Below the pieces are notes generated by a model. It was not told the origin of the DNA. It searched no databases and saw only the letters and a list, made by a program, of their open reading frames with translations. The position numbers and the translations under genes are program-made. Of a stretch of DNA of 64,000 nucleotides, positions 1 to 64,000 are shown piece after piece; positions within the stretch are counted from its first letter, which is position 1, and every line of letters begins with the position of its first letter. This DNA is from Candidatus Woesearchaeota archaeon (GTDB taxonomy: Archaea > Nanobdellota > Nanobdellia > SCGC-AAA011-G17 > PNOQ01): positions 7,236-71,235 of the forward strand of contig CAYMSW010000001.1 of NCBI GenBank assembly GCA_964393215.1, given 5' to 3'.

Positions 1-2109
1 GGAGAATCTGTCATAAGAATGGATGGAATTCTAAGAAGAAATGCCAAAACAGGTATTGGAGAATCAGTCAAGGTCAGAAAATCAGAAGTTAAAGAAGCAA
101 AGAAAGTTACAATTGCTCCAGCACAACAAGGTGTCATGATAAGAGGAGATCCAAATGGATTGAAAAGAGGATTATTAGGAAGAGCAGTAGTTGTAGGGGA
201 TATTATTTCAATAGGTGGTTCAAACAGAAGAAGATCAACATTCTCTGGAAGTCCATTCGAAGAAATGTTTGGAGATATTTTCCAAGATGTTATGGGTTCA
301 GGAGGTTTCATGGGCTCAGTTGGTAGTCTAAGATTCGTAGTTGCAGAATCAAAACCTGCAAACGTTCCAGTAATTATTACAGAAAGCACAGAGCTACATC
401 TAAGTTCAAAAAAAATAGAAATTAAAGAAGATGCAGTAGCACCAGATGTTACTTACGAAGATATTGGTGGCTTAGATGAAGAAGTAAAGAAAGTTAGAGA
501 AATGGTAGAGCTTCCAATGAAGCATCCAGAATTATTTGAAAAACTGGGTGTTGAACCGCCAAAAGGAATCTTACTTTACGGTCCTCCAGGAACAGGTAAA
601 ACTCTTTTAGCTAAAGCAGTAGCAAATGAAACTGAAGCAAATTTCATATTAGTTAACGGACCAGAAATTATGAACAAATTCTACGGAGAATCAGAAAAGA
701 GACTTAGAAAAATATTCGAAGATGCTTCTGAAAAATCACCATCTATAATTTTTATTGATGAATTAGATGCAATCGCATCCAAGAGAGAAGAAACTCAAGG
801 AGAGGTTGAGAGGAGAGTTGTTGCACAGTTACTAACATTAATGGACGGACTAAACAAAAGAGGAAACGTCGTAATCATGGCTGCAACAAACAGAGCTAAC
901 TCAATTGATCCAGCATTAAGAAGACCAGGGAGATTCGATAGAGAAATAGTATTCGGAGTTCCAAATGAAAAAGGAAGATTGACTATTTTACAAATTCACA
1001 CAAGAAACATGCCTTTAGCAAAAGGAATCAACCTAAAAGAATTGGCAAAGTTAACACACGGATTTGTAGGTGCTGACTTACAAGCGCTAGCAAAAGAAGC
1101 AGCAATGTCTGCATTGAGAAAAGTACTGCCGGAATTAAACCTAAAAGAAAAAGGAAAGTTGCCAACAGGATTTTTAGATAAAGTAAAAATTACAGAAAAA
1201 GATTTCCATGACGCACTTAAATTAGTAAGACCTTCTGCAATGAGAGAAGTTCTAGTAGAAAAGCCAAACATAAGATGGGAAGATGTTGGTGGGTTAGAAT
1301 CTGTAAAATCAGAACTAAAAGAAGCAGTTGAATGGCCGCTAAAAAATCCAGATTCATTCAAGAGACTAGGAATCAAAGCACCAAAAGGAATCTTACTCTA
1401 TGGTCCGCCGGGAACCGGTAAAACATTACTAGCTAAAGCAGTCGCAGGAGAATCTGAAGCAAACTTTATAGTTGTAAAGGGACCTGAATTGATGTCCAAA
1501 TGGGTTGGAGAGTCCGAGAAAGGAATTAGAAAAATATTCTCTAAAGCAAGAGAAGTTTCACCAACAATAATTTTATTTGATGAAATAGATTCAATGACTT
1601 CAATCGGTGGAGATACACATGAAGTAACATCAAGAGTGGTTTCACAGTTCTTAACTGAGTTAGATGGTTTGGAAGAACTTAATGATGTTGTTGTAATTGG
1701 AACAACAAACAGACCAGATAAAGTAGACTCAGCACTGTTAAGACCAGGAAGATTCGATAGGATACTTTTAGCTCCAGTTCCAGACAAAGAAAGCAGAAAA
1801 CAAATATTTAACGTACACATACAAGGAATGAAATTAGCAAAAGATGTTGACACTACAAAACTCTCAGAACTAACTGATATGTATTCTGGTGCAGATATTG
1901 ATGCAGTTTGCAGGGAATCTGGAATGATCGCACTTAGAAAAGATCTGAACGCAAAAGAAATCACAATGGGCAACTTCAAAGAGGCAGTAAATAAAATAAA
2001 ACCTTCAATAACTGAAAACGATATCAAAAAGTACAAAGAAATTGAAGAGCAATATCTAAAAGTTGCAAGAGGAGCAGCAATTAGAGAAGCACAACATTAC
2101 ATGGGTTAA
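1..2109 (+). CDS. cdc48: CDC48/VCP-like AAA+ ATPase with two AAA domains. It is 5'-partial: the open frame runs off the window start.
   Basis: Two Walker A motifs GPPGTGKT, double AAA cassettes and part of the N-domain. There is no stop codon between position 1 and the first ATG at 19. Confidence 0.9.
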
Positions 2110-2978
2110 AAAGTAGTCTGACCTTCACCAACAATTACAGTATTCTCAGCCTGTGAAACCAAAACAGAAGGATCTTTCTCTTGTAAAACAGAATATTCCA
2201 TCAACACACCTTCTCTAACTAAATTATTCACACCAACTGCAATTTGAAACTTGTTAAACTTCTCAAGCAAATGTCTCTTAGCAAAAGGAAGTGTCTTAAA
2301 ATTCTCAGTAACAAACTTCATTATATTTCTGGCTTGCATGTTCCTAACGTTCTTGATATTCTGTAAACCGAATACCTCCGAACCCTTGCCTTCAACAACA
2401 GTCCCAGATCCAGTACTTGCGAAAGGCTCAATTGCAATCTTCTGTCCTTTCACTAACTTGGTACCGTCACCATTATCATAATTAGGAATGCTTGGAGAAT
2501 CATGAATATTATACTCACCAAGACCGTGTCCACTCAGATTACGAATGGGAACAAAACCAGCAGATTCTATCTCTTTCCCAATAACAGAACCAACTTCAGA
2601 GAGCTTTATTCCTGGCTTAATAACTTCAATTGCAGCCTTCAAAGCATTTCTAGAGGCATCCACTAACTTAGAATTTTTGCCCCCTAAATCAACTGTAATA
2701 GCGCAATCAGCTATACATCCTTCGATATGTACGCCCAAATCCAACTTAACTAAATCATCATCACCGAACTTAGAATCGTCCCCAATCAAAGCATTATAAT
2801 GGGCAGCAACATTATTCTTAGATAATTGTGTAGGAAAAGCCAATCTGCCACCAAGTTCTTTAATTTTGGCCTCAATCTTCTCAGTAACCTCAAGAACACT
2901 AGCCCCAGGTTTAACTAATTTAGAGCCATATTTTCTGGTTTCAGAAGCAATTTCTCCAGCTTTCTTCCATTTTTCCAT
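2106..2978 (-). CDS. map: Methionine aminopeptidase type 2 (M24 family). The start was moved to the internal Met MEKWKKAG.
   Basis: Motifs GHGLGEYNIHDSPSIP and AHYNALIGDD match M24 metal ligands. The length of about 290 aa is typical of archaeal MetAP2. Confidence 0.85.
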   Translation of the reverse strand: MEKWKKAGEIASETRKYGSKLVKPGASVLEVTEKIEAKIKELGGRLAFPTQLSKNNVAAHYNALIGDDSKFGDDDLVKLDLGVHIEGCIADCAITVDLGGKNSKLVDASRNALKAAIEVIKPGIKLSEVGSVIGKEIESAGFVPIRNLSGHGLGEYNIHDSPSIPNYDNGDGTKLVKGQKIAIEPFASTGSGTVVEGKGSEVFGLQNIKNVRNMQARNIMKFVTENFKTLPFAKRHLLEKFNKFQIAVGVNNLVREGVLMEYSVLQEKDPSVLVSQAENTVIVGEGQTTF

Positions 2979-3030
2979 GGCAAGAAGACAATAATAAAAC
3001 TTTAAAAACTTAATCCATAGTCTATACGCT

Positions 3031-5340
3031 ATGAAAGGGTTCATAATTTATCCAACATACAGAGTAATGAAAGACAAATCATTCGTATTCCTATTTGGTA
3101 GACTAGAAAATGGAGAATCGTTCCTAACAATAAATCAATTTGACCCATATTTCTTCATAGAAACAAAAAACCAAAAGAAAGCAGAAAAAATAGCTAAAGA
3201 TGCAAAATTCGAAAAAACAAATCTCACAAACTTCCAAAAAGAACCAGTAACAAAAATAATAGTAAACTCACCAAAAGAAGTTCCAGGAATAAGATCTGAA
3301 CTAGACAGACAAAAAATAAAAACATATGAGGCAGATATAAGGTTTCCAATCAGATTTTTGATAGATAATAATATACAAGGCTCACTAGATATAGATGGAG
3401 ACTACGAAAGCAACGATTACGTTGACAGAATTTACAAAGACCCGGACATAAAGTCAGTAGATTACACACCAACAAATCTAAAGATATTTTCATTTGACAT
3501 AGAATCAGACAAGAAAGGAAAACAACTATACTGCATCTCTGCTTATTCAAAGAATTACAAAAAATCATTCATAGTCTCAGACAAAAAATTCAGCAACTCG
3601 GTTTCCTGCAAAACAGAAGAAGAACTATTAGATAGATTCAGGGAAGAGCTGCTTAGTTTTGATCCAGACATAATCACTGGGTGGAATTTAATCAACTTTG
3701 ATCTAAACATGCTAAAAGAAAGATTCAAGAAATACGAAATCCCATTCAACTTAGGAAGAGATAATTCAATTTCAAAATTAAGAATAGAACAAAACTTCTT
3801 TAGAACAAGCAAGGCAGACATTTCTGGAAGAGTGGTTTTGGACGGAATAGATCTAACAAAATCATCTTTCGTCAAATTGGACAACTACAGATTAAACACT
3901 GTAGCAAAAGGGCTTCTAGGAAAATCAAAGATAATAGAAAAAACAGGAAAAGAAAAATACGAAGAAATAGATAGACTCTACAAAAAAGACCAAAAAAAAT
4001 TAATTGAATACAACCTACTGGATTCTGAACTAGCATATGATGTAATCACAAAAACAGTTCTAATGGATTTAGCAATACAAAGATCAAAATTAACAGGAAT
4101 GCCATTGGACAGAGTTAACGCATCTATAGCTTCTCTAGATTTCCTATACTTACAAAAAGCAAGAGAAAGAAAATTAGTAGCACCAACTGCAGATCCAAAA
4201 GAAAGAGAAACAAGAATAAAAGGCGGCTACGTAATGGAATCAAAGCCAGGAATTTACGATAACTTAATTGTTTTAGACTTCAAGTCACTATATCCTTCAC
4301 TTATCAGAACTTTCAACATTGATCCATCATCATATTTAGAAAAAAAGAAAAAAGGAGCAATAGAATCTCCAAACGGAGCGTACTTCGATTCCAAAGATGG
4401 AATTCTTCCAGAAATTATTCCAAAACTTTGGGCAGCCAGAGACAAAACAAGAGAGAAGAAAGACGAAATTGGAAGATATGCAATAAAAATCTTAATGAAT
4501 TCATTCTTTGGAGTATTAGCAAACCCTAACTGCAGATTTTATAACATAAAAATAGCAAACGCAATAACTCACTTCGGACAAGAATTAATTAAAAATACAG
4601 CAAAAATGGTTGGAGAGAAAGGATACGAAGTAATCTACTCAGACACAGATTCTATTTTCATAGACACAAAATCAGATTCGGAAAAAAAAGCAGGAGAAAT
4701 AGGGAAGAAATTAGAAAAAGAAATTAACCAATTCTACAAAAAACACATAAAAAAAGAATATAACAGAGAAAGCCGTTTAGAATTAGAATATGAAAAATTG
4801 TATACAAGATTTATGATGCCCAAGATAAGGGGCAGTGAAGAAGGAGCAAAGAAGAGATATGCAGGATTATTAAAAAAAGATGGAAAAGAAAAATTAGATA
4901 TAGTTGGACTAGAATCTGTAAGAGGAGACTGGACAGAAGCTGCAAAGAAATTTCAACTAGAACTATTGGATAGAATATTCCACAAAAAAGAAGTTACAAA
5001 ATTCGTTAAAAAATTCGTAGATGACCTAAGAGAAGGAAAATACGATGATGAGTTAATCTACAGAAAGGCTCTTAGGAAGGGGCTAGAGGGATACAAAGTA
5101 AATACTCCTCATTTAAAAGCCGCCAGAAAACTAAAAAAAATAGATTCAAGCAAAATAGAGTATTACATAACAACCGATGGACCTGAACCAATACAAGCAC
5201 TTAAACATAAAATAGATTATGAACACTATATCAATAAGCAAATAAAGCCAATTGCAGAAGCAGTTCTAGATTTTTTCGACACAAACTTTGATGAACTAAT
5301 AGAAGGGAAAAAACAAACTAACCTATTTGAGTTTAACTAA
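3031..5340 (+). CDS. polB: Family B DNA polymerase.
   Basis: Exonuclease motif FDIE, motif A DFKSLYPSLI, motif C YSDTDSIF and a KKRYAGL-like motif; 769 aa. Confidence 0.9.
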   Translation: MKGFIIYPTYRVMKDKSFVFLFGRLENGESFLTINQFDPYFFIETKNQKKAEKIAKDAKFEKTNLTNFQKEPVTKIIVNSPKEVPGIRSELDRQKIKTYEADIRFPIRFLIDNNIQGSLDIDGDYESNDYVDRIYKDPDIKSVDYTPTNLKIFSFDIESDKKGKQLYCISAYSKNYKKSFIVSDKKFSNSVSCKTEEELLDRFREELLSFDPDIITGWNLINFDLNMLKERFKKYEIPFNLGRDNSISKLRIEQNFFRTSKADISGRVVLDGIDLTKSSFVKLDNYRLNTVAKGLLGKSKIIEKTGKEKYEEIDRLYKKDQKKLIEYNLLDSELAYDVITKTVLMDLAIQRSKLTGMPLDRVNASIASLDFLYLQKARERKLVAPTADPKERETRIKGGYVMESKPGIYDNLIVLDFKSLYPSLIRTFNIDPSSYLEKKKKGAIESPNGAYFDSKDGILPEIIPKLWAARDKTREKKDEIGRYAIKILMNSFFGVLANPNCRFYNIKIANAITHFGQELIKNTAKMVGEKGYEVIYSDTDSIFIDTKSDSEKKAGEIGKKLEKEINQFYKKHIKKEYNRESRLELEYEKLYTRFMMPKIRGSEEGAKKRYAGLLKKDGKEKLDIVGLESVRGDWTEAAKKFQLELLDRIFHKKEVTKFVKKFVDDLREGKYDDELIYRKALRKGLEGYKVNTPHLKAARKLKKIDSSKIEYYITTDGPEPIQALKHKIDYEHYINKQIKPIAEAVLDFFDTNFDELIEGKKQTNLFEFN

Positions 5341-5401
5341 GGTTGACACGTTGACACAGACGCCAGTGAGCTATTTAAATTAAGTTTCTATAATTTGATT
5401 A

Positions 5402-6268
5402 ATGAAAAGAATTCCATGGAATAAAGGAAAAAAAGGATTACAAGTAGCTTGGAACAAAGGTTTAACGAAAGAGACAGACTCAAGAGTAAGAAAATATGCA
5501 TCTAAACTTCCCAAGGCAAGAAAAGGAATGAAACTTTCTGAGAGCCACAAAAGGAATATAGGAAATGCAATTAAAGGAAGAGTAGCACCAAATAAAGGCA
5601 TTCCTACTTCAGAGAAAACAAAGAAAAAATTGAGTAAACTTCTTTTAGGAAGGAAAAATCCATTCTATGGAAAAAAACATACATACGAAACAAGAAAAAA
5701 GATTTCATTATCTCGCATGGGCAAAGCTACAGGATCGAGAAACCCAAATTATATCGGGTTTGATATAGAAGAACATAAAGAGACAATAATAAACATGTAC
5801 TGGTCTGGAATGTCTGCAAACGAGATAGGCAGAAAATATGCTATTACGGGATCAACAATCTTAAAATATCTTAAAAATTGGAATATAAAACGCAGAAAAG
5901 GAGCATATGGATTTAGCGGACTATTATCATGTAAAGACAGCCATAAAGTAAGAAGTTACCCAGAACTCATAATCGATAATTTTTTGCATGAAAATGGAAT
6001 AAATCACGAAGTTGAAAAATCGTTTGATTTTAATAACAAAAAATACAAATGCGATTTTTATTTACCTGATTTGAATCTTTTCATAGAATATTGGGGAATT
6101 TATCATAATGAGAATTATTTGAAAAGAAAGGAAATAAAACTAATTTTATACAAAAAATTAAAGCTAAATCTTCTATCAATAGAATGGGACGAAAATCCGA
6201 TCGATAAACTAAAACCATTAATCCCCCTATGTGCCAAAAAACAGAAAGTATTAACAACTTTCAAGTAA
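5402..6268 (+). CDS. Free-standing nuclease resembling a homing endonuclease. It has N-terminal NUMOD3-type repeats, a helix-turn-helix, and a C-terminal restriction-endonuclease-like (PD-(D/E)xK, DUF559-like) domain.
   Basis: Three to four degenerate repeats of the form G-K-x-SE-HK-x-NIGNA-KG, NKG-P-SE-TKKKLS and GKKHTYETRKKIS. An HTH-like segment reads SANEIGRKYAITGSTILKYL. The C-terminus carries CDFYLPDLNLFIEYWG. Confidence 0.55.
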   Translation: MKRIPWNKGKKGLQVAWNKGLTKETDSRVRKYASKLPKARKGMKLSESHKRNIGNAIKGRVAPNKGIPTSEKTKKKLSKLLLGRKNPFYGKKHTYETRKKISLSRMGKATGSRNPNYIGFDIEEHKETIINMYWSGMSANEIGRKYAITGSTILKYLKNWNIKRRKGAYGFSGLLSCKDSHKVRSYPELIIDNFLHENGINHEVEKSFDFNNKKYKCDFYLPDLNLFIEYWGIYHNENYLKRKEIKLILYKKLKLNLLSIEWDENPIDKLKPLIPLCAKKQKVLTTFK

Positions 6269-6337
6269 CAACAGAATAGAAACATTTATAAACCAGAATA
6301 ATTCTCAAAAATGTAAGAAATTCAAGAGGTTTAAACA

Positions 6338-7162
6338 ATGAAAGACTACAAATTACAAGGAAATCCAGTCGTAGAAACCCCAATCGTTGGAAATTTAATA
6401 TACGATGAATTAGGGCAAGCAGTTGTAAGAAAAGTAAATGAACAATTTAAAGGCATTCAAAGAATAGAATATTCTCAAAAATTCAAGAAAAATCAAACAA
6501 TTACACATTCAAACACTCCAAGAGCATTAGCAATTAATCAAATTTTAAATGAATTAGGAGTAAATGCTCATGTTTTATCACCAGAAGAAGTAGTTCAGTA
6601 TTGGGATGCAATACCAGAAAGAGGAACAACTTATGCAGATACAAATGGTATTGTAGTTTTTCCAAACGAAGGACCAAACGAAATATTAAAACATAGAGTT
6701 TTAAGAATAGTGGGAAGAAATTCGATAGAGGATCCATTAGTTGTTTCTGAGTTAGGCGTTGAGAGAGACGATTCTTTGGAATGTGGTTTTACTTTCACAG
6801 AAACTGGAAATATTTTAGTTAGAGAGGCTCCATATCTAAAACAAGATGGAAGAGTTTCATATAATTCAGAAAAAGGAGAATTAGAATCTTCAGAAGAAGG
6901 AGTAAAAATTTGGACTCCATCAAATCAATCAGGTCTCAGGAGGCTTTACCGTAGCGGGGTTGGCGGCCTTGTTGCTAGGTTCGATGATCTGTTGGTCGCT
7001 GGCGGGGATGGTCGGGTACAATTAGTACAAGACCCGCAGGGTCTTGTCGAAAAAATTTCTGAGATTCAACTATCTTTAAAAAGAAATAAAGATGCAAGAA
7101 TTGCAGAAATAAATGAAAGACATGAAAAGGCTCAAAAATACCTGAAAACAGGTCAACTTTAA
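6338..7162 (+). CDS. DGR target (variable) protein. The VR sits at residues about 199-227. No recognisable signal peptide or C-type-lectin (CLec) motif.
   Basis: It contains the 87-bp VR, which matches the downstream TR with adenine-specific differences. The function of the rest of the protein is unknown. Confidence 0.7.
   Translation: MKDYKLQGNPVVETPIVGNLIYDELGQAVVRKVNEQFKGIQRIEYSQKFKKNQTITHSNTPRALAINQILNELGVNAHVLSPEEVVQYWDAIPERGTTYADTNGIVVFPNEGPNEILKHRVLRIVGRNSIEDPLVVSELGVERDDSLECGFTFTETGNILVREAPYLKQDGRVSYNSEKGELESSEEGVKIWTPSNQSGLRRLYRSGVGGLVARFDDLLVAGGDGRVQLVQDPQGLVEKISEIQLSLKRNKDARIAEINERHEKAQKYLKTGQL
6932..7018 (+). repeat. DGR variable repeat (VR).
   Basis: It aligns to 7412-7498 over 87 bp. 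66 positions are identical. 20 differences fall at TR adenines and 1 at a non-adenine (TR g becomes VR c at 6967). Confidence 0.8.
7030..7044 (+). promoter_or_regulatory. GC-rich hairpin (agaccc-gca-gggtct) 12 nt downstream of the VR. It is a candidate target-recognition element for retrohoming.
   Basis: Perfect 6-bp inverted repeat with a GCA loop. It is absent downstream of the TR. It is analogous to the hairpin 3' of the VR in the Bordetella phage DGR. Confidence 0.45.
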
Positions 7163-7205
7163 TTTTTTATTATCTATATTTTTTTATATTATTTCTTTTT
7201 CATTA
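7163..7205 (+). terminator. T-rich tract after the target gene. It is a putative archaeal oligo-T terminator.
   Basis: Runs of 5-7 T immediately after the stop codon. Confidence 0.3.
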
Positions 7206-7411
7206 ACAAAGTCCTAGCTTCATTATTTGGAGAATATCCTTCCTAAGGACAAACCTATGAAGAATAATGACATGGGCTACACGCTTGTTCATAAATACAA
7301 CAAGAAATGTTGTAATGAAATACAATAAAGATAGTTAGTAGCTATAAAAGATGTGTTGGAAGCTCTTTCGCGAATACTAAATTTATGGTGAAAATAAAAT
7401 ATGAATAAGCT

Positions 7412-7498
7412 AGTCTCAGGAGGCTTTACCGTAACAGGAATGACGAGCTTAATGCTAGGAACGATAATCTGTTGAACGCTAACGAGAATGGTCGAATA
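7412..7498 (+). repeat. DGR template repeat (TR).
   Basis: Its adenines sit mainly in AAC/AAT codons in the VR reading frame. 20 of its 29 adenines differ in the VR. It lies directly upstream of, and partly overlapping, the RT ORF. Confidence 0.8.
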
Positions 7499-7531
7499 GT
7501 TCATGATATCGCTAGGACACATTTAATTAAG

Positions 7532-8630
7532 GTGAACAAAATAAAAACTTACAAAAATTTATACCCTAAAATATATTCCTATAACAATCTACTTCTAGCA
7601 TACAAAAAAGCAAAGAAGAGGAAAAGTTCAAAACAATATGTAATAGACTTCCAAAAAGATAAGCAAAGTAATATACTAAACATCAAAAAAGAGCTAGAAA
7701 AACAAACTTACAAACCATCAAAATTAACAAAAATAATAGTAAGGGATCCTAAAACAAGAACAATAAACAAATCCCAATTTAAAGATAGAATAATTCATCA
7801 TGCAATAGTCAACATTTTAGAACCAATCTATGAAAAAGTTTTCATAAACGACAATTACGCAAATAGAAAAAACAAAGGAACTCTAAAAGCAATACAAAGA
7901 TTCGACAAATTCAAAAGAACAGCAAGTAATAATGGAAAATTAGTAAAATACAATAAAAACAACAACATGGTTAAAGGATACATTCTAAAAGCAGATATAA
8001 AACGTTTCTTTGAAACAATTGACCAAGATGTATTATTAAATCTCCTAAAGAAGAAAATTAAAGACAACAAACTAATCTTATTAACAAAACAAGTATTATC
8101 TAATTATGGGGGGGGGCGAAGCCAAAGGAATGCCATTAGGAAATATGACTTCACAATTCCTAGCCAATGTTTATCTAAATGGGCTAGATTACTTCATAAA
8201 ACATAAACTAAAAGCAAAATATTACATAAGATATGTTGATGATTTTATAATTTTACATTCTTCAAAACAACAACTAGTCAAATGGAAAAAGGAAATAAGT
8301 AACTTCCTAAACAATGAATTAAAATTAGAACTACACAAAGATAAAACTAAAATATTTTCAATGTACAGAGGAACTAATTTCTTAGGATACAAATTATTCT
8401 ACAATTTCAAATTATTAAGAAAAAGAAACATAAATACATTCAAAAAAAGACTGAATAACAAAGTTAAAGAATACAAAAACAACCAATTGGACAAAGAAAA
8501 ACTATTAAGTAGCATTGATGGCTGGTTTGGATACGCCCAACATGCAAATACTTATAATTTAAGAAAGAGTATATTAAAAGAAATAAAGCTCACAAAAAAC
8601 GACAAACAAACAACTTTATTCGGATTTTAA
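7532..8630 (+). CDS. DGR reverse transcriptase, about 366 aa. It is interrupted by a frameshift in a 9-G run (8108-8116), so the ORF track shows two ORFs (7472-8206 and 8106-8630).
   Basis: RT domain 0 (YSYNNLLLAYKKAKK), domains 1-2 (RDPKTRTINKSQFKDRIIHHAI), domain 3 (ILKADIKRFFETID) and motif 4 (GMPLGNMTSQFLANVYL, with SQ rather than SP). Motif 5 is YVDD and domain 7 is LGYKL. There is no maturase or endonuclease domain. A likely GTG start lies at 7532 after the TR. Confidence 0.75.
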
Positions 8631-8631
8631 A

Positions 8632-9630
8632 ATGGGTGTAGCAATAACAGAATTACTACCAAAAAAAGAAATAGAAGTTAGTTCACTAGCAGGAAAAAAG
8701 TTAGCAGTAGATACTAGCAACGTTATATACCAATTTCTCTCATCAATAAGACAAATGGATGGAACTTCATTAATGGATTCTAAAGGAAGAGTAACTTCCC
8801 ACTTAATGGGCTTATCGACAAGAATACCTAACTTAATGGAACAAAATCTAAAACTCTGTTTCGTATTTGATGGAAAAGCTCCAAGAATGAAATTAAAAGA
8901 GCAACAAAACAGAGAAAACAGAAAGAAGAAAGCAGAGGAAAAATACGCAAAAGCATCAGAAGAAAGAGATGCAGAATCTATGCTAAAATACAGCAAACAG
9001 TTCATAAGAATGGACAAAAAAATTGTAGAAGAATCAAAAGAGTTCATACAAGCACTAGGATTACCAATCATCCAAGCACCATCTGAAGCGGAAGCACAGG
9101 CATCATTTATGGCAGAAAAAAAAGATGTTTATGCAGTAGTAAGTCAAGATACAGATTCATTAATTTATTCAACACCAAGAACAATAAGAAACCTAACTTC
9201 GTCTGGAAAAAGAAGGATAGGTGGATTATACGTTTCAGTAAAACCAGAGATGATAGAACTAAAGGAAACACTAAAAACACTAAAAATAAACCAAGATCAA
9301 TTACTTGCGCTTTCTATTTTAGTTGGAACCGATTATAATCCAAAAGGCGTAAAAGGAATAGGTCCCAAAACAGCCCTAAAACTTGTCAGAGAACACAAAA
9401 AGTTCGATAAGATCTTTTCCAATGTGGAAGCAGAGTTCAACTGGAAAGAGGTTTACGCCACATTCAAAAACATGCCAGTAATAAAGAATTACAAATTAAA
9501 GTGGACAGGGCCAGACCTAACAAAAATAGAAAAAATATTATCATCAAGAGAATTCTCAGAAGACAGAATTAACAAATTAATAGAAAGATTAAAAGGAAAA
9601 AAACAGAAAAGTTTAGATAAGTGGTTTTAA
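8632..9630 (+). CDS. fen: Flap endonuclease FEN-1.
   Basis: N-terminus MGVAITELL...KLAVDTSNVIYQFL, a VFDGKAP motif and an H3TH region GIGPKTALKLV. Confidence 0.9.
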   Translation: MGVAITELLPKKEIEVSSLAGKKLAVDTSNVIYQFLSSIRQMDGTSLMDSKGRVTSHLMGLSTRIPNLMEQNLKLCFVFDGKAPRMKLKEQQNRENRKKKAEEKYAKASEERDAESMLKYSKQFIRMDKKIVEESKEFIQALGLPIIQAPSEAEAQASFMAEKKDVYAVVSQDTDSLIYSTPRTIRNLTSSGKRRIGGLYVSVKPEMIELKETLKTLKINQDQLLALSILVGTDYNPKGVKGIGPKTALKLVREHKKFDKIFSNVEAEFNWKEVYATFKNMPVIKNYKLKWTGPDLTKIEKILSSREFSEDRINKLIERLKGKKQKSLDKWF

Positions 9631-10254
9631 CTAAACGCCTCTAGCGTCAGCTTCATCTCTCTCGGCTTGTCTTGCAGCAGCTCTCCTCTCAGCATCATGT
9701 TTTGCAGCAGTAACTTTTGTACTCAAACTACCTTTAAACATCCACTCTCTAAGAGTCTTATTGAACAAAACAAAGATAATAACTAAAGCTAAAACACCAA
9801 GATAAATATACATCTGGACACCAGTAAGTAGATCACCACGCATACCAAAAACCAACTTATAGACTAACCAAGCACCAAAACTAATCCACAAAAAGTATTG
9901 CAGCACAACAGAAGAAGGACTAGGATGCTTCCCAATATCGTAAGTAAAATAAAAGATTATAGCTAAAGGTATGAATGCACCCAATGTGATACCTAAAGCA
10001 GTGTATGAAGCCAGCATAGTATATATTTCACCAGGCGTCAAATAAGCTACAGCCAAAAAAGCAACTAAAATAGAAAATATAACTCTCGTACCAGCCTTCT
10101 TATCTCCGCTAAGGAATGGAAGAAAATTAGAAGCAGAATATATAATTATGAAAATCAAAATCAAGAAAATGTACTTAGCTAGTTCAGGACCAATATCTCC
10201 AGTAACCCACCCTCCAGTAAAAAAGTCCAAAATTGGTTGAAATATATTTACCAT
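9631..10254 (-). CDS. Integral membrane protein of unknown function, paralog A.
   Basis: Multiple predicted TM helices. It shares the pattern AKY-F..L...IIY...IPF..K.G-R-IFS-VAFLA-AY-TP with the adjacent gene. Confidence 0.5.
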   Translation of the reverse strand: MVNIFQPILDFFTGGWVTGDIGPELAKYIFLILIFIIIYSASNFLPFLSGDKKAGTRVIFSILVAFLAVAYLTPGEIYTMLASYTALGITLGAFIPLAIIFYFTYDIGKHPSPSSVVLQYFLWISFGAWLVYKLVFGMRGDLLTGVQMYIYLGVLALVIIFVLFNKTLREWMFKGSLSTKVTAAKHDAERRAAARQAERDEADARGV

Positions 10255-10268
10255 CTTTTACTCACTTA

Positions 10269-11033
10269 TTATTTGCCTCCGCTACTAGACCTTCTATCAA
10301 GAATCCTGTCTGCTTTCTTGTCTTCAACCTCTTCCATAGCACCAATTCTATCTTCTCTCTTAAGTGCGGCCTCTTTTTTCTCACCAACAACAAAATTAAA
10401 GATCCTATCTCTAACTTGTTTATTGAAGAAAATCATGCCCAAAGACAAAATCAACCCAAATAAGAAGAACCAAAATTCCAAGCCACCAATAACACCACTA
10501 GACCAACCCCAAATTAGTTTATATAGTAACCATATACTAAACATAATCCATGCAGCATAGTTCATAAAAATTACAATAGGTGACGATTTATCTGCCTTCC
10601 TCGCAGCCATATAAGTAAAATAAAACAAAACAGAAAATGGAATAACGACAGCAACAGCAAAACCCATTGCCCCATAAGTAGACATCAAAATGTAAATATC
10701 TGCAGGGGTGAAATAAGCAGTAGCCAAAAAGGCAACGATAGCTGAAAAAATAATCCTAATACCACCCTTCTTAGCAAAAGGAATCACTCCAGCAACAGCA
10801 TATATAACTATCATTAACAAAAAGAAGAACAAATATTTAGCTATGTTTGGGCTCAACTGCCCTTCTTCCCAACTAGAAAACATATCTTTTATTGGATCAA
10901 AAACAGCATTGGCACCATTTGAAGCAGCCAATTGAACCGGGGTCTCATAAGCTGCACTAACAAAACTTGGAAGAACAAATGAACCAATAAATAAGACCAA
11001 AATCGAAAATAATAATAAATTCCTCTTTTTCAT
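10269..11033 (-). CDS. Integral membrane protein of unknown function, paralog B, with a signal peptide or N-terminal TM.
   Basis: Tandem paralog of 9631-10254, with an N-terminal hydrophobic leader. Confidence 0.5.
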   Translation of the reverse strand: MKKRNLLLFSILVLFIGSFVLPSFVSAAYETPVQLAASNGANAVFDPIKDMFSSWEEGQLSPNIAKYLFFFLLMIVIYAVAGVIPFAKKGGIRIIFSAIVAFLATAYFTPADIYILMSTYGAMGFAVAVVIPFSVLFYFTYMAARKADKSSPIVIFMNYAAWIMFSIWLLYKLIWGWSSGVIGGLEFWFFLFGLILSLGMIFFNKQVRDRIFNFVVGEKKEAALKREDRIGAMEEVEDKKADRILDRRSSSGGK

Positions 11034-11096
11034 GATAAATCTAAATTACCCATATAGTATATAAATATTTTCATTCATTTATATTACCAACCAAGA

Positions 11097-11867
11097 ATGA
11101 AATTAACCAAAAAAGAACAGAAATTAGTGCCAAAATCCTTTGAAATAGTAGGAGATATCCTAATATTCGCAAATTTCCCAAAAGAGCTAAAAAAGAAAGA
11201 AAAACAAATAGCAAAAGAATTCCTAAGCAAACTAAAGCAAGTAAAAGTAGTTACAAAAAAAGCAAAAAACTTCTCTGGAAAATACAGGCTCCAAAAATTA
11301 AAAATCTTGGCAGGAGAAAGAAGAAAAAACACAATTCATAAAGAAAATGGGGTAATAATTAAAGTAAATCCGGAAAAAGCGTACTTCTCATCCAAATCAA
11401 GCACAGAAAGACTTAGAATTGCTAAACTAATAAAAAAAGATGAAACAGTCCTAACAATGTTCTCGGGAGTAGCACCTTATCCACTAACTATTGCAAAACA
11501 CTCCAAAGCAAAAGAAATCTATGGAATCGAATCAAATAAAGATGCACATGAATTGGGCCTCCAAAACGTAGCGCTAAACAAACTAAAAAACATTCTACTA
11601 TACAAAGGAGATGTAAAAAGAGTCCTACCAAAAATAAAGAAAAAGTTCGATAGAATAATTATGCCTCACCCATCAGATTCAGAAGCATACCTAACTCTAG
11701 CAAAATCAAAATTGAAACCAAAAGGAAAGATTCACATGTACATTTTCGAAAAAGAAGAAAACTTCAAAGAATTAAAGAAAAAATACAAAAAATACAAACC
11801 AAAAATAGTCAAAGCAGGTTCACCAGCACCAGGAAAATTCAGGGTCTGTCTAGATCTAAAGACCTAA
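11097..11867 (+). CDS. Class I SAM-dependent tRNA methyltransferase of the Trm5/Taw2 (Met-10+) family.
   Basis: Motif TMFSGVAPYPLTIAK resembles the Trm5 AdoMet motif; 256 aa. Confidence 0.5.
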   Translation: MKLTKKEQKLVPKSFEIVGDILIFANFPKELKKKEKQIAKEFLSKLKQVKVVTKKAKNFSGKYRLQKLKILAGERRKNTIHKENGVIIKVNPEKAYFSSKSSTERLRIAKLIKKDETVLTMFSGVAPYPLTIAKHSKAKEIYGIESNKDAHELGLQNVALNKLKNILLYKGDVKRVLPKIKKKFDRIIMPHPSDSEAYLTLAKSKLKPKGKIHMYIFEKEENFKELKKKYKKYKPKIVKAGSPAPGKFRVCLDLKT

Positions 11868-13193
11868 CTCAACTAATTCTCTTCTAACTGGATGATAAGC
11901 AGAAGGAGCTTCACCACCATGCCAAGTAAATTTAGGTCTAACTTGCATAGGATATATTCTCTCAGAATTATCATCTAATATTATAGCAGCACCTTTAATT
12001 TTAGGTAAATTATTCAAATACTTATTAACATCAGATAAGATATAAGTCTGCATAATACTATTAAGAGCTTCAATATCTTTTCTAGCAGTAACTCTATGAC
12101 TAATTACAATATCAGATTGGGTAATAACATCCTTATGAATCTCCCCTGGCTGCTGCGTAGCCAAAACCATAGAAATTCCAGGTTGCCTACCCTCTCTAAG
12201 TAACTGCACCAAAGCATCACTGGCAGCAGTCTTACCTTCTTTCGGCAAGAACTCGTGAGCTTCATCCAACATCAACCAAACAAGAGGCATTTCTTCCTGT
12301 TTATTTTCTTCTTCAAAACCAAATAAACTAGTTCCGCTCTTAATTCTCTGTAGCTCTTCCAACTTTCTAGCAGCCATTCTCTCAGACAATAATTTCCTAC
12401 TAACCAAACCAGTAACCAAAGTTTTTATTCCCCAAGCTCCAGAAACATGACTATAACAACTTGTGTCCAAAACACTAACTCTGCCTCTTTTCAAGAGATC
12501 CCTAATCTCGGTTCCCTTCTTACTAAACAATCCCCACGCACTAGCAGCAGAAAATAAATTTGTAGCAGCATCTCTAACACTCTTCTCAAAACTCCTGTCT
12601 TTTCCAATTCCTTTAATTATATCTTCAATATCATAGCTCTTTCTTCTCTCTTGCAGACCAGAAACAACTTTTTCAATTGCAATTCCAATTGGATCCATCA
12701 AATCAACACCAAAAACATTGACCCAATCCCCAGCATTCAACTCAGAAGTTTTAATAGAGAAGGAATAATCTGCTAAAATACCTTTTTTCTTATACTCTTC
12801 AAAAAATCCCTCTGGAATGTAAACATCAACAGTATCCAATTTCCTTGGCCTCATATTCCATTTGCTCAACAATCTCTCTTCTTTATCATTAGAATATTTC
12901 ATAGTCCAAAAAACACCCATAGTATCAAAAATAACAACACTCAAATTCTGAGAAACTTCTTTAGGCAAGTTAGAAATCTCCTCAGCAATAACGGACAATG
13001 AATAACTCTTTCCAGAACCCCTTTTACCAGATACCAAAATAACATGAGATTTAGCAACATCCAACAAAATATTACTACTCATGGAAGTGGCTTGTCCCAT
13101 TTTTACATAATGCCTACCTAAGAAAACAGCAGCTTTATCGCCAAACTTCCGTTTATCACCTTCAGTCCTACCAAGAACAATGTTTCTATCCAT
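11856..13193 (-). CDS. HerA/FtsK-like P-loop ATPase (DUF87-type).
   Basis: Walker A VSGKRGSGKS and Walker B LMLDEAHEFL. Confidence 0.55.
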   Translation of the reverse strand: MDRNIVLGRTEGDKRKFGDKAAVFLGRHYVKMGQATSMSSNILLDVAKSHVILVSGKRGSGKSYSLSVIAEEISNLPKEVSQNLSVVIFDTMGVFWTMKYSNDKEERLLSKWNMRPRKLDTVDVYIPEGFFEEYKKKGILADYSFSIKTSELNAGDWVNVFGVDLMDPIGIAIEKVVSGLQERRKSYDIEDIIKGIGKDRSFEKSVRDAATNLFSAASAWGLFSKKGTEIRDLLKRGRVSVLDTSCYSHVSGAWGIKTLVTGLVSRKLLSERMAARKLEELQRIKSGTSLFGFEEENKQEEMPLVWLMLDEAHEFLPKEGKTAASDALVQLLREGRQPGISMVLATQQPGEIHKDVITQSDIVISHRVTARKDIEALNSIMQTYILSDVNKYLNNLPKIKGAAIILDDNSERIYPMQVRPKFTWHGGEAPSAYHPVRRELVELGL

Positions 13194-13227
13194 ACTACCA
13201 AAGAATTTTACGTTCTTAAATAATTTG

Positions 13228-13908
13228 CTATCTCTTAATCCTATTTCTTAAAAGCCAATATCCAACGAAGAATAGAGCAAATAAAATAATCTTGAAAATT
13301 AGAATTGAATAAACAAATGAGCTAGATTGAACCTTCATGAGGTTTGCTCCTGCATATGAATAAATTAGAAGATAAGGGATAAATCCAAAAAAAGTTGCGG
13401 CAATATACTTCTTATATTTAATCTTTGCAGCCCCGGCAGCATAACTTACCAAATCAAAATAAACACCAAGATATCTTAAGAGAAATACCAATCCAAACCC
13501 GTGCTTCTTTATGTATCTTCTATAGAACTTAATTTTCCCCTGTTTTTTCTTTCGGAAAAAAGGCTTTCCTATTTTTCTCCCTAGTACAAAATTAATTGTT
13601 CCAGAAATTACTTCAATCAACAAAGAAACAACGACACCCCAATAAAAACCAAATACCATACCGGCTGTAAATACAAAAATCCAGGAAGGAAGCAAGAAAA
13701 GATTAGCAACAACATATATTGCTAAAAAAACAAGAAGAGAATAAACTCCAAAACTATCAAAAAAAGCCTTCAAATTAGCAGGAGCAGTTGTAAAAAACCA
13801 ATCATTTATCTCGCCCAAAAGAAGAACAAGAAGAGTAAAAACAAATACCCCAAGAAGTATTTTAACTACATGCTTCTTTAGTTCTCTTTTAAGATGAATC
13901 ATTTGCAA
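13228..13908 (-). CDS. DedA/TVP38/TMEM64-family membrane protein.
   Basis: Multi-TM protein with a VLGRKIGKPFF motif typical of the DedA family. Confidence 0.6.
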   Translation of the reverse strand: MQMIHLKRELKKHVVKILLGVFVFTLLVLLLGEINDWFFTTAPANLKAFFDSFGVYSLLVFLAIYVVANLFLLPSWIFVFTAGMVFGFYWGVVVSLLIEVISGTINFVLGRKIGKPFFRKKKQGKIKFYRRYIKKHGFGLVFLLRYLGVYFDLVSYAAGAAKIKYKKYIAATFFGFIPYLLIYSYAGANLMKVQSSSFVYSILIFKIILFALFFVGYWLLRNRIKR

Positions 13909-14548
13909 ACCCCTTAACTCCTTTTAACAAATTCCTCTTTCTAATAATGAACACAAATATCAATAACAAAATAAATGTAGAAACACCTACATAAGTTACT
14001 AATTTTTGATATGGGAAAGTTCCCAAATAAGCAATTGGCAATGAAAATATCAAAACTCCCAAATAAGTAGCAAGCAGATATTTTCTTTTTCCAATATGTA
14101 GAAACAACCCGGTAGCATAACCAACAATTCCAACCTGCCCAATCGATCTCAACAAAACAAGACCCCAAAAAATATTCCCCCTTGGAATATGTCTTTCAAC
14201 TTCATTAACTTTTTCCATAGAAACAAATTTTTTAACGATTGGAACTCCCCATTTTTTAGCAATAAGATAATTACAGAAACCGCCAAGTGTCCACCCAACA
14301 GATAATAGAAACCAAGTGTCCACCCAGCCCCATAAACTAGTTGCTAAAGGAAGCAAAGGAATTGCACTTATTGGAGTAACAATAACTGAAATAATCAAAA
14401 AAACAACAAAAAGCAGAATTCCTGCAGGACCATTGCCAATATTACTCTCAAACCAAACCTTATTGGATTGAACAATATAAGATACAACTAAGAACAAACC
14501 AGCTAAAAACAAAAATTCCAAAAAGTAACCAAGATTCTTATTCATCAA
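13889..14548 (-). CDS. DedA/TVP38/TMEM64-family membrane protein (second tandem copy).
   Basis: Motif NYLIAKKWGVPIVKKFV; multi-TM. Confidence 0.55.
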   Translation of the reverse strand: MMNKNLGYFLEFLFLAGLFLVVSYIVQSNKVWFESNIGNGPAGILLFVVFLIISVIVTPISAIPLLPLATSLWGWVDTWFLLSVGWTLGGFCNYLIAKKWGVPIVKKFVSMEKVNEVERHIPRGNIFWGLVLLRSIGQVGIVGYATGLFLHIGKRKYLLATYLGVLIFSLPIAYLGTFPYQKLVTYVGVSTFILLLIFVFIIRKRNLLKGVKGFANDSS

Positions 14549-14596
14549 ATAATAATTAAACGTAATACTTTTAAAACTACTTTTTTTACCAAATTT

Positions 14597-15055
14597 ATGA
14601 CAAAGATTGAAGATATCCCATATTCACAAAGAATAGTGTTATTACCACAGTGTTTGAGGAGCAATAGTTGCACATCTAAAAGAGGAGAATATGGAGTTCT
14701 TTTTTGCGGAGAATGTGAACAAGAAAGAGATGACGGATTAATCTGTCCAATATCAGATATGACTTCGGTTGCATTAGAAGTTGGATATGAGGGGGTATAT
14801 ACTTTCGCAGGTGGGAGAGGCATAAGAGAATTTCTACTTTCAAAAAAAGGGGAAATCAGAGCAATATTAGCAGTTGCTTGCAACCCAGAGATTAGAGAGG
14901 GAGTAGAGATGCTGGCCGAAACAGGGATTTTTCATCAAGTAGAACATTTAAGAACAGAAGGGTGTGCAGAAACAACACTTTTTTCCAATCCAGGTAACTT
15001 TAATAAAGAATGGGAGAGAATATTAACAAGATATCCGCCACAAAATGGAAACTAA
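14597..15055 (+). CDS. Cys-rich DUF116-like protein with seven cysteines and no TM segment.
   Basis: LLPQCL, SNSC, FCGEC, LICP, VAC and EGCAE give 7 Cys. This matches the DUF116 description as I recall it. Confidence 0.35.
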   Translation: MTKIEDIPYSQRIVLLPQCLRSNSCTSKRGEYGVLFCGECEQERDDGLICPISDMTSVALEVGYEGVYTFAGGRGIREFLLSKKGEIRAILAVACNPEIREGVEMLAETGIFHQVEHLRTEGCAETTLFSNPGNFNKEWERILTRYPPQNGN

Positions 15056-15719
15056 AACAATCAGAGGAATAAAAACAATATTCGTACATGCAAAATCAGA
15101 AATAGATTTGTCTGAAAAAGATTTCAACAAAATAAAGATAAAAGAAAACAAAATAGGATTGGTCCACACAGCACAAACCCAAGATATAATAAAAAAGATA
15201 CAAGATTTTCTAAAAAAACAAAAGAAAGAAGTTCACATTGCAGGACAAATAGTTGGTTGTAATGCAACAAACGCCATAAAAATAAAAGATAAAGTAGAAG
15301 CATTTCTTTTCATAGGATCGGGAATGTTCCATCCAATTGAATTAATAGAAAAAACAAAGATAAGGAAATATTACCAATTTAACCCATCACTAAAATCATT
15401 TTCAAAAATAGATGAAACAGAAATAAAACAGCTAGAAAAAAGAAAACAGGCAAAACTAGCCAAATATTTCTCAGCAGAAAGAATAGGAATTGTAGTAACA
15501 ACAAAACCAGGACAAGAGCAACTAAGCCTAGCAAAGTCATTCGCAAAAAAATGCGGAAAAGAAGCATACATTTTTTTAGATAATCATATTGATGTAAATA
15601 AGCTAGAGGACTTCCCAGACATAGAATTCTGGGTAAACACTGGATGCCCAAGACTTGAAGAAAAAGGAGTTATAGCTTTGAAAGATATAATAAATGCCAA
15701 AAGCTATAAAAACAATTGA
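15045..15719 (+). CDS. Dph2-like diphthamide-synthesis (2-(3-amino-3-carboxypropyl)histidine synthase) protein. It contains only domains 2 and 3.
   Basis: GQIVGCNATNA and FLFIGSGMFHP match Dph2 domain 2. IGIVVTTKPGQ and VNTGCPRL match domain 3. No domain-1 region is present; 224 aa against about 340 aa for canonical archaeal Dph2. Confidence 0.5.
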   Translation: METKTIRGIKTIFVHAKSEIDLSEKDFNKIKIKENKIGLVHTAQTQDIIKKIQDFLKKQKKEVHIAGQIVGCNATNAIKIKDKVEAFLFIGSGMFHPIELIEKTKIRKYYQFNPSLKSFSKIDETEIKQLEKRKQAKLAKYFSAERIGIVVTTKPGQEQLSLAKSFAKKCGKEAYIFLDNHIDVNKLEDFPDIEFWVNTGCPRLEEKGVIALKDIINAKSYKNN

Positions 15720-15735
15720 TTCTACTTCTGTAAAT

Positions 15736-17196
15736 ATGAAAATAGAAGACAAAGCTATGGATTTGGCAAAAAGAAGAGGTTTCATTTGGGGACCAAGTCC
15801 AAATATATATCACGGAGGAGTTTCAGGTTTCTATGATTGGGGACCATTAGGAAAACTTCTAAAAAATAAAATAGAAAACATAATCAGAAAAGGATTTCTT
15901 TATCACAGTTTTTGGGAAGTAGAGTGTCCAACAATAATGCCTGGAAAAGTTTGGGAAGCATCAGGACATTTAGATGGATTTGTAGATCCAGTAGTTAAAT
16001 GTAAAAAATGTGAATCTGCATTCAGAGTTGATAACCTAATAAAAGAAAAATATCCAAATGAAAATGTTGATGGACTTACATTCACTCAACTAAAAAAACT
16101 AATTGAAAAAAAGAAAGTTAAATGCCCCTCGTGCAAAGGAAACTTGGGAGAAGTAGAATCCTATAACCTAATGATGCGAACAACAATAGGTTTGAATCAA
16201 GAAGCATATCTAAGGCCAGAGACAGCAACAACAACCTACTTACTATTTCCAGAATATTACAGATTTTTCAGAACAAAAATGCCATTTGGAGTTTTTCAAA
16301 TAGGAAAAGCATATAGAAATGAAATCTCACCAAGGCAAGGAGTTTTCAGAACAAGAGAATTTACACAAGCAGAAGGACAAATGTTCTTACTAAAGGAGCA
16401 CTTCAATAAATTTGAAAAGTTTGATGAAGAAAAAAACGAAGTTCTACCACTGCTCCCATACAAAAAGAAACTACAAAAAGTAAAGCTAAAAGATGCAGTA
16501 ACAAAGAAAATATTCAAAAAGAAATCTTACGCATGGACAGTCTATGCAGCATACGACATTGTAACTAAAATAGGATTCCCAAGCAATAAAATAAGAATTA
16601 GACAACACAATCCGAAAGAACTAGCACATTACGCTGAAGATGCATGGGACATAGAAATTAAAACAGAAAGATTCGGCTGGTTCGAAATCTGTGGAGTGCA
16701 TGACAGAAAAGACTATGATCTAAAAAGACATGCAGAACATTCTAAAACAAAATTCGCAGTTGGAAATGAAACACCAAACATTCTAGAAATAGCATTTGGA
16801 ATAGAAAGGCCAACATACTGCTTACTAGAAGAATCTCTAAGGGGAGACAAAAAAAGAGATTGGCTATATTTCCCACCGGGAGTAGCACCAATCGATGTAG
16901 CAATATTCCCTCTAGTAAAGAAAGACAACTTACCAAAACTAGCTAAAGAAATCTTCGAAGACTTAGATAAGGAATTCGTTTGCATTTATGATGAATCAGG
17001 AAGCATAGGAAGAAGATACAGAAGAATGGATGAAATAGGAACAACACTATGTATAACAATAGATCACGATAGCTTAGAAGACAATTCAGTAACTCTAAGA
17101 GAAGTTTCAACAATGAAACAAATAAGAGTAGATGTCAAAGAATTAAAGGATACTGTAAGGAATATACTCTATAACGGCCTAAAATTTGGTAAATAA
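15736..17196 (+). CDS. glyS: Glycine--tRNA ligase of the archaeal/eukaryal type. The start is uncertain: the ORF opens at 15694.
   Basis: Motif RRGFIWGPSPNIYHGGVSGFYDWGPLG and a class II aaRS core. Confidence 0.85.
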   Translation: MKIEDKAMDLAKRRGFIWGPSPNIYHGGVSGFYDWGPLGKLLKNKIENIIRKGFLYHSFWEVECPTIMPGKVWEASGHLDGFVDPVVKCKKCESAFRVDNLIKEKYPNENVDGLTFTQLKKLIEKKKVKCPSCKGNLGEVESYNLMMRTTIGLNQEAYLRPETATTTYLLFPEYYRFFRTKMPFGVFQIGKAYRNEISPRQGVFRTREFTQAEGQMFLLKEHFNKFEKFDEEKNEVLPLLPYKKKLQKVKLKDAVTKKIFKKKSYAWTVYAAYDIVTKIGFPSNKIRIRQHNPKELAHYAEDAWDIEIKTERFGWFEICGVHDRKDYDLKRHAEHSKTKFAVGNETPNILEIAFGIERPTYCLLEESLRGDKKRDWLYFPPGVAPIDVAIFPLVKKDNLPKLAKEIFEDLDKEFVCIYDESGSIGRRYRRMDEIGTTLCITIDHDSLEDNSVTLREVSTMKQIRVDVKELKDTVRNILYNGLKFGK

Positions 17197-17277
17197 TTCT
17201 ATCATAAAGCTTATATATGAAATAATTAACTATTGTTAAAACCATTTTTCTAAAAAGCTTTTTAGGAGGAATATATA

Positions 17278-17961
17278 ATGTCAGATGGTGAAATAAAAAA
17301 AGATAAAGTAACTGTAAAAAAAGCAACGTTGTGGAAAGTCGCAGTTGCAATATTGGCTGTCGTTCTAGTATTCAATTGGATGACTGGAGACGATGAAGGA
17401 ACGAGTAACAATGGAGAAGCAAAACTAGCACCAACTATAAGTGCTGAAGACTACATTGATGATGACCCAATGATTGGAGATCCAGATGCACCAATAACAA
17501 TAGTGGAATTTTCTGATTTTCAGTGCTCTTTCTGTAAAAGATTTAGAACACAAACATTCGATCAATTAAAAGAAGAGTACATTGACACTGGAAAAGCAAA
17601 GTTAGTATACAGAGATTTCCCATTACATAGCATACACCCGCATGCACAAAAAGCAGCAGAAGCAGCAGAATGTGCAGAAGATCAAGGAATGTTCTGGGAG
17701 TATCATGATCTATTGTTTGAAAACCAAGGAGAATTAGCAATTGACGACTTGAAACTATATGCAAGCAGAAGCGGATTAGACACAACACAGTTCAATGAAT
17801 GTCTAGATTCTGGAAAATATGCAAGCGAAGTTGGAAAAGATCTGAGCGATGGACAGAAAGCAGGTGCAAGAGGAACGCCTTACTTTATAGTGGGCAACAC
17901 AGTGCTAAGCGGTGCACAACCGTTCCAAAACTTTAAAGCTGCAATAGATGCACAGCTTTAA
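17278..17961 (+). CDS. DsbA-like thioredoxin-fold thiol-disulfide oxidoreductase with an N-terminal TM anchor.
   Basis: CSFC active-site motif (FSDFQCSFCKRF) and a hydrophobic N-terminus. Confidence 0.7.
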   Translation: MSDGEIKKDKVTVKKATLWKVAVAILAVVLVFNWMTGDDEGTSNNGEAKLAPTISAEDYIDDDPMIGDPDAPITIVEFSDFQCSFCKRFRTQTFDQLKEEYIDTGKAKLVYRDFPLHSIHPHAQKAAEAAECAEDQGMFWEYHDLLFENQGELAIDDLKLYASRSGLDTTQFNECLDSGKYASEVGKDLSDGQKAGARGTPYFIVGNTVLSGAQPFQNFKAAIDAQL

Positions 17962-17985
17962 GTACTTCTTTTTTTCTTTTCTTTT

Positions 17986-18465
17986 TTGAAAATGTCAAGA
18001 CTAAATAACTTAAAAAGCTCAATAACAACAAAACCTTATTCATACATTTTCATAATCTCAACAATAATATACTTAGCAATAAATACCTATCTAAATCAGC
18101 TTTACATTTCCTTAGAAAACGTATTATCATACAATTTATATTTCATAGTTCCATTCATAGCATTAACATTACTTGTATCTTTGTTAGTTGGAGCAAATAT
18201 TAGCTTAGCAGTAATAAAAATAAGAGAATTAAAACAAATAAGTAAAGCAAGCGGGCTTACACTGGTAGGAACATTTGGAGGAATACTTGGTGGGGCCTGT
18301 CCCGGATGCTTCGTTGGATTATTTCCAGCATTCCTAGGTTTATTCGGAGCAACAGCAACATTAGGAAATCTTCCATTATATGGGATCGAAATCCAACTGA
18401 TATCAGCAGGATTACTATTAATTTCACTATTCTTACTAACAAAGGATACTACGTGCAAAGTATAA
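17986..18465 (+). CDS. Small polytopic membrane protein with an intramembrane CPGC motif.
   Basis: Four predicted TM helices with GGACPGCFVG inside one helix; directly downstream of the DsbA-like gene. Confidence 0.4.
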   Translation: MKMSRLNNLKSSITTKPYSYIFIISTIIYLAINTYLNQLYISLENVLSYNLYFIVPFIALTLLVSLLVGANISLAVIKIRELKQISKASGLTLVGTFGGILGGACPGCFVGLFPAFLGLFGATATLGNLPLYGIEIQLISAGLLLISLFLLTKDTTCKV

Positions 18466-18506
18466 ACAACAAAAGTTATATAAACAAAAAATTAAAGGAG
18501 ATAATT

Positions 18507-19553
18507 ATGGCAAGAGTAAAAGAGGTTGATGATAAATTATTCTTTAAAATGCTGGACACAATAGGTGTTAGCGGTAATGAGAGAAATATTAGAAACCTAA
18601 TAAAAAAAGAAATTAGACCTTATGTTGATGAAATTAGGATAGATAATCTTGGAAATCTAATTGCTAGAAAAAAAGGACCTAAACCAAGAATAATGCTAGC
18701 AGCCCATATGGATGAAGTAGGCTTAGCAGTAAGACACATTCATAAATCAGGCAGAGTAGAAATAGAAAAAATTGGTGGAGTAGATAGTTTAACACTTCTA
18801 GGACAACAAATAAGTTTAGATTTAGGAAAGAACAATAAAATAAGAGGAGTAATTTCCTCAGAAGAACTTAGCACCGGCCAAGTAATGGAAGAAATACCAG
18901 AATTGCAACATTTATTCGTGGATACAGGATTAACAAAAAAAGAATTGATAAAGATGGGTGTGGAAAAAGGAACGCCAATAACATTTGATCCAAATTCATG
19001 CTATCTTGGAAAGAAAGACATAGTTATGAGTAAGGCAGTAGACGATAGAGCAGGATGTTTCATACTGATAGAGCTTGCAAAGAGACTCAAAAAAACAAGT
19101 GCAGAGATTTTCTACGTATTCACAGTCCAGGAAGAGATAGGTCTTTACGGAGCAAAAACATCTGCTTACAGTGTAGAACCTGATTGGGGCATAGGTATTG
19201 ACGTTGCAGATGCTGAAGATTATGTACAAGACCCCGTCATAAAAGTCGGAGGGGGCCCAGTACTAACAATAATGGACTCAGAACTAATATCTAACAAATC
19301 AATAAATAAATGGATAGTACAATCTGCAAAAAAAATTAAAGTTCCTATACAAAAAAGCGTTAGTGTAGCAGGAACAACGGATGCAACAGACATAGCACTT
19401 TCCAGAGGCGGAGTTCCAAGCACAGTTTTAGGTGTGGCAGTAAGAAACATGCATTCCGCAGTAAGCGTAGTAAGCATGAGCGATATTGACAGAGCAGTTG
19501 CCATTCTACACGAACTTCTAAAGAACCCAAAAAAGAAAATAGAAGTCAATTAA
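18507..19553 (+). CDS. M42-family (TET/FrvX-type) aminopeptidase.
   Basis: MLAAHMDEVGL motif and an RBS aggag upstream of the ATG at 18507. Confidence 0.75.
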   Translation: MARVKEVDDKLFFKMLDTIGVSGNERNIRNLIKKEIRPYVDEIRIDNLGNLIARKKGPKPRIMLAAHMDEVGLAVRHIHKSGRVEIEKIGGVDSLTLLGQQISLDLGKNNKIRGVISSEELSTGQVMEEIPELQHLFVDTGLTKKELIKMGVEKGTPITFDPNSCYLGKKDIVMSKAVDDRAGCFILIELAKRLKKTSAEIFYVFTVQEEIGLYGAKTSAYSVEPDWGIGIDVADAEDYVQDPVIKVGGGPVLTIMDSELISNKSINKWIVQSAKKIKVPIQKSVSVAGTTDATDIALSRGGVPSTVLGVAVRNMHSAVSVVSMSDIDRAVAILHELLKNPKKKIEVN

Positions 19554-19563
19554 TTTTCAAAAA

Positions 19564-20670
19564 ATGGTTGAATACGATGAATTAGGACCAGAGAAGATAC
19601 TAGAGGTCTACGATCCAAAAACTGGAATGAAGGGATTTACAGTAATTGACAATACTATCAGAGGCCCAGGAAAGGGAGGAATTAGAATGACTCCTTCTGT
19701 CACAGTAGATGAAGTAGCAAGATTAGCAAGAGCAATGACTTTGAAATGTGCATTGGCAGATCTACATTTTGGTGGAGCAAAATCTGGAATTGTAGCCGAT
19801 GACAGAAAAATGACCAAGAAACAAAAAAACGATATAGTTAAAGCATTTTCTGAAGCTCTAAAAGTTATTTCTCCAACTCACTACGTTGCCGCACCAGATA
19901 TGAACATGGGAGAGCACGAGATGGAAGTTTTTGTAAAACAAAACGGAAATATGAATTCTGCAACAGGAAAGCCAGCACACGTATGTGTTGAACCAGGAGA
20001 AAAGTGCGGATTGCCTCATGAATATGGAAGTACCGGATTCGGTGTAGCAAAAGCAACCCTAGTTGCAATGGAACATCTAAAACTAAAACCAAAAGAAACA
20101 ACAGTAGCAATAGAAGGGTTCGGAAACGTTGGAACTTTCACCATGAAACATCTAGCAGAGAAAGGAACAAAAATAATTGCAGTATCCGATTCAAAAGGAG
20201 TTATTTGCAATAAAGAAGGACTGGATTACAAAAAACTCATGAAAGTAAAAGAAGAAAAAGGAACTGTAACAAAATACAAACCAGGAAGTGTCTTACCAAA
20301 CAGTAGGATTTTTAGTCTAGATGTAGATATTCTAATTCCAGGAGCATTGCCAGATGTAATCAATGAGAAAAATTACAAAAGCATAAAGGCAAAAATATTA
20401 TCCGAGGCAGCAAACATTCCAATGAAATATGAAATAGAAGAAAAGCTGCACAAAAGAGGAGTTCTCATAGTTCCAGACATAATAGCAAACGCAGGCGGAG
20501 TAATAAGCTCTTACGCAGAATATGTTGGTTATAATCCTAAGAAAATGTTCAAATTAGTTGAAAGAAAAATTATAGAAAACACAAAATTAGTACTTGAAAC
20601 TGCAAAAAAGAAAAGAATTTCAACCAGAAAAGCAGCAACAGAAATAGCATTAAAGAGAATAAAAAAATAA
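19564..20670 (+). CDS. Glu/Leu/Phe/Val dehydrogenase-family protein.
   Basis: Active-site region GGIRMTPSV...KCALADLHFGGAKSGI and a Rossmann fold GFGNVG. Confidence 0.7.
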   Translation: MVEYDELGPEKILEVYDPKTGMKGFTVIDNTIRGPGKGGIRMTPSVTVDEVARLARAMTLKCALADLHFGGAKSGIVADDRKMTKKQKNDIVKAFSEALKVISPTHYVAAPDMNMGEHEMEVFVKQNGNMNSATGKPAHVCVEPGEKCGLPHEYGSTGFGVAKATLVAMEHLKLKPKETTVAIEGFGNVGTFTMKHLAEKGTKIIAVSDSKGVICNKEGLDYKKLMKVKEEKGTVTKYKPGSVLPNSRIFSLDVDILIPGALPDVINEKNYKSIKAKILSEAANIPMKYEIEEKLHKRGVLIVPDIIANAGGVISSYAEYVGYNPKKMFKLVERKIIENTKLVLETAKKKRISTRKAATEIALKRIKK

Positions 20671-20701
20671 TTCTTATAAATGCCCAAAAATTCTCAATAA
20701 G

Positions 20702-21409
20702 ATGATAGCCGAACTAAGAAAGGAAATGGAAGAGTGCAGTAATGAAGAAAAAGCTAAACTTTACCAAAGATTCTTCAAAACAGGGCCAGGACAATATGGT
20801 GAAGGAGATGTCTTCATGGGCTTAACAATGCCCGAAACAAGAGCAATATCTTCAAAATATACTGAAATGCCAATTGAAGAAGTTCAAGAATTACTAAACT
20901 CTGAAATTCACGAACATAGAATGTCTGCACTTTTAATTGTAATTCAAAAATACAGAAAAGCTAACAAAGAAGAAAAAAGAAAGCTATACGAATTCTACCT
21001 AAAAAACATGTCAAGAATAAACAACTGGGATTTAATAGATGTAACTGCCTCTCATGTAGTTGGAGATTTCCTGTTCAATAACAAAGAAGAAAAAGAAATG
21101 TTATACAAATTAGCAAAATCTAATGATTTATGGGAAAAAAGAATATCAGTAATTTCAACATTCAGATTCATAAAAGAAAATGAATTCGAAGATTCAATAA
21201 ATATTTCAGAAATATTGTTAAATGACAAACATGACTTAATCCATAAAGCAGTTGGTTGGATGCTCAGAGAGATTGGAAAGAAAGATCAAGAAATTGAAGA
21301 AGAATTCCTAAGAAAATATCATAAAACAATGCCAAGAACAATGCTTAGATATTCACTAGAAAAATTCACAAAAGATAAAAAAGACTTTTACATGGGAAGA
21401 ACAAAATGA
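20702..21409 (+). CDS. DNA alkylation repair protein of the AlkC/AlkD family (HEAT-like repeats).
   Basis: FFKTGPGQYGEGDVFMG matches the conserved AlkD N-terminal motif. Confidence 0.7.
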   Translation: MIAELRKEMEECSNEEKAKLYQRFFKTGPGQYGEGDVFMGLTMPETRAISSKYTEMPIEEVQELLNSEIHEHRMSALLIVIQKYRKANKEEKRKLYEFYLKNMSRINNWDLIDVTASHVVGDFLFNNKEEKEMLYKLAKSNDLWEKRISVISTFRFIKENEFEDSINISEILLNDKHDLIHKAVGWMLREIGKKDQEIEEEFLRKYHKTMPRTMLRYSLEKFTKDKKDFYMGRTK

Positions 21410-22053
21410 AGGCAAAAATAAAGAACATAAAACAAGAAACTCCAGAAATTAAGATATTCACAATAGCTCTTGAAAAAGAAATAGAATTCAAACCAGGGCA
21501 GTTCATAAAATTAGTTTTACCTAAAGAAAAAATAGGAAGGCCATTCTCAGTTTCATCAAAAGGAGGAAAACATAAAGAAATACAACTAACAATAAAAATT
21601 TACGAAGATGGAACATTTACACCTAAATTGAGCGAACTAAAAAAAGGAAGCGAAGTAGAAATAGAAGGTCCATATGGTAAATTTTTCTTTGCTGACAAAA
21701 CAGGAAAAGATGTAGTTCTAATTGCAGGTGGAACAGGAGTAAGTACGCTGCATTCAATTTTCAGATATATAATAGATAATAAACTAAAAAACAAAATTAC
21801 TCTGCTTTACAGCGTGGGAACAAAAAAGGATTTAGCATACAAAAAAGAATTTGAAAAGGAAAAAATAGATTTCAGACCAAACTTCACCAGAGAAAAAGGT
21901 GGAAAAAGATTTGAAATGAAAGATTTTAAAGATCTAAATAAAGAGTCATTCTTCTACATAGTCGGCCCACCTGCATTTGTAAAAGACATGATAGAAATAT
22001 TGAAAAAACTAAAAATAAAAAGGGAAAACATCAAAACGGAGATGTATGGATAA
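21406..22053 (+). CDS. FNR-like FAD/NAD(P)-binding oxidoreductase.
   Basis: GRPFSVSS (an RxYS-like FAD motif) and LIAGGTGVS (NAD motif). It overlaps the AlkD stop by 4 nt. Confidence 0.55.
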   Translation: MKAKIKNIKQETPEIKIFTIALEKEIEFKPGQFIKLVLPKEKIGRPFSVSSKGGKHKEIQLTIKIYEDGTFTPKLSELKKGSEVEIEGPYGKFFFADKTGKDVVLIAGGTGVSTLHSIFRYIIDNKLKNKITLLYSVGTKKDLAYKKEFEKEKIDFRPNFTREKGGKRFEMKDFKDLNKESFFYIVGPPAFVKDMIEILKKLKIKRENIKTEMYG

Positions 22054-22173
22054 AAATGCCAGACGAATACGGAAAAAGAAAATCAAAAGGTGACAAAAAA
22101 GCAAAGTCAAGGTACAATTCGAAATATAAGAAGGGCGGAAAAAGAAGAGCTGGAAAAATAAAGGAAGATAAAT

Positions 22174-23550
22174 TTAAATCTTCTTAACCATATAAGGTCC
22201 TTCTAGAACATAACCTAGATTTCTATAATAATCTCTAACTCCAACTCCAGAAATAACAACAATTTTATTTAGACCATTTTGTTTTGCAACTTCTTCAGCC
22301 CTTAACATAAGCTTTTTACCAAGCCCTTTATGTTGTGCTTCGACCTCTTTATCAGAACCAATCTCAACCTGTTTTCCATAAATGTGTAGTTCTCTAACTA
22401 ATAAAGTCTTATCAGTAATTTCCTTTCTAAATGGTTTTCCAGGAATTCTTAGTCTCAACAAACCAAACAAACAGTTCTCGCTTTCAAAACTAATAAAAAA
22501 CTCTTTTCCACCACTAGCATTGTACTCAAGAACTTTTAATTCAGGTTCACCAACACTATTATTTAAACCGACTTCTCTACATCTAATACACTTACATTTC
22601 AAACCCATATCTTTCATTCTATCTGCCAAAGAAGTTCTAGAATTGGATCTTATTTTCCCTGATTTTATATCTCTATGATCAAACTGTCTCATAATTCTCA
22701 TAATTCTACAATATTCAGGAACGCTTTCTTTCATATTGCAAATTAAATCCAGCATATCAATTTCGTCGTATAATTCAAACTCTCCTCTCTGATGCATAAC
22801 ATACAAAGGAGTGTTTTCCATTATTTGTAAAGGATAAATTTTCAACTGATCAGGTTTAAATCCAGAATCACCGAACAATTGTTTAAACTTCTCCAAATCA
22901 TTTTTAATATTAGAGCCAGGCAAACCAGGCATTATATGATAACCAACCTTAAATCCAGAGTCTTTCAACAAGCGAGTTGCCTTTTCAACATCTGCAACAG
23001 TATGGCCTCTATTAACAATTCCATAGACTTTATCATCAATTACCTGCACACCCAATTCTACACGAGTACAACCAAATTCTAACATCTTATTTATGTGTTT
23101 TTCAAAAGCCCAATCAGGTTTTGTTTCAATACATAAAGCAACACACCGATTATCAGCAGCCTCATTTATTTTCTTAGCTTCTTCTAAATCTTTAGATTCT
23201 TTCTCATTCAAAGCATCAAAAACTTTCTTTGTGAATTCATATTGATAGTCTTCTGGATAAGCCAAAAAAGTACCACCCAAATAAATCATTTCAATTTTAG
23301 AAGTGGGATGACCCATATGTTTGAAAGCCCTCAACCTAGCTTCAATCTGTTTAGAAGGATCATAATTCAAAGCCATAGCTCGCATTATTGCGGGGCTTCT
23401 AGTTGTATAACTATTTGGAGTATCTCCACCACCCGGACAATAGATACATCTCCCATGTGGACATTTGTAAGGCATAGTTACAACAGTCAAAGGTGTAACT
23501 CCTGACTTAGTCCTTATTGGCTTCTTAACTCCACTTGTATTCTGTGTCAT
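22174..23550 (-). CDS. elp3: Elp3-type tRNA uridine-34 modification enzyme (radical SAM plus GNAT).
   Basis: CPHGRCIYCPGG radical-SAM cysteine motif and a C-terminal GNAT region. Confidence 0.85.
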   Translation of the reverse strand: MTQNTSGVKKPIRTKSGVTPLTVVTMPYKCPHGRCIYCPGGGDTPNSYTTRSPAIMRAMALNYDPSKQIEARLRAFKHMGHPTSKIEMIYLGGTFLAYPEDYQYEFTKKVFDALNEKESKDLEEAKKINEAADNRCVALCIETKPDWAFEKHINKMLEFGCTRVELGVQVIDDKVYGIVNRGHTVADVEKATRLLKDSGFKVGYHIMPGLPGSNIKNDLEKFKQLFGDSGFKPDQLKIYPLQIMENTPLYVMHQRGEFELYDEIDMLDLICNMKESVPEYCRIMRIMRQFDHRDIKSGKIRSNSRTSLADRMKDMGLKCKCIRCREVGLNNSVGEPELKVLEYNASGGKEFFISFESENCLFGLLRLRIPGKPFRKEITDKTLLVRELHIYGKQVEIGSDKEVEAQHKGLGKKLMLRAEEVAKQNGLNKIVVISGVGVRDYYRNLGYVLEGPYMVKKI

Positions 23551-23588
23551 AATTTCAAGCCTAACCCAAGACTTTTAAATTCATCGAA

Positions 23589-24197
23589 TTGAACAAAAAC
23601 ATGGAAAGAGACGTTTGGAATGCAATATCACCAGCATGGGATAGATTCAGAAAAAAACCCTTCCCAAAAACGGTAACAGAATTAGCAAGCAAATGGAAAC
23701 CCGGGAAAGTTTTAGATCTCGGATGCGGAAATGCAAGAAATTTAGTTCCATTTTCAGAAAAAGGATTTGAATGTTATGGCGTAGATTTTAGTGAAGAGAT
23801 GATTAAGCTAGCCAAAAAAAGATTAAAAGCAGAGTTCAAACTTGGAGATATTCTAGAAATCCCTTACAAAGACGATAATTTTGATTACATAATCTGTGTA
23901 GCAGCATTCCACCACGTAAAAAAAGTTGATCAAGAAAAAGGATTGCAAGAAATTAAAAGAGTTCTAAAACCGAATGGAAAATTATACATAACTGGATGGA
24001 ATAAATGGCAAAAAGGCAAATTCTTCCTAAAAAAAGAAGCAAACATTCCTTGGAAAATGAAAGACAAAACGTACGATAGATACAATTACCTATTCAACTA
24101 CTTAGAACTAAAAAAACTAGTCAAGAAATCAGGATTTAATATTGAAAAAATAAGTGGTATGTTTGGTAAAAATATTGAAGTTTTAGCTTCAAATTAA
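23589..24197 (+). CDS. Class I SAM-dependent methyltransferase.
   Basis: Motif VLDLGCGNARN and acidic loop 2. Confidence 0.65.
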   Translation: MNKNMERDVWNAISPAWDRFRKKPFPKTVTELASKWKPGKVLDLGCGNARNLVPFSEKGFECYGVDFSEEMIKLAKKRLKAEFKLGDILEIPYKDDNFDYIICVAAFHHVKKVDQEKGLQEIKRVLKPNGKLYITGWNKWQKGKFFLKKEANIPWKMKDKTYDRYNYLFNYLELKKLVKKSGFNIEKISGMFGKNIEVLASN

Positions 24198-24641
24198 ACC
24201 AACTTCTACCAATCTTCCAGCCAAAACCATAGTATCGCCATCATACTCCTGTTCTGCCAATTCCACATACCATTTTCCAATAGATTCCATTACTTCCATT
24301 TTATCACCTCGGAAATAATATGTGAAGAATTACTTAAATAGCTCACGCGCGCCCATGTCAAGATGTCAAAGAATATCTATCCATAACATCCCGTATAACA
24401 AAGCAGTCTAATTTAGACACTTTTATATATCTAAATACAAAATAAATACCATGCGAAAAACTCCCATGAGATGTCCAAAATGTAATACAATTCGCACGTA
24501 TTTTGTATGATAGACTTATAGCAGGAGATGGAATTTCAGAGATGACTGATTCAGAAATAAGATCGGCTTCAGCATATGGAGATTATCTTGAAAATGGGAT
24601 AACGGATGAGACCTTGCGTGCTTATGTAATTTATAAAGCAA

Positions 24642-24983
24642 ATGACCCTTCTAGATGTGAATAAAATTATGGAAATTATACAAGTGAATCTCGGAATTCT
24701 GGGATTGATTTTTGATATTCTTGGAGTCCTTATCATTATATTTACTGAAATTATAAATCCCTTTTATGGCAGGAGAGAGGACGTAAAGTGGTGGAGTGGA
24801 AAGAAATATTGGTGGAATGCTTGGAGGCCCTTTTATAAAAATACTCAAACTTTAAAGTGGGTAACAAAATGGAACCATAAACCAGTTGTTGAAGGCATAA
24901 TTCCTCCCAAATATAAATTAGAATTTTTTGGTATATTATTAATTATTATTGGGTTCATATTGCATATTCTTTTATTTATTTAA
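24642..24983 (+). CDS. Small hypothetical membrane protein.
   Basis: Two hydrophobic segments; no recognised homology. Confidence 0.3.
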   Translation: MTLLDVNKIMEIIQVNLGILGLIFDILGVLIIIFTEIINPFYGRREDVKWWSGKKYWWNAWRPFYKNTQTLKWVTKWNHKPVVEGIIPPKYKLEFFGILLIIIGFILHILLFI

Positions 24984-25016
24984 TTAAACATGAATTTCCC
25001 ATATAATCCCTAAACT

Positions 25017-25907
25017 TCAACCCCTCCGCAACAATCTCAACATAATAGCTTTCTCAATATGTTCACGATTCTCAGCCTGATCTAATATCACACTACGAGG
25101 ACTATCCATAACTTCATCAGTCACTTCCATGCCCCTCTTAGCAGGCAAACAGTGCATAAACAAAGCTTTTCGACCAAAAGTCTTAGAATTAACTTGATAT
25201 TTCTTCAAAGCCTTCAACCTTCTCTTCATCTGACTATCTTTAATGTGATAAGACATCCAAGAATCAGAATAAACTACATCAGCACCTTTCAAAGCTTCTT
25301 TTAAACTAACAACTTTCACACCAGTTTCTTTCACAATCTTAGAATTAGGCATAAACTCTTTAGATTTGGGACAAGCAATCTGCATCTTAACGCCCAACTT
25401 CTTAGAAGCATACATCAAAGAATGAGTAACATTGTTATTAGCATCTCCCAAATAAGCCAACTTAACATTAAATGATCTAAGCTTCTCTTTGATAGTTAAC
25501 ATATCCCCTAAAGCTTGACAAGGATGATATGAATTAGTCAAACCATTAATAACTGGAGAAGAAGAATACTTTGCAAACTCTTCAATATCTTTATGTTCAT
25601 ACAAACGAGCCATAACAATATCAACATAACGAGTAGAAACTGCTGCGCCGTCCTTTATACTTTCTTTCTTGCCCAAAGGACTTGTAGAAATGTCATAAAA
25701 TATTGCATGTCCACCAAGACCCAACATTCCAGCTTCAAAACTCAAACGAGTTCTCAAACTTGGCTTTGCAAACAACATAAGAAGAGTTTTGCCTTTCAAC
25801 TTGTTTTCATATCTTCCAGGATACTTCTTTACCCTTTTACCTAAACTAATCATACTTTTCAATTCTTTTGAGCTAAAATCCTTCAAAGTCAAGAAGTGTT
25901 TCATCAA
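25017..25907 (-). CDS. argF: Ornithine carbamoyltransferase (or another ATCase/OTC-family carbamoyltransferase).
   Basis: HCLPAKRGMEVTDEV motif and an STRTR-like carbamoyl-phosphate site (SLRTRLSFE). Confidence 0.75.
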   Translation of the reverse strand: MMKHFLTLKDFSSKELKSMISLGKRVKKYPGRYENKLKGKTLLMLFAKPSLRTRLSFEAGMLGLGGHAIFYDISTSPLGKKESIKDGAAVSTRYVDIVMARLYEHKDIEEFAKYSSSPVINGLTNSYHPCQALGDMLTIKEKLRSFNVKLAYLGDANNNVTHSLMYASKKLGVKMQIACPKSKEFMPNSKIVKETGVKVVSLKEALKGADVVYSDSWMSYHIKDSQMKRRLKALKKYQVNSKTFGRKALFMHCLPAKRGMEVTDEVMDSPRSVILDQAENREHIEKAIMLRLLRRG

Positions 25908-27202
25908 TAAAACCTCCTTAACAATTTCTCTAAAACCTTAACACTATCATCACCAAGCTCATAATTAACTTCAACCATTGGTTTGTTCACAGAAATTAAT
26001 CCCCTCAAATTTGCAGGAGTACCATCCACAACAACATCAGCAGGAACTCTATTAACTGTCTTTTCCAATTCCTTTATTTGCTTTCTACTATATCCCATTG
26101 CAGGAATTTCATAAGTCAAATGTGGAAACTTATCAAATGTTTCTCTTATAGAACCAACAGCATGTTTCTTAGGATTAACAAACTTTCCACCATTTCTTTT
26201 CACAGCAATAGTTCCGGCACCATAACTCATTCCACCATGGGACAAAGTTGGACCATCACCAATAACTGCACACCTCTTTCCCCTAATTAAACTAGGCTTA
26301 CTGACCAACAATTTAGATTTGGCCAAAATAACTTTCGCCTTAGGATTATATTTTCTAATATTTTCCTTAACAACTTCAATATCTTTCTTCATTGCACTAT
26401 CAATCTTATTTATCACAATAACATCGGCCATTAAGAAATTAACAAAACCAGGATAGTGTGTTAACTCATCTCCGGCCCTATGTGGATCAACAACAGTTAT
26501 CAACAGATCAGGTTTTATGAAAGAAACATCATTATTTCCACCATCAAATACAATAACATCTGCCTCCTTCTCGGCCCTACCTAAAATCTCTTTGTAATCA
26601 AAACCAGCATATATAACAAAACCATGATTAATCCAGGGTTGATACTCTTCCTCTTCCTCAATAGTTGTTCTATGTTTTCTGAAATCAGATTCTTTCTCAA
26701 ACCTCTGCGAAGTCTGCTTCAACAAATTACCGTAGGGCATAGAATGTCTAATGCCAACAACGTTCTTTCCTTTCTTTCTAAGAATCTCGGCAACAGCTCT
26801 TGAAGTTTGACTCTTTCCAGAACCAGTTCTAACTGCAGTAACTGCTACAACAGGCCTTCTCGATTTAACATAAATATCCTCAGCACCCAACAAACCAAAA
26901 TTAGCACCAGCAGCTAAAACCTTAGAAGCAAATTCCATAACGTATTGATGGCCCAAGTCAGAATAACTCAAAAAGACAAAATCAATTTTCAACTTCTTAA
27001 TTAACATAGCCAACTTAGATTCAGAATAAATAGGAATTCTCTTTCCTTTTGCCAACTTACTTGGAAAACTTCTTTTCTCGATTCCAGGTATTTGTGCAGC
27101 AGTAAACGCAACAACTTCATAAGTTGGATTATTCTTGAAATAAACTAAATAATTGTGAAAATCCCTACCGCCAGCACCAGATATTATAACTCTTTTTTTC
27201 AT
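25904..27202 (-). CDS. P-loop protein. It may belong to the COG2403 family that is often annotated as cyclic 2,3-diphosphoglycerate synthetase-like, which I recall only from memory. Function uncertain.
   Basis: N-terminal Rossmann-like GAGGRD segment and a central P-loop RTGSGKSQTS; 432 aa; embedded in the carbamate kinase/OTC operon. Confidence 0.3.
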   Translation of the reverse strand: MKKRVIISGAGGRDFHNYLVYFKNNPTYEVVAFTAAQIPGIEKRSFPSKLAKGKRIPIYSESKLAMLIKKLKIDFVFLSYSDLGHQYVMEFASKVLAAGANFGLLGAEDIYVKSRRPVVAVTAVRTGSGKSQTSRAVAEILRKKGKNVVGIRHSMPYGNLLKQTSQRFEKESDFRKHRTTIEEEEEYQPWINHGFVIYAGFDYKEILGRAEKEADVIVFDGGNNDVSFIKPDLLITVVDPHRAGDELTHYPGFVNFLMADVIVINKIDSAMKKDIEVVKENIRKYNPKAKVILAKSKLLVSKPSLIRGKRCAVIGDGPTLSHGGMSYGAGTIAVKRNGGKFVNPKKHAVGSIRETFDKFPHLTYEIPAMGYSRKQIKELEKTVNRVPADVVVDGTPANLRGLISVNKPMVEVNYELGDDSVKVLEKLLRRFY

Positions 27203-28128
27203 TTTGTTATTGTAGTTCCAGCAAAACCACCAATTGCTTTTGAAATATTATTTGGATCAGTTATTATGACTTTCTTGCCACCCTTTTTCAAAAACTCTAC
27301 AGCAGACATTATCTTTGGAGCCATACTTCCCTCAGCAAAATGTCCTTCATCCAAGTAAGCTATTGCTTCTTTCAATTTGACTTTATTTAAACCTTTTTGA
27401 TTCTTTTTCCTAAAATTCAAATAAGCTCTATCAATACTGGTAACCAAGAGAAGTACATCTGCTTTAACTTGCTTAGCCAAAACACTGCTGGCTAAATCCT
27501 TATCTATAACTGCTTCAACACCAACAAGTTTACCATTCCTTTTGTAAACAGGAATTCCACCACCCCCAGTCGCAATAACAATTATTCCTTTCCTAACTAA
27601 ACCTTTTATTGTTTTAGCCTCAACAATACCAAGAGGATAAGGACTTGCAACAAACCTCCTATAACCCCTACCAGAATCTTCTTTATACACGAAACCTTTC
27701 TTTTTCATCTTACCAACTTGCTTCTTTGTATAAAATGGACCAACTGGCTTGCTAGGTTTTCTAAAAGCTTTATCTTTCCTGTCAACCAAGACTTGGGTCA
27801 ATAAAGTAACAACAGACTTCTTCAACCTATGATCATTCAAAGTATTCAACAAAGTTTGCTCAATCATATATCCAAGCTGACCTTGAACTTCAGCATCTAA
27901 CACATCCAAGGGCATAACTGGAACTTTGCCCTTAGACAATTCATTCTGCAGCAACAAAGCACCAGCTTGAGGACCGGAACCATGAGTAATTACTAAATTG
28001 TGTTTCTTCTTAACCAAATCTGCCAAAATTATAGAAATCTTCTTCAAACTATCAAGAGTACTCTTATAATCACTCTTTCCTTTTTTTGATGTTAATGCAT
28101 TGCCACCAAGTGCAACAACTATCTTCAT
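27199..28128 (-). CDS. arcC: Carbamate kinase.
   Basis: MKIVVALGGNAL and IATGGGGIPV motifs. Confidence 0.85.
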   Translation of the reverse strand: MKIVVALGGNALTSKKGKSDYKSTLDSLKKISIILADLVKKKHNLVITHGSGPQAGALLLQNELSKGKVPVMPLDVLDAEVQGQLGYMIEQTLLNTLNDHRLKKSVVTLLTQVLVDRKDKAFRKPSKPVGPFYTKKQVGKMKKKGFVYKEDSGRGYRRFVASPYPLGIVEAKTIKGLVRKGIIVIATGGGGIPVYKRNGKLVGVEAVIDKDLASSVLAKQVKADVLLLVTSIDRAYLNFRKKNQKGLNKVKLKEAIAYLDEGHFAEGSMAPKIMSAVEFLKKGGKKVIITDPNNISKAIGGFAGTTITK

Positions 28129-29270
28129 TTTAGGAACTTCTCCAAACGATTTATTGCTTCTTTTATTTTGTTTAAATCAGTTGCATAGCTAAACCTAACA
28201 TATCCTTCTCCAAATTTTCCAAACTCTGTGCCAGGAACAGCAGCAACTTTAGCCTTCTTTATCATATCTTTAACAAATTTTAAACTATTCTTTGAATAAT
28301 CCTTAATATTTGAAAAAGCATAGAAAGCACCATCTGGAACAGAAGTGCTCAAACCAAGCTCATTTAATTTAGGAACAATATAATTCCTACGCCTTCTATA
28401 TTCTTTCAACATTTTACCAATATATTTATCACCAACGGACAATGCCTTAAGCCCCATCAATTGAGATACATTTGGTGCACAGATATTCAAATACTGGGAT
28501 ACTTTAGTCATAGCTTCGATAACTTCTTGAGGTCCAGAAGCATAACCAACTCTAAACCCACACATCGCATGCGCCTTAGAAAATGTTTGGAAAGTAACAA
28601 CATATTCTTTCATACCATTCAAAGAACCGATAGAAACATGTTTAGCATCATAGATTACTTTCTCATAAGCTTCATCAGAAAAAACATAAACATCATTTTC
28701 AACTGCAATGTCAGCAACTTCTTCCAAAACTTTTTTCCTAATAACAGTTCCAGTTGGATTTGATGGAGAATTTAGAATGATAACTCTTGTTTTCTTCTTA
28801 TCAATCACTTTCTTAATCTCATCAGAATCTATTTCAAAATTATTAGATTCCTTAAGTCTAACAAATTTAGGAACAGCACTTACCAATTCAACAGCAGGAA
28901 TGTAATCCATGTAAGAAGGATTTGGAATAACAACTTGGTCTTTCGGATCTAAAACAGATAACAAGCCAGCAAACAATGCAGACTGACTACCAGGTGTAAC
29001 AATAATATTGCTTGGTTTAAAATTAATCTTATTATCTTTCTTTAACTTTTTACATATTGCTTCTCTTAATGGAGTTATTCCTTGTGGAGAAGTATAATGT
29101 GTTGACTTTCCAATTACTTTAGCACCATGTTTCAAAATAGGTTTAGGAGTAACAAAGTCAGGTTCACCAGGACCTAAAGAGATAATATCCTTAGATTCCG
29201 ACGATATTTTTAACAATTCACCTATCAACGCTTCAGGTAAATCGACCTCTCTTTCAGACAATTCTTTCAT
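28125..29270 (-). CDS. Class I/II PLP-dependent aminotransferase (aspartate aminotransferase family).
   Basis: SFSKAHAMCGFRVGY carries the PLP lysine; N-terminal GEPDF. Confidence 0.8.
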   Translation of the reverse strand: MKELSEREVDLPEALIGELLKISSESKDIISLGPGEPDFVTPKPILKHGAKVIGKSTHYTSPQGITPLREAICKKLKKDNKINFKPSNIIVTPGSQSALFAGLLSVLDPKDQVVIPNPSYMDYIPAVELVSAVPKFVRLKESNNFEIDSDEIKKVIDKKKTRVIILNSPSNPTGTVIRKKVLEEVADIAVENDVYVFSDEAYEKVIYDAKHVSIGSLNGMKEYVVTFQTFSKAHAMCGFRVGYASGPQEVIEAMTKVSQYLNICAPNVSQLMGLKALSVGDKYIGKMLKEYRRRRNYIVPKLNELGLSTSVPDGAFYAFSNIKDYSKNSLKFVKDMIKKAKVAAVPGTEFGKFGEGYVRFSYATDLNKIKEAINRLEKFLK

Positions 29271-29331
29271 TATATTAGAAATTAAAAATCAGAGTATAAA
29301 TAAGTTTTGATAAAAAAATAGAAAGGAGAAA

Positions 29332-29637
29332 TTATCTTCTCCTTCTTGTTGTTTTTCTTGCAGTTGTTCTTCTCTTAGCAGTAGTTCTACGTGCAGTTGT
29401 TCTTCTCTTAGCAGTAGTTTTTCTTGCAGTAGCTCTTCTGGCTGTCTTTCTTTTTGCAGTAGTTCTACGTGTTGCTGTCTTTCTCTTAGCAGTAGTTCTA
29501 CGTGCAGTAGTTCTTCTCTTTGCAGTTGTTCTTCTCTTTGCAGTTGTTCTTCTTGCAGTAGTTCTACGTGCAGTCTTTCTCTTAGCAGTAGTTCTACGTG
29601 CAGTCTTTCTTTTTGCAGTTCTTCTTGCGGCTGCCAT
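29332..29637 (-). CDS. Extremely basic, low-complexity repeat protein. About 18 degenerate TA(K/R)R(K/R/T) pentapeptide repeats.
   Basis: 101 aa, of which about half are Arg/Lys. The underlying DNA has a 15/30-bp tandem periodicity. A strong SD, ggaggt, lies 8 nt upstream of the ATG. Confidence 0.5.
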   Translation of the reverse strand: MAAARRTAKRKTARRTTAKRKTARRTTARRTTAKRRTTAKRRTTARRTTAKRKTATRRTTAKRKTARRATARKTTAKRRTTARRTTAKRRTTARKTTRRRR

Positions 29638-29645
29638 GTTTGTTT

Positions 29646-29651
29646 ACCTCC
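29646..29651 (-). promoter_or_regulatory. Shine-Dalgarno-like ggaggt for the basic repeat protein.
   Basis: The reverse complement reads ggaggt, 8 nt before the ATG at 29637. Confidence 0.4.
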
Positions 29652-29769
29652 GTATGTTAAATCAAACCATGATTTACAACAAAATTTTAAAGTTAAAAGT
29701 TTATAAACCTTTTTATTTTAACAAAAAACAAACAAAAAAGTTTTTAATTTGCAAAAAACAAACAAAAAC

Positions 29770-30180
29770 ATGCAATACAAATACATAAGTCACACAGCGG
29801 ATGCAAAATTTGTAGCTTTTGGTAGAAACATCGACGGTGTTTTCAAGAACTCTGCACTAGCAATGTTTAACATTTTAGGTCCAACTAACAAAGTAAAAGC
29901 AACAAAAACAAAGAAAATTAAACTAAAATCAAAAAGTTACGAACAACTGTTGTACGATTTCTTAGAAGAGTTGTTGTTTCTGTTAGACACTGAACGTTTT
30001 TTCTTAAACAAAGTAAAAGAAATTAAAATAACAAAAGAGTTTGAACTAAGCGCAACAGTTTTAGGCGATGATTGTAGAAACTATGAATTAAAAAGCGATA
30101 TAAAGGCAGTAACATACAGCGATATGGAAATAAAAAAGACAAAAACCGGCTACGAAGCAACAGTAGTTATTGATATTTAA
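29770..30180 (+). CDS. Archease (RtcB activator). An alternative ATG lies at 29749.
   Basis: Starts MQYKYISHTADAKF and has a C-terminal YEATVVIDI. Confidence 0.8.
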   Translation: MQYKYISHTADAKFVAFGRNIDGVFKNSALAMFNILGPTNKVKATKTKKIKLKSKSYEQLLYDFLEELLFLLDTERFFLNKVKEIKITKEFELSATVLGDDCRNYELKSDIKAVTYSDMEIKKTKTGYEATVVIDI

Positions 30181-31609
30181 GATGGAATCAACAAAGAAAA
30201 TAAGAAAAAATGTCTATCAAGTAGACAAAAAAGGATCAATGAATGTTCCTGTTAAGATCTTTGCATCAGAGAAACTTCTATCAAAAATGGAACAAGACGA
30301 TAGCATTAAACAGGGAATTAATGTTGCATGCATGCCCGGAATTCAGAAACAGAGTATCATGATGTCAGATGCACATCAAGGATATGGATTTCCCGTCGGT
30401 GGAGTAGCCGCTTTTGATGTAAAGAAAGGATGTATTTCTCCAGGAGGAATTGGATTTGACATCAATTGCGGAGTTAGGCTTTTAACAAGTAACTTAACAA
30501 AAGAAGAAGTTGAAAAAGAGATAGACAACGTCTTAACATCCTTATTTGCAAATATTCCATGTGGAGTTGGCAAAGAATCAAAACTAAGATTATCAGACAA
30601 AGATTTTGATGAAGTTCTAAACACAGGTCTAAGCTGGACATTAAAAAACAAATACGCAACAAAAGAAGATTTAGACAGATGTGAAGAAAATGGACATATG
30701 AAAACAGCGGATGCAACAAAAGTTAGCCCAAAAGCAAGAAAAAGAGGAAGAAAACAATTGGGAACATTGGGTGCAGGAAACCATTTCTTAGAGATACAAT
30801 ATGTAGATAAGATATTTGACAAAGAAACCGCAAAAGTTTTCGGAATAAACAAAGAAAACCAAATTGTAATAATGATTCATACTGGTTCAAGAGGACTTGG
30901 ACACCAAACTTGTTCAGACTACTTAAGAAAAATAGAAGATGCCTTCCCAGAGGTAGTTTCAAAACTTCCAGAAAAAGACCTAGCATATGCTCCAACAGAT
31001 TCTAAACTTGCAAAAGATTATTTGGGTGCAATGAGTGCAGCAGCAAACTTCGGTTGGTGCAATAGACAAATAATTACTTACCAAGCAAGAAAGGCGTTTA
31101 ACAAAGTATTTGGCAGTGCCAAACTAGATTTGATCTATGATGTTGCACACAATATTGCAAAGGTTGAAGAATACACAATCAAAGAAAAAAAAACAAAAGT
31201 TTACGTTCACAGAAAAGGAGCTACAAGAGCATTTGGACCAGGACATAAAGAAATACCAAAAGTTTACAGAAAAGTTGGCCAACCCATCTTAATTCCAGGT
31301 TCAATGGGAACCGCGTCATATATTTTAGTTGGAACAGATAAAGCAATGAACGAAACATTTTCAAGTACACCTCATGGCGCAGGAAGACTAATGTCAAGAC
31401 ATGAAGCCAATAAAAGATTTGGTTCAGAGAAAATAATGGGGGATTTAGAGAAAAACAAAATTTATATTAAGGCAGCATCAAGAAGAGGAATAACCGAAGA
31501 AGCTCCGGGAGCCTACAAGGACGTTGACGAAGTAATAAAAGTCGCAGATGAAGTAGGTATTGGAAAAAAAGTGGCAAGATTAAAACCGCTTGGAGTAATC
31601 AAAGGTTAG
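30170..31609 (+). CDS. rtcB: RtcB-family RNA 3'-phosphate / tRNA-splicing ligase.
   Basis: Motifs GIGFDINCGVRL, HTGSRGLGHQ, PHGAGR and NHFLEI. Confidence 0.9.
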   Translation: MIFKMESTKKIRKNVYQVDKKGSMNVPVKIFASEKLLSKMEQDDSIKQGINVACMPGIQKQSIMMSDAHQGYGFPVGGVAAFDVKKGCISPGGIGFDINCGVRLLTSNLTKEEVEKEIDNVLTSLFANIPCGVGKESKLRLSDKDFDEVLNTGLSWTLKNKYATKEDLDRCEENGHMKTADATKVSPKARKRGRKQLGTLGAGNHFLEIQYVDKIFDKETAKVFGINKENQIVIMIHTGSRGLGHQTCSDYLRKIEDAFPEVVSKLPEKDLAYAPTDSKLAKDYLGAMSAAANFGWCNRQIITYQARKAFNKVFGSAKLDLIYDVAHNIAKVEEYTIKEKKTKVYVHRKGATRAFGPGHKEIPKVYRKVGQPILIPGSMGTASYILVGTDKAMNETFSSTPHGAGRLMSRHEANKRFGSEKIMGDLEKNKIYIKAASRRGITEEAPGAYKDVDEVIKVADEVGIGKKVARLKPLGVIKG

Positions 31610-31680
31610 GGGCTTGTGGTGTAGTGGTATCACACAACGCTGGCAGCGTTGAGAACCGGGTCCGATTCCCGGCAGGTCCA
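31610..31680 (+). tRNA. tRNA-Ala (anticodon GGC).
   Basis: Anticodon arm caacg-ctGGCag-cgttg and T arm ccggg-tccgatt-cccgg. Acceptor gggcttg/caggtcc with a G3:U70 pair. The D arm is short (3 bp plus a U:U). Confidence 0.65.
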
Positions 31681-31688
31681 TATAAAAA

Positions 31689-32096
31689 ATGACAGACTGT
31701 ATATTTTGTAAAATAGCAAAAGGAGAAATTCCTGCAGAAAAAGTCTATGAAGACGAAGAAACAATAGCTTTCTTAGACATAGAACCGGTAGCAAAAGGAC
31801 ACACTTTAGTAATCCCAAAGAAACATTTTGAAACAATGGACGAAATGGACGAAGAAACTATGCTGACAACACAAAAAACAGTGCAAAAAATAGCTAAAGC
31901 ACTATTAAAATTCAACCAAGGGTACAATGTTAACCAAAATAACAAGCCAGAAGCAGGACAGATAGTGCCACACGTACACTATCATATTATCCCAAGAAAC
32001 AAAAATAAAGAACTACTTTTCACATGGCCAAAGATTAAAATATCAAAAGAAGAAATGGAAGAGGAAAAATCCAAGATAAAAAGCTTTTTAAAATAA
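31689..32096 (+). CDS. HIT-family (histidine triad) nucleotide hydrolase.
   Basis: PHVHYHIIPR matches HxHxHxx; N-terminal DCIFCKI. Confidence 0.8.
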   Translation: MTDCIFCKIAKGEIPAEKVYEDEETIAFLDIEPVAKGHTLVIPKKHFETMDEMDEETMLTTQKTVQKIAKALLKFNQGYNVNQNNKPEAGQIVPHVHYHIIPRNKNKELLFTWPKIKISKEEMEEEKSKIKSFLK

Positions 32097-32115
32097 AATT
32101 CTCACCCGATTCTAG

Positions 32116-32188
32116 GGCGCCTTAGTTCAGTGGTTAGAATGCTGCTCTCATGCGGCAGAGGTCCCCGGTTCAAATCCGGGAGGCGCCA
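32116..32188 (+). tRNA. tRNA with a CAU anticodon. G1:C72 points to elongator Met or a CAU-type Ile2 rather than an initiator.
   Basis: Acceptor ggcgcct/aggcgcc, anticodon arm ctgct-ctCATgc-ggcag, T arm cccgg-ttcaaat-ccggg. Confidence 0.7.
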
Positions 32189-33907
32189 CTATTCTTTCAT
32201 CAATTTATGCAAATACTTATAGTGCTTATCTTTCAATTTCTTTGCATATCCAGAATCTTTCAAAACTCTTTGTATAATCAAAGAAACCTTTTCACCGCCC
32301 AAAATGTGCGGAAGAATTACATAATCGGCACCTTTCTCATACAATTTATCTGCTTCATGAACGTGCTGAGCAGTCAACAAAACTTTAATTTTTGGATTAA
32401 TCTTCTTCACATAATCTAACAAGAATAAAGTATCTTCTTCATCAGGAACAGTAGATATTATGACCTTAACCTTTCTGAGATTTAACTTTTCCAAAACTTC
32501 AGTATTATTAATATCACCATAAATACAAGACTCTCCTCTTGATATCATATGTTTTATTATATCTGGATTGTTATCAACAACAATAGTGCTTCTCCTCATT
32601 CTCCTCAAAGTGTCATAGAAAATAGAACCCATCCTATGTTTACCAATTAAAACAACTGTTTTGGCATGACTCTTTGCGAGGTATTCCATTTTTCTATGCT
32701 TTAATTGAACCTTTTCAAAAAAAGTTAAAATTGGAGAAAAGATTCTATAAAAAACATTTTTGAACTCTAACAAATAAGAAGTCAAACCCATAGTAACAAT
32801 AGTCAAGAATATAATTATTGTAAACAACTCAGTGGAAATAAGTCCGAAAACAAAAGGCAAGGTTACCAAAATCAAAGAGAATTCACTAGTTTGACCCATA
32901 CTCAATCCAGTCAAGAAAGAAGTTCTCTTTTCATATCCAAATAAGTTTACAACTAAGAATATAATTATTGGCTTTACAAATATTATAATCAAGAACAAAA
33001 TTCCAAGAATCTTCCAATTCTGTGCAAATGAGAAAGGAGCAAGTTGCATACCTATTGCAACAAAGAATATTGTTGAAAAGAAGCTCTTCAACGGATTTAC
33101 CTTACCAATTATATCCATGTAATAAGGAAGATTAGATAGAGCAATACCGCCCAAGAAAGCACCAATGGCTATTGAAAAGTCAAGTAAATGAGCAACAATC
33201 GCAAACAAGAACAGGACAGTCAACGAAGACAAGAATAATAATTCCTTAGTTCTTGCTGCAAAACCAAAAATCCAAGGGAAAATAAACCTACCTGCCAAGA
33301 AAGCAATTACAAATAGAAGCAATCCTTTAGCCATCGCAATAGCAATAGTGGATAACTCAAAGTTTCCAAAGTTACTCAACATAGCCATTGCCAGAATTAC
33401 AACAATATCTTGAACAATCAATATTCCCAAGGCAATTTTACCGTGCAAAGTATCTAACTCATTCTTATCAGACAACAGCTTAATTACAATCATAGTACTG
33501 CTAAATGCTAAGAATAAACCAACAATCAGAGATTCAAAGTATGAGAAACCTAGCCAAGATGCAGTATAGAATCCTACAAAATAAACAGCAAGAACCTGTA
33601 TCAAACCGCCAACGCTTGCGACAGCACCAACATGTTTAAGCTTTGACAGATTAATTTCCAACCCAACTACGAACAATAAAAACGCAATACCAAATTCAGA
33701 TATAGCTCTAATCAACTCTTGATCTTCAATCAAACCAAAACCAATCGGACCCAAAATTAGACCAGTAACAATATATGCTGGAATAAGTGGTTGCTTCAAC
33801 AATCTAGCAAAATAAGCGATAATTGTGGCAAGAATTATCAAGAGTCCAATATCAACAAGAATGTTCTGGTTCAATATCGAAAAGATCTGCGAAAACTCCA
33901 TAGTCAC
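32189..33907 (-). CDS. CPA2 (Kef-type) cation/H+ antiporter with a C-terminal KTN/TrkA-N-like regulatory domain.
   Basis: About 12 TM helices of the Na+/H+ exchanger family, with a C-terminal Rossmann-like VVLIGKHRMG region. Confidence 0.7.
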   Translation of the reverse strand: MTMEFSQIFSILNQNILVDIGLLIILATIIAYFARLLKQPLIPAYIVTGLILGPIGFGLIEDQELIRAISEFGIAFLLFVVGLEINLSKLKHVGAVASVGGLIQVLAVYFVGFYTASWLGFSYFESLIVGLFLAFSSTMIVIKLLSDKNELDTLHGKIALGILIVQDIVVILAMAMLSNFGNFELSTIAIAMAKGLLLFVIAFLAGRFIFPWIFGFAARTKELLFLSSLTVLFLFAIVAHLLDFSIAIGAFLGGIALSNLPYYMDIIGKVNPLKSFFSTIFFVAIGMQLAPFSFAQNWKILGILFLIIIFVKPIIIFLVVNLFGYEKRTSFLTGLSMGQTSEFSLILVTLPFVFGLISTELFTIIIFLTIVTMGLTSYLLEFKNVFYRIFSPILTFFEKVQLKHRKMEYLAKSHAKTVVLIGKHRMGSIFYDTLRRMRRSTIVVDNNPDIIKHMISRGESCIYGDINNTEVLEKLNLRKVKVIISTVPDEEDTLFLLDYVKKINPKIKVLLTAQHVHEADKLYEKGADYVILPHILGGEKVSLIIQRVLKDSGYAKKLKDKHYKYLHKLMKE

Positions 33908-33987
33908 CTCTACATCATTTTTAAATTATTTGTTATTTAAAGGTTTCTTTGAGATAGATTATTAAATTCAGACAACCAAACAAAAAT

Positions 33988-34299
33988 ATGAAATCATTCA
34001 ACGAAAAATGCTATGAATTACTTAAGAAAGTTCCCAAAGGAAAAATAACAACTTACAAAGAAATAGCAAATGCATTGAACACAAAAGCCTACAGGGCAGT
34101 TGGGAATGCAATGAACAAAAACCCATATGCACCAGAAGTTCCATGTCACAGAGTTATCAACGCAAATGGTTCTTTAGGAGGATTCGCATCGGGATTAAAA
34201 AATAAAATAAAAATTCTAAAAGAAGAAGGTGTAGAAATAAAAGAAAATAAGATAAATCTAGACAAATATCTTTACAAGTTTACTTCTTCCCCAAAGTAA
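33988..34299 (+). CDS. ogt: Methylated-DNA--protein-cysteine methyltransferase: the C-terminal (active-site) domain only.
   Basis: VPCHRVI active-site motif; 103 aa with no N-terminal domain. Confidence 0.7.
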   Translation: MKSFNEKCYELLKKVPKGKITTYKEIANALNTKAYRAVGNAMNKNPYAPEVPCHRVINANGSLGGFASGLKNKIKILKEEGVEIKENKINLDKYLYKFTSSPK

Positions 34300-34621
34300 T
34301 CTCAATAGTTGATACTCTAACTTGTTTTCCCTCTTTGTTCTTGAACTCTTCACTGCCTATATCAATCTTACTAATCTCACAAGTGTTCTCTAAAAATCTC
34401 CTAGTAGCTACTTCAGCGACATCTACAGCCCTAGAAATAAACTTTCCTCTTGCCTTAACAACAATTTCATTGGCATTCTGGGTCGTAAACTGCATAACAA
34501 CACCCGTAACATAGTTCATAAACGGCTTACCGCCAATAAAAACCACATTATCATCGCTGTTACGTTTTTGTACTTCTCGCCTTGCATCTGGTTGCTGAGT
34601 CGTGTCTTCTGCCATATTCAT
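34280..34621 (-). CDS. albA: Alba DNA/RNA-binding protein.
   Basis: Motifs NVVFIGGKPFMNYV and VVKARGKFISRAVDVAEV. Confidence 0.8.
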   Translation of the reverse strand: MNMAEDTTQQPDARREVQKRNSDDNVVFIGGKPFMNYVTGVVMQFTTQNANEIVVKARGKFISRAVDVAEVATRRFLENTCEISKIDIGSEEFKNKEGKQVRVSTIEITLGKK

Positions 34622-34639
34622 TACCTCCGTAAAAAATGA

Positions 34640-34831
34640 TTATGATTTCTGTTGCCTTGCCAGTCTAGTCATATATCCGGCTATAATATTCCTTAGTTTC
34701 TTAGATCTAACTTCTACCAACTCTTCAACTACTTTCTTATTATCTGAGAAATTACTCTTAAATTTATCTGGATTATCTCTAAATAGCTTCAGAGTTACCC
34801 TTTTGATCATTGTAGTCTTGATTCTTCCCAT
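34640..34831 (-). CDS. rps17e: 30S ribosomal protein S17e.
   Basis: MGRIKTT...KKLRNIIAGYMTR. Confidence 0.8.
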   Translation of the reverse strand: MGRIKTTMIKRVTLKLFRDNPDKFKSNFSDNKKVVEELVEVRSKKLRNIIAGYMTRLARQQKS

Positions 34832-34863
34832 GCCATAGGCTTACGAGAGGCTATTTATAAAAG

Positions 34864-36093
34864 TTACTTTTTACGGCGTTTATACATGAAAATTGCGTAA
34901 TTTGCGGGATTTTTGAACTTCTTCATAATGTGTTCTGGGTCAGGAATGCCCAAATCATCATAATAACCACTATTATCATAGTTTGGAGGAAGTATTTTCT
35001 CTCTCTGCCTTTTATGCCAGTTTAATTGAGACAATATATAACCTTCTTTCAAAGGTTCGGGATTTTGATCATTCCACTTTCTAACTAATTTTTCAATATC
35101 TTCAAAACCCCAACCAACAGTTTTCAAAAAATTCAATAAAATGAACAAAAATCTCTTTTTTCCATCTTCTAAACCTTCTAAACCTTTTTTTATGCTTTCG
35201 GGGAAGAATTCCTCAGGAACTTTATCAGTAAATTCCTCATATTTTTTTGCCGCACCAGTAGTTTCCAAATGCTCTTCTCTCCTAACTTCTCTCTCTTTTT
35301 TTCGATAATGCCAATCAAAGGCCTGCATCATAAGATTAGTTGCATCTTTCTCAATTATTTTATCTCTATTTTCCAAAAATTCAACATCAAATTTTACTGT
35401 TTCTGGATTGGCCAAACTTTTATCAAAACCCAATATATTTTCTGGCTTTATTGGCAAGCTAACTAAACCACTCTTTTCATGCATAGAATAGGGAGCCCTA
35501 TACATATGTCTGCTAGATATCAAAACAGTATCAATCTTTAGAGCTTCATCAACCCTCTCCTCAAATTTCTCAATCAAATGTTTCTTTATTATGCTAATTA
35601 AATACTCAGTTATTATTTTAGGTCCATCAGGAAACTGATCTTTTATCAAAATATCATTGACTTCAACAGGAAATGCTTCAAAAGGAACAACAATATGGAA
35701 ACCTTTGTTTCCGGAATACTTCACAAATATGCTTTTTACATCATTAAATTTCAAAGCCTCAACAAGAAAGTGTGAAACTACCTTTGAATCTTCTAAATCA
35801 GGACTATCAACATCAAGAACAAGATCCCAGCCAGCCCTCAAATTATCTAACTTCTTCTTAGGCATTCCCGGTTCCAAAGACAAAGGATCAGACCATCTTT
35901 CCTCGGAAATATGAAACGAAGTGCCACCATCTTTGGCAAAATCCAACACCTCTCCATCATATTGAATTATATTTGGCCGTCTAGCGAACCTATCTAAACC
36001 CAATTGCACGCCAACCTCTCTATCTTTACAGTTCGCTGCAATTCCTCTTTGCACATCCAATCTAGAGTAATACTTCAAAAAATTTACTTCCAT
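34864..36093 (-). CDS. priS: DNA primase small (catalytic) subunit PriS with an extra C-terminal helical domain of about 110 aa. The start was set at the internal Met MEVNF.
   Basis: Catalytic DLVLDVDSPD and FVKYSGNKGFHIVVP motifs. The C-terminal tail has no Cys. Confidence 0.75.
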   Translation of the reverse strand: MEVNFLKYYSRLDVQRGIAANCKDREVGVQLGLDRFARRPNIIQYDGEVLDFAKDGGTSFHISEERWSDPLSLEPGMPKKKLDNLRAGWDLVLDVDSPDLEDSKVVSHFLVEALKFNDVKSIFVKYSGNKGFHIVVPFEAFPVEVNDILIKDQFPDGPKIITEYLISIIKKHLIEKFEERVDEALKIDTVLISSRHMYRAPYSMHEKSGLVSLPIKPENILGFDKSLANPETVKFDVEFLENRDKIIEKDATNLMMQAFDWHYRKKEREVRREEHLETTGAAKKYEEFTDKVPEEFFPESIKKGLEGLEDGKKRFLFILLNFLKTVGWGFEDIEKLVRKWNDQNPEPLKEGYILSQLNWHKRQREKILPPNYDNSGYYDDLGIPDPEHIMKKFKNPANYAIFMYKRRKK

Positions 36094-36130
36094 AAAAAAA
36101 GGAAACGCCCTATGTCTTAAATATATTTGG

Positions 36131-36508
36131 TTACTGAGAAACAAGCTGGGATTCTATCTTTTGGACTTCAGAATTCATCTCAACAGAGATTTTCTTCAAC
36201 TCAGTTATCTGATTACCAATAATATTAACTGCGGATTTGAAATCTTTTTTAACAAGAATACCTGCACCAACATTCATTAGAACATCTTTTGGTTTCTTTA
36301 TCTCAGACTCTAAAAAAACTCCGCTTCCAAATGGAACAAAAGATTTTTTATCATCCATATCTTCCAAACCGCCAAGGCCTTCTTTTAATCCTTCTAATTC
36401 AACTATTTGTTGAGATATTGCATCAATTTGACTCTTAAGATTGTTCAAATTATGACTCATGAGCTGCATTTCAAGAGCTTGCAACTGCTCTTTATCTAAT
36501 CCTTTCAT
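36131..36508 (-). CDS. Prefoldin subunit (beta-type by size).
   Basis: Coiled-coil, beta-hairpin, coiled-coil architecture; 125 aa. Confidence 0.65.
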   Translation of the reverse strand: MKGLDKEQLQALEMQLMSHNLNNLKSQIDAISQQIVELEGLKEGLGGLEDMDDKKSFVPFGSGVFLESEIKKPKDVLMNVGAGILVKKDFKSAVNIIGNQITELKKISVEMNSEVQKIESQLVSQ

Positions 36509-36813
36509 TTTTTCTTTTTCTCTTTAGTTTCAACTTTCTTCTTAGGCGGGCTTCTCTTAACTTTCTTTTTCTCAACAACTTTCATTTTAGAAGTAGCCAT
36601 AGCTTTACGAACATCTGTTGTAGTCGCACCTTTTTTTATTTTAAGAACATCCTTCAATGGTTCCAAATGTTTAACATTACATTTCTTTCTTCTAACATTC
36701 CCATCTATTAGAACAAAACCATCTTTCATAACATCAACAACTACTGCAGTCTGTCCAGCATCCCTTCCAGCAATTTTGACACAAACTCTTCCAACTTCAA
36801 ACATTTTACTCAA
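36505..36813 (-). CDS. rpl14e: 50S ribosomal protein L14e.
   Basis: KOW-like EVGRVCVKIAGRDAGQTAVVVDV. Confidence 0.8.
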   Translation of the reverse strand: MSKMFEVGRVCVKIAGRDAGQTAVVVDVMKDGFVLIDGNVRRKKCNVKHLEPLKDVLKIKKGATTTDVRKAMATSKMKVVEKKKVKRSPPKKKVETKEKKKK

Positions 36814-37069
36814 TTTGCTCCTTTATCTTTTTCCTACTACAAGCAGAACACAATACTCCACCATACGGCCTAGAAGGTCTTTTCTTTGTTTTTGACAAGC
36901 TCTTAAACTTTGATTGTATTAATTTTGGAATTCCTTGCAAAGGTTTCTTACAAGAGCTACACTTCCTTATGCTCAAACTTCTTTTTTTATAATGAACGAC
37001 ATTCTTCCCACTAGGTGTTTTCACAAACACTCTTCTTAACGTTCTTGATTTATGTTTTCCTGCTGGCAT
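36806..37069 (-). CDS. rpl34e: 50S ribosomal protein L34e.
   Basis: Four Cys (CSSC ... CSAC) and a basic sequence matching L34e. Confidence 0.8.
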   Translation of the reverse strand: MPAGKHKSRTLRRVFVKTPSGKNVVHYKKRSLSIRKCSSCKKPLQGIPKLIQSKFKSLSKTKKRPSRPYGGVLCSACSRKKIKEQIE

Positions 37070-37070
37070 T

Positions 37071-37511
37071 TTAGTGTACCTTCATAAATTTTCTCAATGC
37101 TATGCTGAAGATTATGGAAAATATAATATATATCCATAACCAACTGTCTATCCATAGGAATTTAACTACTTCCTCGGCATATACACTTCTCAACCATCCA
37201 AAGATGATTATAAGTGGAATAAAGGTGATAAGCATCGGTTTAAAAGAGTTTTTCATTTGAATCATTGACTTATCCATGGACTTTTTTTGTAGTTCCATGA
37301 CTTTCTCAGGATTATCTTTAAACTCTTTCATCTCCTTTCTTATTTCTTTCATCTCTGCTTTAACAGACTTCATCAGATCTTGATCGGTCATAAACTTGTA
37401 AGCCAATGTAATCAGAAGAGTCAAAACAAAAGATATGAAAATTAATCCTCCAAGGGGGTCAGCTTCTATAGCCCATCCAAAAACACTATTGAAAAAATTG
37501 TCGAATACCAT
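37071..37511 (-). CDS. DUF106-family (archaeal Oxa1/YidC/EMC3-like) membrane insertase homolog.
   Basis: Three TM helices, a coiled-coil loop, and a position in the SecY cluster. Confidence 0.6.
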   Translation of the reverse strand: MVFDNFFNSVFGWAIEADPLGGLIFISFVLTLLITLAYKFMTDQDLMKSVKAEMKEIRKEMKEFKDNPEKVMELQKKSMDKSMIQMKNSFKPMLITFIPLIIIFGWLRSVYAEEVVKFLWIDSWLWIYIIFSIIFSIALRKFMKVH

Positions 37512-37543
37512 TCTTTAACTTTCAGCAATATTCTTTTTAAGCC

Positions 37544-38986
37544 TTACTCTCCCCCCATCATTTTTCTCAAAGCAGGATTCATATCCATCATATGCTGTTG
37601 AGCAATATCTTCATATAACCTATAAATAATCATAACAGCTAACAAGATACCAGTTCCTCTAGACAACGCACCAGTAAGATCTGCAGTAGCTGCTAAAATA
37701 CCAACTGCCGCACCACCCATAACCGTCAAAGGAGTAATGTATCTCTTCAAAACACTCTCTAAAACTCTTGGGTCTCTTCTAAAGCCAGGCATTTGCAATC
37801 CAGAAGATAATATTTGTTTAGCCTGTGACTTTGCATCCATTCCAGATGTTTGTACCCAGAAAATAGAGAACACAACTGCTCCAAGAACCATGAAAGACAT
37901 GTAAGACAATGCTTGAAGTATAGGAGTAACTCCCCAAACTCCAGATCTCATCCCACTCATTACATACTCAACTAAGTTAGGAGAGTATGTCCAATAAACT
38001 AAACCTGAAATAGGAACCTGTCCAGAAAACTGTCCAAATATATGTTGTGAAATCCAAGCCATAGCCCCGGTTTCACCAACTCTGTTCTGGAATAACCTTG
38101 CCCACAATTGAACGTTAGCCAACAAAGCAGCAACCAAAATAACTGGAATGTTAGATGTATAAATAAATTTCAAAGGCCATCTCATTCCATGACCTCTAAT
38201 TCTTCCAAAAGATAATGGAATCTCAACTTTCATAGCCTGAGCATAAACAGACATAACAAAAACAACAACGGTAAATAATATTGCAAAGAAAGGCATGGCT
38301 GCTCCCCAAATATCTGCATTCATCAAAGATCTAAAGAATACCCAAACTGCACCAACAGGTGGCAAACCAGAACCAAAAGCAAGTTTACCTGCAGTACTCA
38401 ATGGAGAAAATGCTCTAATAAATATCTCTTGCGAAACTCCTGCCGCAATAAATAAACTAACACCAGAACCAAAGCCCCATTTAGATACAACTTCGTCCAT
38501 AAATAAAATTAAAAATCCACCAAGGACTAACTGAAAAGCTAAAACGAACTGCATTGTCCTATACAAAGAAGGAGCTAATGTTGCAAGTGGTGCCAAACCA
38601 CCCATGAATACATAAATAAAAGCTTCAAATACTATGAAAAAGATTGCAAGTAATTTTTGCAAACCTTGGAAGTATTTCTTACCTTCTGCAGTTGTCAAAT
38701 CAATATTTAATATACCTGATCCAGTCAAAAGCTGCAAAACAATAGATGCAGTAACAATTGGACCAATACCCAAAGACATAATGGAACCAAAGCTTGCTCC
38801 AAGAATAATGGATAACTGTTCAAATTGAGCTAAAGAGTTTTGACCCAAACCAAACAAAGGAATCATAGAAAGAATAAAGAATGAAAACAAAATTATTCCA
38901 GTCCACTTCAATTTTTCTTTAAAGGACAATCTTTGAGTTGGACCTCTAACTTCTGGCAGATTGGCCATCAAGGTTTTTAGGAACAT
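37544..38986 (-). CDS. secY: Preprotein translocase subunit SecY.
   Basis: 480 aa, 10 TM helices, with a typical SecY N-terminus. Confidence 0.9.
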   Translation of the reverse strand: MFLKTLMANLPEVRGPTQRLSFKEKLKWTGIILFSFFILSMIPLFGLGQNSLAQFEQLSIILGASFGSIMSLGIGPIVTASIVLQLLTGSGILNIDLTTAEGKKYFQGLQKLLAIFFIVFEAFIYVFMGGLAPLATLAPSLYRTMQFVLAFQLVLGGFLILFMDEVVSKWGFGSGVSLFIAAGVSQEIFIRAFSPLSTAGKLAFGSGLPPVGAVWVFFRSLMNADIWGAAMPFFAILFTVVVFVMSVYAQAMKVEIPLSFGRIRGHGMRWPLKFIYTSNIPVILVAALLANVQLWARLFQNRVGETGAMAWISQHIFGQFSGQVPISGLVYWTYSPNLVEYVMSGMRSGVWGVTPILQALSYMSFMVLGAVVFSIFWVQTSGMDAKSQAKQILSSGLQMPGFRRDPRVLESVLKRYITPLTVMGGAAVGILAATADLTGALSRGTGILLAVMIIYRLYEDIAQQHMMDMNPALRKMMGGE

Positions 38987-39402
38987 ATTTCAGTTTCTCC
39001 ACCCGCTTCCTTTATTTTCTCAATAGCAGTCTTTGAAAATGATTTACACTTTACTTTTACTTTCTTTGTTAAATTTCCAGTACCTAAAACTTTATCGTAT
39101 TTAGAAGCATCAAATATGAAAAATCCACCAACTTCTTTATCTAAATTATCATTAATATATGCTAAATTCAAAACTTTATTCTTCTTACCAACTCTTCTCT
39201 GATTTTTGAAACCTTTCTTACCGAAATAAGCCAAACCAAATTCTTTCAATATAGTTGGTTTCTTCTGATCTGCTCTTTTACCAGTTCCAGCATTACCTCT
39301 TCCACCACGATTACCTGCTCCTCTATGTTTTTTCATAGAACCATAACCATGAGTGGTCTTTGCTCGCATTCTAGTTTTTTTCTTTCTCTTATTTACAGGC
39401 AT
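38977..39402 (-). CDS. rpl15: 50S ribosomal protein L15 (uL15).
   Basis: GAGNRGGRGNAGTGKR motif. Confidence 0.9.
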   Translation of the reverse strand: MPVNKRKKKTRMRAKTTHGYGSMKKHRGAGNRGGRGNAGTGKRADQKKPTILKEFGLAYFGKKGFKNQRRVGKKNKVLNLAYINDNLDKEVGGFFIFDASKYDKVLGTGNLTKKVKVKCKSFSKTAIEKIKEAGGETEICS

Positions 39403-39403
39403 T

Positions 39404-39874
39404 TTATAACATCCTTTGTATCAAATCATTAATTTTGTCTTTTCTATAACCTAAAGCACCGCCAAGTGAAAATGGCTTCTTAGTTCCCTTAGGTGCATAG
39501 CCCTTTGTAGGAGGGTTTAATCTGAAAAATGGTTTCAAACCAGGAATATCTTTTATCTTAATTTTGCCATCAATTAATTCAGAAGATAATTCATCAAAGT
39601 TTTTCTTTACTTTTTCCTTAAGATAACTTTCTTCAACTAAAATATTACCAGGCAATCTTCCTCTCTTCTCAATTAAAAGAGAAAGTGTTTCCTTATCTAT
39701 CTCTCCCCAAGTAGAATGATCTTTTATTACCTTAATCATGCCTTTAACATCATCAGTTGAATCTAAAACTGCACAAGTATTCTTTTTATGCAAGTTCAAT
39801 AGTTTGAAAGTATTCTTTACCTTTCTAACTAACCCTTGTTGTCCAGCAATCCTAATTATAGCTACTTTAGTCAT
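39404..39874 (-). CDS. rpl30: 50S ribosomal protein L30 (uL30).
   Basis: Sequence and operon position. Confidence 0.85.
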   Translation of the reverse strand: MTKVAIIRIAGQQGLVRKVKNTFKLLNLHKKNTCAVLDSTDDVKGMIKVIKDHSTWGEIDKETLSLLIEKRGRLPGNILVEESYLKEKVKKNFDELSSELIDGKIKIKDIPGLKPFFRLNPPTKGYAPKGTKKPFSLGGALGYRKDKINDLIQRML

Positions 39875-40634
39875 CCTTTCCTTCCGTCAAACCAGATATC
39901 TTATGATACTCTGGTCTTATTTTCATAGAGTTTAATTTTTTGAAAGCATCCATGCATGCACTAACTAAATTCAATTGTGTCTTTGTTTGCCCATACGTTT
40001 TTGAATATACATCTTTTATACCTGCAAACTTCAATATTTTTTGTATCTCTTTATGTGCAGTCAACTTAGTTCCTTTTGGTGCAGGAATAAGACTAATCTT
40101 TACACTTCCACATTTTCCAAGTGCATTAATTGGAATGGAATGATTTTCCCCACATGCACAAGACCATGAACCGCAACCTCTTCTAATCTTCATAATACTC
40201 AACTTTGCATTTCTAATTGCTTTTTCTCTGGCTGGAACAGTTTCCTTTGCTTTTCCTCTTCCAAGACCAACATAACCGTTTTTGTTACCAACAATAGCAA
40301 TTGTAGAGAATTTTGGTTTATTACCTTCACTAGTTTTCTTCTGAGTTTGTTTCCAAATACTCCTCTTACCTCCGCCAAACTTACCTTTAGATTGGCCTAC
40401 AGTAACTAAATCATATTCCAACTCGGGCAAAAGAACATCAACAATTTCTTGCTCAAGTATTTTCAAACCATTATCAAGTATTTCATCAATATTTTTTATC
40501 TCTCCGGCTTTTACCTTTTTTCCTAATTCAGTTTTAGGAATCCAATTTGAAATAGCCTCTTCCTTTCTAGATAATTCGGATTCCCTTCTGGAAACTGCAT
40601 CAGGTCTTTTCCTATTGTTTCTTTTCCTTTCCAT
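39867..40634 (-). CDS. rps5: 30S ribosomal protein S5 (uS5).
   Basis: Motif IVGNKNGYVGLGRGKAKE. Confidence 0.9.
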   Translation of the reverse strand: MERKRNNRKRPDAVSRRESELSRKEEAISNWIPKTELGKKVKAGEIKNIDEILDNGLKILEQEIVDVLLPELEYDLVTVGQSKGKFGGGKRSIWKQTQKKTSEGNKPKFSTIAIVGNKNGYVGLGRGKAKETVPAREKAIRNAKLSIMKIRRGCGSWSCACGENHSIPINALGKCGSVKISLIPAPKGTKLTAHKEIQKILKFAGIKDVYSKTYGQTKTQLNLVSACMDAFKKLNSMKIRPEYHKISGLTEGKDD

Positions 40635-41217
40635 TTGAACTTAATTTACTCCTTACTTCTTCAAAATTTTTAGGTAAATCCTCGGGATTCAACCCTTCTT
40701 TTAAATATTTTGAAAATTGTCTTTTGTGCTTCTCCTCATCAGATTTCTTCAATTCAGAAGAATAATTCGAGATTAATTTCCCGTTTAAAACATCTTCCTT
40801 TGGAAATATATCTTCAGAGTGAGGAACATCTATTCCGGAATCAACTATGCCCTTAATTGCAGAAGGCAATCTTGTTCCTTTTGTTATTGAATGAAGGCCA
40901 ATATCTATAACACCTTCAGTAATTTTTCCTTTGGCTTTTTGTCCAAAAAGTAATCCGGTTAAGTATGCTGCAGGAATTCCTCCAGTGGAACCTTTCCAAC
41001 CCAATTTTTTAAGCCCTATAGAATCAACAGTAAGCAAAATTTTATCACCATTCTCCATAAATTCAACCGCCTGTATAGTGATCTTATTTGTAGAAGGTCT
41101 CAAGACTATCCTAGTCTTACCAGAAGATATGAATTTTATTCTCTTCTTGTAATCAGTCTTACCTTTTCTCTTTCTCTTAAACTGAGTTGTGTGTGTTTTA
41201 CTTCTTGACATTTTCAA
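40612..41217 (-). CDS. rpl18: 50S ribosomal protein L18 (uL18).
   Basis: Sequence and position. Confidence 0.85.
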   Translation of the reverse strand: MKMSRSKTHTTQFKRKRKGKTDYKKRIKFISSGKTRIVLRPSTNKITIQAVEFMENGDKILLTVDSIGLKKLGWKGSTGGIPAAYLTGLLFGQKAKGKITEGVIDIGLHSITKGTRLPSAIKGIVDSGIDVPHSEDIFPKEDVLNGKLISNYSSELKKSDEEKHKRQFSKYLKEGLNPEDLPKNFEEVRSKLSSNGKEKKQ

Positions 41218-41656
41218 ATAACCTATTATCTGTTAAGTATGTTTTTACGTGACCTTTGCTTCTGAAATAACCACCTTTTATTTTTCTATAAATTGATCTA
41301 TAAGTTGGAACTGAGATTAACTTTTTATCTCTCAATTCTTTTGCAAAAGCTCTTTGAATTCTAATCTTATTTATCCATGCTCTTTTATCTCCAAGTCTAG
41401 CAGTTCTTTTTCCTTCTCTTGATCCTGAGCCGGTCTTTCTTCCTTTTCTCTTCTGTTTAAGAAGCTTTCTTGCTCTTACTCTTGAAACTGAGCTCTTCTG
41501 TTTTTTCTTAACTGCTTTCAATACACCCAATGCCCTTATGTCGGACCTAGTTATTGCTTCCTTTATCTCAGAAAGCTTATCACTATCAAAAGTTATTCTC
41601 TTTTTACCAACCCCAAATACCTTGGATGATAATTTCTTTTGCTTATCTAAGTTCAT
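41198..41656 (-). CDS. rpl19e: 50S ribosomal protein L19e.
   Basis: Sequence and position. Confidence 0.85.
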   Translation of the reverse strand: MNLDKQKKLSSKVFGVGKKRITFDSDKLSEIKEAITRSDIRALGVLKAVKKKQKSSVSRVRARKLLKQKRKGRKTGSGSREGKRTARLGDKRAWINKIRIQRAFAKELRDKKLISVPTYRSIYRKIKGGYFRSKGHVKTYLTDNRLFENVKK

Positions 41657-42309
41657 TGTTTAGTTCCAGGAACACTTCTTGCCAAATGTCCGCTTTTTGC
41701 TTTGGTTGTATCTTTTTTAACATCAATTGTTTTAGGAGTCTTCTTTTCTTCTTGCTTAGCACTCATTACATCTTTCTTTACTTCATCTTGTTTCTTTTCG
41801 TCTTCCTTCTTCTCTTTTTTCTCTTCCTTCTTCTTTGTAGCCTTATCTTCTTCCTTCTTCCTCTTAGTCTTTCTACTCTTAGACATATCTTTCCTCTTAG
41901 CTAACAAAGTTTTTGTACTTTCTAAAAATAATTTGATATCTTTAACATTTGAAACAGATATATTATCTGCAAGGCATTTCTCTAAAATTTTAACCTTATT
42001 TTTCAAACCAACATTAGATGCTATGACTGCTTGATATTTTGTATTATCAAATTCTTTCAAGTCAGCAACATTTTTTAAATAATAAAGTGATTTTCCATCC
42101 AATTGTAAAGATCTAACTAACTTTGGGGATCTATATCCAACAGAAGGATTTTTCTGATGTCCTTTTTTATGCAATCTACGCTTATTATGCAAACCTCTTG
42201 GCTTTCTCCATTTAGACATTGTTTTGCCTTTCAATTTATTGGAATCCTTTCTCACAAACTTTGGCTTTCTTGCCTTCAAAGTTTTTCTAATTTCCAATAA
42301 TTCTTTCAT
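41653..42309 (-). CDS. rpl32e: 50S ribosomal protein L32e with a K/E-rich C-terminal tail of about 85 aa.
   Basis: Core motif KGHQKNPSVGYRSPK. The tail runs KRKKEEDKATKKKEEKKEKKEDEKK... Confidence 0.85.
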   Translation of the reverse strand: MKELLEIRKTLKARKPKFVRKDSNKLKGKTMSKWRKPRGLHNKRRLHKKGHQKNPSVGYRSPKLVRSLQLDGKSLYYLKNVADLKEFDNTKYQAVIASNVGLKNKVKILEKCLADNISVSNVKDIKLFLESTKTLLAKRKDMSKSRKTKRKKEEDKATKKKEEKKEKKEDEKKQDEVKKDVMSAKQEEKKTPKTIDVKKDTTKAKSGHLARSVPGTKQ

Positions 42310-42854
42310 TCTTGTTGCTCCTCAGCCTTTTTTGTTATGTAAATTCCATCCTGGAATCTCCTTCTATCTCTGTTTGTAATCCTAGTAGATTTTTCCAGAT
42401 TTGCTGCGCTCTGACCAACTGCTTCAATATCTGGTCCGGAAAGAGTAATTATATCTTTGTCAATCTTAGCGTTGACAGTTTCAAGTATCTTTGCACTTCT
42501 TGGTATTTTTTCTCCCAAAAAGTTCTTAATTACCACTTTATTGCCTTCTTGAGTTACAGTCATTGGAAAGTGTCCTGAACATATTTTCAAAGTATAAACA
42601 AAATCTTTCTTAACGCCAACAAACATATTTATTATATGAGCCTTCAAAGTTTTCAAAACGGTTTTCTCTCTCTTAGATGCGTTAGCATATTCAAGAGAAA
42701 GTGTAGAATCTTCCTTCTTTACTTTAAGACCAGGATAAAAATATTTCCTCTCAAGGTTGCCATTTGGTCCTGTAACTTTCATAATTAAAGGTTCCAAAGT
42801 TACTTCAACGCCTTCGGGAATTTTTACTGTGTCTCTCAGATTTACCTTAACCAT
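42306..42854 (-). CDS. rpl6: 50S ribosomal protein L6 (uL6).
   Basis: Sequence and position. Confidence 0.9.
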   Translation of the reverse strand: MVKVNLRDTVKIPEGVEVTLEPLIMKVTGPNGNLERKYFYPGLKVKKEDSTLSLEYANASKREKTVLKTLKAHIINMFVGVKKDFVYTLKICSGHFPMTVTQEGNKVVIKNFLGEKIPRSAKILETVNAKIDKDIITLSGPDIEAVGQSAANLEKSTRITNRDRRRFQDGIYITKKAEEQQE

Positions 42855-42855
42855 T

Positions 42856-43248
42856 TTAATAACAATAAGCGATTAGTTTTCCTCCTAAGCCTTTCTCTAC
42901 TGCCTCTTTATGTGTCATCAAACCTTTTGGAGTAGATACAATAATTATACCGAAGTCATGTGCTGGAAGATATCTCTTCTCAAATTTCTCGTATTCATTC
43001 TTCTTTACGGAAAACCTAGGCTTTATTACTCCACACTTATTTATGGTGCCGTTCAAAGTAATTTCCAAAGTTTCTCCTTTAGTACTTTCAATAGATTTGA
43101 AATCGCCAACATAATTATTATTCTTAAGAATATCAAAAACAGATTTTATCAATTTTGATGCATTCTTGATTATAGTAGTCTTGATACTTTTCTTCTCACA
43201 ATTCAAAATGTGAGACATTGCATTTGCTAATGGATCGTTTAATGACAT
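42856..43248 (-). CDS. rps8: 30S ribosomal protein S8 (uS8).
   Basis: Sequence and position. Confidence 0.9.
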   Translation of the reverse strand: MSLNDPLANAMSHILNCEKKSIKTTIIKNASKLIKSVFDILKNNNYVGDFKSIESTKGETLEITLNGTINKCGVIKPRFSVKKNEYEKFEKRYLPAHDFGIIIVSTPKGLMTHKEAVEKGLGGKLIAYCY

Positions 43249-43257
43249 TTTTTAACC

Positions 43258-43488
43258 TCAACTGTATTTTTTGAAACCAATGCTCTTTGCTACTTCCCTA
43301 AAGCACTGTCTGCACAAACCCATACCATATTTTTGAATATGTGCACCGTTTCTTCCACATCTCCTACATTTTCTTAGCGCCTTTCCACAACTTCTTTTCT
43401 TTGGCTTATTGTGCTTGATGAACTTTGTCAACTTTGCGGGTTTTGCCTTAAGCTGCTTGAATGCTTTTCTATGATCGCTAGTGGTCAT
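43258..43488 (-). CDS. rps14: 30S ribosomal protein S14 (uS14, Zn-ribbon type).
   Basis: CRRCGR ... CRQCFRE. Confidence 0.85.
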
Positions 43489-43489
43489 T

Positions 43490-44005
43490 TTACTCTTCTA
43501 CCTCCACTTTTACATTAAATTTTGTTTGAACATACTCTATTGCTTCATCCTTAGTTATAATGTGCTTTCTACCAACTTTTGCTTTGTCATACTTTCTCTT
43601 CTTAACTCTATAACCAGGTCTCTCCAAAGTAACAGCAACTTCCAAACCAACAATTCCAATTTCAGGATCGTATTGTACTCCAGGAATTTCGATATATTCT
43701 GGAATTCCAAACGAAAAGTTTCCATCCTTTCCAAATGAAGTGGGTTTTATTCTATTTTCAACTGCAACAAACAATCTTTTCAAAAGCTCTTCAGCTTCCT
43801 TGCTTCTAATAGTTACCTTTGTACCTATCTCTAAACCAGGTCTAACTCCCCATGTAGGTATTCTTTTGCTGGATGTATTGTTTACTGTCTTTCTAGAAGA
43901 GATCGTATGTAAAAGCTTAGATGCCTTTTTCAAATTCTCTCCGGCTTCTCCAACACCTTTATTCAGAGTTATTTTCTCTATCCTAATTTCTTTCATCTTA
44001 TTCAT
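43490..44005 (-). CDS. rpl5: 50S ribosomal protein L5 (uL5).
   Basis: Sequence and position. Confidence 0.9.
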
Positions 44006-44699
44006 TTGGAAGCGTGATCATTGGTTTATCTTTGCCAATCACAAATGCAAAGTCTTTCAGTGTTTCAAAGTCTGTTTTTCCATCACTGAAAACTATTTTT
44101 TTAGGTTGAAGACTCTTTGATTCCTCAACACTCTTCAAAATACCGGCTTTTCCTACTTGCTTTCCACCAGTAATATAAACAACAGCACCTTTTTCAAAGT
44201 CTACCTTTTCTTTTAGTTTACCTTCGCTAAATATCAAAGTATCATAAGTTTTCCAATCTTTCTTATCAGAGAGAACATTTGTTCCATCAAACAAGTTTAT
44301 TTGCAACTTCTTACCTTTGATTGAAGTTTTACCAATAATTTTCTTAGGTTTCAACTTAGATTCAGCAGCAGAAACTTCAACGAAAGTCAATTTTCCTTTA
44401 GTACTAAACAATATTCTGTAATTTTTATCTTTCACAGTAACAATATCCATAAGACCAACGGGAAAGTTCTTATCCTTTCTAATCTTACCGTCAACCTTTA
44501 CAAGGCCCTTTGAAATAATGAATTTAACTTCTCTAGAACTTCTACATATTTTCAAAAACTCTTTCAAAAATGTTCCAAGAGATATACAACTATCTAAACT
44601 ATGTGTTCCCGAGTTAGGTTTTGCTATCCAAGCATGAGCCTTTCTGTTAATAGGCCATGTCTTAGGAGCTGCCAGTCTTTTGATGTGGTTTTTTACCAT
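43998..44699 (-). CDS. rps4e: 30S ribosomal protein S4e.
   Basis: N-terminus MVKNHIKRLAAPKTWPI. Confidence 0.9.
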   Translation of the reverse strand: MVKNHIKRLAAPKTWPINRKAHAWIAKPNSGTHSLDSCISLGTFLKEFLKICRSSREVKFIISKGLVKVDGKIRKDKNFPVGLMDIVTVKDKNYRILFSTKGKLTFVEVSAAESKLKPKKIIGKTSIKGKKLQINLFDGTNVLSDKKDWKTYDTLIFSEGKLKEKVDFEKGAVVYITGGKQVGKAGILKSVEESKSLQPKKIVFSDGKTDFETLKDFAFVIGKDKPMITLPNE

Positions 44700-45081
44700 T
44701 TTGTTTCCTCTCTAAACTTGCTTTTCTCTTTTTGTCCTCTACTTTTATTTCAGTTATCACCATATTTGATGGATGAATGGGATATGGAACTCTGCTGCTA
44801 TCTTTTTTTAATATGCCAACATTTTCTACATACACTCTCAGATTGGATCTGTTGACTTCAGATATTGCACCAGTTTTTCCTTTGAATTGTCCTCTAAGTA
44901 TCTTAACTTTGTCTCCTTTTCTTATCGGAGCATTTCTTTTTCCATATTTTTGTCTCAATTCTTTTGAAAGAGGAGCAGACATCAATTTACTTCTAATATG
45001 ACTAGGTGCATTGTAAACATACTTACGCTGCTTTCTAGGTTGTTTGCTTCCTTTCCATGTAATTGAAAAACCTGATTTCAT
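44662..45081 (-). CDS. rpl24: 50S ribosomal protein L24 (uL24). The start was moved to the internal Met.
   Basis: KOW motif KGDKVKILRGQFKGKTG and a SKQPRKQRK N-terminus. Confidence 0.8.
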   Translation of the reverse strand: MKSGFSITWKGSKQPRKQRKYVYNAPSHIRSKLMSAPLSKELRQKYGKRNAPIRKGDKVKILRGQFKGKTGAISEVNRSNLRVYVENVGILKKDSSRVPYPIHPSNMVITEIKVEDKKRKASLERKQNGKKPHQKTGSS

Positions 45082-45082
45082 T

Positions 45083-45484
45083 TTAAACAATAATTTTTGC
45101 CAGCTTACCAACTGCTGACCACCTTTCGGTTGCCTCCTTAGCTATTGGACCCTTGAATGAAGTCCCTTTTGGATTTCCTTTCTCATCTTTACAAATTATA
45201 ACTGCATTATCGCTAAATTTTATTCTAGTTCCATCCAATCTTCTATATTCCTTTGATTGTCTTACAACAACAGCAGGAACAACTTGCTTTCTAATACTTT
45301 TATCTCCCTTTATTACTGAAACATTAACAAGGTCACCAACTCCAGCAGAAGGAAACCTTCCTTTAACTGTCTTGGATCCTTTTATCGAAATTAAATATGC
45401 AATTTTACCGCCGGAATTATCACAGATTTCCATCTTGGAGCCCCTTACAATACATCTTGGTATCCTTGCCTTTATCGCTTTCAT
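45083..45484 (-). CDS. rpl14: 50S ribosomal protein L14 (uL14).
   Basis: Sequence and position. Confidence 0.9.
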   Translation of the reverse strand: MKAIKARIPRCIVRGSKMEICDNSGGKIAYLISIKGSKTVKGRFPSAGVGDLVNVSVIKGDKSIRKQVVPAVVVRQSKEYRRLDGTRIKFSDNAVIICKDEKGNPKGTSFKGPIAKEATERWSAVGKLAKIIV

Positions 45485-45810
45485 TTTAATTTCTCAATTA
45501 TTACAAATTTCTTTGTCTTACTGATTGGTCTACATTCGACAATTTTTACATCATCACCTACATTACAATCTAAACAAAGAGGATTATGCACGCTGAACTT
45601 TGAAGTTCTATGTTCAAATCTTTCATACTTTCTAACTGGTCTAATTCTAGATAGCTGAACTCTTGCAGTTTTGTGAGTATCTTTTGAAACAACTTTGCCT
45701 CTAAAGACACGACCCCTCAAACTTAATCCATTATGAATTGGACATTTCTTATCGTCGCACTTCTTGCTAAGTACATTCGCTTCAACTTTGATTTCTTTTC
45801 TTTCGCTCAT
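45481..45810 (-). CDS. rps17: 30S ribosomal protein S17 (uS17).
   Basis: Sequence and position. Confidence 0.9.
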   Translation of the reverse strand: MSERKEIKVEANVLSKKCDDKKCPIHNGLSLRGRVFRGKVVSKDTHKTARVQLSRIRPVRKYERFEHRTSKFSVHNPLCLDCNVGDDVKIVECRPISKTKKFVIIEKLK

Positions 45811-46034
45811 TTTATCCTGTCCTTTAGATGTCCGACCATCGATTTTCCATCGACAATTTTTCCATCAATTTTAATCACGACTTGACTTTTGATTATTTTT
45901 TTTGTTCCTTTGTTTTCGACCACAATCATATTCTTCGTTTCGTCAATTACTTCTCCTTTCAAACCTACCAAATCCTTGTTTTCGGATTCTACCACCTCTA
46001 TATGGGAGCCAATTAATCCACCTTTCCACTTCAT
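45807..46034 (-). CDS. rnp1: RNase P protein component 1 (Rpp29/Pop4 family).
   Basis: Sm-like GLKGEVIDETKNMIVVE and its conserved position between S17 and SUI1. Confidence 0.65.
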   Translation of the reverse strand: MKWKGGLIGSHIEVVESENKDLVGLKGEVIDETKNMIVVENKGTKKIIKSQVVIKIDGKIVDGKSMVGHLKDRIK

Positions 46035-46035
46035 T

Positions 46036-46338
46036 TTACGCTATCGTGTCTGGATTAAAGCCGAGTTTGATAAGCTCTTCCTTGACCTTTGAAATGTGAT
46101 CGCCTTGCAGTTCAATCGTTCCTTCCTTGTGAGTTCCACCACAAGCGAATTTATTCTTAAGCTGCTTTGCCAAATCCTTTATATTTATACTGTTTGGGTC
46201 AAGACCTTCAATAATCGTCACAAGTTTTCCGTAACGCTTTTTGTCCTTCCTAACAGTAATTCTTTGTTCCTCTTTGGATATGGTTTCACAAACACAAAGA
46301 TCCATTGGTAGGCCACACTTTGGGCATACGTCGCTCAT
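46036..46338 (-). CDS. Translation initiation factor SUI1 (aIF1).
   Basis: Zn-ribbon CPKCGLP...CVC plus a SUI1 fold with KFACGGT. Confidence 0.85.
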   Translation of the reverse strand: MSDVCPKCGLPMDLCVCETISKEEQRITVRKDKKRYGKLVTIIEGLDPNSINIKDLAKQLKNKFACGGTHKEGTIELQGDHISKVKEELIKLGFNPDTIA

Positions 46339-46547
46339 ACCTTTTCAATACCTCCCTTGAGTTTCTTCAGTGTGTTAATTCTTGCAACAGTTCTTTTTAT
46401 TTCCTTAATCTTTCCAGGATTTTCTGGAACAGTACCTATTGCAACCTGAGCATTAATTTTGATTAGTTCCTTCTTTAACTCAACCAGCTTACCATCCAAG
46501 GCTTTCTCATTCATTTGAGTTAATTCATTCTTTCTTAGTATTGCCAT
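46335..46547 (-). CDS. rpl29: 50S ribosomal protein L29 (uL29).
   Basis: Sequence and position. Confidence 0.85.
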   Translation of the reverse strand: MAILRKNELTQMNEKALDGKLVELKKELIKINAQVAIGTVPENPGKIKEIKRTVARINTLKKLKGGIEKV

Positions 46548-47358
46548 CTTTCTCTTCCTTCATTTTCTTAAGTTCTGCTGCAGTTGGAACTTTTTCTGGT
46601 TCTGTTTTCTTTAATTCCTTTTTCTCAACCAGTTTTTCTACTTTAGGAACTTCTTTTTCTGCAGGCTTTTCTTTTACAGTTTCTTTCTCCTCAACCTTTT
46701 TCTCTACAACTTCTTCTTTCTCTTCCTTAACTTCTTCAGCTTCTGTTTCTTCGACCTGAATTTCTCTTATATTAATTGTATCAGGTAATTCAACATCAGG
46801 AGTAAGTATTGTTACTTTTACCCCAATAGCTCCAGATTTTAAATGTGCAATTGCATATCCTCTTGAAACAAGATTCTCAGATACGTCACCAGATTTCTTA
46901 AGGTGTCCTGCTGAAAATCTCCAACTCTTAGATCTTGTACTTGGAATACCTCTTCCAGTAATTACTATTTCTGCACCTTGTGCACCTGCAGTCATTATCA
47001 TATCTAACATTTTGTAACCAGTAAACTTGAAACGTCTTGGACCAAATCTCTCAAACGAGCTTACAATTTCTTTAGCAACGGATTTAGGATTCAAGAAAGG
47101 CCTGTCAATCTCACTAACTTCTATTTGAGGATTTTCCAAACCAAATTTATTCTTTAACACATCTGTCAAATCTTTAATTCCTTTACCTTTGCTTCCAACA
47201 ATTAAACCTGGTTTTGAAGTATAAACTATAATTTTTTCACCCAATGGAGTCCTTTGTATTTCCGTATGGCTATAACCAGACTTACCAACTACGTCAGACA
47301 TATGCTCCATTATTTGAAATTCTTTCAAATTTTTCTTAATAATATCTCTCTCAATCAT
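46525..47358 (-). CDS. rps3: 30S ribosomal protein S3 (uS3) with a K/E-rich C-terminal tail.
   Basis: KH domain and S3 core, then about 80 aa of an E/K/V-rich tail. Confidence 0.9.
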   Translation of the reverse strand: MIERDIIKKNLKEFQIMEHMSDVVGKSGYSHTEIQRTPLGEKIIVYTSKPGLIVGSKGKGIKDLTDVLKNKFGLENPQIEVSEIDRPFLNPKSVAKEIVSSFERFGPRRFKFTGYKMLDMIMTAGAQGAEIVITGRGIPSTRSKSWRFSAGHLKKSGDVSENLVSRGYAIAHLKSGAIGVKVTILTPDVELPDTINIREIQVEETEAEEVKEEKEEVVEKKVEEKETVKEKPAEKEVPKVEKLVEKKELKKTEPEKVPTAAELKKMKEEKDGNTKKE

Positions 47359-47855
47359 TTTTCTATTTCCACCGCCTTAATTTCCAAGTGAGTTCTCTTC
47401 ATTTTTCTTCTTCTTAATCTTCCATAATGCCATTGATCAGGACCTTTGTTTGCAATAACTTCTGAAAGTTTTAACATTTCAACATTCAAACCTTTATTTT
47501 CTGCATTTCCTTCCAAAGAATTCAAAAGCATAAGGAAATGTTTTGAAGCTTTCTCTGGATATCTTCCAGATGCAATCTTTCCTGGCTTATGTCCCATGTC
47601 TCTATTGTATCTCTTAAATGGAACAGCCCTTTTCTTATCAATAACATCTTGCAAAAATGATTTTGCCTTACTCAATTCCCTTCCCCTAAGATAACCTGCA
47701 ATCTCAACAGATTGTTTTGTAGATATCGGAAGATTTCTAACTCTAACACTAGCAAAATGTGCTTTCTCGGATTTAACCTTTGGAGTTTCTTTCTTCTCCA
47801 CTTTAGGTTTTTCCTTCTTCGCTTCTTCCTTCTTTGTAGTTTTATCTTCTACCAT
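47355..47855 (-). CDS. rpl22: 50S ribosomal protein L22 (uL22) with a K/E-rich N-terminal extension.
   Basis: Sequence and position. Confidence 0.9.
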   Translation of the reverse strand: MVEDKTTKKEEAKKEKPKVEKKETPKVKSEKAHFASVRVRNLPISTKQSVEIAGYLRGRELSKAKSFLQDVIDKKRAVPFKRYNRDMGHKPGKIASGRYPEKASKHFLMLLNSLEGNAENKGLNVEMLKLSEVIANKGPDQWHYGRLRRRKMKRTHLEIKAVEIEK

Positions 47856-47857
47856 CT

Positions 47858-48253
47858 TTACTTAACCGATTGAGACGCACTAGATCTTGTAGCACCAATA
47901 CCAGGAGCACTGTGCTTAATTCTAGATCTTGTATCTACGAATTCTCCTAGTCTGTGTCCAAGCATTTCAAATACAACTGCAACAGGCATGAACACCTTTC
48001 CGTTATGAACATGAATAATTAATCCAATCATTTCAGGTAAAATTACCATTTCTCTACAATGAGTCTTTATATTTTTCTTAAAAGTTCCAACTCTTGTTGC
48101 AGATATTTTTTTCAACAATCTTTTCTGGGCATCAGTAAATCCTCTCAAAATAGTTCTTCTATTTCTAGCAGGAACTAATTTAGCAAAGTCCTGCATATTC
48201 ATCTTATCCAAATCTTCCTTGGTTTTACCTTTGTAAGTTAGTTCTTTTGCCAT
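47858..48253 (-). CDS. rps19: 30S ribosomal protein S19 (uS19).
   Basis: Sequence and position. Confidence 0.9.
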   Translation of the reverse strand: MAKELTYKGKTKEDLDKMNMQDFAKLVPARNRRTILRGFTDAQKRLLKKISATRVGTFKKNIKTHCREMVILPEMIGLIIHVHNGKVFMPVAVVFEMLGHRLGEFVDTRSRIKHSAPGIGATRSSASQSVK

Positions 48254-48254
48254 T

Positions 48255-48977
48255 TTACTTCTTACCTGTCCTCTTTGGTGAAATTGAACCTACTTTTCTT
48301 CCAGGAGGAGCATGTCTTGAAACTGTCTTTGCCTTTCCAATATGTCTTCCCCTACCAGATCCAAATGGATGATCAACAGCGTTCATTGCTACACCAGATG
48401 TTTGTGGGTACAATTTATTTCTTGCTTTCATTATAAAATGTCTCTTTCCAGCTTTTACTATTGGTTTATCTTTTCTTCCACCGCCAGACACAACACCAAC
48501 AGTTGCTCTACAATCAATATCAAATTGTTTTATTTTCTTTGAAGGCATCTTAACAGAAACCTTTGTCTTAGTTCTAGAAACAATGGTTGCAAATGAGCCA
48601 GCAGATCTTATATGTTTTCCACCATCTCCAACTTTTGATTCTACATTATGAATAATAGTACCTATTTTTGCACTCTTCAATGGAATTGTATTTCCAACTT
48701 CTACCTTAGAAAGTTTTCCAGACTGAACTTTTTTACCAGTATAAATACCATGAGTAGCTAAAACCAATCCTCTATCTCCATTTTCATATTCTATCTCTGC
48801 CAAAGGAGCAGAATGACCAGGACAATTCAAAAAATCCCTAACAACACCATTAATAACACTATTTTTCTCAACATCATCGTAAGGTCTATGGAAAATAGGA
48901 GAGACAAATCTATGACCAGGAGTTCTATATCTAGAAGTTCCCCTTCCTCTTCTCTGTGAAATAATTCGTTTTCCCAT
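48255..48977 (-). CDS. rpl2: 50S ribosomal protein L2 (uL2).
   Basis: Sequence and position. Confidence 0.9.
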   Translation of the reverse strand: MGKRIISQRRGRGTSRYRTPGHRFVSPIFHRPYDDVEKNSVINGVVRDFLNCPGHSAPLAEIEYENGDRGLVLATHGIYTGKKVQSGKLSKVEVGNTIPLKSAKIGTIIHNVESKVGDGGKHIRSAGSFATIVSRTKTKVSVKMPSKKIKQFDIDCRATVGVVSGGGRKDKPIVKAGKRHFIMKARNKLYPQTSGVAMNAVDHPFGSGRGRHIGKAKTVSRHAPPGRKVGSISPKRTGKK

Positions 48978-48978
48978 T

Positions 48979-49248
48979 TTACATTAATCCTAATTGTGTT
49001 ACAACATCAATTGCAGGTGTTTCAGGTGAAACTGAGATGTAAGCTCTTTTGTTTCCATCCCTATCAAATAAAGTGTTGACTTTTACAACTTTCAACTTAA
49101 ATTCTTTCTCGATAGCTTCCTTTATTTCATGTTTTTTAGCATTATTATCTACAACAAAGAGTAATTTGTTCTCTGATTCCATTAATCTAACTGCCTTTTC
49201 AGTTGCCAATGGATATTTTATTATTCTGTACTGTTTCATTTTACTCAA
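48979..49248 (-). CDS. rpl23: 50S ribosomal protein L23 (uL23).
   Basis: Sequence and position. Confidence 0.9.
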   Translation of the reverse strand: MSKMKQYRIIKYPLATEKAVRLMESENKLLFVVDNNAKKHEIKEAIEKEFKLKVVKVNTLFDRDGNKRAYISVSPETPAIDVVTQLGLM

Positions 49249-50005
49249 ACAATTTCTCCTTGTTCATTTTTTCAATAGAGTCTAAAGACCAAACTGTGGT
49301 TCTTCCAGGAACTGCACCCGGAGCTAACAACTCTGCATTAAGTGATTTTACATTTGAAACATCAAAACCGGCCAAATTTCTACAAGCCTTAGACATAGGT
49401 GATTCTTTTGATACAACGACTAAAATGCTCTTTGGCTTTCTATATTTTCTTCCCCTTAATTTTCCAATACCTGCTCTTATCTTTTTAGTTAATCCTCTTT
49501 CAACATCTTTTTCCAAACCTAACTTCTCAAATAAAGAAACAGCATCTTTGGATTTTGTTATTGTTTCTAACTTTTCAACAATTAATGGTTTCTTACCAAC
49601 TGCTGCGGCCATTGCAGATCTAATTGCCTTTCTGTTTTCTTTCTTATTTATTGCCTGTCCGAAATTCTTCTCTGCCTTTGGAGGATGAGCTCTTCTTCCA
49701 CCAACGGTGCTAGAAACAACTGCACCAGTATAAACAAACTGTGTACCTCTTCTCAACATAACTTTTCTAGGTATTCTTGACATACCTCTATTATATCCAC
49801 CTCTGTAAGCTCTTCTCCTTCTAGATAGCTTAGCAGAATAATCCATTCCTGCTCTAACACTTGCACCGTAATCTTGTCTTCTTGAAGATTGTAAAGATAA
49901 AACTGCCCTCTTGATTAAGTCAGGTCTAACCTCTTCAGAGAATACCTTAGGCAAATCTACTTCCTTCGTTTCCTTACCTTGTAAATTATATACTTTAGCT
50001 TTCAT
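49241..50005 (-). CDS. rpl4: 50S ribosomal protein L4 (uL4).
   Basis: Sequence and position. Confidence 0.9.
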   Translation of the reverse strand: MKAKVYNLQGKETKEVDLPKVFSEEVRPDLIKRAVLSLQSSRRQDYGASVRAGMDYSAKLSRRRRAYRGGYNRGMSRIPRKVMLRRGTQFVYTGAVVSSTVGGRRAHPPKAEKNFGQAINKKENRKAIRSAMAAAVGKKPLIVEKLETITKSKDAVSLFEKLGLEKDVERGLTKKIRAGIGKLRGRKYRKPKSILVVVSKESPMSKACRNLAGFDVSNVKSLNAELLAPGAVPGRTTVWSLDSIEKMNKEKLFE

Positions 50006-50949
50006 TGTTTCGAACTCTGACTTACAGAGATTATTTCTGGAGCATTAGAATCTTTTACGCTCCTAATATTTTTGGTTAATATGATTAATCTTTTAGCAGG
50101 ACCAGAAACAGATCCTTTAATCAAAAGATATTCATTCTTCAATTCACCATAGCCCTTTATTCCACCACTTTGATTTATATCCTTTGAGTCTGAACCGACA
50201 AGATAAACCATCTTATTATAATCAGTTCTCTTATGATATCCATGCTGACCATGTTGTGGAACTCTCCAATCAGTTTTCCTTGGAGTAAATGCACCCAAGT
50301 TACCAGCAGATCTTCTTTTCTTCTCAGATTTATGTGACTTCAATGAAATTCCATATCTCTTAACAGGTCCTTGGAATCCCTTACCCTTTGTAATAGAACG
50401 TGTATCAACAACTTCACCAGCTTTCAAAACATCAGAAACTTTAATTTCCTTCTCCAACAAAGATTTTGCATATTCTAAATCACCGTTCAAAGGAATTTCA
50501 AATATTTCTGGTTTTTTCTTTCCAATGCCAGTTAATTTTGGTTGTGTATAAACAACTAATCTAATATGATCGTATTCTTTTGGAATCTCGCTCTTAGTTT
50601 CTTTTTTTGATAAGTTAATCTTCCTAGATAATTCCTTGTCTAAATTCTTAGCAATAATTTGTGATATGACCAAGAAACCGTATGGAGTTTTGTTGTAAAA
50701 TCGAAGAGAAAGAGGCTTTAATGGTGGACATTCAATAATTGTCACCGGTGTAAACACATTCATGTTCTTAGTCATAGGGTTGGTGCTCTTTTCAAAAATA
50801 TGAGTCATTCCTGCTTTATAGCCAGCAAAACCAATAACATTTTGAGAATCAGATTTAAACCATGATTTAATATTAGAATATATTCTTTGAGACCTTACCC
50901 TAGGCCAAACTTGCAAACTTCCTGATCGTGGTTTGTGCGATTTCGACAT
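50002..50949 (-). CDS. rpl3: 50S ribosomal protein L3 (uL3).
   Basis: Sequence and position; first gene of the cluster. Confidence 0.9.
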   Translation of the reverse strand: MSKSHKPRSGSLQVWPRVRSQRIYSNIKSWFKSDSQNVIGFAGYKAGMTHIFEKSTNPMTKNMNVFTPVTIIECPPLKPLSLRFYNKTPYGFLVISQIIAKNLDKELSRKINLSKKETKSEIPKEYDHIRLVVYTQPKLTGIGKKKPEIFEIPLNGDLEYAKSLLEKEIKVSDVLKAGEVVDTRSITKGKGFQGPVKRYGISLKSHKSEKKRRSAGNLGAFTPRKTDWRVPQHGQHGYHKRTDYNKMVYLVGSDSKDINQSGGIKGYGELKNEYLLIKGSVSGPAKRLIILTKNIRSVKDSNAPEIISVSQSSKQ

Positions 50950-50969
50950 TTGTTAACTGCGCTCTTAAC

Positions 50970-50982
50970 GCTTTTATATAGT
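50970..50982 (-). promoter_or_regulatory. Putative archaeal TATA box for the L3 ribosomal-protein operon.
   Basis: The minus strand reads ctatataaaagc about 25-30 nt upstream of the L3 ATG. Confidence 0.35.
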
Positions 50983-51075
50983 TTTCCATCTAGAATCAGC
51001 GACTTACCAGATCTCTCTGGGAACGATACAGTAGGGTAGAATTAAGCTAATTTGGGCAATTTATAAAGGTTTTGA

Positions 51076-51690
51076 TTAAGCCTCAAATTCTTTCTCTTTT
51101 TCACTCTCAGAACCATCAATAATCAATTTTCTAACTAATTTTCCCTTTCTTTTGGCAAATAATCTCGCTTTTTCAGAATCGTTTTCATATTCTTTAGGAA
51201 CAACCACGTCTTCAATCAAAAAAGTGTAGAATAACTCTAATTTCTTCTTAAATTCAGCATCAATAAGTTTACCAGCAAAATCAAGAGGCAACACAGCCTT
51301 TCCAAAATTACCCTTCAAAGCATTACCAGGTTTAGGAAGAGACTTCCCAACTTTCAAAGATCCACCAGAAAACTCAATATTTAATAGAATAAACTCACAC
51401 TCATCACAAAACTTAACCAAATCAGCACCAGAAATCTCTTCATCCAACTCTTCCTTTCTCTTACCAGAATAGAAAACTTTACCATTAACAGACACTTTAT
51501 CAACGTTCTCTCCAATTACTCTAGTTAAATCTTTAATCAAGTCATAAGAACAATTAACCTTCAAAACTCCTTTTGGCACAGTCATTTTAAGTAAAGATCT
51601 ATTTTCATATTTTCCTGGACCAAATCTAACAAACTGCTTATGGGTTTCTTCATCAACATTCCCATTAAACAACCTTTCAGTAAATATCAT
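51076..51690 (-). CDS. Hypothetical protein immediately upstream of the ribosomal-protein operon.
   Basis: Clean 204-aa ORF with no recognised motif. Confidence 0.4.
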   Translation of the reverse strand: MIFTERLFNGNVDEETHKQFVRFGPGKYENRSLLKMTVPKGVLKVNCSYDLIKDLTRVIGENVDKVSVNGKVFYSGKRKEELDEEISGADLVKFCDECEFILLNIEFSGGSLKVGKSLPKPGNALKGNFGKAVLPLDFAGKLIDAEFKKKLELFYTFLIEDVVVPKEYENDSEKARLFAKRKGKLVRKLIIDGSESEKEKEFEA

Positions 51691-51766
51691 ACTACTAAAG
51701 GTAACATCTCAAATTTATAAATTTATTTGTAGAAAGATATATAAGCCCAAAATTCTTTCAAAAATT

Positions 51767-52099
51767 ATGAAACAGAGGACAATATTTTATTCCATGCTGA
51801 TACTTGTAGTGGGTGCCTTGTTCTTTTCATTCCTGAGCTGGATGAATTTTAGTGGTTTCGCAGTAACAGATGTAAATGACTGTTTAATTGCAAAAAATAA
51901 GTTTGATATCTCAAAAAAACATTTTGAATGTACAAGCGAAGGAACAGCAGAAGAAGCAACAGAAATTTGCATAAGAGAAGGCGAAACGATGACATATCAC
52001 TATGTAAAGTCAGATTTCAAAGAATGGGCATTTGAAAAAGACGGAACCAAGGAAACATACACCTACGACTTGGAATCAAAAACTTGTGAAACTGGGTGA
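51767..52099 (+). CDS. Small secreted or membrane-anchored Cys-containing hypothetical protein.
   Basis: N-terminal hydrophobic signal segment and 4 Cys. Confidence 0.4.
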   Translation: MKQRTIFYSMLILVVGALFFSFLSWMNFSGFAVTDVNDCLIAKNKFDISKKHFECTSEGTAEEATEICIREGETMTYHYVKSDFKEWAFEKDGTKETYTYDLESKTCETG

Positions 52100-52116
52100 T
52101 ATAAATTTTAGGCACT

Positions 52117-52734
52117 TTGGATTTTATCTACATATTAGCAATAGGAGTTCTTCTTCTAGTTGTGATTATACAATCTATACGAAAATTTGAGAAGAATCAG
52201 TATGTTTTGTGGTTTTCAATCATTCCTGCAATAATTTTTCTGATTGCACAATATTTTCCAACAAATGAACTACTAAATAGTATATTATTGGTAGTATTCA
52301 TATTGATAATAACCTTATACCCACTAACATTCCTAATAAAAAAACTCAAGAACAAAAGAGTAAACATGCTAATTTTCCTAACCTTATTAATTGAATGGGA
52401 CTGGATCATAACCTGGGTCTACCTAAATAGATATTCCTTAGATGAACTAAATCCACTATTAAACATAGGAAGCTTACTATTCTTCAGCATCCAAAAACTA
52501 CTACCTCTAATCTTATTCCTATTATTATATTTAGTCTCAAAAGACAATAAAAAACTATCAAGAATTTTAGAAGCAATACTAATCGTAGTTACAATTGCTT
52601 ATGCAGTTCTATTTGTTTGGCAAATGTATGTTGTTGCACTCTTTACGCCGTTTGTATTCTATCTATTACCAATTTCGGCAATTGCAGTAATATACTTTGT
52701 TTACAAAATGGTTAAAAGTAAATTAACACTCTAA
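52117..52734 (+). CDS. Polytopic membrane protein, hypothetical.
   Basis: About 6 hydrophobic helices. Confidence 0.4.
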   Translation: MDFIYILAIGVLLLVVIIQSIRKFEKNQYVLWFSIIPAIIFLIAQYFPTNELLNSILLVVFILIITLYPLTFLIKKLKNKRVNMLIFLTLLIEWDWIITWVYLNRYSLDELNPLLNIGSLLFFSIQKLLPLILFLLLYLVSKDNKKLSRILEAILIVVTIAYAVLFVWQMYVVALFTPFVFYLLPISAIAVIYFVYKMVKSKLTL

Positions 52735-52772
52735 AAACCTTTTTAAAAGAAATAAATACACAATCTTTCTAT

Positions 52773-52845
52773 AGTCCCGTAGTGTAGTGGCCCAGCATAC
52801 GAGGTTCTGGTCCTCGTGACCCAGGTTCGAATCCTGGCGGGACTA
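52773..52845 (+). tRNA. tRNA-Gln (CUG).
   Basis: Acceptor agtcccg/cgggact, anticodon arm cgagg-ttCTGgt-cctcg, T arm ccagg-ttcgaat-cctgg. Confidence 0.75.
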
Positions 52846-52886
52846 CTTAGTTAATTTTATAAAAGAAATAATTCAGCCAAACCTAT

Positions 52887-52961
52887 GCTCTCGTAGTCTA
52901 GCCCGGTCCAGGACGCGGCCCTCTCGAGGCCGAAACCCGAGTTCAAATCTCGGCGGGAGCA
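52887..52961 (+). tRNA. tRNA-Glu (CUC).
   Basis: Acceptor gctctcg/cgggagc, anticodon arm cggcc-ctCTCga-ggccg, T arm ccgag-ttcaaat-ctcgg. Confidence 0.75.
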
Positions 52962-52962
52962 T

Positions 52963-53256
52963 TCACTTTTCATACGTGCCTATTGACTTCTCAAGTTTGG
53001 TAAATGGCCAAGGCCTATTATTATGTACAAAAGTCATATACTGCAAGAACTTAAACTTCTGGGTGTTGTAAATCCCACAAAAGTTTGCAAGATCTTTACT
53101 TCTTTTTCCAGAGAAAATAGAATACAACCAATGGAAAACAACAATAATTTGTATTAATGACTTCCAAACGCTAAGAATTATTCCAGACACAATGAGAACA
53201 ACGATTCTCATCCATGCTTCTTTTCTTTCGGTTTTCATAATAGAAATGTAATTCAA
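52963..53256 (-). CDS. Small hypothetical membrane protein.
   Basis: Short ORF with one or two TM segments. Confidence 0.25.
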   Translation of the reverse strand: MNYISIMKTERKEAWMRIVVLIVSGIILSVWKSLIQIIVVFHWLYSIFSGKRSKDLANFCGIYNTQKFKFLQYMTFVHNNRPWPFTKLEKSIGTYEK

Positions 53257-53309
53257 CTCTTTATATATTTTATCAAAAAGTTTATATAATCTCCATCTAA
53301 AAAATAACT

Positions 53310-54125
53310 ATGGTTCAGAGAAAAAGAGGTAAGAAAACAACTTCTAAGAAAGTCAAAAGAAAAACAAAAGAAGTCAAACCAAAAAAAGCACCATGGACTT
53401 ATTACATTTCAATTGTAGTTTTATCATTAGGAATCGTTGGAGGAATTTTTGGAGAAGAACTTTTGGATATTATTCCAGAAGAAATAGAGCCAAGACCATT
53501 ATACAAACCATTGGATGGAGAGAACACTGCACAAATAGTTGTACCCGCAGTTGATCAAGAAGGTAATGGGGTTCCAACAAACTTAGCAGTAACAGTAAAA
53601 GAAGGAACAGGAAAAACCTTAGTTGATATTGATGGCTTATTATTCTGGGTAGATACACAAAACAGTATAAGAATGGCAAAATTAGTTGCACAAGAACAAA
53701 CAAACTTAGATCTTGACCAATATGACATAATTTACAAAATAGATGCACAAGCATCATTAATTGGAGGGGAAAGCGCCGGTGCGGCATTAACAGTAGCAAC
53801 AATTGCAGCATTAGAAGATAAAGAATTAAAAGAGAATGTAGTAATAACTGGAACTGTAAATCATGACGGAACAATCGGTCCGATTGGCGAGGTTGTAGAA
53901 AAAGCAATGGCTGCAAAAGACATAGGTGCAACAAAAATACTAGTTCCACTAATGCAGAGCAAGGAAGTTGCTTATGAAGAAATAGAACATTGCCAAACAT
54001 TCGGACTTATGGAATGGTGCACTATGGAAAGAATCCCACAATCATATGATCTTGCATCAGAATCCGGACTTGAAGTAATTGAGGTAACAACAGTAAGAGA
54101 AGCACTAGATCATTTCTATGTTTAG
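53310..54125 (+). CDS. Membrane-anchored Lon-like S16 peptidase domain protein with no AAA+ module.
   Basis: N-terminal basic segment plus a TM helix. Catalytic Ser in GGESAGAALTVATIAAL and Lys in AAKDIGATKILVP. Confidence 0.65.
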   Translation: MVQRKRGKKTTSKKVKRKTKEVKPKKAPWTYYISIVVLSLGIVGGIFGEELLDIIPEEIEPRPLYKPLDGENTAQIVVPAVDQEGNGVPTNLAVTVKEGTGKTLVDIDGLLFWVDTQNSIRMAKLVAQEQTNLDLDQYDIIYKIDAQASLIGGESAGAALTVATIAALEDKELKENVVITGTVNHDGTIGPIGEVVEKAMAAKDIGATKILVPLMQSKEVAYEEIEHCQTFGLMEWCTMERIPQSYDLASESGLEVIEVTTVREALDHFYV

Positions 54126-54159
54126 TTAATCTTTTAAATAATAAAAACAATCCTGGCTC

Positions 54160-54639
54160 ATGAAAAGAGGACAAGCAGCCATGGAGTTCTTAATGACTTA
54201 TGGTTGGGCAATTCTTGTTGTTTTAATCGCCATTGGCGCTTTAGCCTACTTTGCTGCATTAAATCCCGGAAGATTCTTGCCTAGCAGTTGTACAATAACT
54301 CCTGGCGTATCGTGCGAAGACTTCGTTGTTGATTACGTTGATGGAACAAACGATGCCATTACCATTACATTGAGAAATGGAATGGGTGATGACTTAGATT
54401 CTGTAGCAGTTACAATTACAGATCCAGATGGGGGAGCGACAATATGTCCATTAGCATGTTCTAATGGATGTGCAGGAACTTCGATGCCAGATGGAACGCT
54501 AACTACTTGGGGAGCGACAACTTGTCCAGGTGTCGGTGCTGCAGGAAGCAAATTTAAGGGAGATATATTATTTGCTTACACTGGAGCAGGTGGATTAAGT
54601 CACACAAAGACAGGTTCCATAACAACACAAGTCGAATAA
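54160..54639 (+). CDS. Class III signal-peptide (archaeal type IV pilin-like) protein.
   Basis: Pilin-like N-terminus KRGQAAMEFLMTYGWAILVV. Confidence 0.7.
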   Translation: MKRGQAAMEFLMTYGWAILVVLIAIGALAYFAALNPGRFLPSSCTITPGVSCEDFVVDYVDGTNDAITITLRNGMGDDLDSVAVTITDPDGGATICPLACSNGCAGTSMPDGTLTTWGATTCPGVGAAGSKFKGDILFAYTGAGGLSHTKTGSITTQVE

Positions 54640-54718
54640 ATTTTTTTCTTTTTCTTTTTTAGTTAACTCAAATCCTTAAAAAGAAAGTTTTTTATAACAA
54701 TTTTCTAAAGTATTCTCT

Positions 54719-55759
54719 ATGAATTCGATATTAAAACTTCTTTTAAAAAATAAGGATAAAAAAGAGATCAAAGGAGGATCATTATCTAAAATATATCTTT
54801 GCAATAAATACATAATTAAAACTTATAGAGGAAAAGATCCAAGAGGGGTAGAAAAATTAAAAAAAGAGGTATACTATTTAAAAAAACTTCCCAAAGAATT
54901 AAAATCCCATTTCCCAAGGGTCCTTGAAAAATTAAGTGCTAAAAACTCATTTTCATTTCTATTAACATATCATTCAATTCCTTCAATAACTGAACAAATT
55001 TTAGATAAAAAAATGAACATAGTCCAAATTTGGAAAAACCTAGAAGATATTATTCTCTTCATGAAAAAAAACCTATATACTAAAAAGAAAACAAAATTAA
55101 AAAAGAATTATCTAAAAAAAGCTTATTTTGACAGGCTAAATTCAGCACTAAAAATACTAGAAAAAGATGAATATTATAATAGCATATTGAAATCAAACAT
55201 AATCTTAAACGATGAGTATCTAACAAATATATACATCCTTCTTAAAAGATTAAAAAAAGACAAAAAGTTAGCCAGTTCAATGAATCCCAAAAATCTAACA
55301 TTGTTCCATGGTAATTTTCATACTGCAAATATACTTGCTAATAAGAATGAATTTATTTTAATAGATCCAAGGGGAGAAACTCTTGGAAGCATAGATTACG
55401 ATGAATCTAAAATGCTTTGCCACTTACTAATTAGATATGATGAAGCACATGAAAATTATTTTTCACTAAACAAATCTAAAAACAAGATTTCGATAAAATT
55501 AACAAAAAAAGACATAGGAATAAGATATGGATACTTACAAAAAAAATATATTGATAAAATCACAAAAAACAAATTAAGAAAATTACTACTATTAGCAGGA
55601 TTCCATGCAATTAGTTTTTCTTCATATCATGCAAGAAAAGACAAACCGAACAAGAAAAGAGTTTTATATTACTATTTAGCAGGATTAAAATTAATTAATG
55701 ACATTGTTTTAGGAAAACAAATAAAAACAGATAAATCTTTGTTCCCTTATTTAAAATGA
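54719..55759 (+). CDS. APH/choline-kinase-like small-molecule kinase (protein-kinase-like fold).
   Basis: Gly-rich loop KGGSLSKIY, catalytic region HGNFHTANIL, and a DxxxG-like region IDPRGETLGSIDYD. Confidence 0.5.
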   Translation: MNSILKLLLKNKDKKEIKGGSLSKIYLCNKYIIKTYRGKDPRGVEKLKKEVYYLKKLPKELKSHFPRVLEKLSAKNSFSFLLTYHSIPSITEQILDKKMNIVQIWKNLEDIILFMKKNLYTKKKTKLKKNYLKKAYFDRLNSALKILEKDEYYNSILKSNIILNDEYLTNIYILLKRLKKDKKLASSMNPKNLTLFHGNFHTANILANKNEFILIDPRGETLGSIDYDESKMLCHLLIRYDEAHENYFSLNKSKNKISIKLTKKDIGIRYGYLQKKYIDKITKNKLRKLLLLAGFHAISFSSYHARKDKPNKKRVLYYYLAGLKLINDIVLGKQIKTDKSLFPYLK

Positions 55760-57411
55760 ATATTAAATCAATATACAAAAAAATTGCAAGATATTATCCT
55801 TTAAAATACAAAAAGAACGATCTTCCATACTTTCTAAAAGAATATTTTAAAATTTTAGATCACAAAATTCCCAGTTCAGTTTCTCCAAGAATAGGTGGCA
55901 AATTTGGAAAAGATTATTACAATAGTTTAATAGATAAATACTCCAAAATACCTAAAAAACCAAGTAATCCTCTAAAATCCTCTTCTAAAATTGTAAATGA
56001 CTTATTTCAAGGTGTTCTTCGTTGGAGAAGCCCCTTATTACAATATAATGTTGGATCTGCAGTCAACACACCTTCTTCTGCAATATACTCTCTTGCTTTA
56101 GATGAAAATATTTATTCTATTGATGAAGGTCTAGCGGGAAATGCACTTGTTGCTGAAAAAGCAGTAATAAGAATATTATCTAATCTAGCAAATCTTAAGA
56201 AACCAGGATCTGGATTGTTTGTTTTCGGAGGAACAGCCACAAATCTTTACGCAACAAAGTTGGGATTAAAGAAGAATTGTCCAGGAGCGGATAAGAAAGG
56301 AGTTCCAAAAAACGTAAGGATATTTGTGACAGAAGACTCACACTTCACACACTCACTAAGTGCAGACTGGTTAGGAATTGGTACTGATAAAATTATAAAA
56401 ATAATTGCAAATAAAGATAGAACTAGCAATATTGAGGACTTCTCTATAAAACTTGAAAAAGAGCTTAAGAAAGGAAATGTTGTGACTTCAATTTTATTAA
56501 ACGGAGGAACCACATATGATCATACAGTAGATGAAATTAAAAAATTTATAAATGTTAGAAATAAATTAGTAAAAAAATATTCTCTGAAATACACACCACA
56601 CATTCATGTAGATTCTGTAATTGGATGGGGCTGGTTATTTTTTAAAGAATATGACTTTAAAAAGAATAAATTAGACTTATCAAAAAATTGCTTAGAAAAA
56701 ATAAAAAAACAATATTTGAAAATTTCTCAATTAAAGTATGCTGATAGTTGGGGAGTTGACTTTCATAAAGGCATTGGAGGATGCCCTGTAAATAGTAGTA
56801 TGGTTATGTTCAACAAAGCCTCGGATCTGGCATACTTATCTAAAACAAACAATCCAGATTTAGAAATGCACCAATTAGCAAGAGAAATTAATTATATCTC
56901 TCCTGCAGATTATACGCTTGAAACTTCAAGAAATGCTGGAGCCGCATTGGCAGCACTAGCCTCAATTAATTTTCTCGGAATTGAAGGATATCAAAGAAAT
57001 TTATCAAACCTAATAGAGAATACACAATTAGTTAGAAAACTTCTTGATAATAAAAAAGATCTATATGTCATGAATCTTTTTTCAAATGGCTTCGCTACGA
57101 TGGTAAGATTACTCCCTCCTGAAATAAAGAGAACTGTAGATACAGATTCCTTAACAAAAGATATTTCAATAATAAATAAATATATCAAAGAATTTTATCT
57201 TTGGGATTATAAGAATAGAATTTTAAAAAATAACAATAGCCCAAATTATTCTTTCAGCTCAACATATTTTAAGTATAATGGAAATAAAATTTCAGCTATA
57301 AAGATATACCCAGTTTCTCCCCACTATAATAACAAATTTGCCAAAGAAACGGTAAAGACTCTAATCAATCAAAAAAAGATATTTGATAATGAAATATGGT
57401 TAAAGAATTAA
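55756..57411 (+). CDS. Group II PLP-dependent decarboxylase.
   Basis: FVFGGTATN, EDSHFTHSL, HVDSVIGWGW and ADSWGVDFHKG (PLP lysine). Confidence 0.6.
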   Translation: MNIKSIYKKIARYYPLKYKKNDLPYFLKEYFKILDHKIPSSVSPRIGGKFGKDYYNSLIDKYSKIPKKPSNPLKSSSKIVNDLFQGVLRWRSPLLQYNVGSAVNTPSSAIYSLALDENIYSIDEGLAGNALVAEKAVIRILSNLANLKKPGSGLFVFGGTATNLYATKLGLKKNCPGADKKGVPKNVRIFVTEDSHFTHSLSADWLGIGTDKIIKIIANKDRTSNIEDFSIKLEKELKKGNVVTSILLNGGTTYDHTVDEIKKFINVRNKLVKKYSLKYTPHIHVDSVIGWGWLFFKEYDFKKNKLDLSKNCLEKIKKQYLKISQLKYADSWGVDFHKGIGGCPVNSSMVMFNKASDLAYLSKTNNPDLEMHQLAREINYISPADYTLETSRNAGAALAALASINFLGIEGYQRNLSNLIENTQLVRKLLDNKKDLYVMNLFSNGFATMVRLLPPEIKRTVDTDSLTKDISIINKYIKEFYLWDYKNRILKNNNSPNYSFSSTYFKYNGNKISAIKIYPVSPHYNNKFAKETVKTLINQKKIFDNEIWLKN

Positions 57412-58322
57412 TCATTCCACAAAAAATAGAGAACTTAATGAAATCCATATCATATAAGACAGGGATTAAAGAGTTCATTCTCTTTGGGGGAAATGTAATA
57501 GATTATTTTTTGTCTAAAAAACTCAATACGTTAGATATAGATATAATAATAGAAGGAACAAATACAAAAAAAATAAATAAAATTATACAAGACTTAAAAA
57601 ATAGAGGTTTTCATGTTTCAAAGAAAAGAAGATATTATATATTAATGGACAAAAAAATATATTTACTTCAAGCTACAAAAGATAAGTTTAATCTAGATAT
57701 AGCTTTTACAAATGAACCAAAGATCTTGCCAGGACCATTTAATGCTTTAAGTATGTATTGCGAATTCCCTGGAAAAATATGCTATGATCCGTATGGGTGT
57801 ATAGATTCTATTAAAAATAAATCATTTTCTTGCATACCTTCTAAAAATTTTAAAAATGAAAATCCATATATTTTAATTTCAAGGTTCATTCTATTATGCT
57901 CAAAATATAATGCAAGTATAAGCCAATCAAAAGAACATAAAAAAATTATAGAAGAATTCAATAAAAAAAAGAAAACTTTTAAAATAGATACAACTTTCAA
58001 AAAAGAAGTTTTTCTCTCATTTATCTCCAAAATATTCAAATCAATTCTCTTGTCAAAAAATAAAAAAAGATTTATCAAAGAGTTAAAAGATTCAGACATA
58101 TTAATAGACACTTTTGATGAACTCAATGAGGCATTAAAAATTGCAGGATCTAAAAAATATGGAAAAAATATACATAAAATAAAAGATAAACTTAATTTAA
58201 TCAACTATTTTGGGCAGATATTGCAATCAAAGAAAAAGAAAAAATACTTTTCAATTATTGGTAAATTATCAAGTAGGGAATGGGATGAAGGAGATAAAAG
58301 TCTAAAAGTTAACAAAAAATAA
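57396..58322 (+). CDS. Putative Pol-beta-like nucleotidyltransferase.
   Basis: LFGGNVIDYF ... LDIDIII resembles the hG[GS] ... DxD NTase signature. Confidence 0.35.
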   Translation: MVKELIIPQKIENLMKSISYKTGIKEFILFGGNVIDYFLSKKLNTLDIDIIIEGTNTKKINKIIQDLKNRGFHVSKKRRYYILMDKKIYLLQATKDKFNLDIAFTNEPKILPGPFNALSMYCEFPGKICYDPYGCIDSIKNKSFSCIPSKNFKNENPYILISRFILLCSKYNASISQSKEHKKIIEEFNKKKKTFKIDTTFKKEVFLSFISKIFKSILLSKNKKRFIKELKDSDILIDTFDELNEALKIAGSKKYGKNIHKIKDKLNLINYFGQILQSKKKKKYFSIIGKLSSREWDEGDKSLKVNKK

Positions 58323-58471
58323 TGATCTTCTTAAGAAAGAAATAGCACAATGAATTTATAAATAAACAGGTCAGAAAGGCCAATTAAGGGAAAATTACAC
58401 CATAAATTATAACCACTTCTGAATAACAACGATAGAAAAACTTATAAATTAACCGTTAGGTTTAAAAGTCT

Positions 58472-60196
58472 ATGACTAATCTAGAAACTATGTTAAATGA
58501 AGAGAATTCGGGAAGAAGAAGGCTGGTTACAGCTGCATTACCCTACATAAATAATGTTCCACACCTTGGCCACATTGCAGGATCTCACCTTCCAGCAGAT
58601 ATTTTTGCTAGATATTGTAGATCTAAGGGGTTTAACACACTATTTATTGGTGCAACAGATGAACACGGATCAGCTTCAGAGATAGCCGCATCACAAGTTG
58701 GCGTAGACTTAAAAACATTCTCAGACAAGTTACACGAAGAACATAAAAAAGTATATGACTGGTTTGGAATTTCCTATGATCATTTTTCGAGAACATCAAA
58801 TAAAACACATAAACAAGTAGTTACTTCTTTTTTCAAGAAGTTAAATGAAAAAGGATTCATTAAAGAGGGTTCAATGCCTGTTTTCTATTCTCCAAACGAT
58901 GATATGTTCTTACCAGACAGATATGTTATTGGAGAATGTCCTAAATGCGAGTATAAAAGTGCAACAGGTGATCAATGTGAAAGCTGCACTTCCCTTTTAG
59001 ATTCCCACGAATTAAAAAATCCAAAATCCACTCTAACTGGAGAAAAACTAGAAATTAGAGAAAGTGAACACTTATTCTTAGCACTAGATCAATTATCTCC
59101 AGAAATAGAACAATGGATAAAAAAACAAACACATTGGAGACCACAAGTAAAAAATTTGGCTATGGGCTGGATTAAAGAAGGACTAAAAGAAAGATGCATA
59201 ACTAGAGATCTAAAAAACGGTATTCCAGTACCTTTGAAGGGCTATGAAGATAAAGTATTTTATGTGTGGTTTGATGCTCCAATGGGATATATTTCTGCCA
59301 CAAAAGAAGCTACAAATGAATGGGAATCTTTTTGGACTGGAGATAGCCAGATTTATAATTTTTTGGGAAAAGACAATATACCTTTTCACACCATTTTTTG
59401 GCCAGGGATGATTATTGGTAGTGAGCAGTTTAATTTACCAACAAATGTTATAGGATTACAATATCTAAATTATGAAGGAAAAAAGTTCTCAAAAAGCAAA
59501 CAAATTGGAGTATTTTGTGAAACCCTTCCAAAATTAGGACTAAGTGCTGATATTTGGAGGGCTTATCTAACTCAAGTCATACCTGAATCAAACGATTCTG
59601 AATTTAAATGGGAAGATTTTATAGAAAGAACCAATTCTGATCTAATTGATAATTTTGGTAATTTTGTTAATAGGATAGTCAAGTTTACTAGCGATAGGCT
59701 AGAGGGAAAAATAGAAAGGCCTGATGAAAACAGGCTTAAAGACTTAGATAAATCCACACTAAATGAAATAGAAGAATACAAAGAAAGAATTGAAGGCTAT
59801 TTAGAAAGGTCTGAAATGAGAAAAGCCTATTCTGAAGTTTTAGCATTATCCAGCCTTGGAAACAAATACATCAATGATTCTGCTCCATGGGTTACTTTAA
59901 AAGAAGATATGCAAAGAACAAACGATATAATCTACATAGGTGCAAGATTACTTAAGGCTCTAACAACATACATCGCACCATTTATTCCAGAAAATTCTGA
60001 AAAAGTATGGAGTCAATTAGGATTAAAAGGATCTCCATTGGATGCCAATGCGTGGGATAATTCTTTATCTGACTTTGAAGGAATACACAAAGTTGGGAAT
60101 CCAGAAATACTTTTCAAAAAACTTGAGAAAGGAGATGAAGGGCATTACAGAGAGGAAGCTTCAAAAGGAACGGACTTAGAAGGTTTTTTTAATTGA
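58472..60196 (+). CDS. metG: Methionine--tRNA ligase (core, without the C-terminal tRNA-binding domain).
   Basis: HIGH-type PHLGHIAG, Zn knuckles CPKCEY ... CESC, and KFSKS. Confidence 0.9.
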   Translation: MTNLETMLNEENSGRRRLVTAALPYINNVPHLGHIAGSHLPADIFARYCRSKGFNTLFIGATDEHGSASEIAASQVGVDLKTFSDKLHEEHKKVYDWFGISYDHFSRTSNKTHKQVVTSFFKKLNEKGFIKEGSMPVFYSPNDDMFLPDRYVIGECPKCEYKSATGDQCESCTSLLDSHELKNPKSTLTGEKLEIRESEHLFLALDQLSPEIEQWIKKQTHWRPQVKNLAMGWIKEGLKERCITRDLKNGIPVPLKGYEDKVFYVWFDAPMGYISATKEATNEWESFWTGDSQIYNFLGKDNIPFHTIFWPGMIIGSEQFNLPTNVIGLQYLNYEGKKFSKSKQIGVFCETLPKLGLSADIWRAYLTQVIPESNDSEFKWEDFIERTNSDLIDNFGNFVNRIVKFTSDRLEGKIERPDENRLKDLDKSTLNEIEEYKERIEGYLERSEMRKAYSEVLALSSLGNKYINDSAPWVTLKEDMQRTNDIIYIGARLLKALTTYIAPFIPENSEKVWSQLGLKGSPLDANAWDNSLSDFEGIHKVGNPEILFKKLEKGDEGHYREEASKGTDLEGFFN

Positions 60197-60245
60197 CTCT
60201 ACCAAAGATAATTTTATATTATAAATCATTTAACTCAATACAAAA

Positions 60246-60575
60246 ATGGCAAACGAGATAAGTTTCAAAGATTGGCAAAACCTTGACATAAGAGTAGCAG
60301 AAATACTTGATGTACAAGACCATCCAAATGCAGACAAATTATATGTAATAAAAATAAATCTTGGAGAAGAAGAAAGAACAATAGTCGCAGGAATAAAAAC
60401 CAGTTACACAAAAGAAGAACTAAAAGGTAAAAAAATAATAGTTTTCACAAATTTAGAACCTGCAACATTAAGAGGAGTAAAAAGTGAAGGGATGCTTCTA
60501 GCTGCATCAGAAGATAATAAAGTAGTCCTCTTAACAGTAGATAAAGATATTTCACGGGGTTCAAAAATCAGTTAA
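60246..60575 (+). CDS. Stand-alone tRNA-binding domain protein (Trbp111/CsaA/EMAPII-like, resembling the MetRS C-terminal domain).
   Basis: LDIRVAEILDVQDHPNADKLYVIKI ... SEGMLLAA. Confidence 0.75.
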   Translation: MANEISFKDWQNLDIRVAEILDVQDHPNADKLYVIKINLGEEERTIVAGIKTSYTKEELKGKKIIVFTNLEPATLRGVKSEGMLLAASEDNKVVLLTVDKDISRGSKIS

Positions 60576-60805
60576 CTAGAATCCCAAAGAATCATTGTGC
60601 TGGTCAACCTTACTTCTGGCAATTTTCTTATTTTTTCCATAACAAAACTACCAAGCTTTTCAGGGGATTCTGCTTCAATTAAAGCAACAATATCCCACTC
60701 ACCAAAAACAATATTTGCTTTCTGAATTTCAGGAAATTGCTGTATTGCTTCTACAACTGTTTGCTCTTCTTCAGAGTTTGTTGCTATGAATAGATACGCT
60801 TTCAT
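60572..60805 (-). CDS. Stand-alone Lrp/AsnC-type RAM (ligand-binding) domain protein.
   Basis: 77-aa beta-alpha-beta-beta-alpha-beta pattern: KAYLFIATN ... IVFGEWDIVALIEA. Confidence 0.5.
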   Translation of the reverse strand: MKAYLFIATNSEEEQTVVEAIQQFPEIQKANIVFGEWDIVALIEAESPEKLGSFVMEKIRKLPEVRLTSTMILWDSS

Positions 60806-60852
60806 TGTAAAACTGACTATTTAGAAAAATATATAAGATTAATGAAAAAGAG

Positions 60853-60927
60853 TGGCTCGGACCGGATTTGAACCGGCGACCTCTCGATTATCAGTCGAGT
60901 GCTCTAACCAGACTAAGCCACCGAGCC
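60853..60927 (-). tRNA. tRNA-Ile (GAU).
   Basis: Minus strand: acceptor ggctcgg/ccgagcc, anticodon arm ctcga-ctGATaa-tcgag, T arm gccgg-ttcaaat-ccggt. Confidence 0.75.
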
Positions 60928-61008
60928 ATATTTGAAGAAACCATATTTTCTTTTATAAAACTAACTATTGACTAAAACATCTAAGTAAAATAGTACAAAT
61001 AATTATAA

Positions 61009-62268
61009 ATGAAACAATCGCTTCAGTATAAAGTAATGACGGCGATAGTAGCAGTAGGCACACAATACGGTGATGAGGGAAAAGGAAAGGTTGTCGATTT
61101 TCTTGCAAAGGATGCAGATTTTGTTGTTAGATACAATGGCGGTCCAAATGCCGGCCACACTATAGAAGTTGAAAATATCAAAGCAATTCTACACCAAATA
61201 CCTTCTGGAATTCTATATGGAAAAACATGTGTAATAGGCCAAGGAACAGTTCTAGACCTAGAATCTCTTGAAGATGAAATAAAATCTTTAGAAGATCAAG
61301 GAGTTTCAGTTAGAGACAAACTAAAAATCAGCGGAAACACACACTTAATACTTCCAACACACGTTTCAGATTCCAAAACTGCAAAATCAGAAAGCACAGG
61401 AAGAGGAATAGCACCAACTTACAGTTCAAAATCCTTAAGATTAGGACTAAGAGCACAAGACATAATCAACATTTCAAGAGAAGACCTAGAAGAATCAGAC
61501 ATAAAAGATAGAGAAGATCTAACAGTACATAAAGAATTCTTAAAAAAATTCGAAAACTATTCAGAATCAATAACAAATGTTCCAAAAATTTTATCAGAAG
61601 CACTAGAAGAAGAAAAAAATGTTTTACTAGAAGGAGCACAAGGAACAGGATTAGATATCGATAATGGACAGTATCCTTGCACATCAAGCAGTAACGCAAC
61701 ATCCGGAGGATCAACAGTAGGAACTGGTTTACCACCAACAAAAATAAACGGAGTAATTGGAATTGCAAAAGCATACGTTTCGAGAGTAGATAGAGACGGA
61801 AGCAGCCCGTTAACAACACAAATCAATGGAGGACTCCAAGAAACTCTAAGGGAAAAAGGCGGAGAATATGGAGCAACCACAGGAAGACCAAGAAGAGTTG
61901 GATGGTTCGATGCAGTATTGCTAAGGCATGCAGTGTTAGTTAATGGACTAAAGGGAATTGCACTTACAAAATTAGACATTCTTGACGGATTTGATGAAGT
62001 AAAAATATGCACTCACTACGAATTAGATGGAAAAATGATAGAAGATTTTCCAACAGATGCAATAATCCAAAGAAAATGCAAGCCAGTTTATGAAACATTT
62101 CCGGGATGGAAAGGCAACGTAAAAGGGTGCAAAATCTTTGAAGAACTGCCAGAAGAGGCAAAAGCCTATATAAAAAGAATAGAAGAGCTAGTAAAATGCC
62201 CAGCAATCGTGATTTCTACAGGGCCAAGAAGAGAAGAAACAATAGTTAGAGAAGACATTTGGAAATAA
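61009..62268 (+). CDS. purA: Adenylosuccinate synthetase.
   Basis: GTQYGDEGKGKVVD P-loop and GTTGRPRR-like motif. Confidence 0.9.
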   Translation: MKQSLQYKVMTAIVAVGTQYGDEGKGKVVDFLAKDADFVVRYNGGPNAGHTIEVENIKAILHQIPSGILYGKTCVIGQGTVLDLESLEDEIKSLEDQGVSVRDKLKISGNTHLILPTHVSDSKTAKSESTGRGIAPTYSSKSLRLGLRAQDIINISREDLEESDIKDREDLTVHKEFLKKFENYSESITNVPKILSEALEEEKNVLLEGAQGTGLDIDNGQYPCTSSSNATSGGSTVGTGLPPTKINGVIGIAKAYVSRVDRDGSSPLTTQINGGLQETLREKGGEYGATTGRPRRVGWFDAVLLRHAVLVNGLKGIALTKLDILDGFDEVKICTHYELDGKMIEDFPTDAIIQRKCKPVYETFPGWKGNVKGCKIFEELPEEAKAYIKRIEELVKCPAIVISTGPRREETIVREDIWK

Positions 62269-62275
62269 AAAGAAG

Positions 62276-62350
62276 CGCCCCGGGCAAGATTTGAACTTGC
62301 GATCTCATGGTTAACAGCCATGCGCTTTAACCAGACTAAGCCACCGAGGC
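62276..62350 (-). tRNA. tRNA-Asn (GUU).
   Basis: Minus strand: acceptor gcctcgg/ccggggc, anticodon arm catgg-ctGTTaa-ccatg, T arm gcaag-ttcaaat-cttgc. Confidence 0.75.
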
Positions 62351-62390
62351 ATAAGATTTTGGTTAACAATTTCGTTTAAAAATCTATTGG

Positions 62391-63473
62391 TTAAGGTAAG
62401 AACTTCTTCACGTCTTTCAACTTCTGAGGCAAATATTTCTCAATAACGTAATTTAGACCATGTGCAGCCAAGGCTTGTTGTTCTACCCTCTCACCTTTCT
62501 TCTGCAACAACTCAAGAGCCTTCTTCCACTCCTTATGTTCTTTCACAAAAGGATCGTTTTTCAAGACATCTTTGATTTTCTTCTTATCTACATCCTTCAA
62601 TGGATGAGTAGGCAACTTATACTTATCAATATCTTCAGGAGTTACACCCAAAAAAGTAGCTTTTGGAACACAAAAATATTTGTTGATGTGAGCAGCATTA
62701 CCGGAACCAACTTTGAGAGTTCTATAGATGCTCATATACCCATAAGGATCACCGTCGGTGAATACATAAACAGGTATTTTTTTCTCATCACTTAACCGCC
62801 TAATAAATCTTCTACAAGCACGAGTAGGAACACCACCCATAGAAATCAAAATACAATTAGCTTTCTTCCAATAATTATGTTTAACCAATCTTTGGAACAT
62901 ACCTGCAGTTTCGATGGCCAAAATAAATTTAGCATCGGTCTCAAATTTCAAATGTTCAACAGAGGTTGGAATAGAATAAGCTCCAGAACCAAATTTAGTA
63001 CAATCAATTTTAATTTCTTTTCCACTAGAAGGATCTTCATCAACAACAACTAATTTCCCAGCAATGTCTCCTCCTTTCTCTTCAGGAATAAAACCAAGTT
63101 GTTCCCTATTAACCATAAACATAGCTTCAATATCGTCCATCACTGCATCAGATTCAACCTGCTCCTTAAATCTAGCATCTCCCCAATTCTTAGAAACATA
63201 ATATGCCTCTCTCTTTGTAGCAATATCATCACTTTCAACAACATTCTTAGAAAGAGCCATCATCTTCAAAGTCTGTGCAAAAGATTTTATTGTGCTAACT
63301 GTCAAAGCCCTCTTCTTCTTCCCACCTTTCAATTCAAAGAAGCCAACTTTTGGATCATAACTAACATTACCTAAAGATCTTATTGGAATTGTAACTTCTG
63401 GTTTCTTCTTTTTATTTATTTTATCATAAACCTTAGTTGCAGTTTCCTTGATTTGTTTAACAGTTTGTTTCAT
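62391..63473 (-). CDS. top6A: DNA topoisomerase VI subunit A (Spo11 homolog).
   Basis: 5Y-CAP region (YYVSKNW) and Toprim VYVFTDGDPYG. Confidence 0.85.
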   Translation of the reverse strand: MKQTVKQIKETATKVYDKINKKKKPEVTIPIRSLGNVSYDPKVGFFELKGGKKKRALTVSTIKSFAQTLKMMALSKNVVESDDIATKREAYYVSKNWGDARFKEQVESDAVMDDIEAMFMVNREQLGFIPEEKGGDIAGKLVVVDEDPSSGKEIKIDCTKFGSGAYSIPTSVEHLKFETDAKFILAIETAGMFQRLVKHNYWKKANCILISMGGVPTRACRRFIRRLSDEKKIPVYVFTDGDPYGYMSIYRTLKVGSGNAAHINKYFCVPKATFLGVTPEDIDKYKLPTHPLKDVDKKKIKDVLKNDPFVKEHKEWKKALELLQKKGERVEQQALAAHGLNYVIEKYLPQKLKDVKKFLP

Positions 63474-64000
63474 TTTCCAAAAACTTCCTTTTTTCTTTCT
63501 TCCATCAGTTTGTTATAATATTCTTCTATTTCTTTGTTATACCATTTACGTCCTTCTTCCTCATTTTTTCTTTGGAATTCTTTAATTTGTTCATAAAATT
63601 TTTCTTTTTCTTGTTTCATAATCCTTCTAACTATATCAAATCCTTTCTCACTTGCCATCCACATAAAATCAAAATTGTTGAATACTCTTAGAATAGGTTC
63701 ATCTTCAAAGGAATCTCCAAAAGCCCAATTGTCATGTTTCAAAATTAAGCTTTTTATTTCCTCTATTTTCTCAGTAGAATAGTCCAATTCCTTTAGAATA
63801 TTTTCCGCTATTTTTGCCCCTTCTTCAGAATGTAGTTTTCTGATATCCAGATTATAAGGATTGGATCCTTTCGGAACTTTTGAATATCCGACATCATGCA
63901 ACAATACCACAGGCATAAGAATATCTAAATCAATACTATCATCTATAAATTTCGGAACGGTTTCAAAGAGCCAATTAACATGTTCAACATCTCCTTCCCT
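63470..64000 (-). CDS. HD-domain phosphohydrolase. It is 5'-partial: the N-terminus lies beyond the window end.
   Basis: VEHVNW ... LLHDVGY gives the H ... HD motif. The open frame continues to position 64000. Confidence 0.6.
   Translation of the reverse strand, partial: REGDVEHVNWLFETVPKFIDDSIDLDILMPVVLLHDVGYSKVPKGSNPYNLDIRKLHSEEGAKIAENILKELDYSTEKIEEIKSLILKHDNWAFGDSFEDEPILRVFNNFDFMWMASEKGFDIVRRIMKQEKEKFYEQIKEFQRKNEEEGRKWYNKEIEEYYNKLMEERKKEVFGK

Follow-up and report, generated by a model that had tools for sequence, protein, structure and literature searches.

Diversity-generating retroelements (DGRs) of nanoarchaea are known from the DUSEL4 DGRs and AvpA (Paul et al. 2015, PMC4372165; Handa et al. 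2016, PMC5006420) and from 'clade 5' (Roux et al. 2021, PMC8144416). In these systems the norm is an internal variable repeat (VR) with some 47 residues after it, a hairpin lying within the open reading frame (ORF), and a target protein that has no signal peptide or TM segment and no recognisable C-type-lectin (CLec) motif (PMC4372165, PMC5006420, PMC8144416). The DUSEL4 pair of IMH and IMH* reads TGGGGT/TGGAAT (PMC4372165). In the DGR of Bordetella phage BPP-1 (Mtd / Avd / TR-Sp / bRT), the template repeat (TR) is followed on its 3' side by a structured Sp/RT-10 region (PMC5737381). Of the DGRs surveyed, 26% have no Avd, which is therefore not strictly defining (PMC5758913). The Rfam family RT-16 (RF03019) has been published only as an RNA found near reverse transcriptase (RT) genes, its function unknown (Weinberg et al. 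2017, PMC5737381). In archaeal tRNA and rRNA, bulge-helix-bulge (BHB) introns are excised by the splicing endonuclease, and RtcB then performs the ligation (PMC12397907, PMC3239211).

The element described here lies in a window of 64,000 nucleotides, by which we mean the whole stretch of DNA that was analysed, and is a further member of the already described DPANN DGR type (Table 1). It is chromosomal, placed between PolB and FEN1, with PolB, a NUMOD3 protein and FEN1 encoded in the flanking genes. We hold with high confidence that it is a chromosomal DGR of the DPANN/nanoarchaeal type, in which adenine-directed recoding of the VR has taken place and the RT is now out of frame. The first-pass annotation had called a DGR in the order target-VR / TR / RT, and this call is borne out by mismatches all but confined to adenines, by the RT motifs and by the layout of relatives: the order target / RT-16 / TR / RT recurs in nine metagenomic loci and in the syntenic locus of the closest relative, L032.

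Table 1. Coordinates of the features of the element within the 64,000-nucleotide window.
Feature	Position	Strand	Remarks
Target (variable protein) gene	6338..7162	+	274 aa; C-type-lectin-like domain; C-terminal helix, residues 236-271
VR	6932..7018	+	residues 199-227 of target; last 9 nt part of IMH
IMH GGTCGGGTAC	7010..7019	+	GGG fixed where TR has GAA
GC-rich hairpin/cruciform ACAAGACCC-GCA-GGGTCTTGT	7027..7047	+	9-bp stem, 3-nt loop, within target ORF
Candidate archaeal TATA box TTTATATT	7183..7190	+	putatively for TR transcript; 21-28 nt 5' of closing helix
Closing helix, 5' strand GTCCTAGC	7211..7218	+	pairs with 7511-7518 in MFE fold, z -3.3
Leader RNA, Rfam RT-16 (RF03019)	7254..7418	+	abuts TR and overlaps its first bases
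TR	7412..7498	+	29 adenines; intron-less; IMH* GGTCGAATAG at 7490-7499
Closing helix, 3' strand GCTAGGAC	7511..7518	+	12 nt past TR
RT gene, 5' part	7532..8116	+	probable start GTG 7532; frame continues to stop at 8206
G9 homopolymer	8108..8116	+	frameshift point of RT
RT gene, 3' part	8117..8630	+	+1 frame; GMPLGNMTSQ (TSQ 8148-8156), YVDD (8232-8243); Pfam RVT_1

With the DUSEL4 DGRs and AvpA the element shares a DPANN host, a chromosomal location, a target of some 260-275 residues that has one divergent CLec domain and neither TM segment nor signal peptide, a short internal VR (27-29 aa), a helical stretch of about 46-47 aa after it that contains a trinucleotide-loop hairpin, and an IMH of GGGT against an IMH* of GAAT (TCGGGT/TCGAAT in the window). 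The internal VR, the missing signal peptide and the missing CLec motif, which had been taken as marks of an unusual target, are thus the published norm for nanoarchaeal DGRs. The DUSEL4 genome AAA011-G17 was itself recovered in a scan of contigs with the RT alignment (L043), with an RT 56% identical to that of the window and an RT-16 match. Unlike DUSEL4 and AvpA, the window has a target that forms a separate family by sequence, a hairpin loop of GCA and not GRA, and a poly-G tract that puts the RT out of frame; the papers on those systems describe neither the RT-16 leader nor the closing helix. With BPP-1 the element has in common adenine-specific transfer from TR to VR, AAY codons, a target of CLec fold, an IMH with a hairpin downstream of it, and homology of its RT to bRT. 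Unlike BPP-1, the window is without Avd, its VR stops short of the extreme C-terminus, and its structured RNA (RT-16) stands 5' of the TR, from where the closing helix brings it to the TR 3' end.

In an ungapped alignment, VR and TR show 66 identities and 21 mismatches over 87 nt, and TR adenines account for 20 of the 21 (15 A to G, five A to T, none A to C). The binomial probability of at least 20 of 21 mismatches at adenine, given an expectation of 1/3, is about 4e-9. Read in the frame of the target ORF, the changed adenines occupy codon positions 1 and 2, mostly in AAC/AAT codons. On all of these points, namely the 87-bp pair with its 66 identities, the G or T carried by the VR at TR adenines and the prevalence of AAC/AAT codons, realignment agrees with what had been noted earlier. 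A repeat search found no other pair of the kind in the 64-kb window. The lone mismatch away from adenine, G7447 in the TR and C6967 in the VR, is ambiguous in polarity, with C in both TR and VR of L032 and G in both copies of the sister locus L002. Three of the 20 differences at adenine are invariant across all relatives, one at the 5' edge (6932) and two where GGTCGGGTAC stands against GGTCGAATAG (7015 and 7016). These three represent boundary and IMH/IMH* differences and not products of mutagenesis; once they are set aside, 17 changes of the variable type remain. The difference of GGG in the VR against GAA in the TR is present in 10 of 10 related loci, and the IMH/IMH* of the window agrees with the DUSEL4 pair. 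At sites other than adenine, TR and VR evolve in concert, as illustrated by GGTCG in both copies of the window and GGCCG in both copies of L032. The peptide read from the TR, SLRRLYRNRNDELNARNDNLLNANENGRI, is the same in the window and in L002.

The target protein has a C-type-lectin-like fold, and it is this fold that bears the VR. The earlier statement that the VR lies some 48 codons ahead of the target stop proved accurate, 47 residues being counted after it, and these form a helical tail that contains the GC-rich hairpin, whose sequence codes for QDPQG, conserved in the family alignment (A1). Across the target family, column entropy within the VR amounts to 1.95 bits at codons with a TR adenine at position 1 or 2 and 0.55 bits elsewhere. 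A sister cluster (P0004), from the lineage with the same TR peptide, comprises three VR alleles that differ at 11 of 29 VR residues and, outside the VR, at just one to three per 248 residues. The two assembled versions of the target from the population of the window (P0001 and P0173) have identical VRs, which fits an inactive element and is no proof of inactivity. Searches with the target against Pfam and NCBIfam gave no match, the nearest being DUF7526 at an E-value of 0.035, below the cut-off, and the target-family profile matched none of the PDB sequences. Because no sequence similarity to any solved structure is detectable, the target is set apart as a separate family, a new CLec-like one of about 50 members. 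The first-pass annotation was right that the target lacks a signal peptide and a recognisable CLec motif; its suspicion of a poorly characterised fold finds no support. What the window itself contributes is one more DPANN DGR and this new target family; the comparative results on its relatives weigh more than the element alone.

The RT is encoded in two frames (7472/7532-8206 and 8106-8630) that are broken at the G9 run, a frameshift missed when the gene was first described as an intact small reverse transcriptase; the start at GTG 7532 is probable, given homologue lengths of 350-370 aa. The reading of motif 4 as TSQ, the DGR signature, was confirmed (...PLGNMTSQ..., together with YVDD). By the SQ of motif 4, the YVDD and its nearest relative of solved structure, the enzyme can be assigned to the DGR clade: the best PDB match of the merged RT is Bordetella bRT (8ub7, E 4.5e-44), with a group II intron RT at 1.5e-24. 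Only two runs of at least six G or C occur in the 64 kb, the G9 and a C6 at 37551-37556. An identical G9, flanks included, occurs in two further assemblies (L116 and L117, from samples SAMN11854489 and SAMN10231901), and L032 has an in-frame G10 and an intact RT. Because the frameshift recurs in two independent assemblies, the element, which preserves traces of past mutagenic homing, would seem to be currently OFF or dependent on slippage, and the OFF state could reflect either a phase-off that is reversible or an early stage of pseudogene formation. The window thus holds no intact, expressible RT, which bears on current activity and not on DGR identity.

Whether the G9 tract marks decay is the point on which the strongest alternative turns. 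It is possible, though we lean somewhat against it, that the element is active and that the tract is a site of phase variation or slippage, a regulatory ON/OFF switch for hypermutation; full-length RT would then be made from G8 DNA, from a transcript one G shorter or by a +1 ribosomal slip. Removing one G restores the reading frame ...NYGGGEAKGMPLGNMTSQ... and with it a full-length RT with every motif, and the tract differs in length between the two closest relatives (G9 and G10). Across the clade, tracts of G7-G11, all on the sense strand, are about seven times denser in the RT genes than in their flanks (15 distinct tracts in 91 kb of RT genes, a count that leaves out the L116 match as the window's own tract, vs 16 in 618 kb of flanks; p 1.7e-6). 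They fall at three recurrent loop positions, and alleles of both kinds exist, in frame (G10 in L032, G9 in L041, G11 in L047 and others) and out of frame (the window, L023 and L059). We found no published account of poly-G enrichment in DGR RT genes in the literature searched; the enrichment suggests phase variation of hypermutation, so that hypermutation itself may be phase-variable. Against an active element in the window stand the presence of G9 in all three assemblies, two more indels near the tract relative to L032, by which the tract may not be the sole lesion, and a CGAA motif after 7 of 31 tracts, which hints at another origin of the tracts. An error of sequencing or assembly, with the RT intact in the organism, is improbable: homopolymers do attract errors, and correcting one base suffices for the complete protein, but a consensus error of equal length in all three assemblies is hardly to be expected. 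That the element is not a DGR at all, its RT coming from a group II intron or from a retron and its 87-nt repeat being a chance match or duplication remnant, can be dismissed almost entirely, since the best NCBIfam model, a group II RT/maturase (TIGR04416, 155 bits), and a weak retron RT match fall far under their cut-offs of 300 and 235 bits, bRT leads the other solved relatives by 20 orders of magnitude, Rfam finds no group II intron or retron RNA in the window, and both the adenine bias and the family-wide VR hypervariability at TR-A codons speak against it.

For the DGR with an out-of-frame RT that we favour, the RNA around the TR can be described in some detail. The RT-16 match spans the model from end to end (positions 1-158 of 158) and reaches 90.3 bits, the gathering score being 50. 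Of 19 related DPANN loci, 17 have RT-16 too; wherever both could be cleanly mapped, its 3' end and the start of the TR fall together. This places RT-16 as the 5' domain of the template RNA in DPANN DGRs, a position for which we found no precedent in the literature searched. The closing helix covaries in relatives (GTCCTAGT/ACTAGGAC, GCCCTAGC/GCTGGGGC and others) and is significant against shuffles in 21 of 45 loci. The TATA-like box may serve the TR transcript, and relatives have AT-rich TATA-like motifs at the equivalent place. As to Avd, no ORF of any kind lies between target and RT, the flanking genes do not include it, and no Avd-type Pfam match was obtained in 20 further ORFs of the window, ten of them of 91-152 aa; the earlier report of no avd gene holds.

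In the mechanism that we propose, a non-coding RNA of about 310 nt would be transcribed from the box near 7185 and fold into a unit shut by the closing helix, holding RT-16 and then the TR. By analogy with the family, the DGR-clade RT encoded just downstream would copy the TR into cDNA, misincorporating opposite adenines, and the cDNA would replace the VR of the upstream target, a step probably guided by the IMH and the hairpin. As the outcome, a C-type-lectin-like binding protein would be recoded at about 14 positions on its surface, and the 5' RNA scaffold would presumably assume part of the role of Avd. The transcript ends, the priming site and the independence from Avd are what we infer. 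As a 5' scaffold of DGR RNAs without Avd, RT-16 supplies a defined RNA with which a DGR independent of Avd could be reconstituted.

An ungapped, A-tolerant search missed the TRs of most relatives and thereby exposed inserts in them. About one third of the related DPANN DGRs carry TR-only inserts of 17-44 nt, missing from the VR; L013, L039 and L043 are examples. A BHB geometry fits 20 of 21 inserts exactly, with a 4-bp helix, a 3-nt 5' bulge usually starting with A, and an inner stem-loop; the outer helix is lacking or of 0-2 bp, which corresponds to the relaxed (HBh'/BHL-like) form. The junctions lie between bulge nucleotides 2 and 3 at both ends, the cut position of the splicing endonuclease, and both follow the helix strands by exactly 2 nt in 20 of 21 inserts, vs at most five at any other offset. 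BHB introns also occur in archaeal cbf5 mRNA; unlike those known, the inserts sit in the template RNA of a retroelement, with up to three per TR. Skipping of a hairpin by the RT was rejected as their source, because the VR keeps the 5' strand of the helix but drops the 3' strand; the fixed 2-nt offset and the co-evolution of TR and VR on both sides of the insert also tell against it, and on account of this co-evolution an insertion acquired by the TR more recently than the last homing was rejected as well. We found no published account of TR introns or BHB structures in DGRs in the literature searched, though Paul et al. 2017 (Nat Microbiol) may mention them.

We consider it probable that these elements form a DPANN DGR lineage with a host-matured template RNA, from which the tRNA-splicing endonuclease and RtcB remove one to three BHB introns before reverse transcription, such that the VR copies the spliced RNA; the TR of the window would be an intron-less derivative, and the RT poly-G tracts perhaps a phase-variable ON/OFF switch. 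If the TR introns are indeed spliced by the host, they amount to a natural repeat of the classic 'intron in the template' experiment, which would reveal that information flows by way of RNA in uncultured archaea and would link the activity of DGRs to RNA processing by the host. Splicing would also explain why standard DGR finders, which allow no gaps or short ones, truncate or miss archaeal TR/VR pairs. RtcB and Archease are both encoded in the window. Its own TR and VR align ungapped; where relatives have the insert site AAC TCG AA^T GAG, the window reads AAC GCT AAC GAG. In the published DUSEL4 genome, which is among the relatives with inserts, the TR as printed ends exactly at the putative intron.

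Re-alignment of the variable repeat (VR) in the target gene with the template repeat (TR) gave an 87-nt, gap-free match with 66 identities and 21 mismatches. Tabulated by TR base, 20 of the 21 have adenine in the template copy (15 A>G, 5 A>T; probability ~4e-9, given 29 adenines among 87 TR bases), which bears out the adenine-confined differences proposed in the first-pass annotation. These adenines are first or second bases of codons in the target frame, mainly of AAC/AAT. Three of the 20 (VR positions 6932 and 7015-7016; GGTCGGGTAC vs GGTCGAATAG) are the same in all relatives and reflect the edge of the repeat and the IMH/IMH* pair (short sequences at the 3' ends of VR and TR), not mutagenesis. 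The sole non-adenine mismatch, TR G7447/VR C6967, lies where related TRs are G/C polymorphic. There are no further copies of the repeat in the 64-kb window.

The first-pass annotation was right to interpret this locus as a diversity-generating retroelement (DGR), with the VR/TR pair beside a DGR-type reverse transcriptase (RT) in an archaeal housekeeping neighbourhood. It overlooked that this small RT is split over two frames, switching at a run of nine guanines (G9). Deleting one G yields a 365-aa RT with ...NYGGGEAKGMPLGNMTSQFLANVYL...YVDDF and a Pfam RVT_1 match. The best solved relative of the merged RT is that of the Bordetella phage BPP-1 DGR (bRT, 8ub7; E 4.5e-44), against 1.5e-24 for group II intron RTs, and none of the NCBIfam models for group II, retron and DRT comes near its cut-off. 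The frameshift is probably real, because it recurs with identical flanks in contigs from two other samples (L116, L117). Both assembled target alleles of this population carry one common VR. We conclude that this is a genuine DGR, at present probably switched off.

After the target come 249 non-coding nt, the TR, 33 nt and the RT, with no ORF between target and RT. No match to the accessory protein Avd was obtained among 20 further window ORFs, 10 of them of 91-152 aa, in agreement with the earlier report of no avd gene; avd is absent from ~26% of surveyed DGRs (PMC5758913). The suggestion of an unusual fold and architecture was not supported. QDPQG is conserved in the target protein family because the GC hairpin is encoded there.

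Related loci behave as expected of a DGR family. VR codon entropy in the family alignment is 1.95 bits where the TR has adenine at position 1 or 2, versus 0.55 bits at other codons. At non-adenine sites each VR tracks its own TR (GGTCG in both copies in the window, GGCCG in both in the DPANN relative L032). The sister target cluster P0004 has the same TR peptide as the window, and its three alleles diverge at 11 of 29 VR residues and, among the 248 residues outside the VR, at just 1-3. Loci L012 (5208-6792), L022 (46-1771), L006, L007, L019 and L031 have tandem paralogous targets, or no RT detected in the fetched downstream flank; these may be remote or orphan members of the same target family.

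Beyond the element itself, the interest lies in three comparative findings: apparent TR introns, the RNA family RT-16 and poly-G tracts. Of the TR-bearing loci in this target family, 11 in all, seven have a TR insert missing from the cognate VR (an eighth, L017, is ambiguous), as do at least 13 of the 80 DPANN loci retrieved by means of the RT. The inserts measure 17-44 nt, with up to three per TR: three in L039, two in L051, and three TR-only inserts in L050, one of which passed the clean-context test. Geometry was analysed on the 21 inserts whose context was clean. Twenty share one layout: a 4-nt strand (H) stops 2 nt before the end of exon 1 and its complement (H') 2 nt before the end of the insert, with an inner stem of 2-9 bp beginning one further nucleotide on; any other offset combination fits at most five. 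H/H' varies by locus (CUCG/CGAG, CUCG/CGGG, AACG/CGUU, CGAG/CUCG, CAGG/CCUG, AUGA/UCAU, UGCG/CGCA). Minimum free energy (MFE) folds contain H in 16 of the 21, and H with a 3-nt bulge in 15. Judged from sequence, this is the geometry of the archaeal bulge-helix-bulge (BHB) intron motif, with both junctions falling after the second of the three bulge nucleotides, where the splicing endonuclease cuts (PMC12397907).

An RT skipping a hairpin was rejected as an explanation, since the VR keeps the 5' helix strand and loses the 3' strand, which fits splicing. Adenine mutations and concerted non-adenine changes occur on either side of the insert; homing therefore went on while the insert remained in the TR. 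Splicing of this kind implies that the VR would be copied from spliced TR RNA. TR/VR length differences have been observed before and put down to slippage (Wu et al. 2018), and our literature search, of incomplete coverage, found no published link between DGRs and BHB or the splicing endonuclease. L043 is a locus of AAA011-G17, a DUSEL4 Nanoarchaeota genome with published DGRs, and the group ii TR of Paul et al. 2015 (PMC4372165), as printed, stops at ...CAGAACTC, the exact start of the L043 insert. The window TR is intron-less, with AAC GCT AAC GAG where relatives have AAC UCG AA^U GAG. The window encodes Archease and RtcB, which BHB splicing would require for ligation.

RT-16 (RF03019) was reported without a function (Weinberg et al. 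2017, PMC5737381). Of 19 DPANN loci tested, 17 have a match to it, and in every case where match and TR were both cleanly mapped the match stops no more than a few nucleotides from the TR start; in the window its 3' end runs into the opening bases of the TR. Pairing between a segment ~40 nt upstream of RT-16 and the one that directly follows the TR significantly exceeds that of shuffled sequences in 21 of 45 loci; the resulting helix covaries and is highly variable in sequence between loci. In the window this closing helix forms when 7205-7525 is folded to its MFE structure (z -3.3), and the TTTATATT box is plausibly an archaeal TATA element. These matches identify RT-16, until now an orphan Rfam family, as the predicted 5' domain of DPANN DGR template RNAs, ending at the TR start. 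The relevant loci, besides the window, are L036-L054.

In RT genes belonging to this clade, sense-strand G7-G11 tracts are ~7-fold denser than in the flanks (15 distinct tracts over 91 kb vs 16 over 618 kb; p 1.7e-6). They occupy three recurrent loop positions in the RT and are mostly in frame, being out of frame in the window, L023 and L059. CGAA follows seven of 31 tracts; the window, L102 and L040 share an identical G(n)CGAAGCC. The tracts may constitute a phase-variation switch, and their enrichment raises the chance that the window frameshift is a phase-off state. In L023 (688-1100 and its VR), the VR is nearly the same as the spliced TR: outside the IMH a single adenine has changed, so that it appears to be a copy scarcely touched by mutagenesis. 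The L023 RT is frameshifted at a G9.

Coordinates of features in the window and in related loci
Feature	Position	Strand	Remarks
PolB	3031-5340		upstream of DGR
NUMOD3/HTH protein	5402-6268		between PolB and target; no nuclease domain detected
Target gene	6338-7162	+	274 aa
VR	6932-7018		within target gene
GC hairpin	7027-7047		within target ORF; 9-bp stem, GCA loop
TTTATATT box	7183-7190		candidate archaeal TATA element
Closing helix	7211-7218 and 7511-7518		GTCCTAGC pairs with GCTAGGAC; encloses RT-16 and TR as one unit
RT-16, full model	7254-7418		Rfam, 90.3 bits vs gathering score 50
TR	7412-7498
G9 run	8108-8116		in RT
101-aa ORF	29332-29637	-	pI 12, lysine-rich, HC2/histone-H1-like
Archease and RtcB, adjacent	29770-30180 and 30182-31609		tRNA-splicing ligase and cofactor
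Small basic ORFs	36000-50000	-	large cluster
Insert-bearing TRs (examples)	L013:7080-7250; L043:1646-1762; L039:3812-4029; L051:3830-3975
Poly-G tracts (among others)	L032:6640; L023:1479; L041:4580; L047:4414; L057:3433; L059:1203; L099:4543; L102:1279

FEN1 starts 2 nt past the RT stop, and the order PolB/NUMOD3/target/RT/FEN1 recurs on the 178-kb contig of L032 (GCA_964474895.1), whose RT is intact and 87% identical to that of the window. Homologues of RT and target carry Woesearchaeota or Nanoarchaeota names. From this synteny and these names, the element is chromosomal, in a DPANN archaeon; the position of the small-ORF cluster, presumably a ribosomal protein operon, confirms the housekeeping, chromosomal context. 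The NUMOD3 and HTH protein, kept at the same place in L032, may be the remnant of a homing-endonuclease-type DNA binder. The 101-aa ORF adjoining Archease contains a tandem repeat of 15-nt period. A 36-nt inverted repeat (TTGACACGTTGACACAGACGCCAGTGAGCTATTTAA, 81% complementary) has arms 19 kb apart at 5343-5378 and 24334-24369, one of them in the PolB-NUMOD3 spacer.
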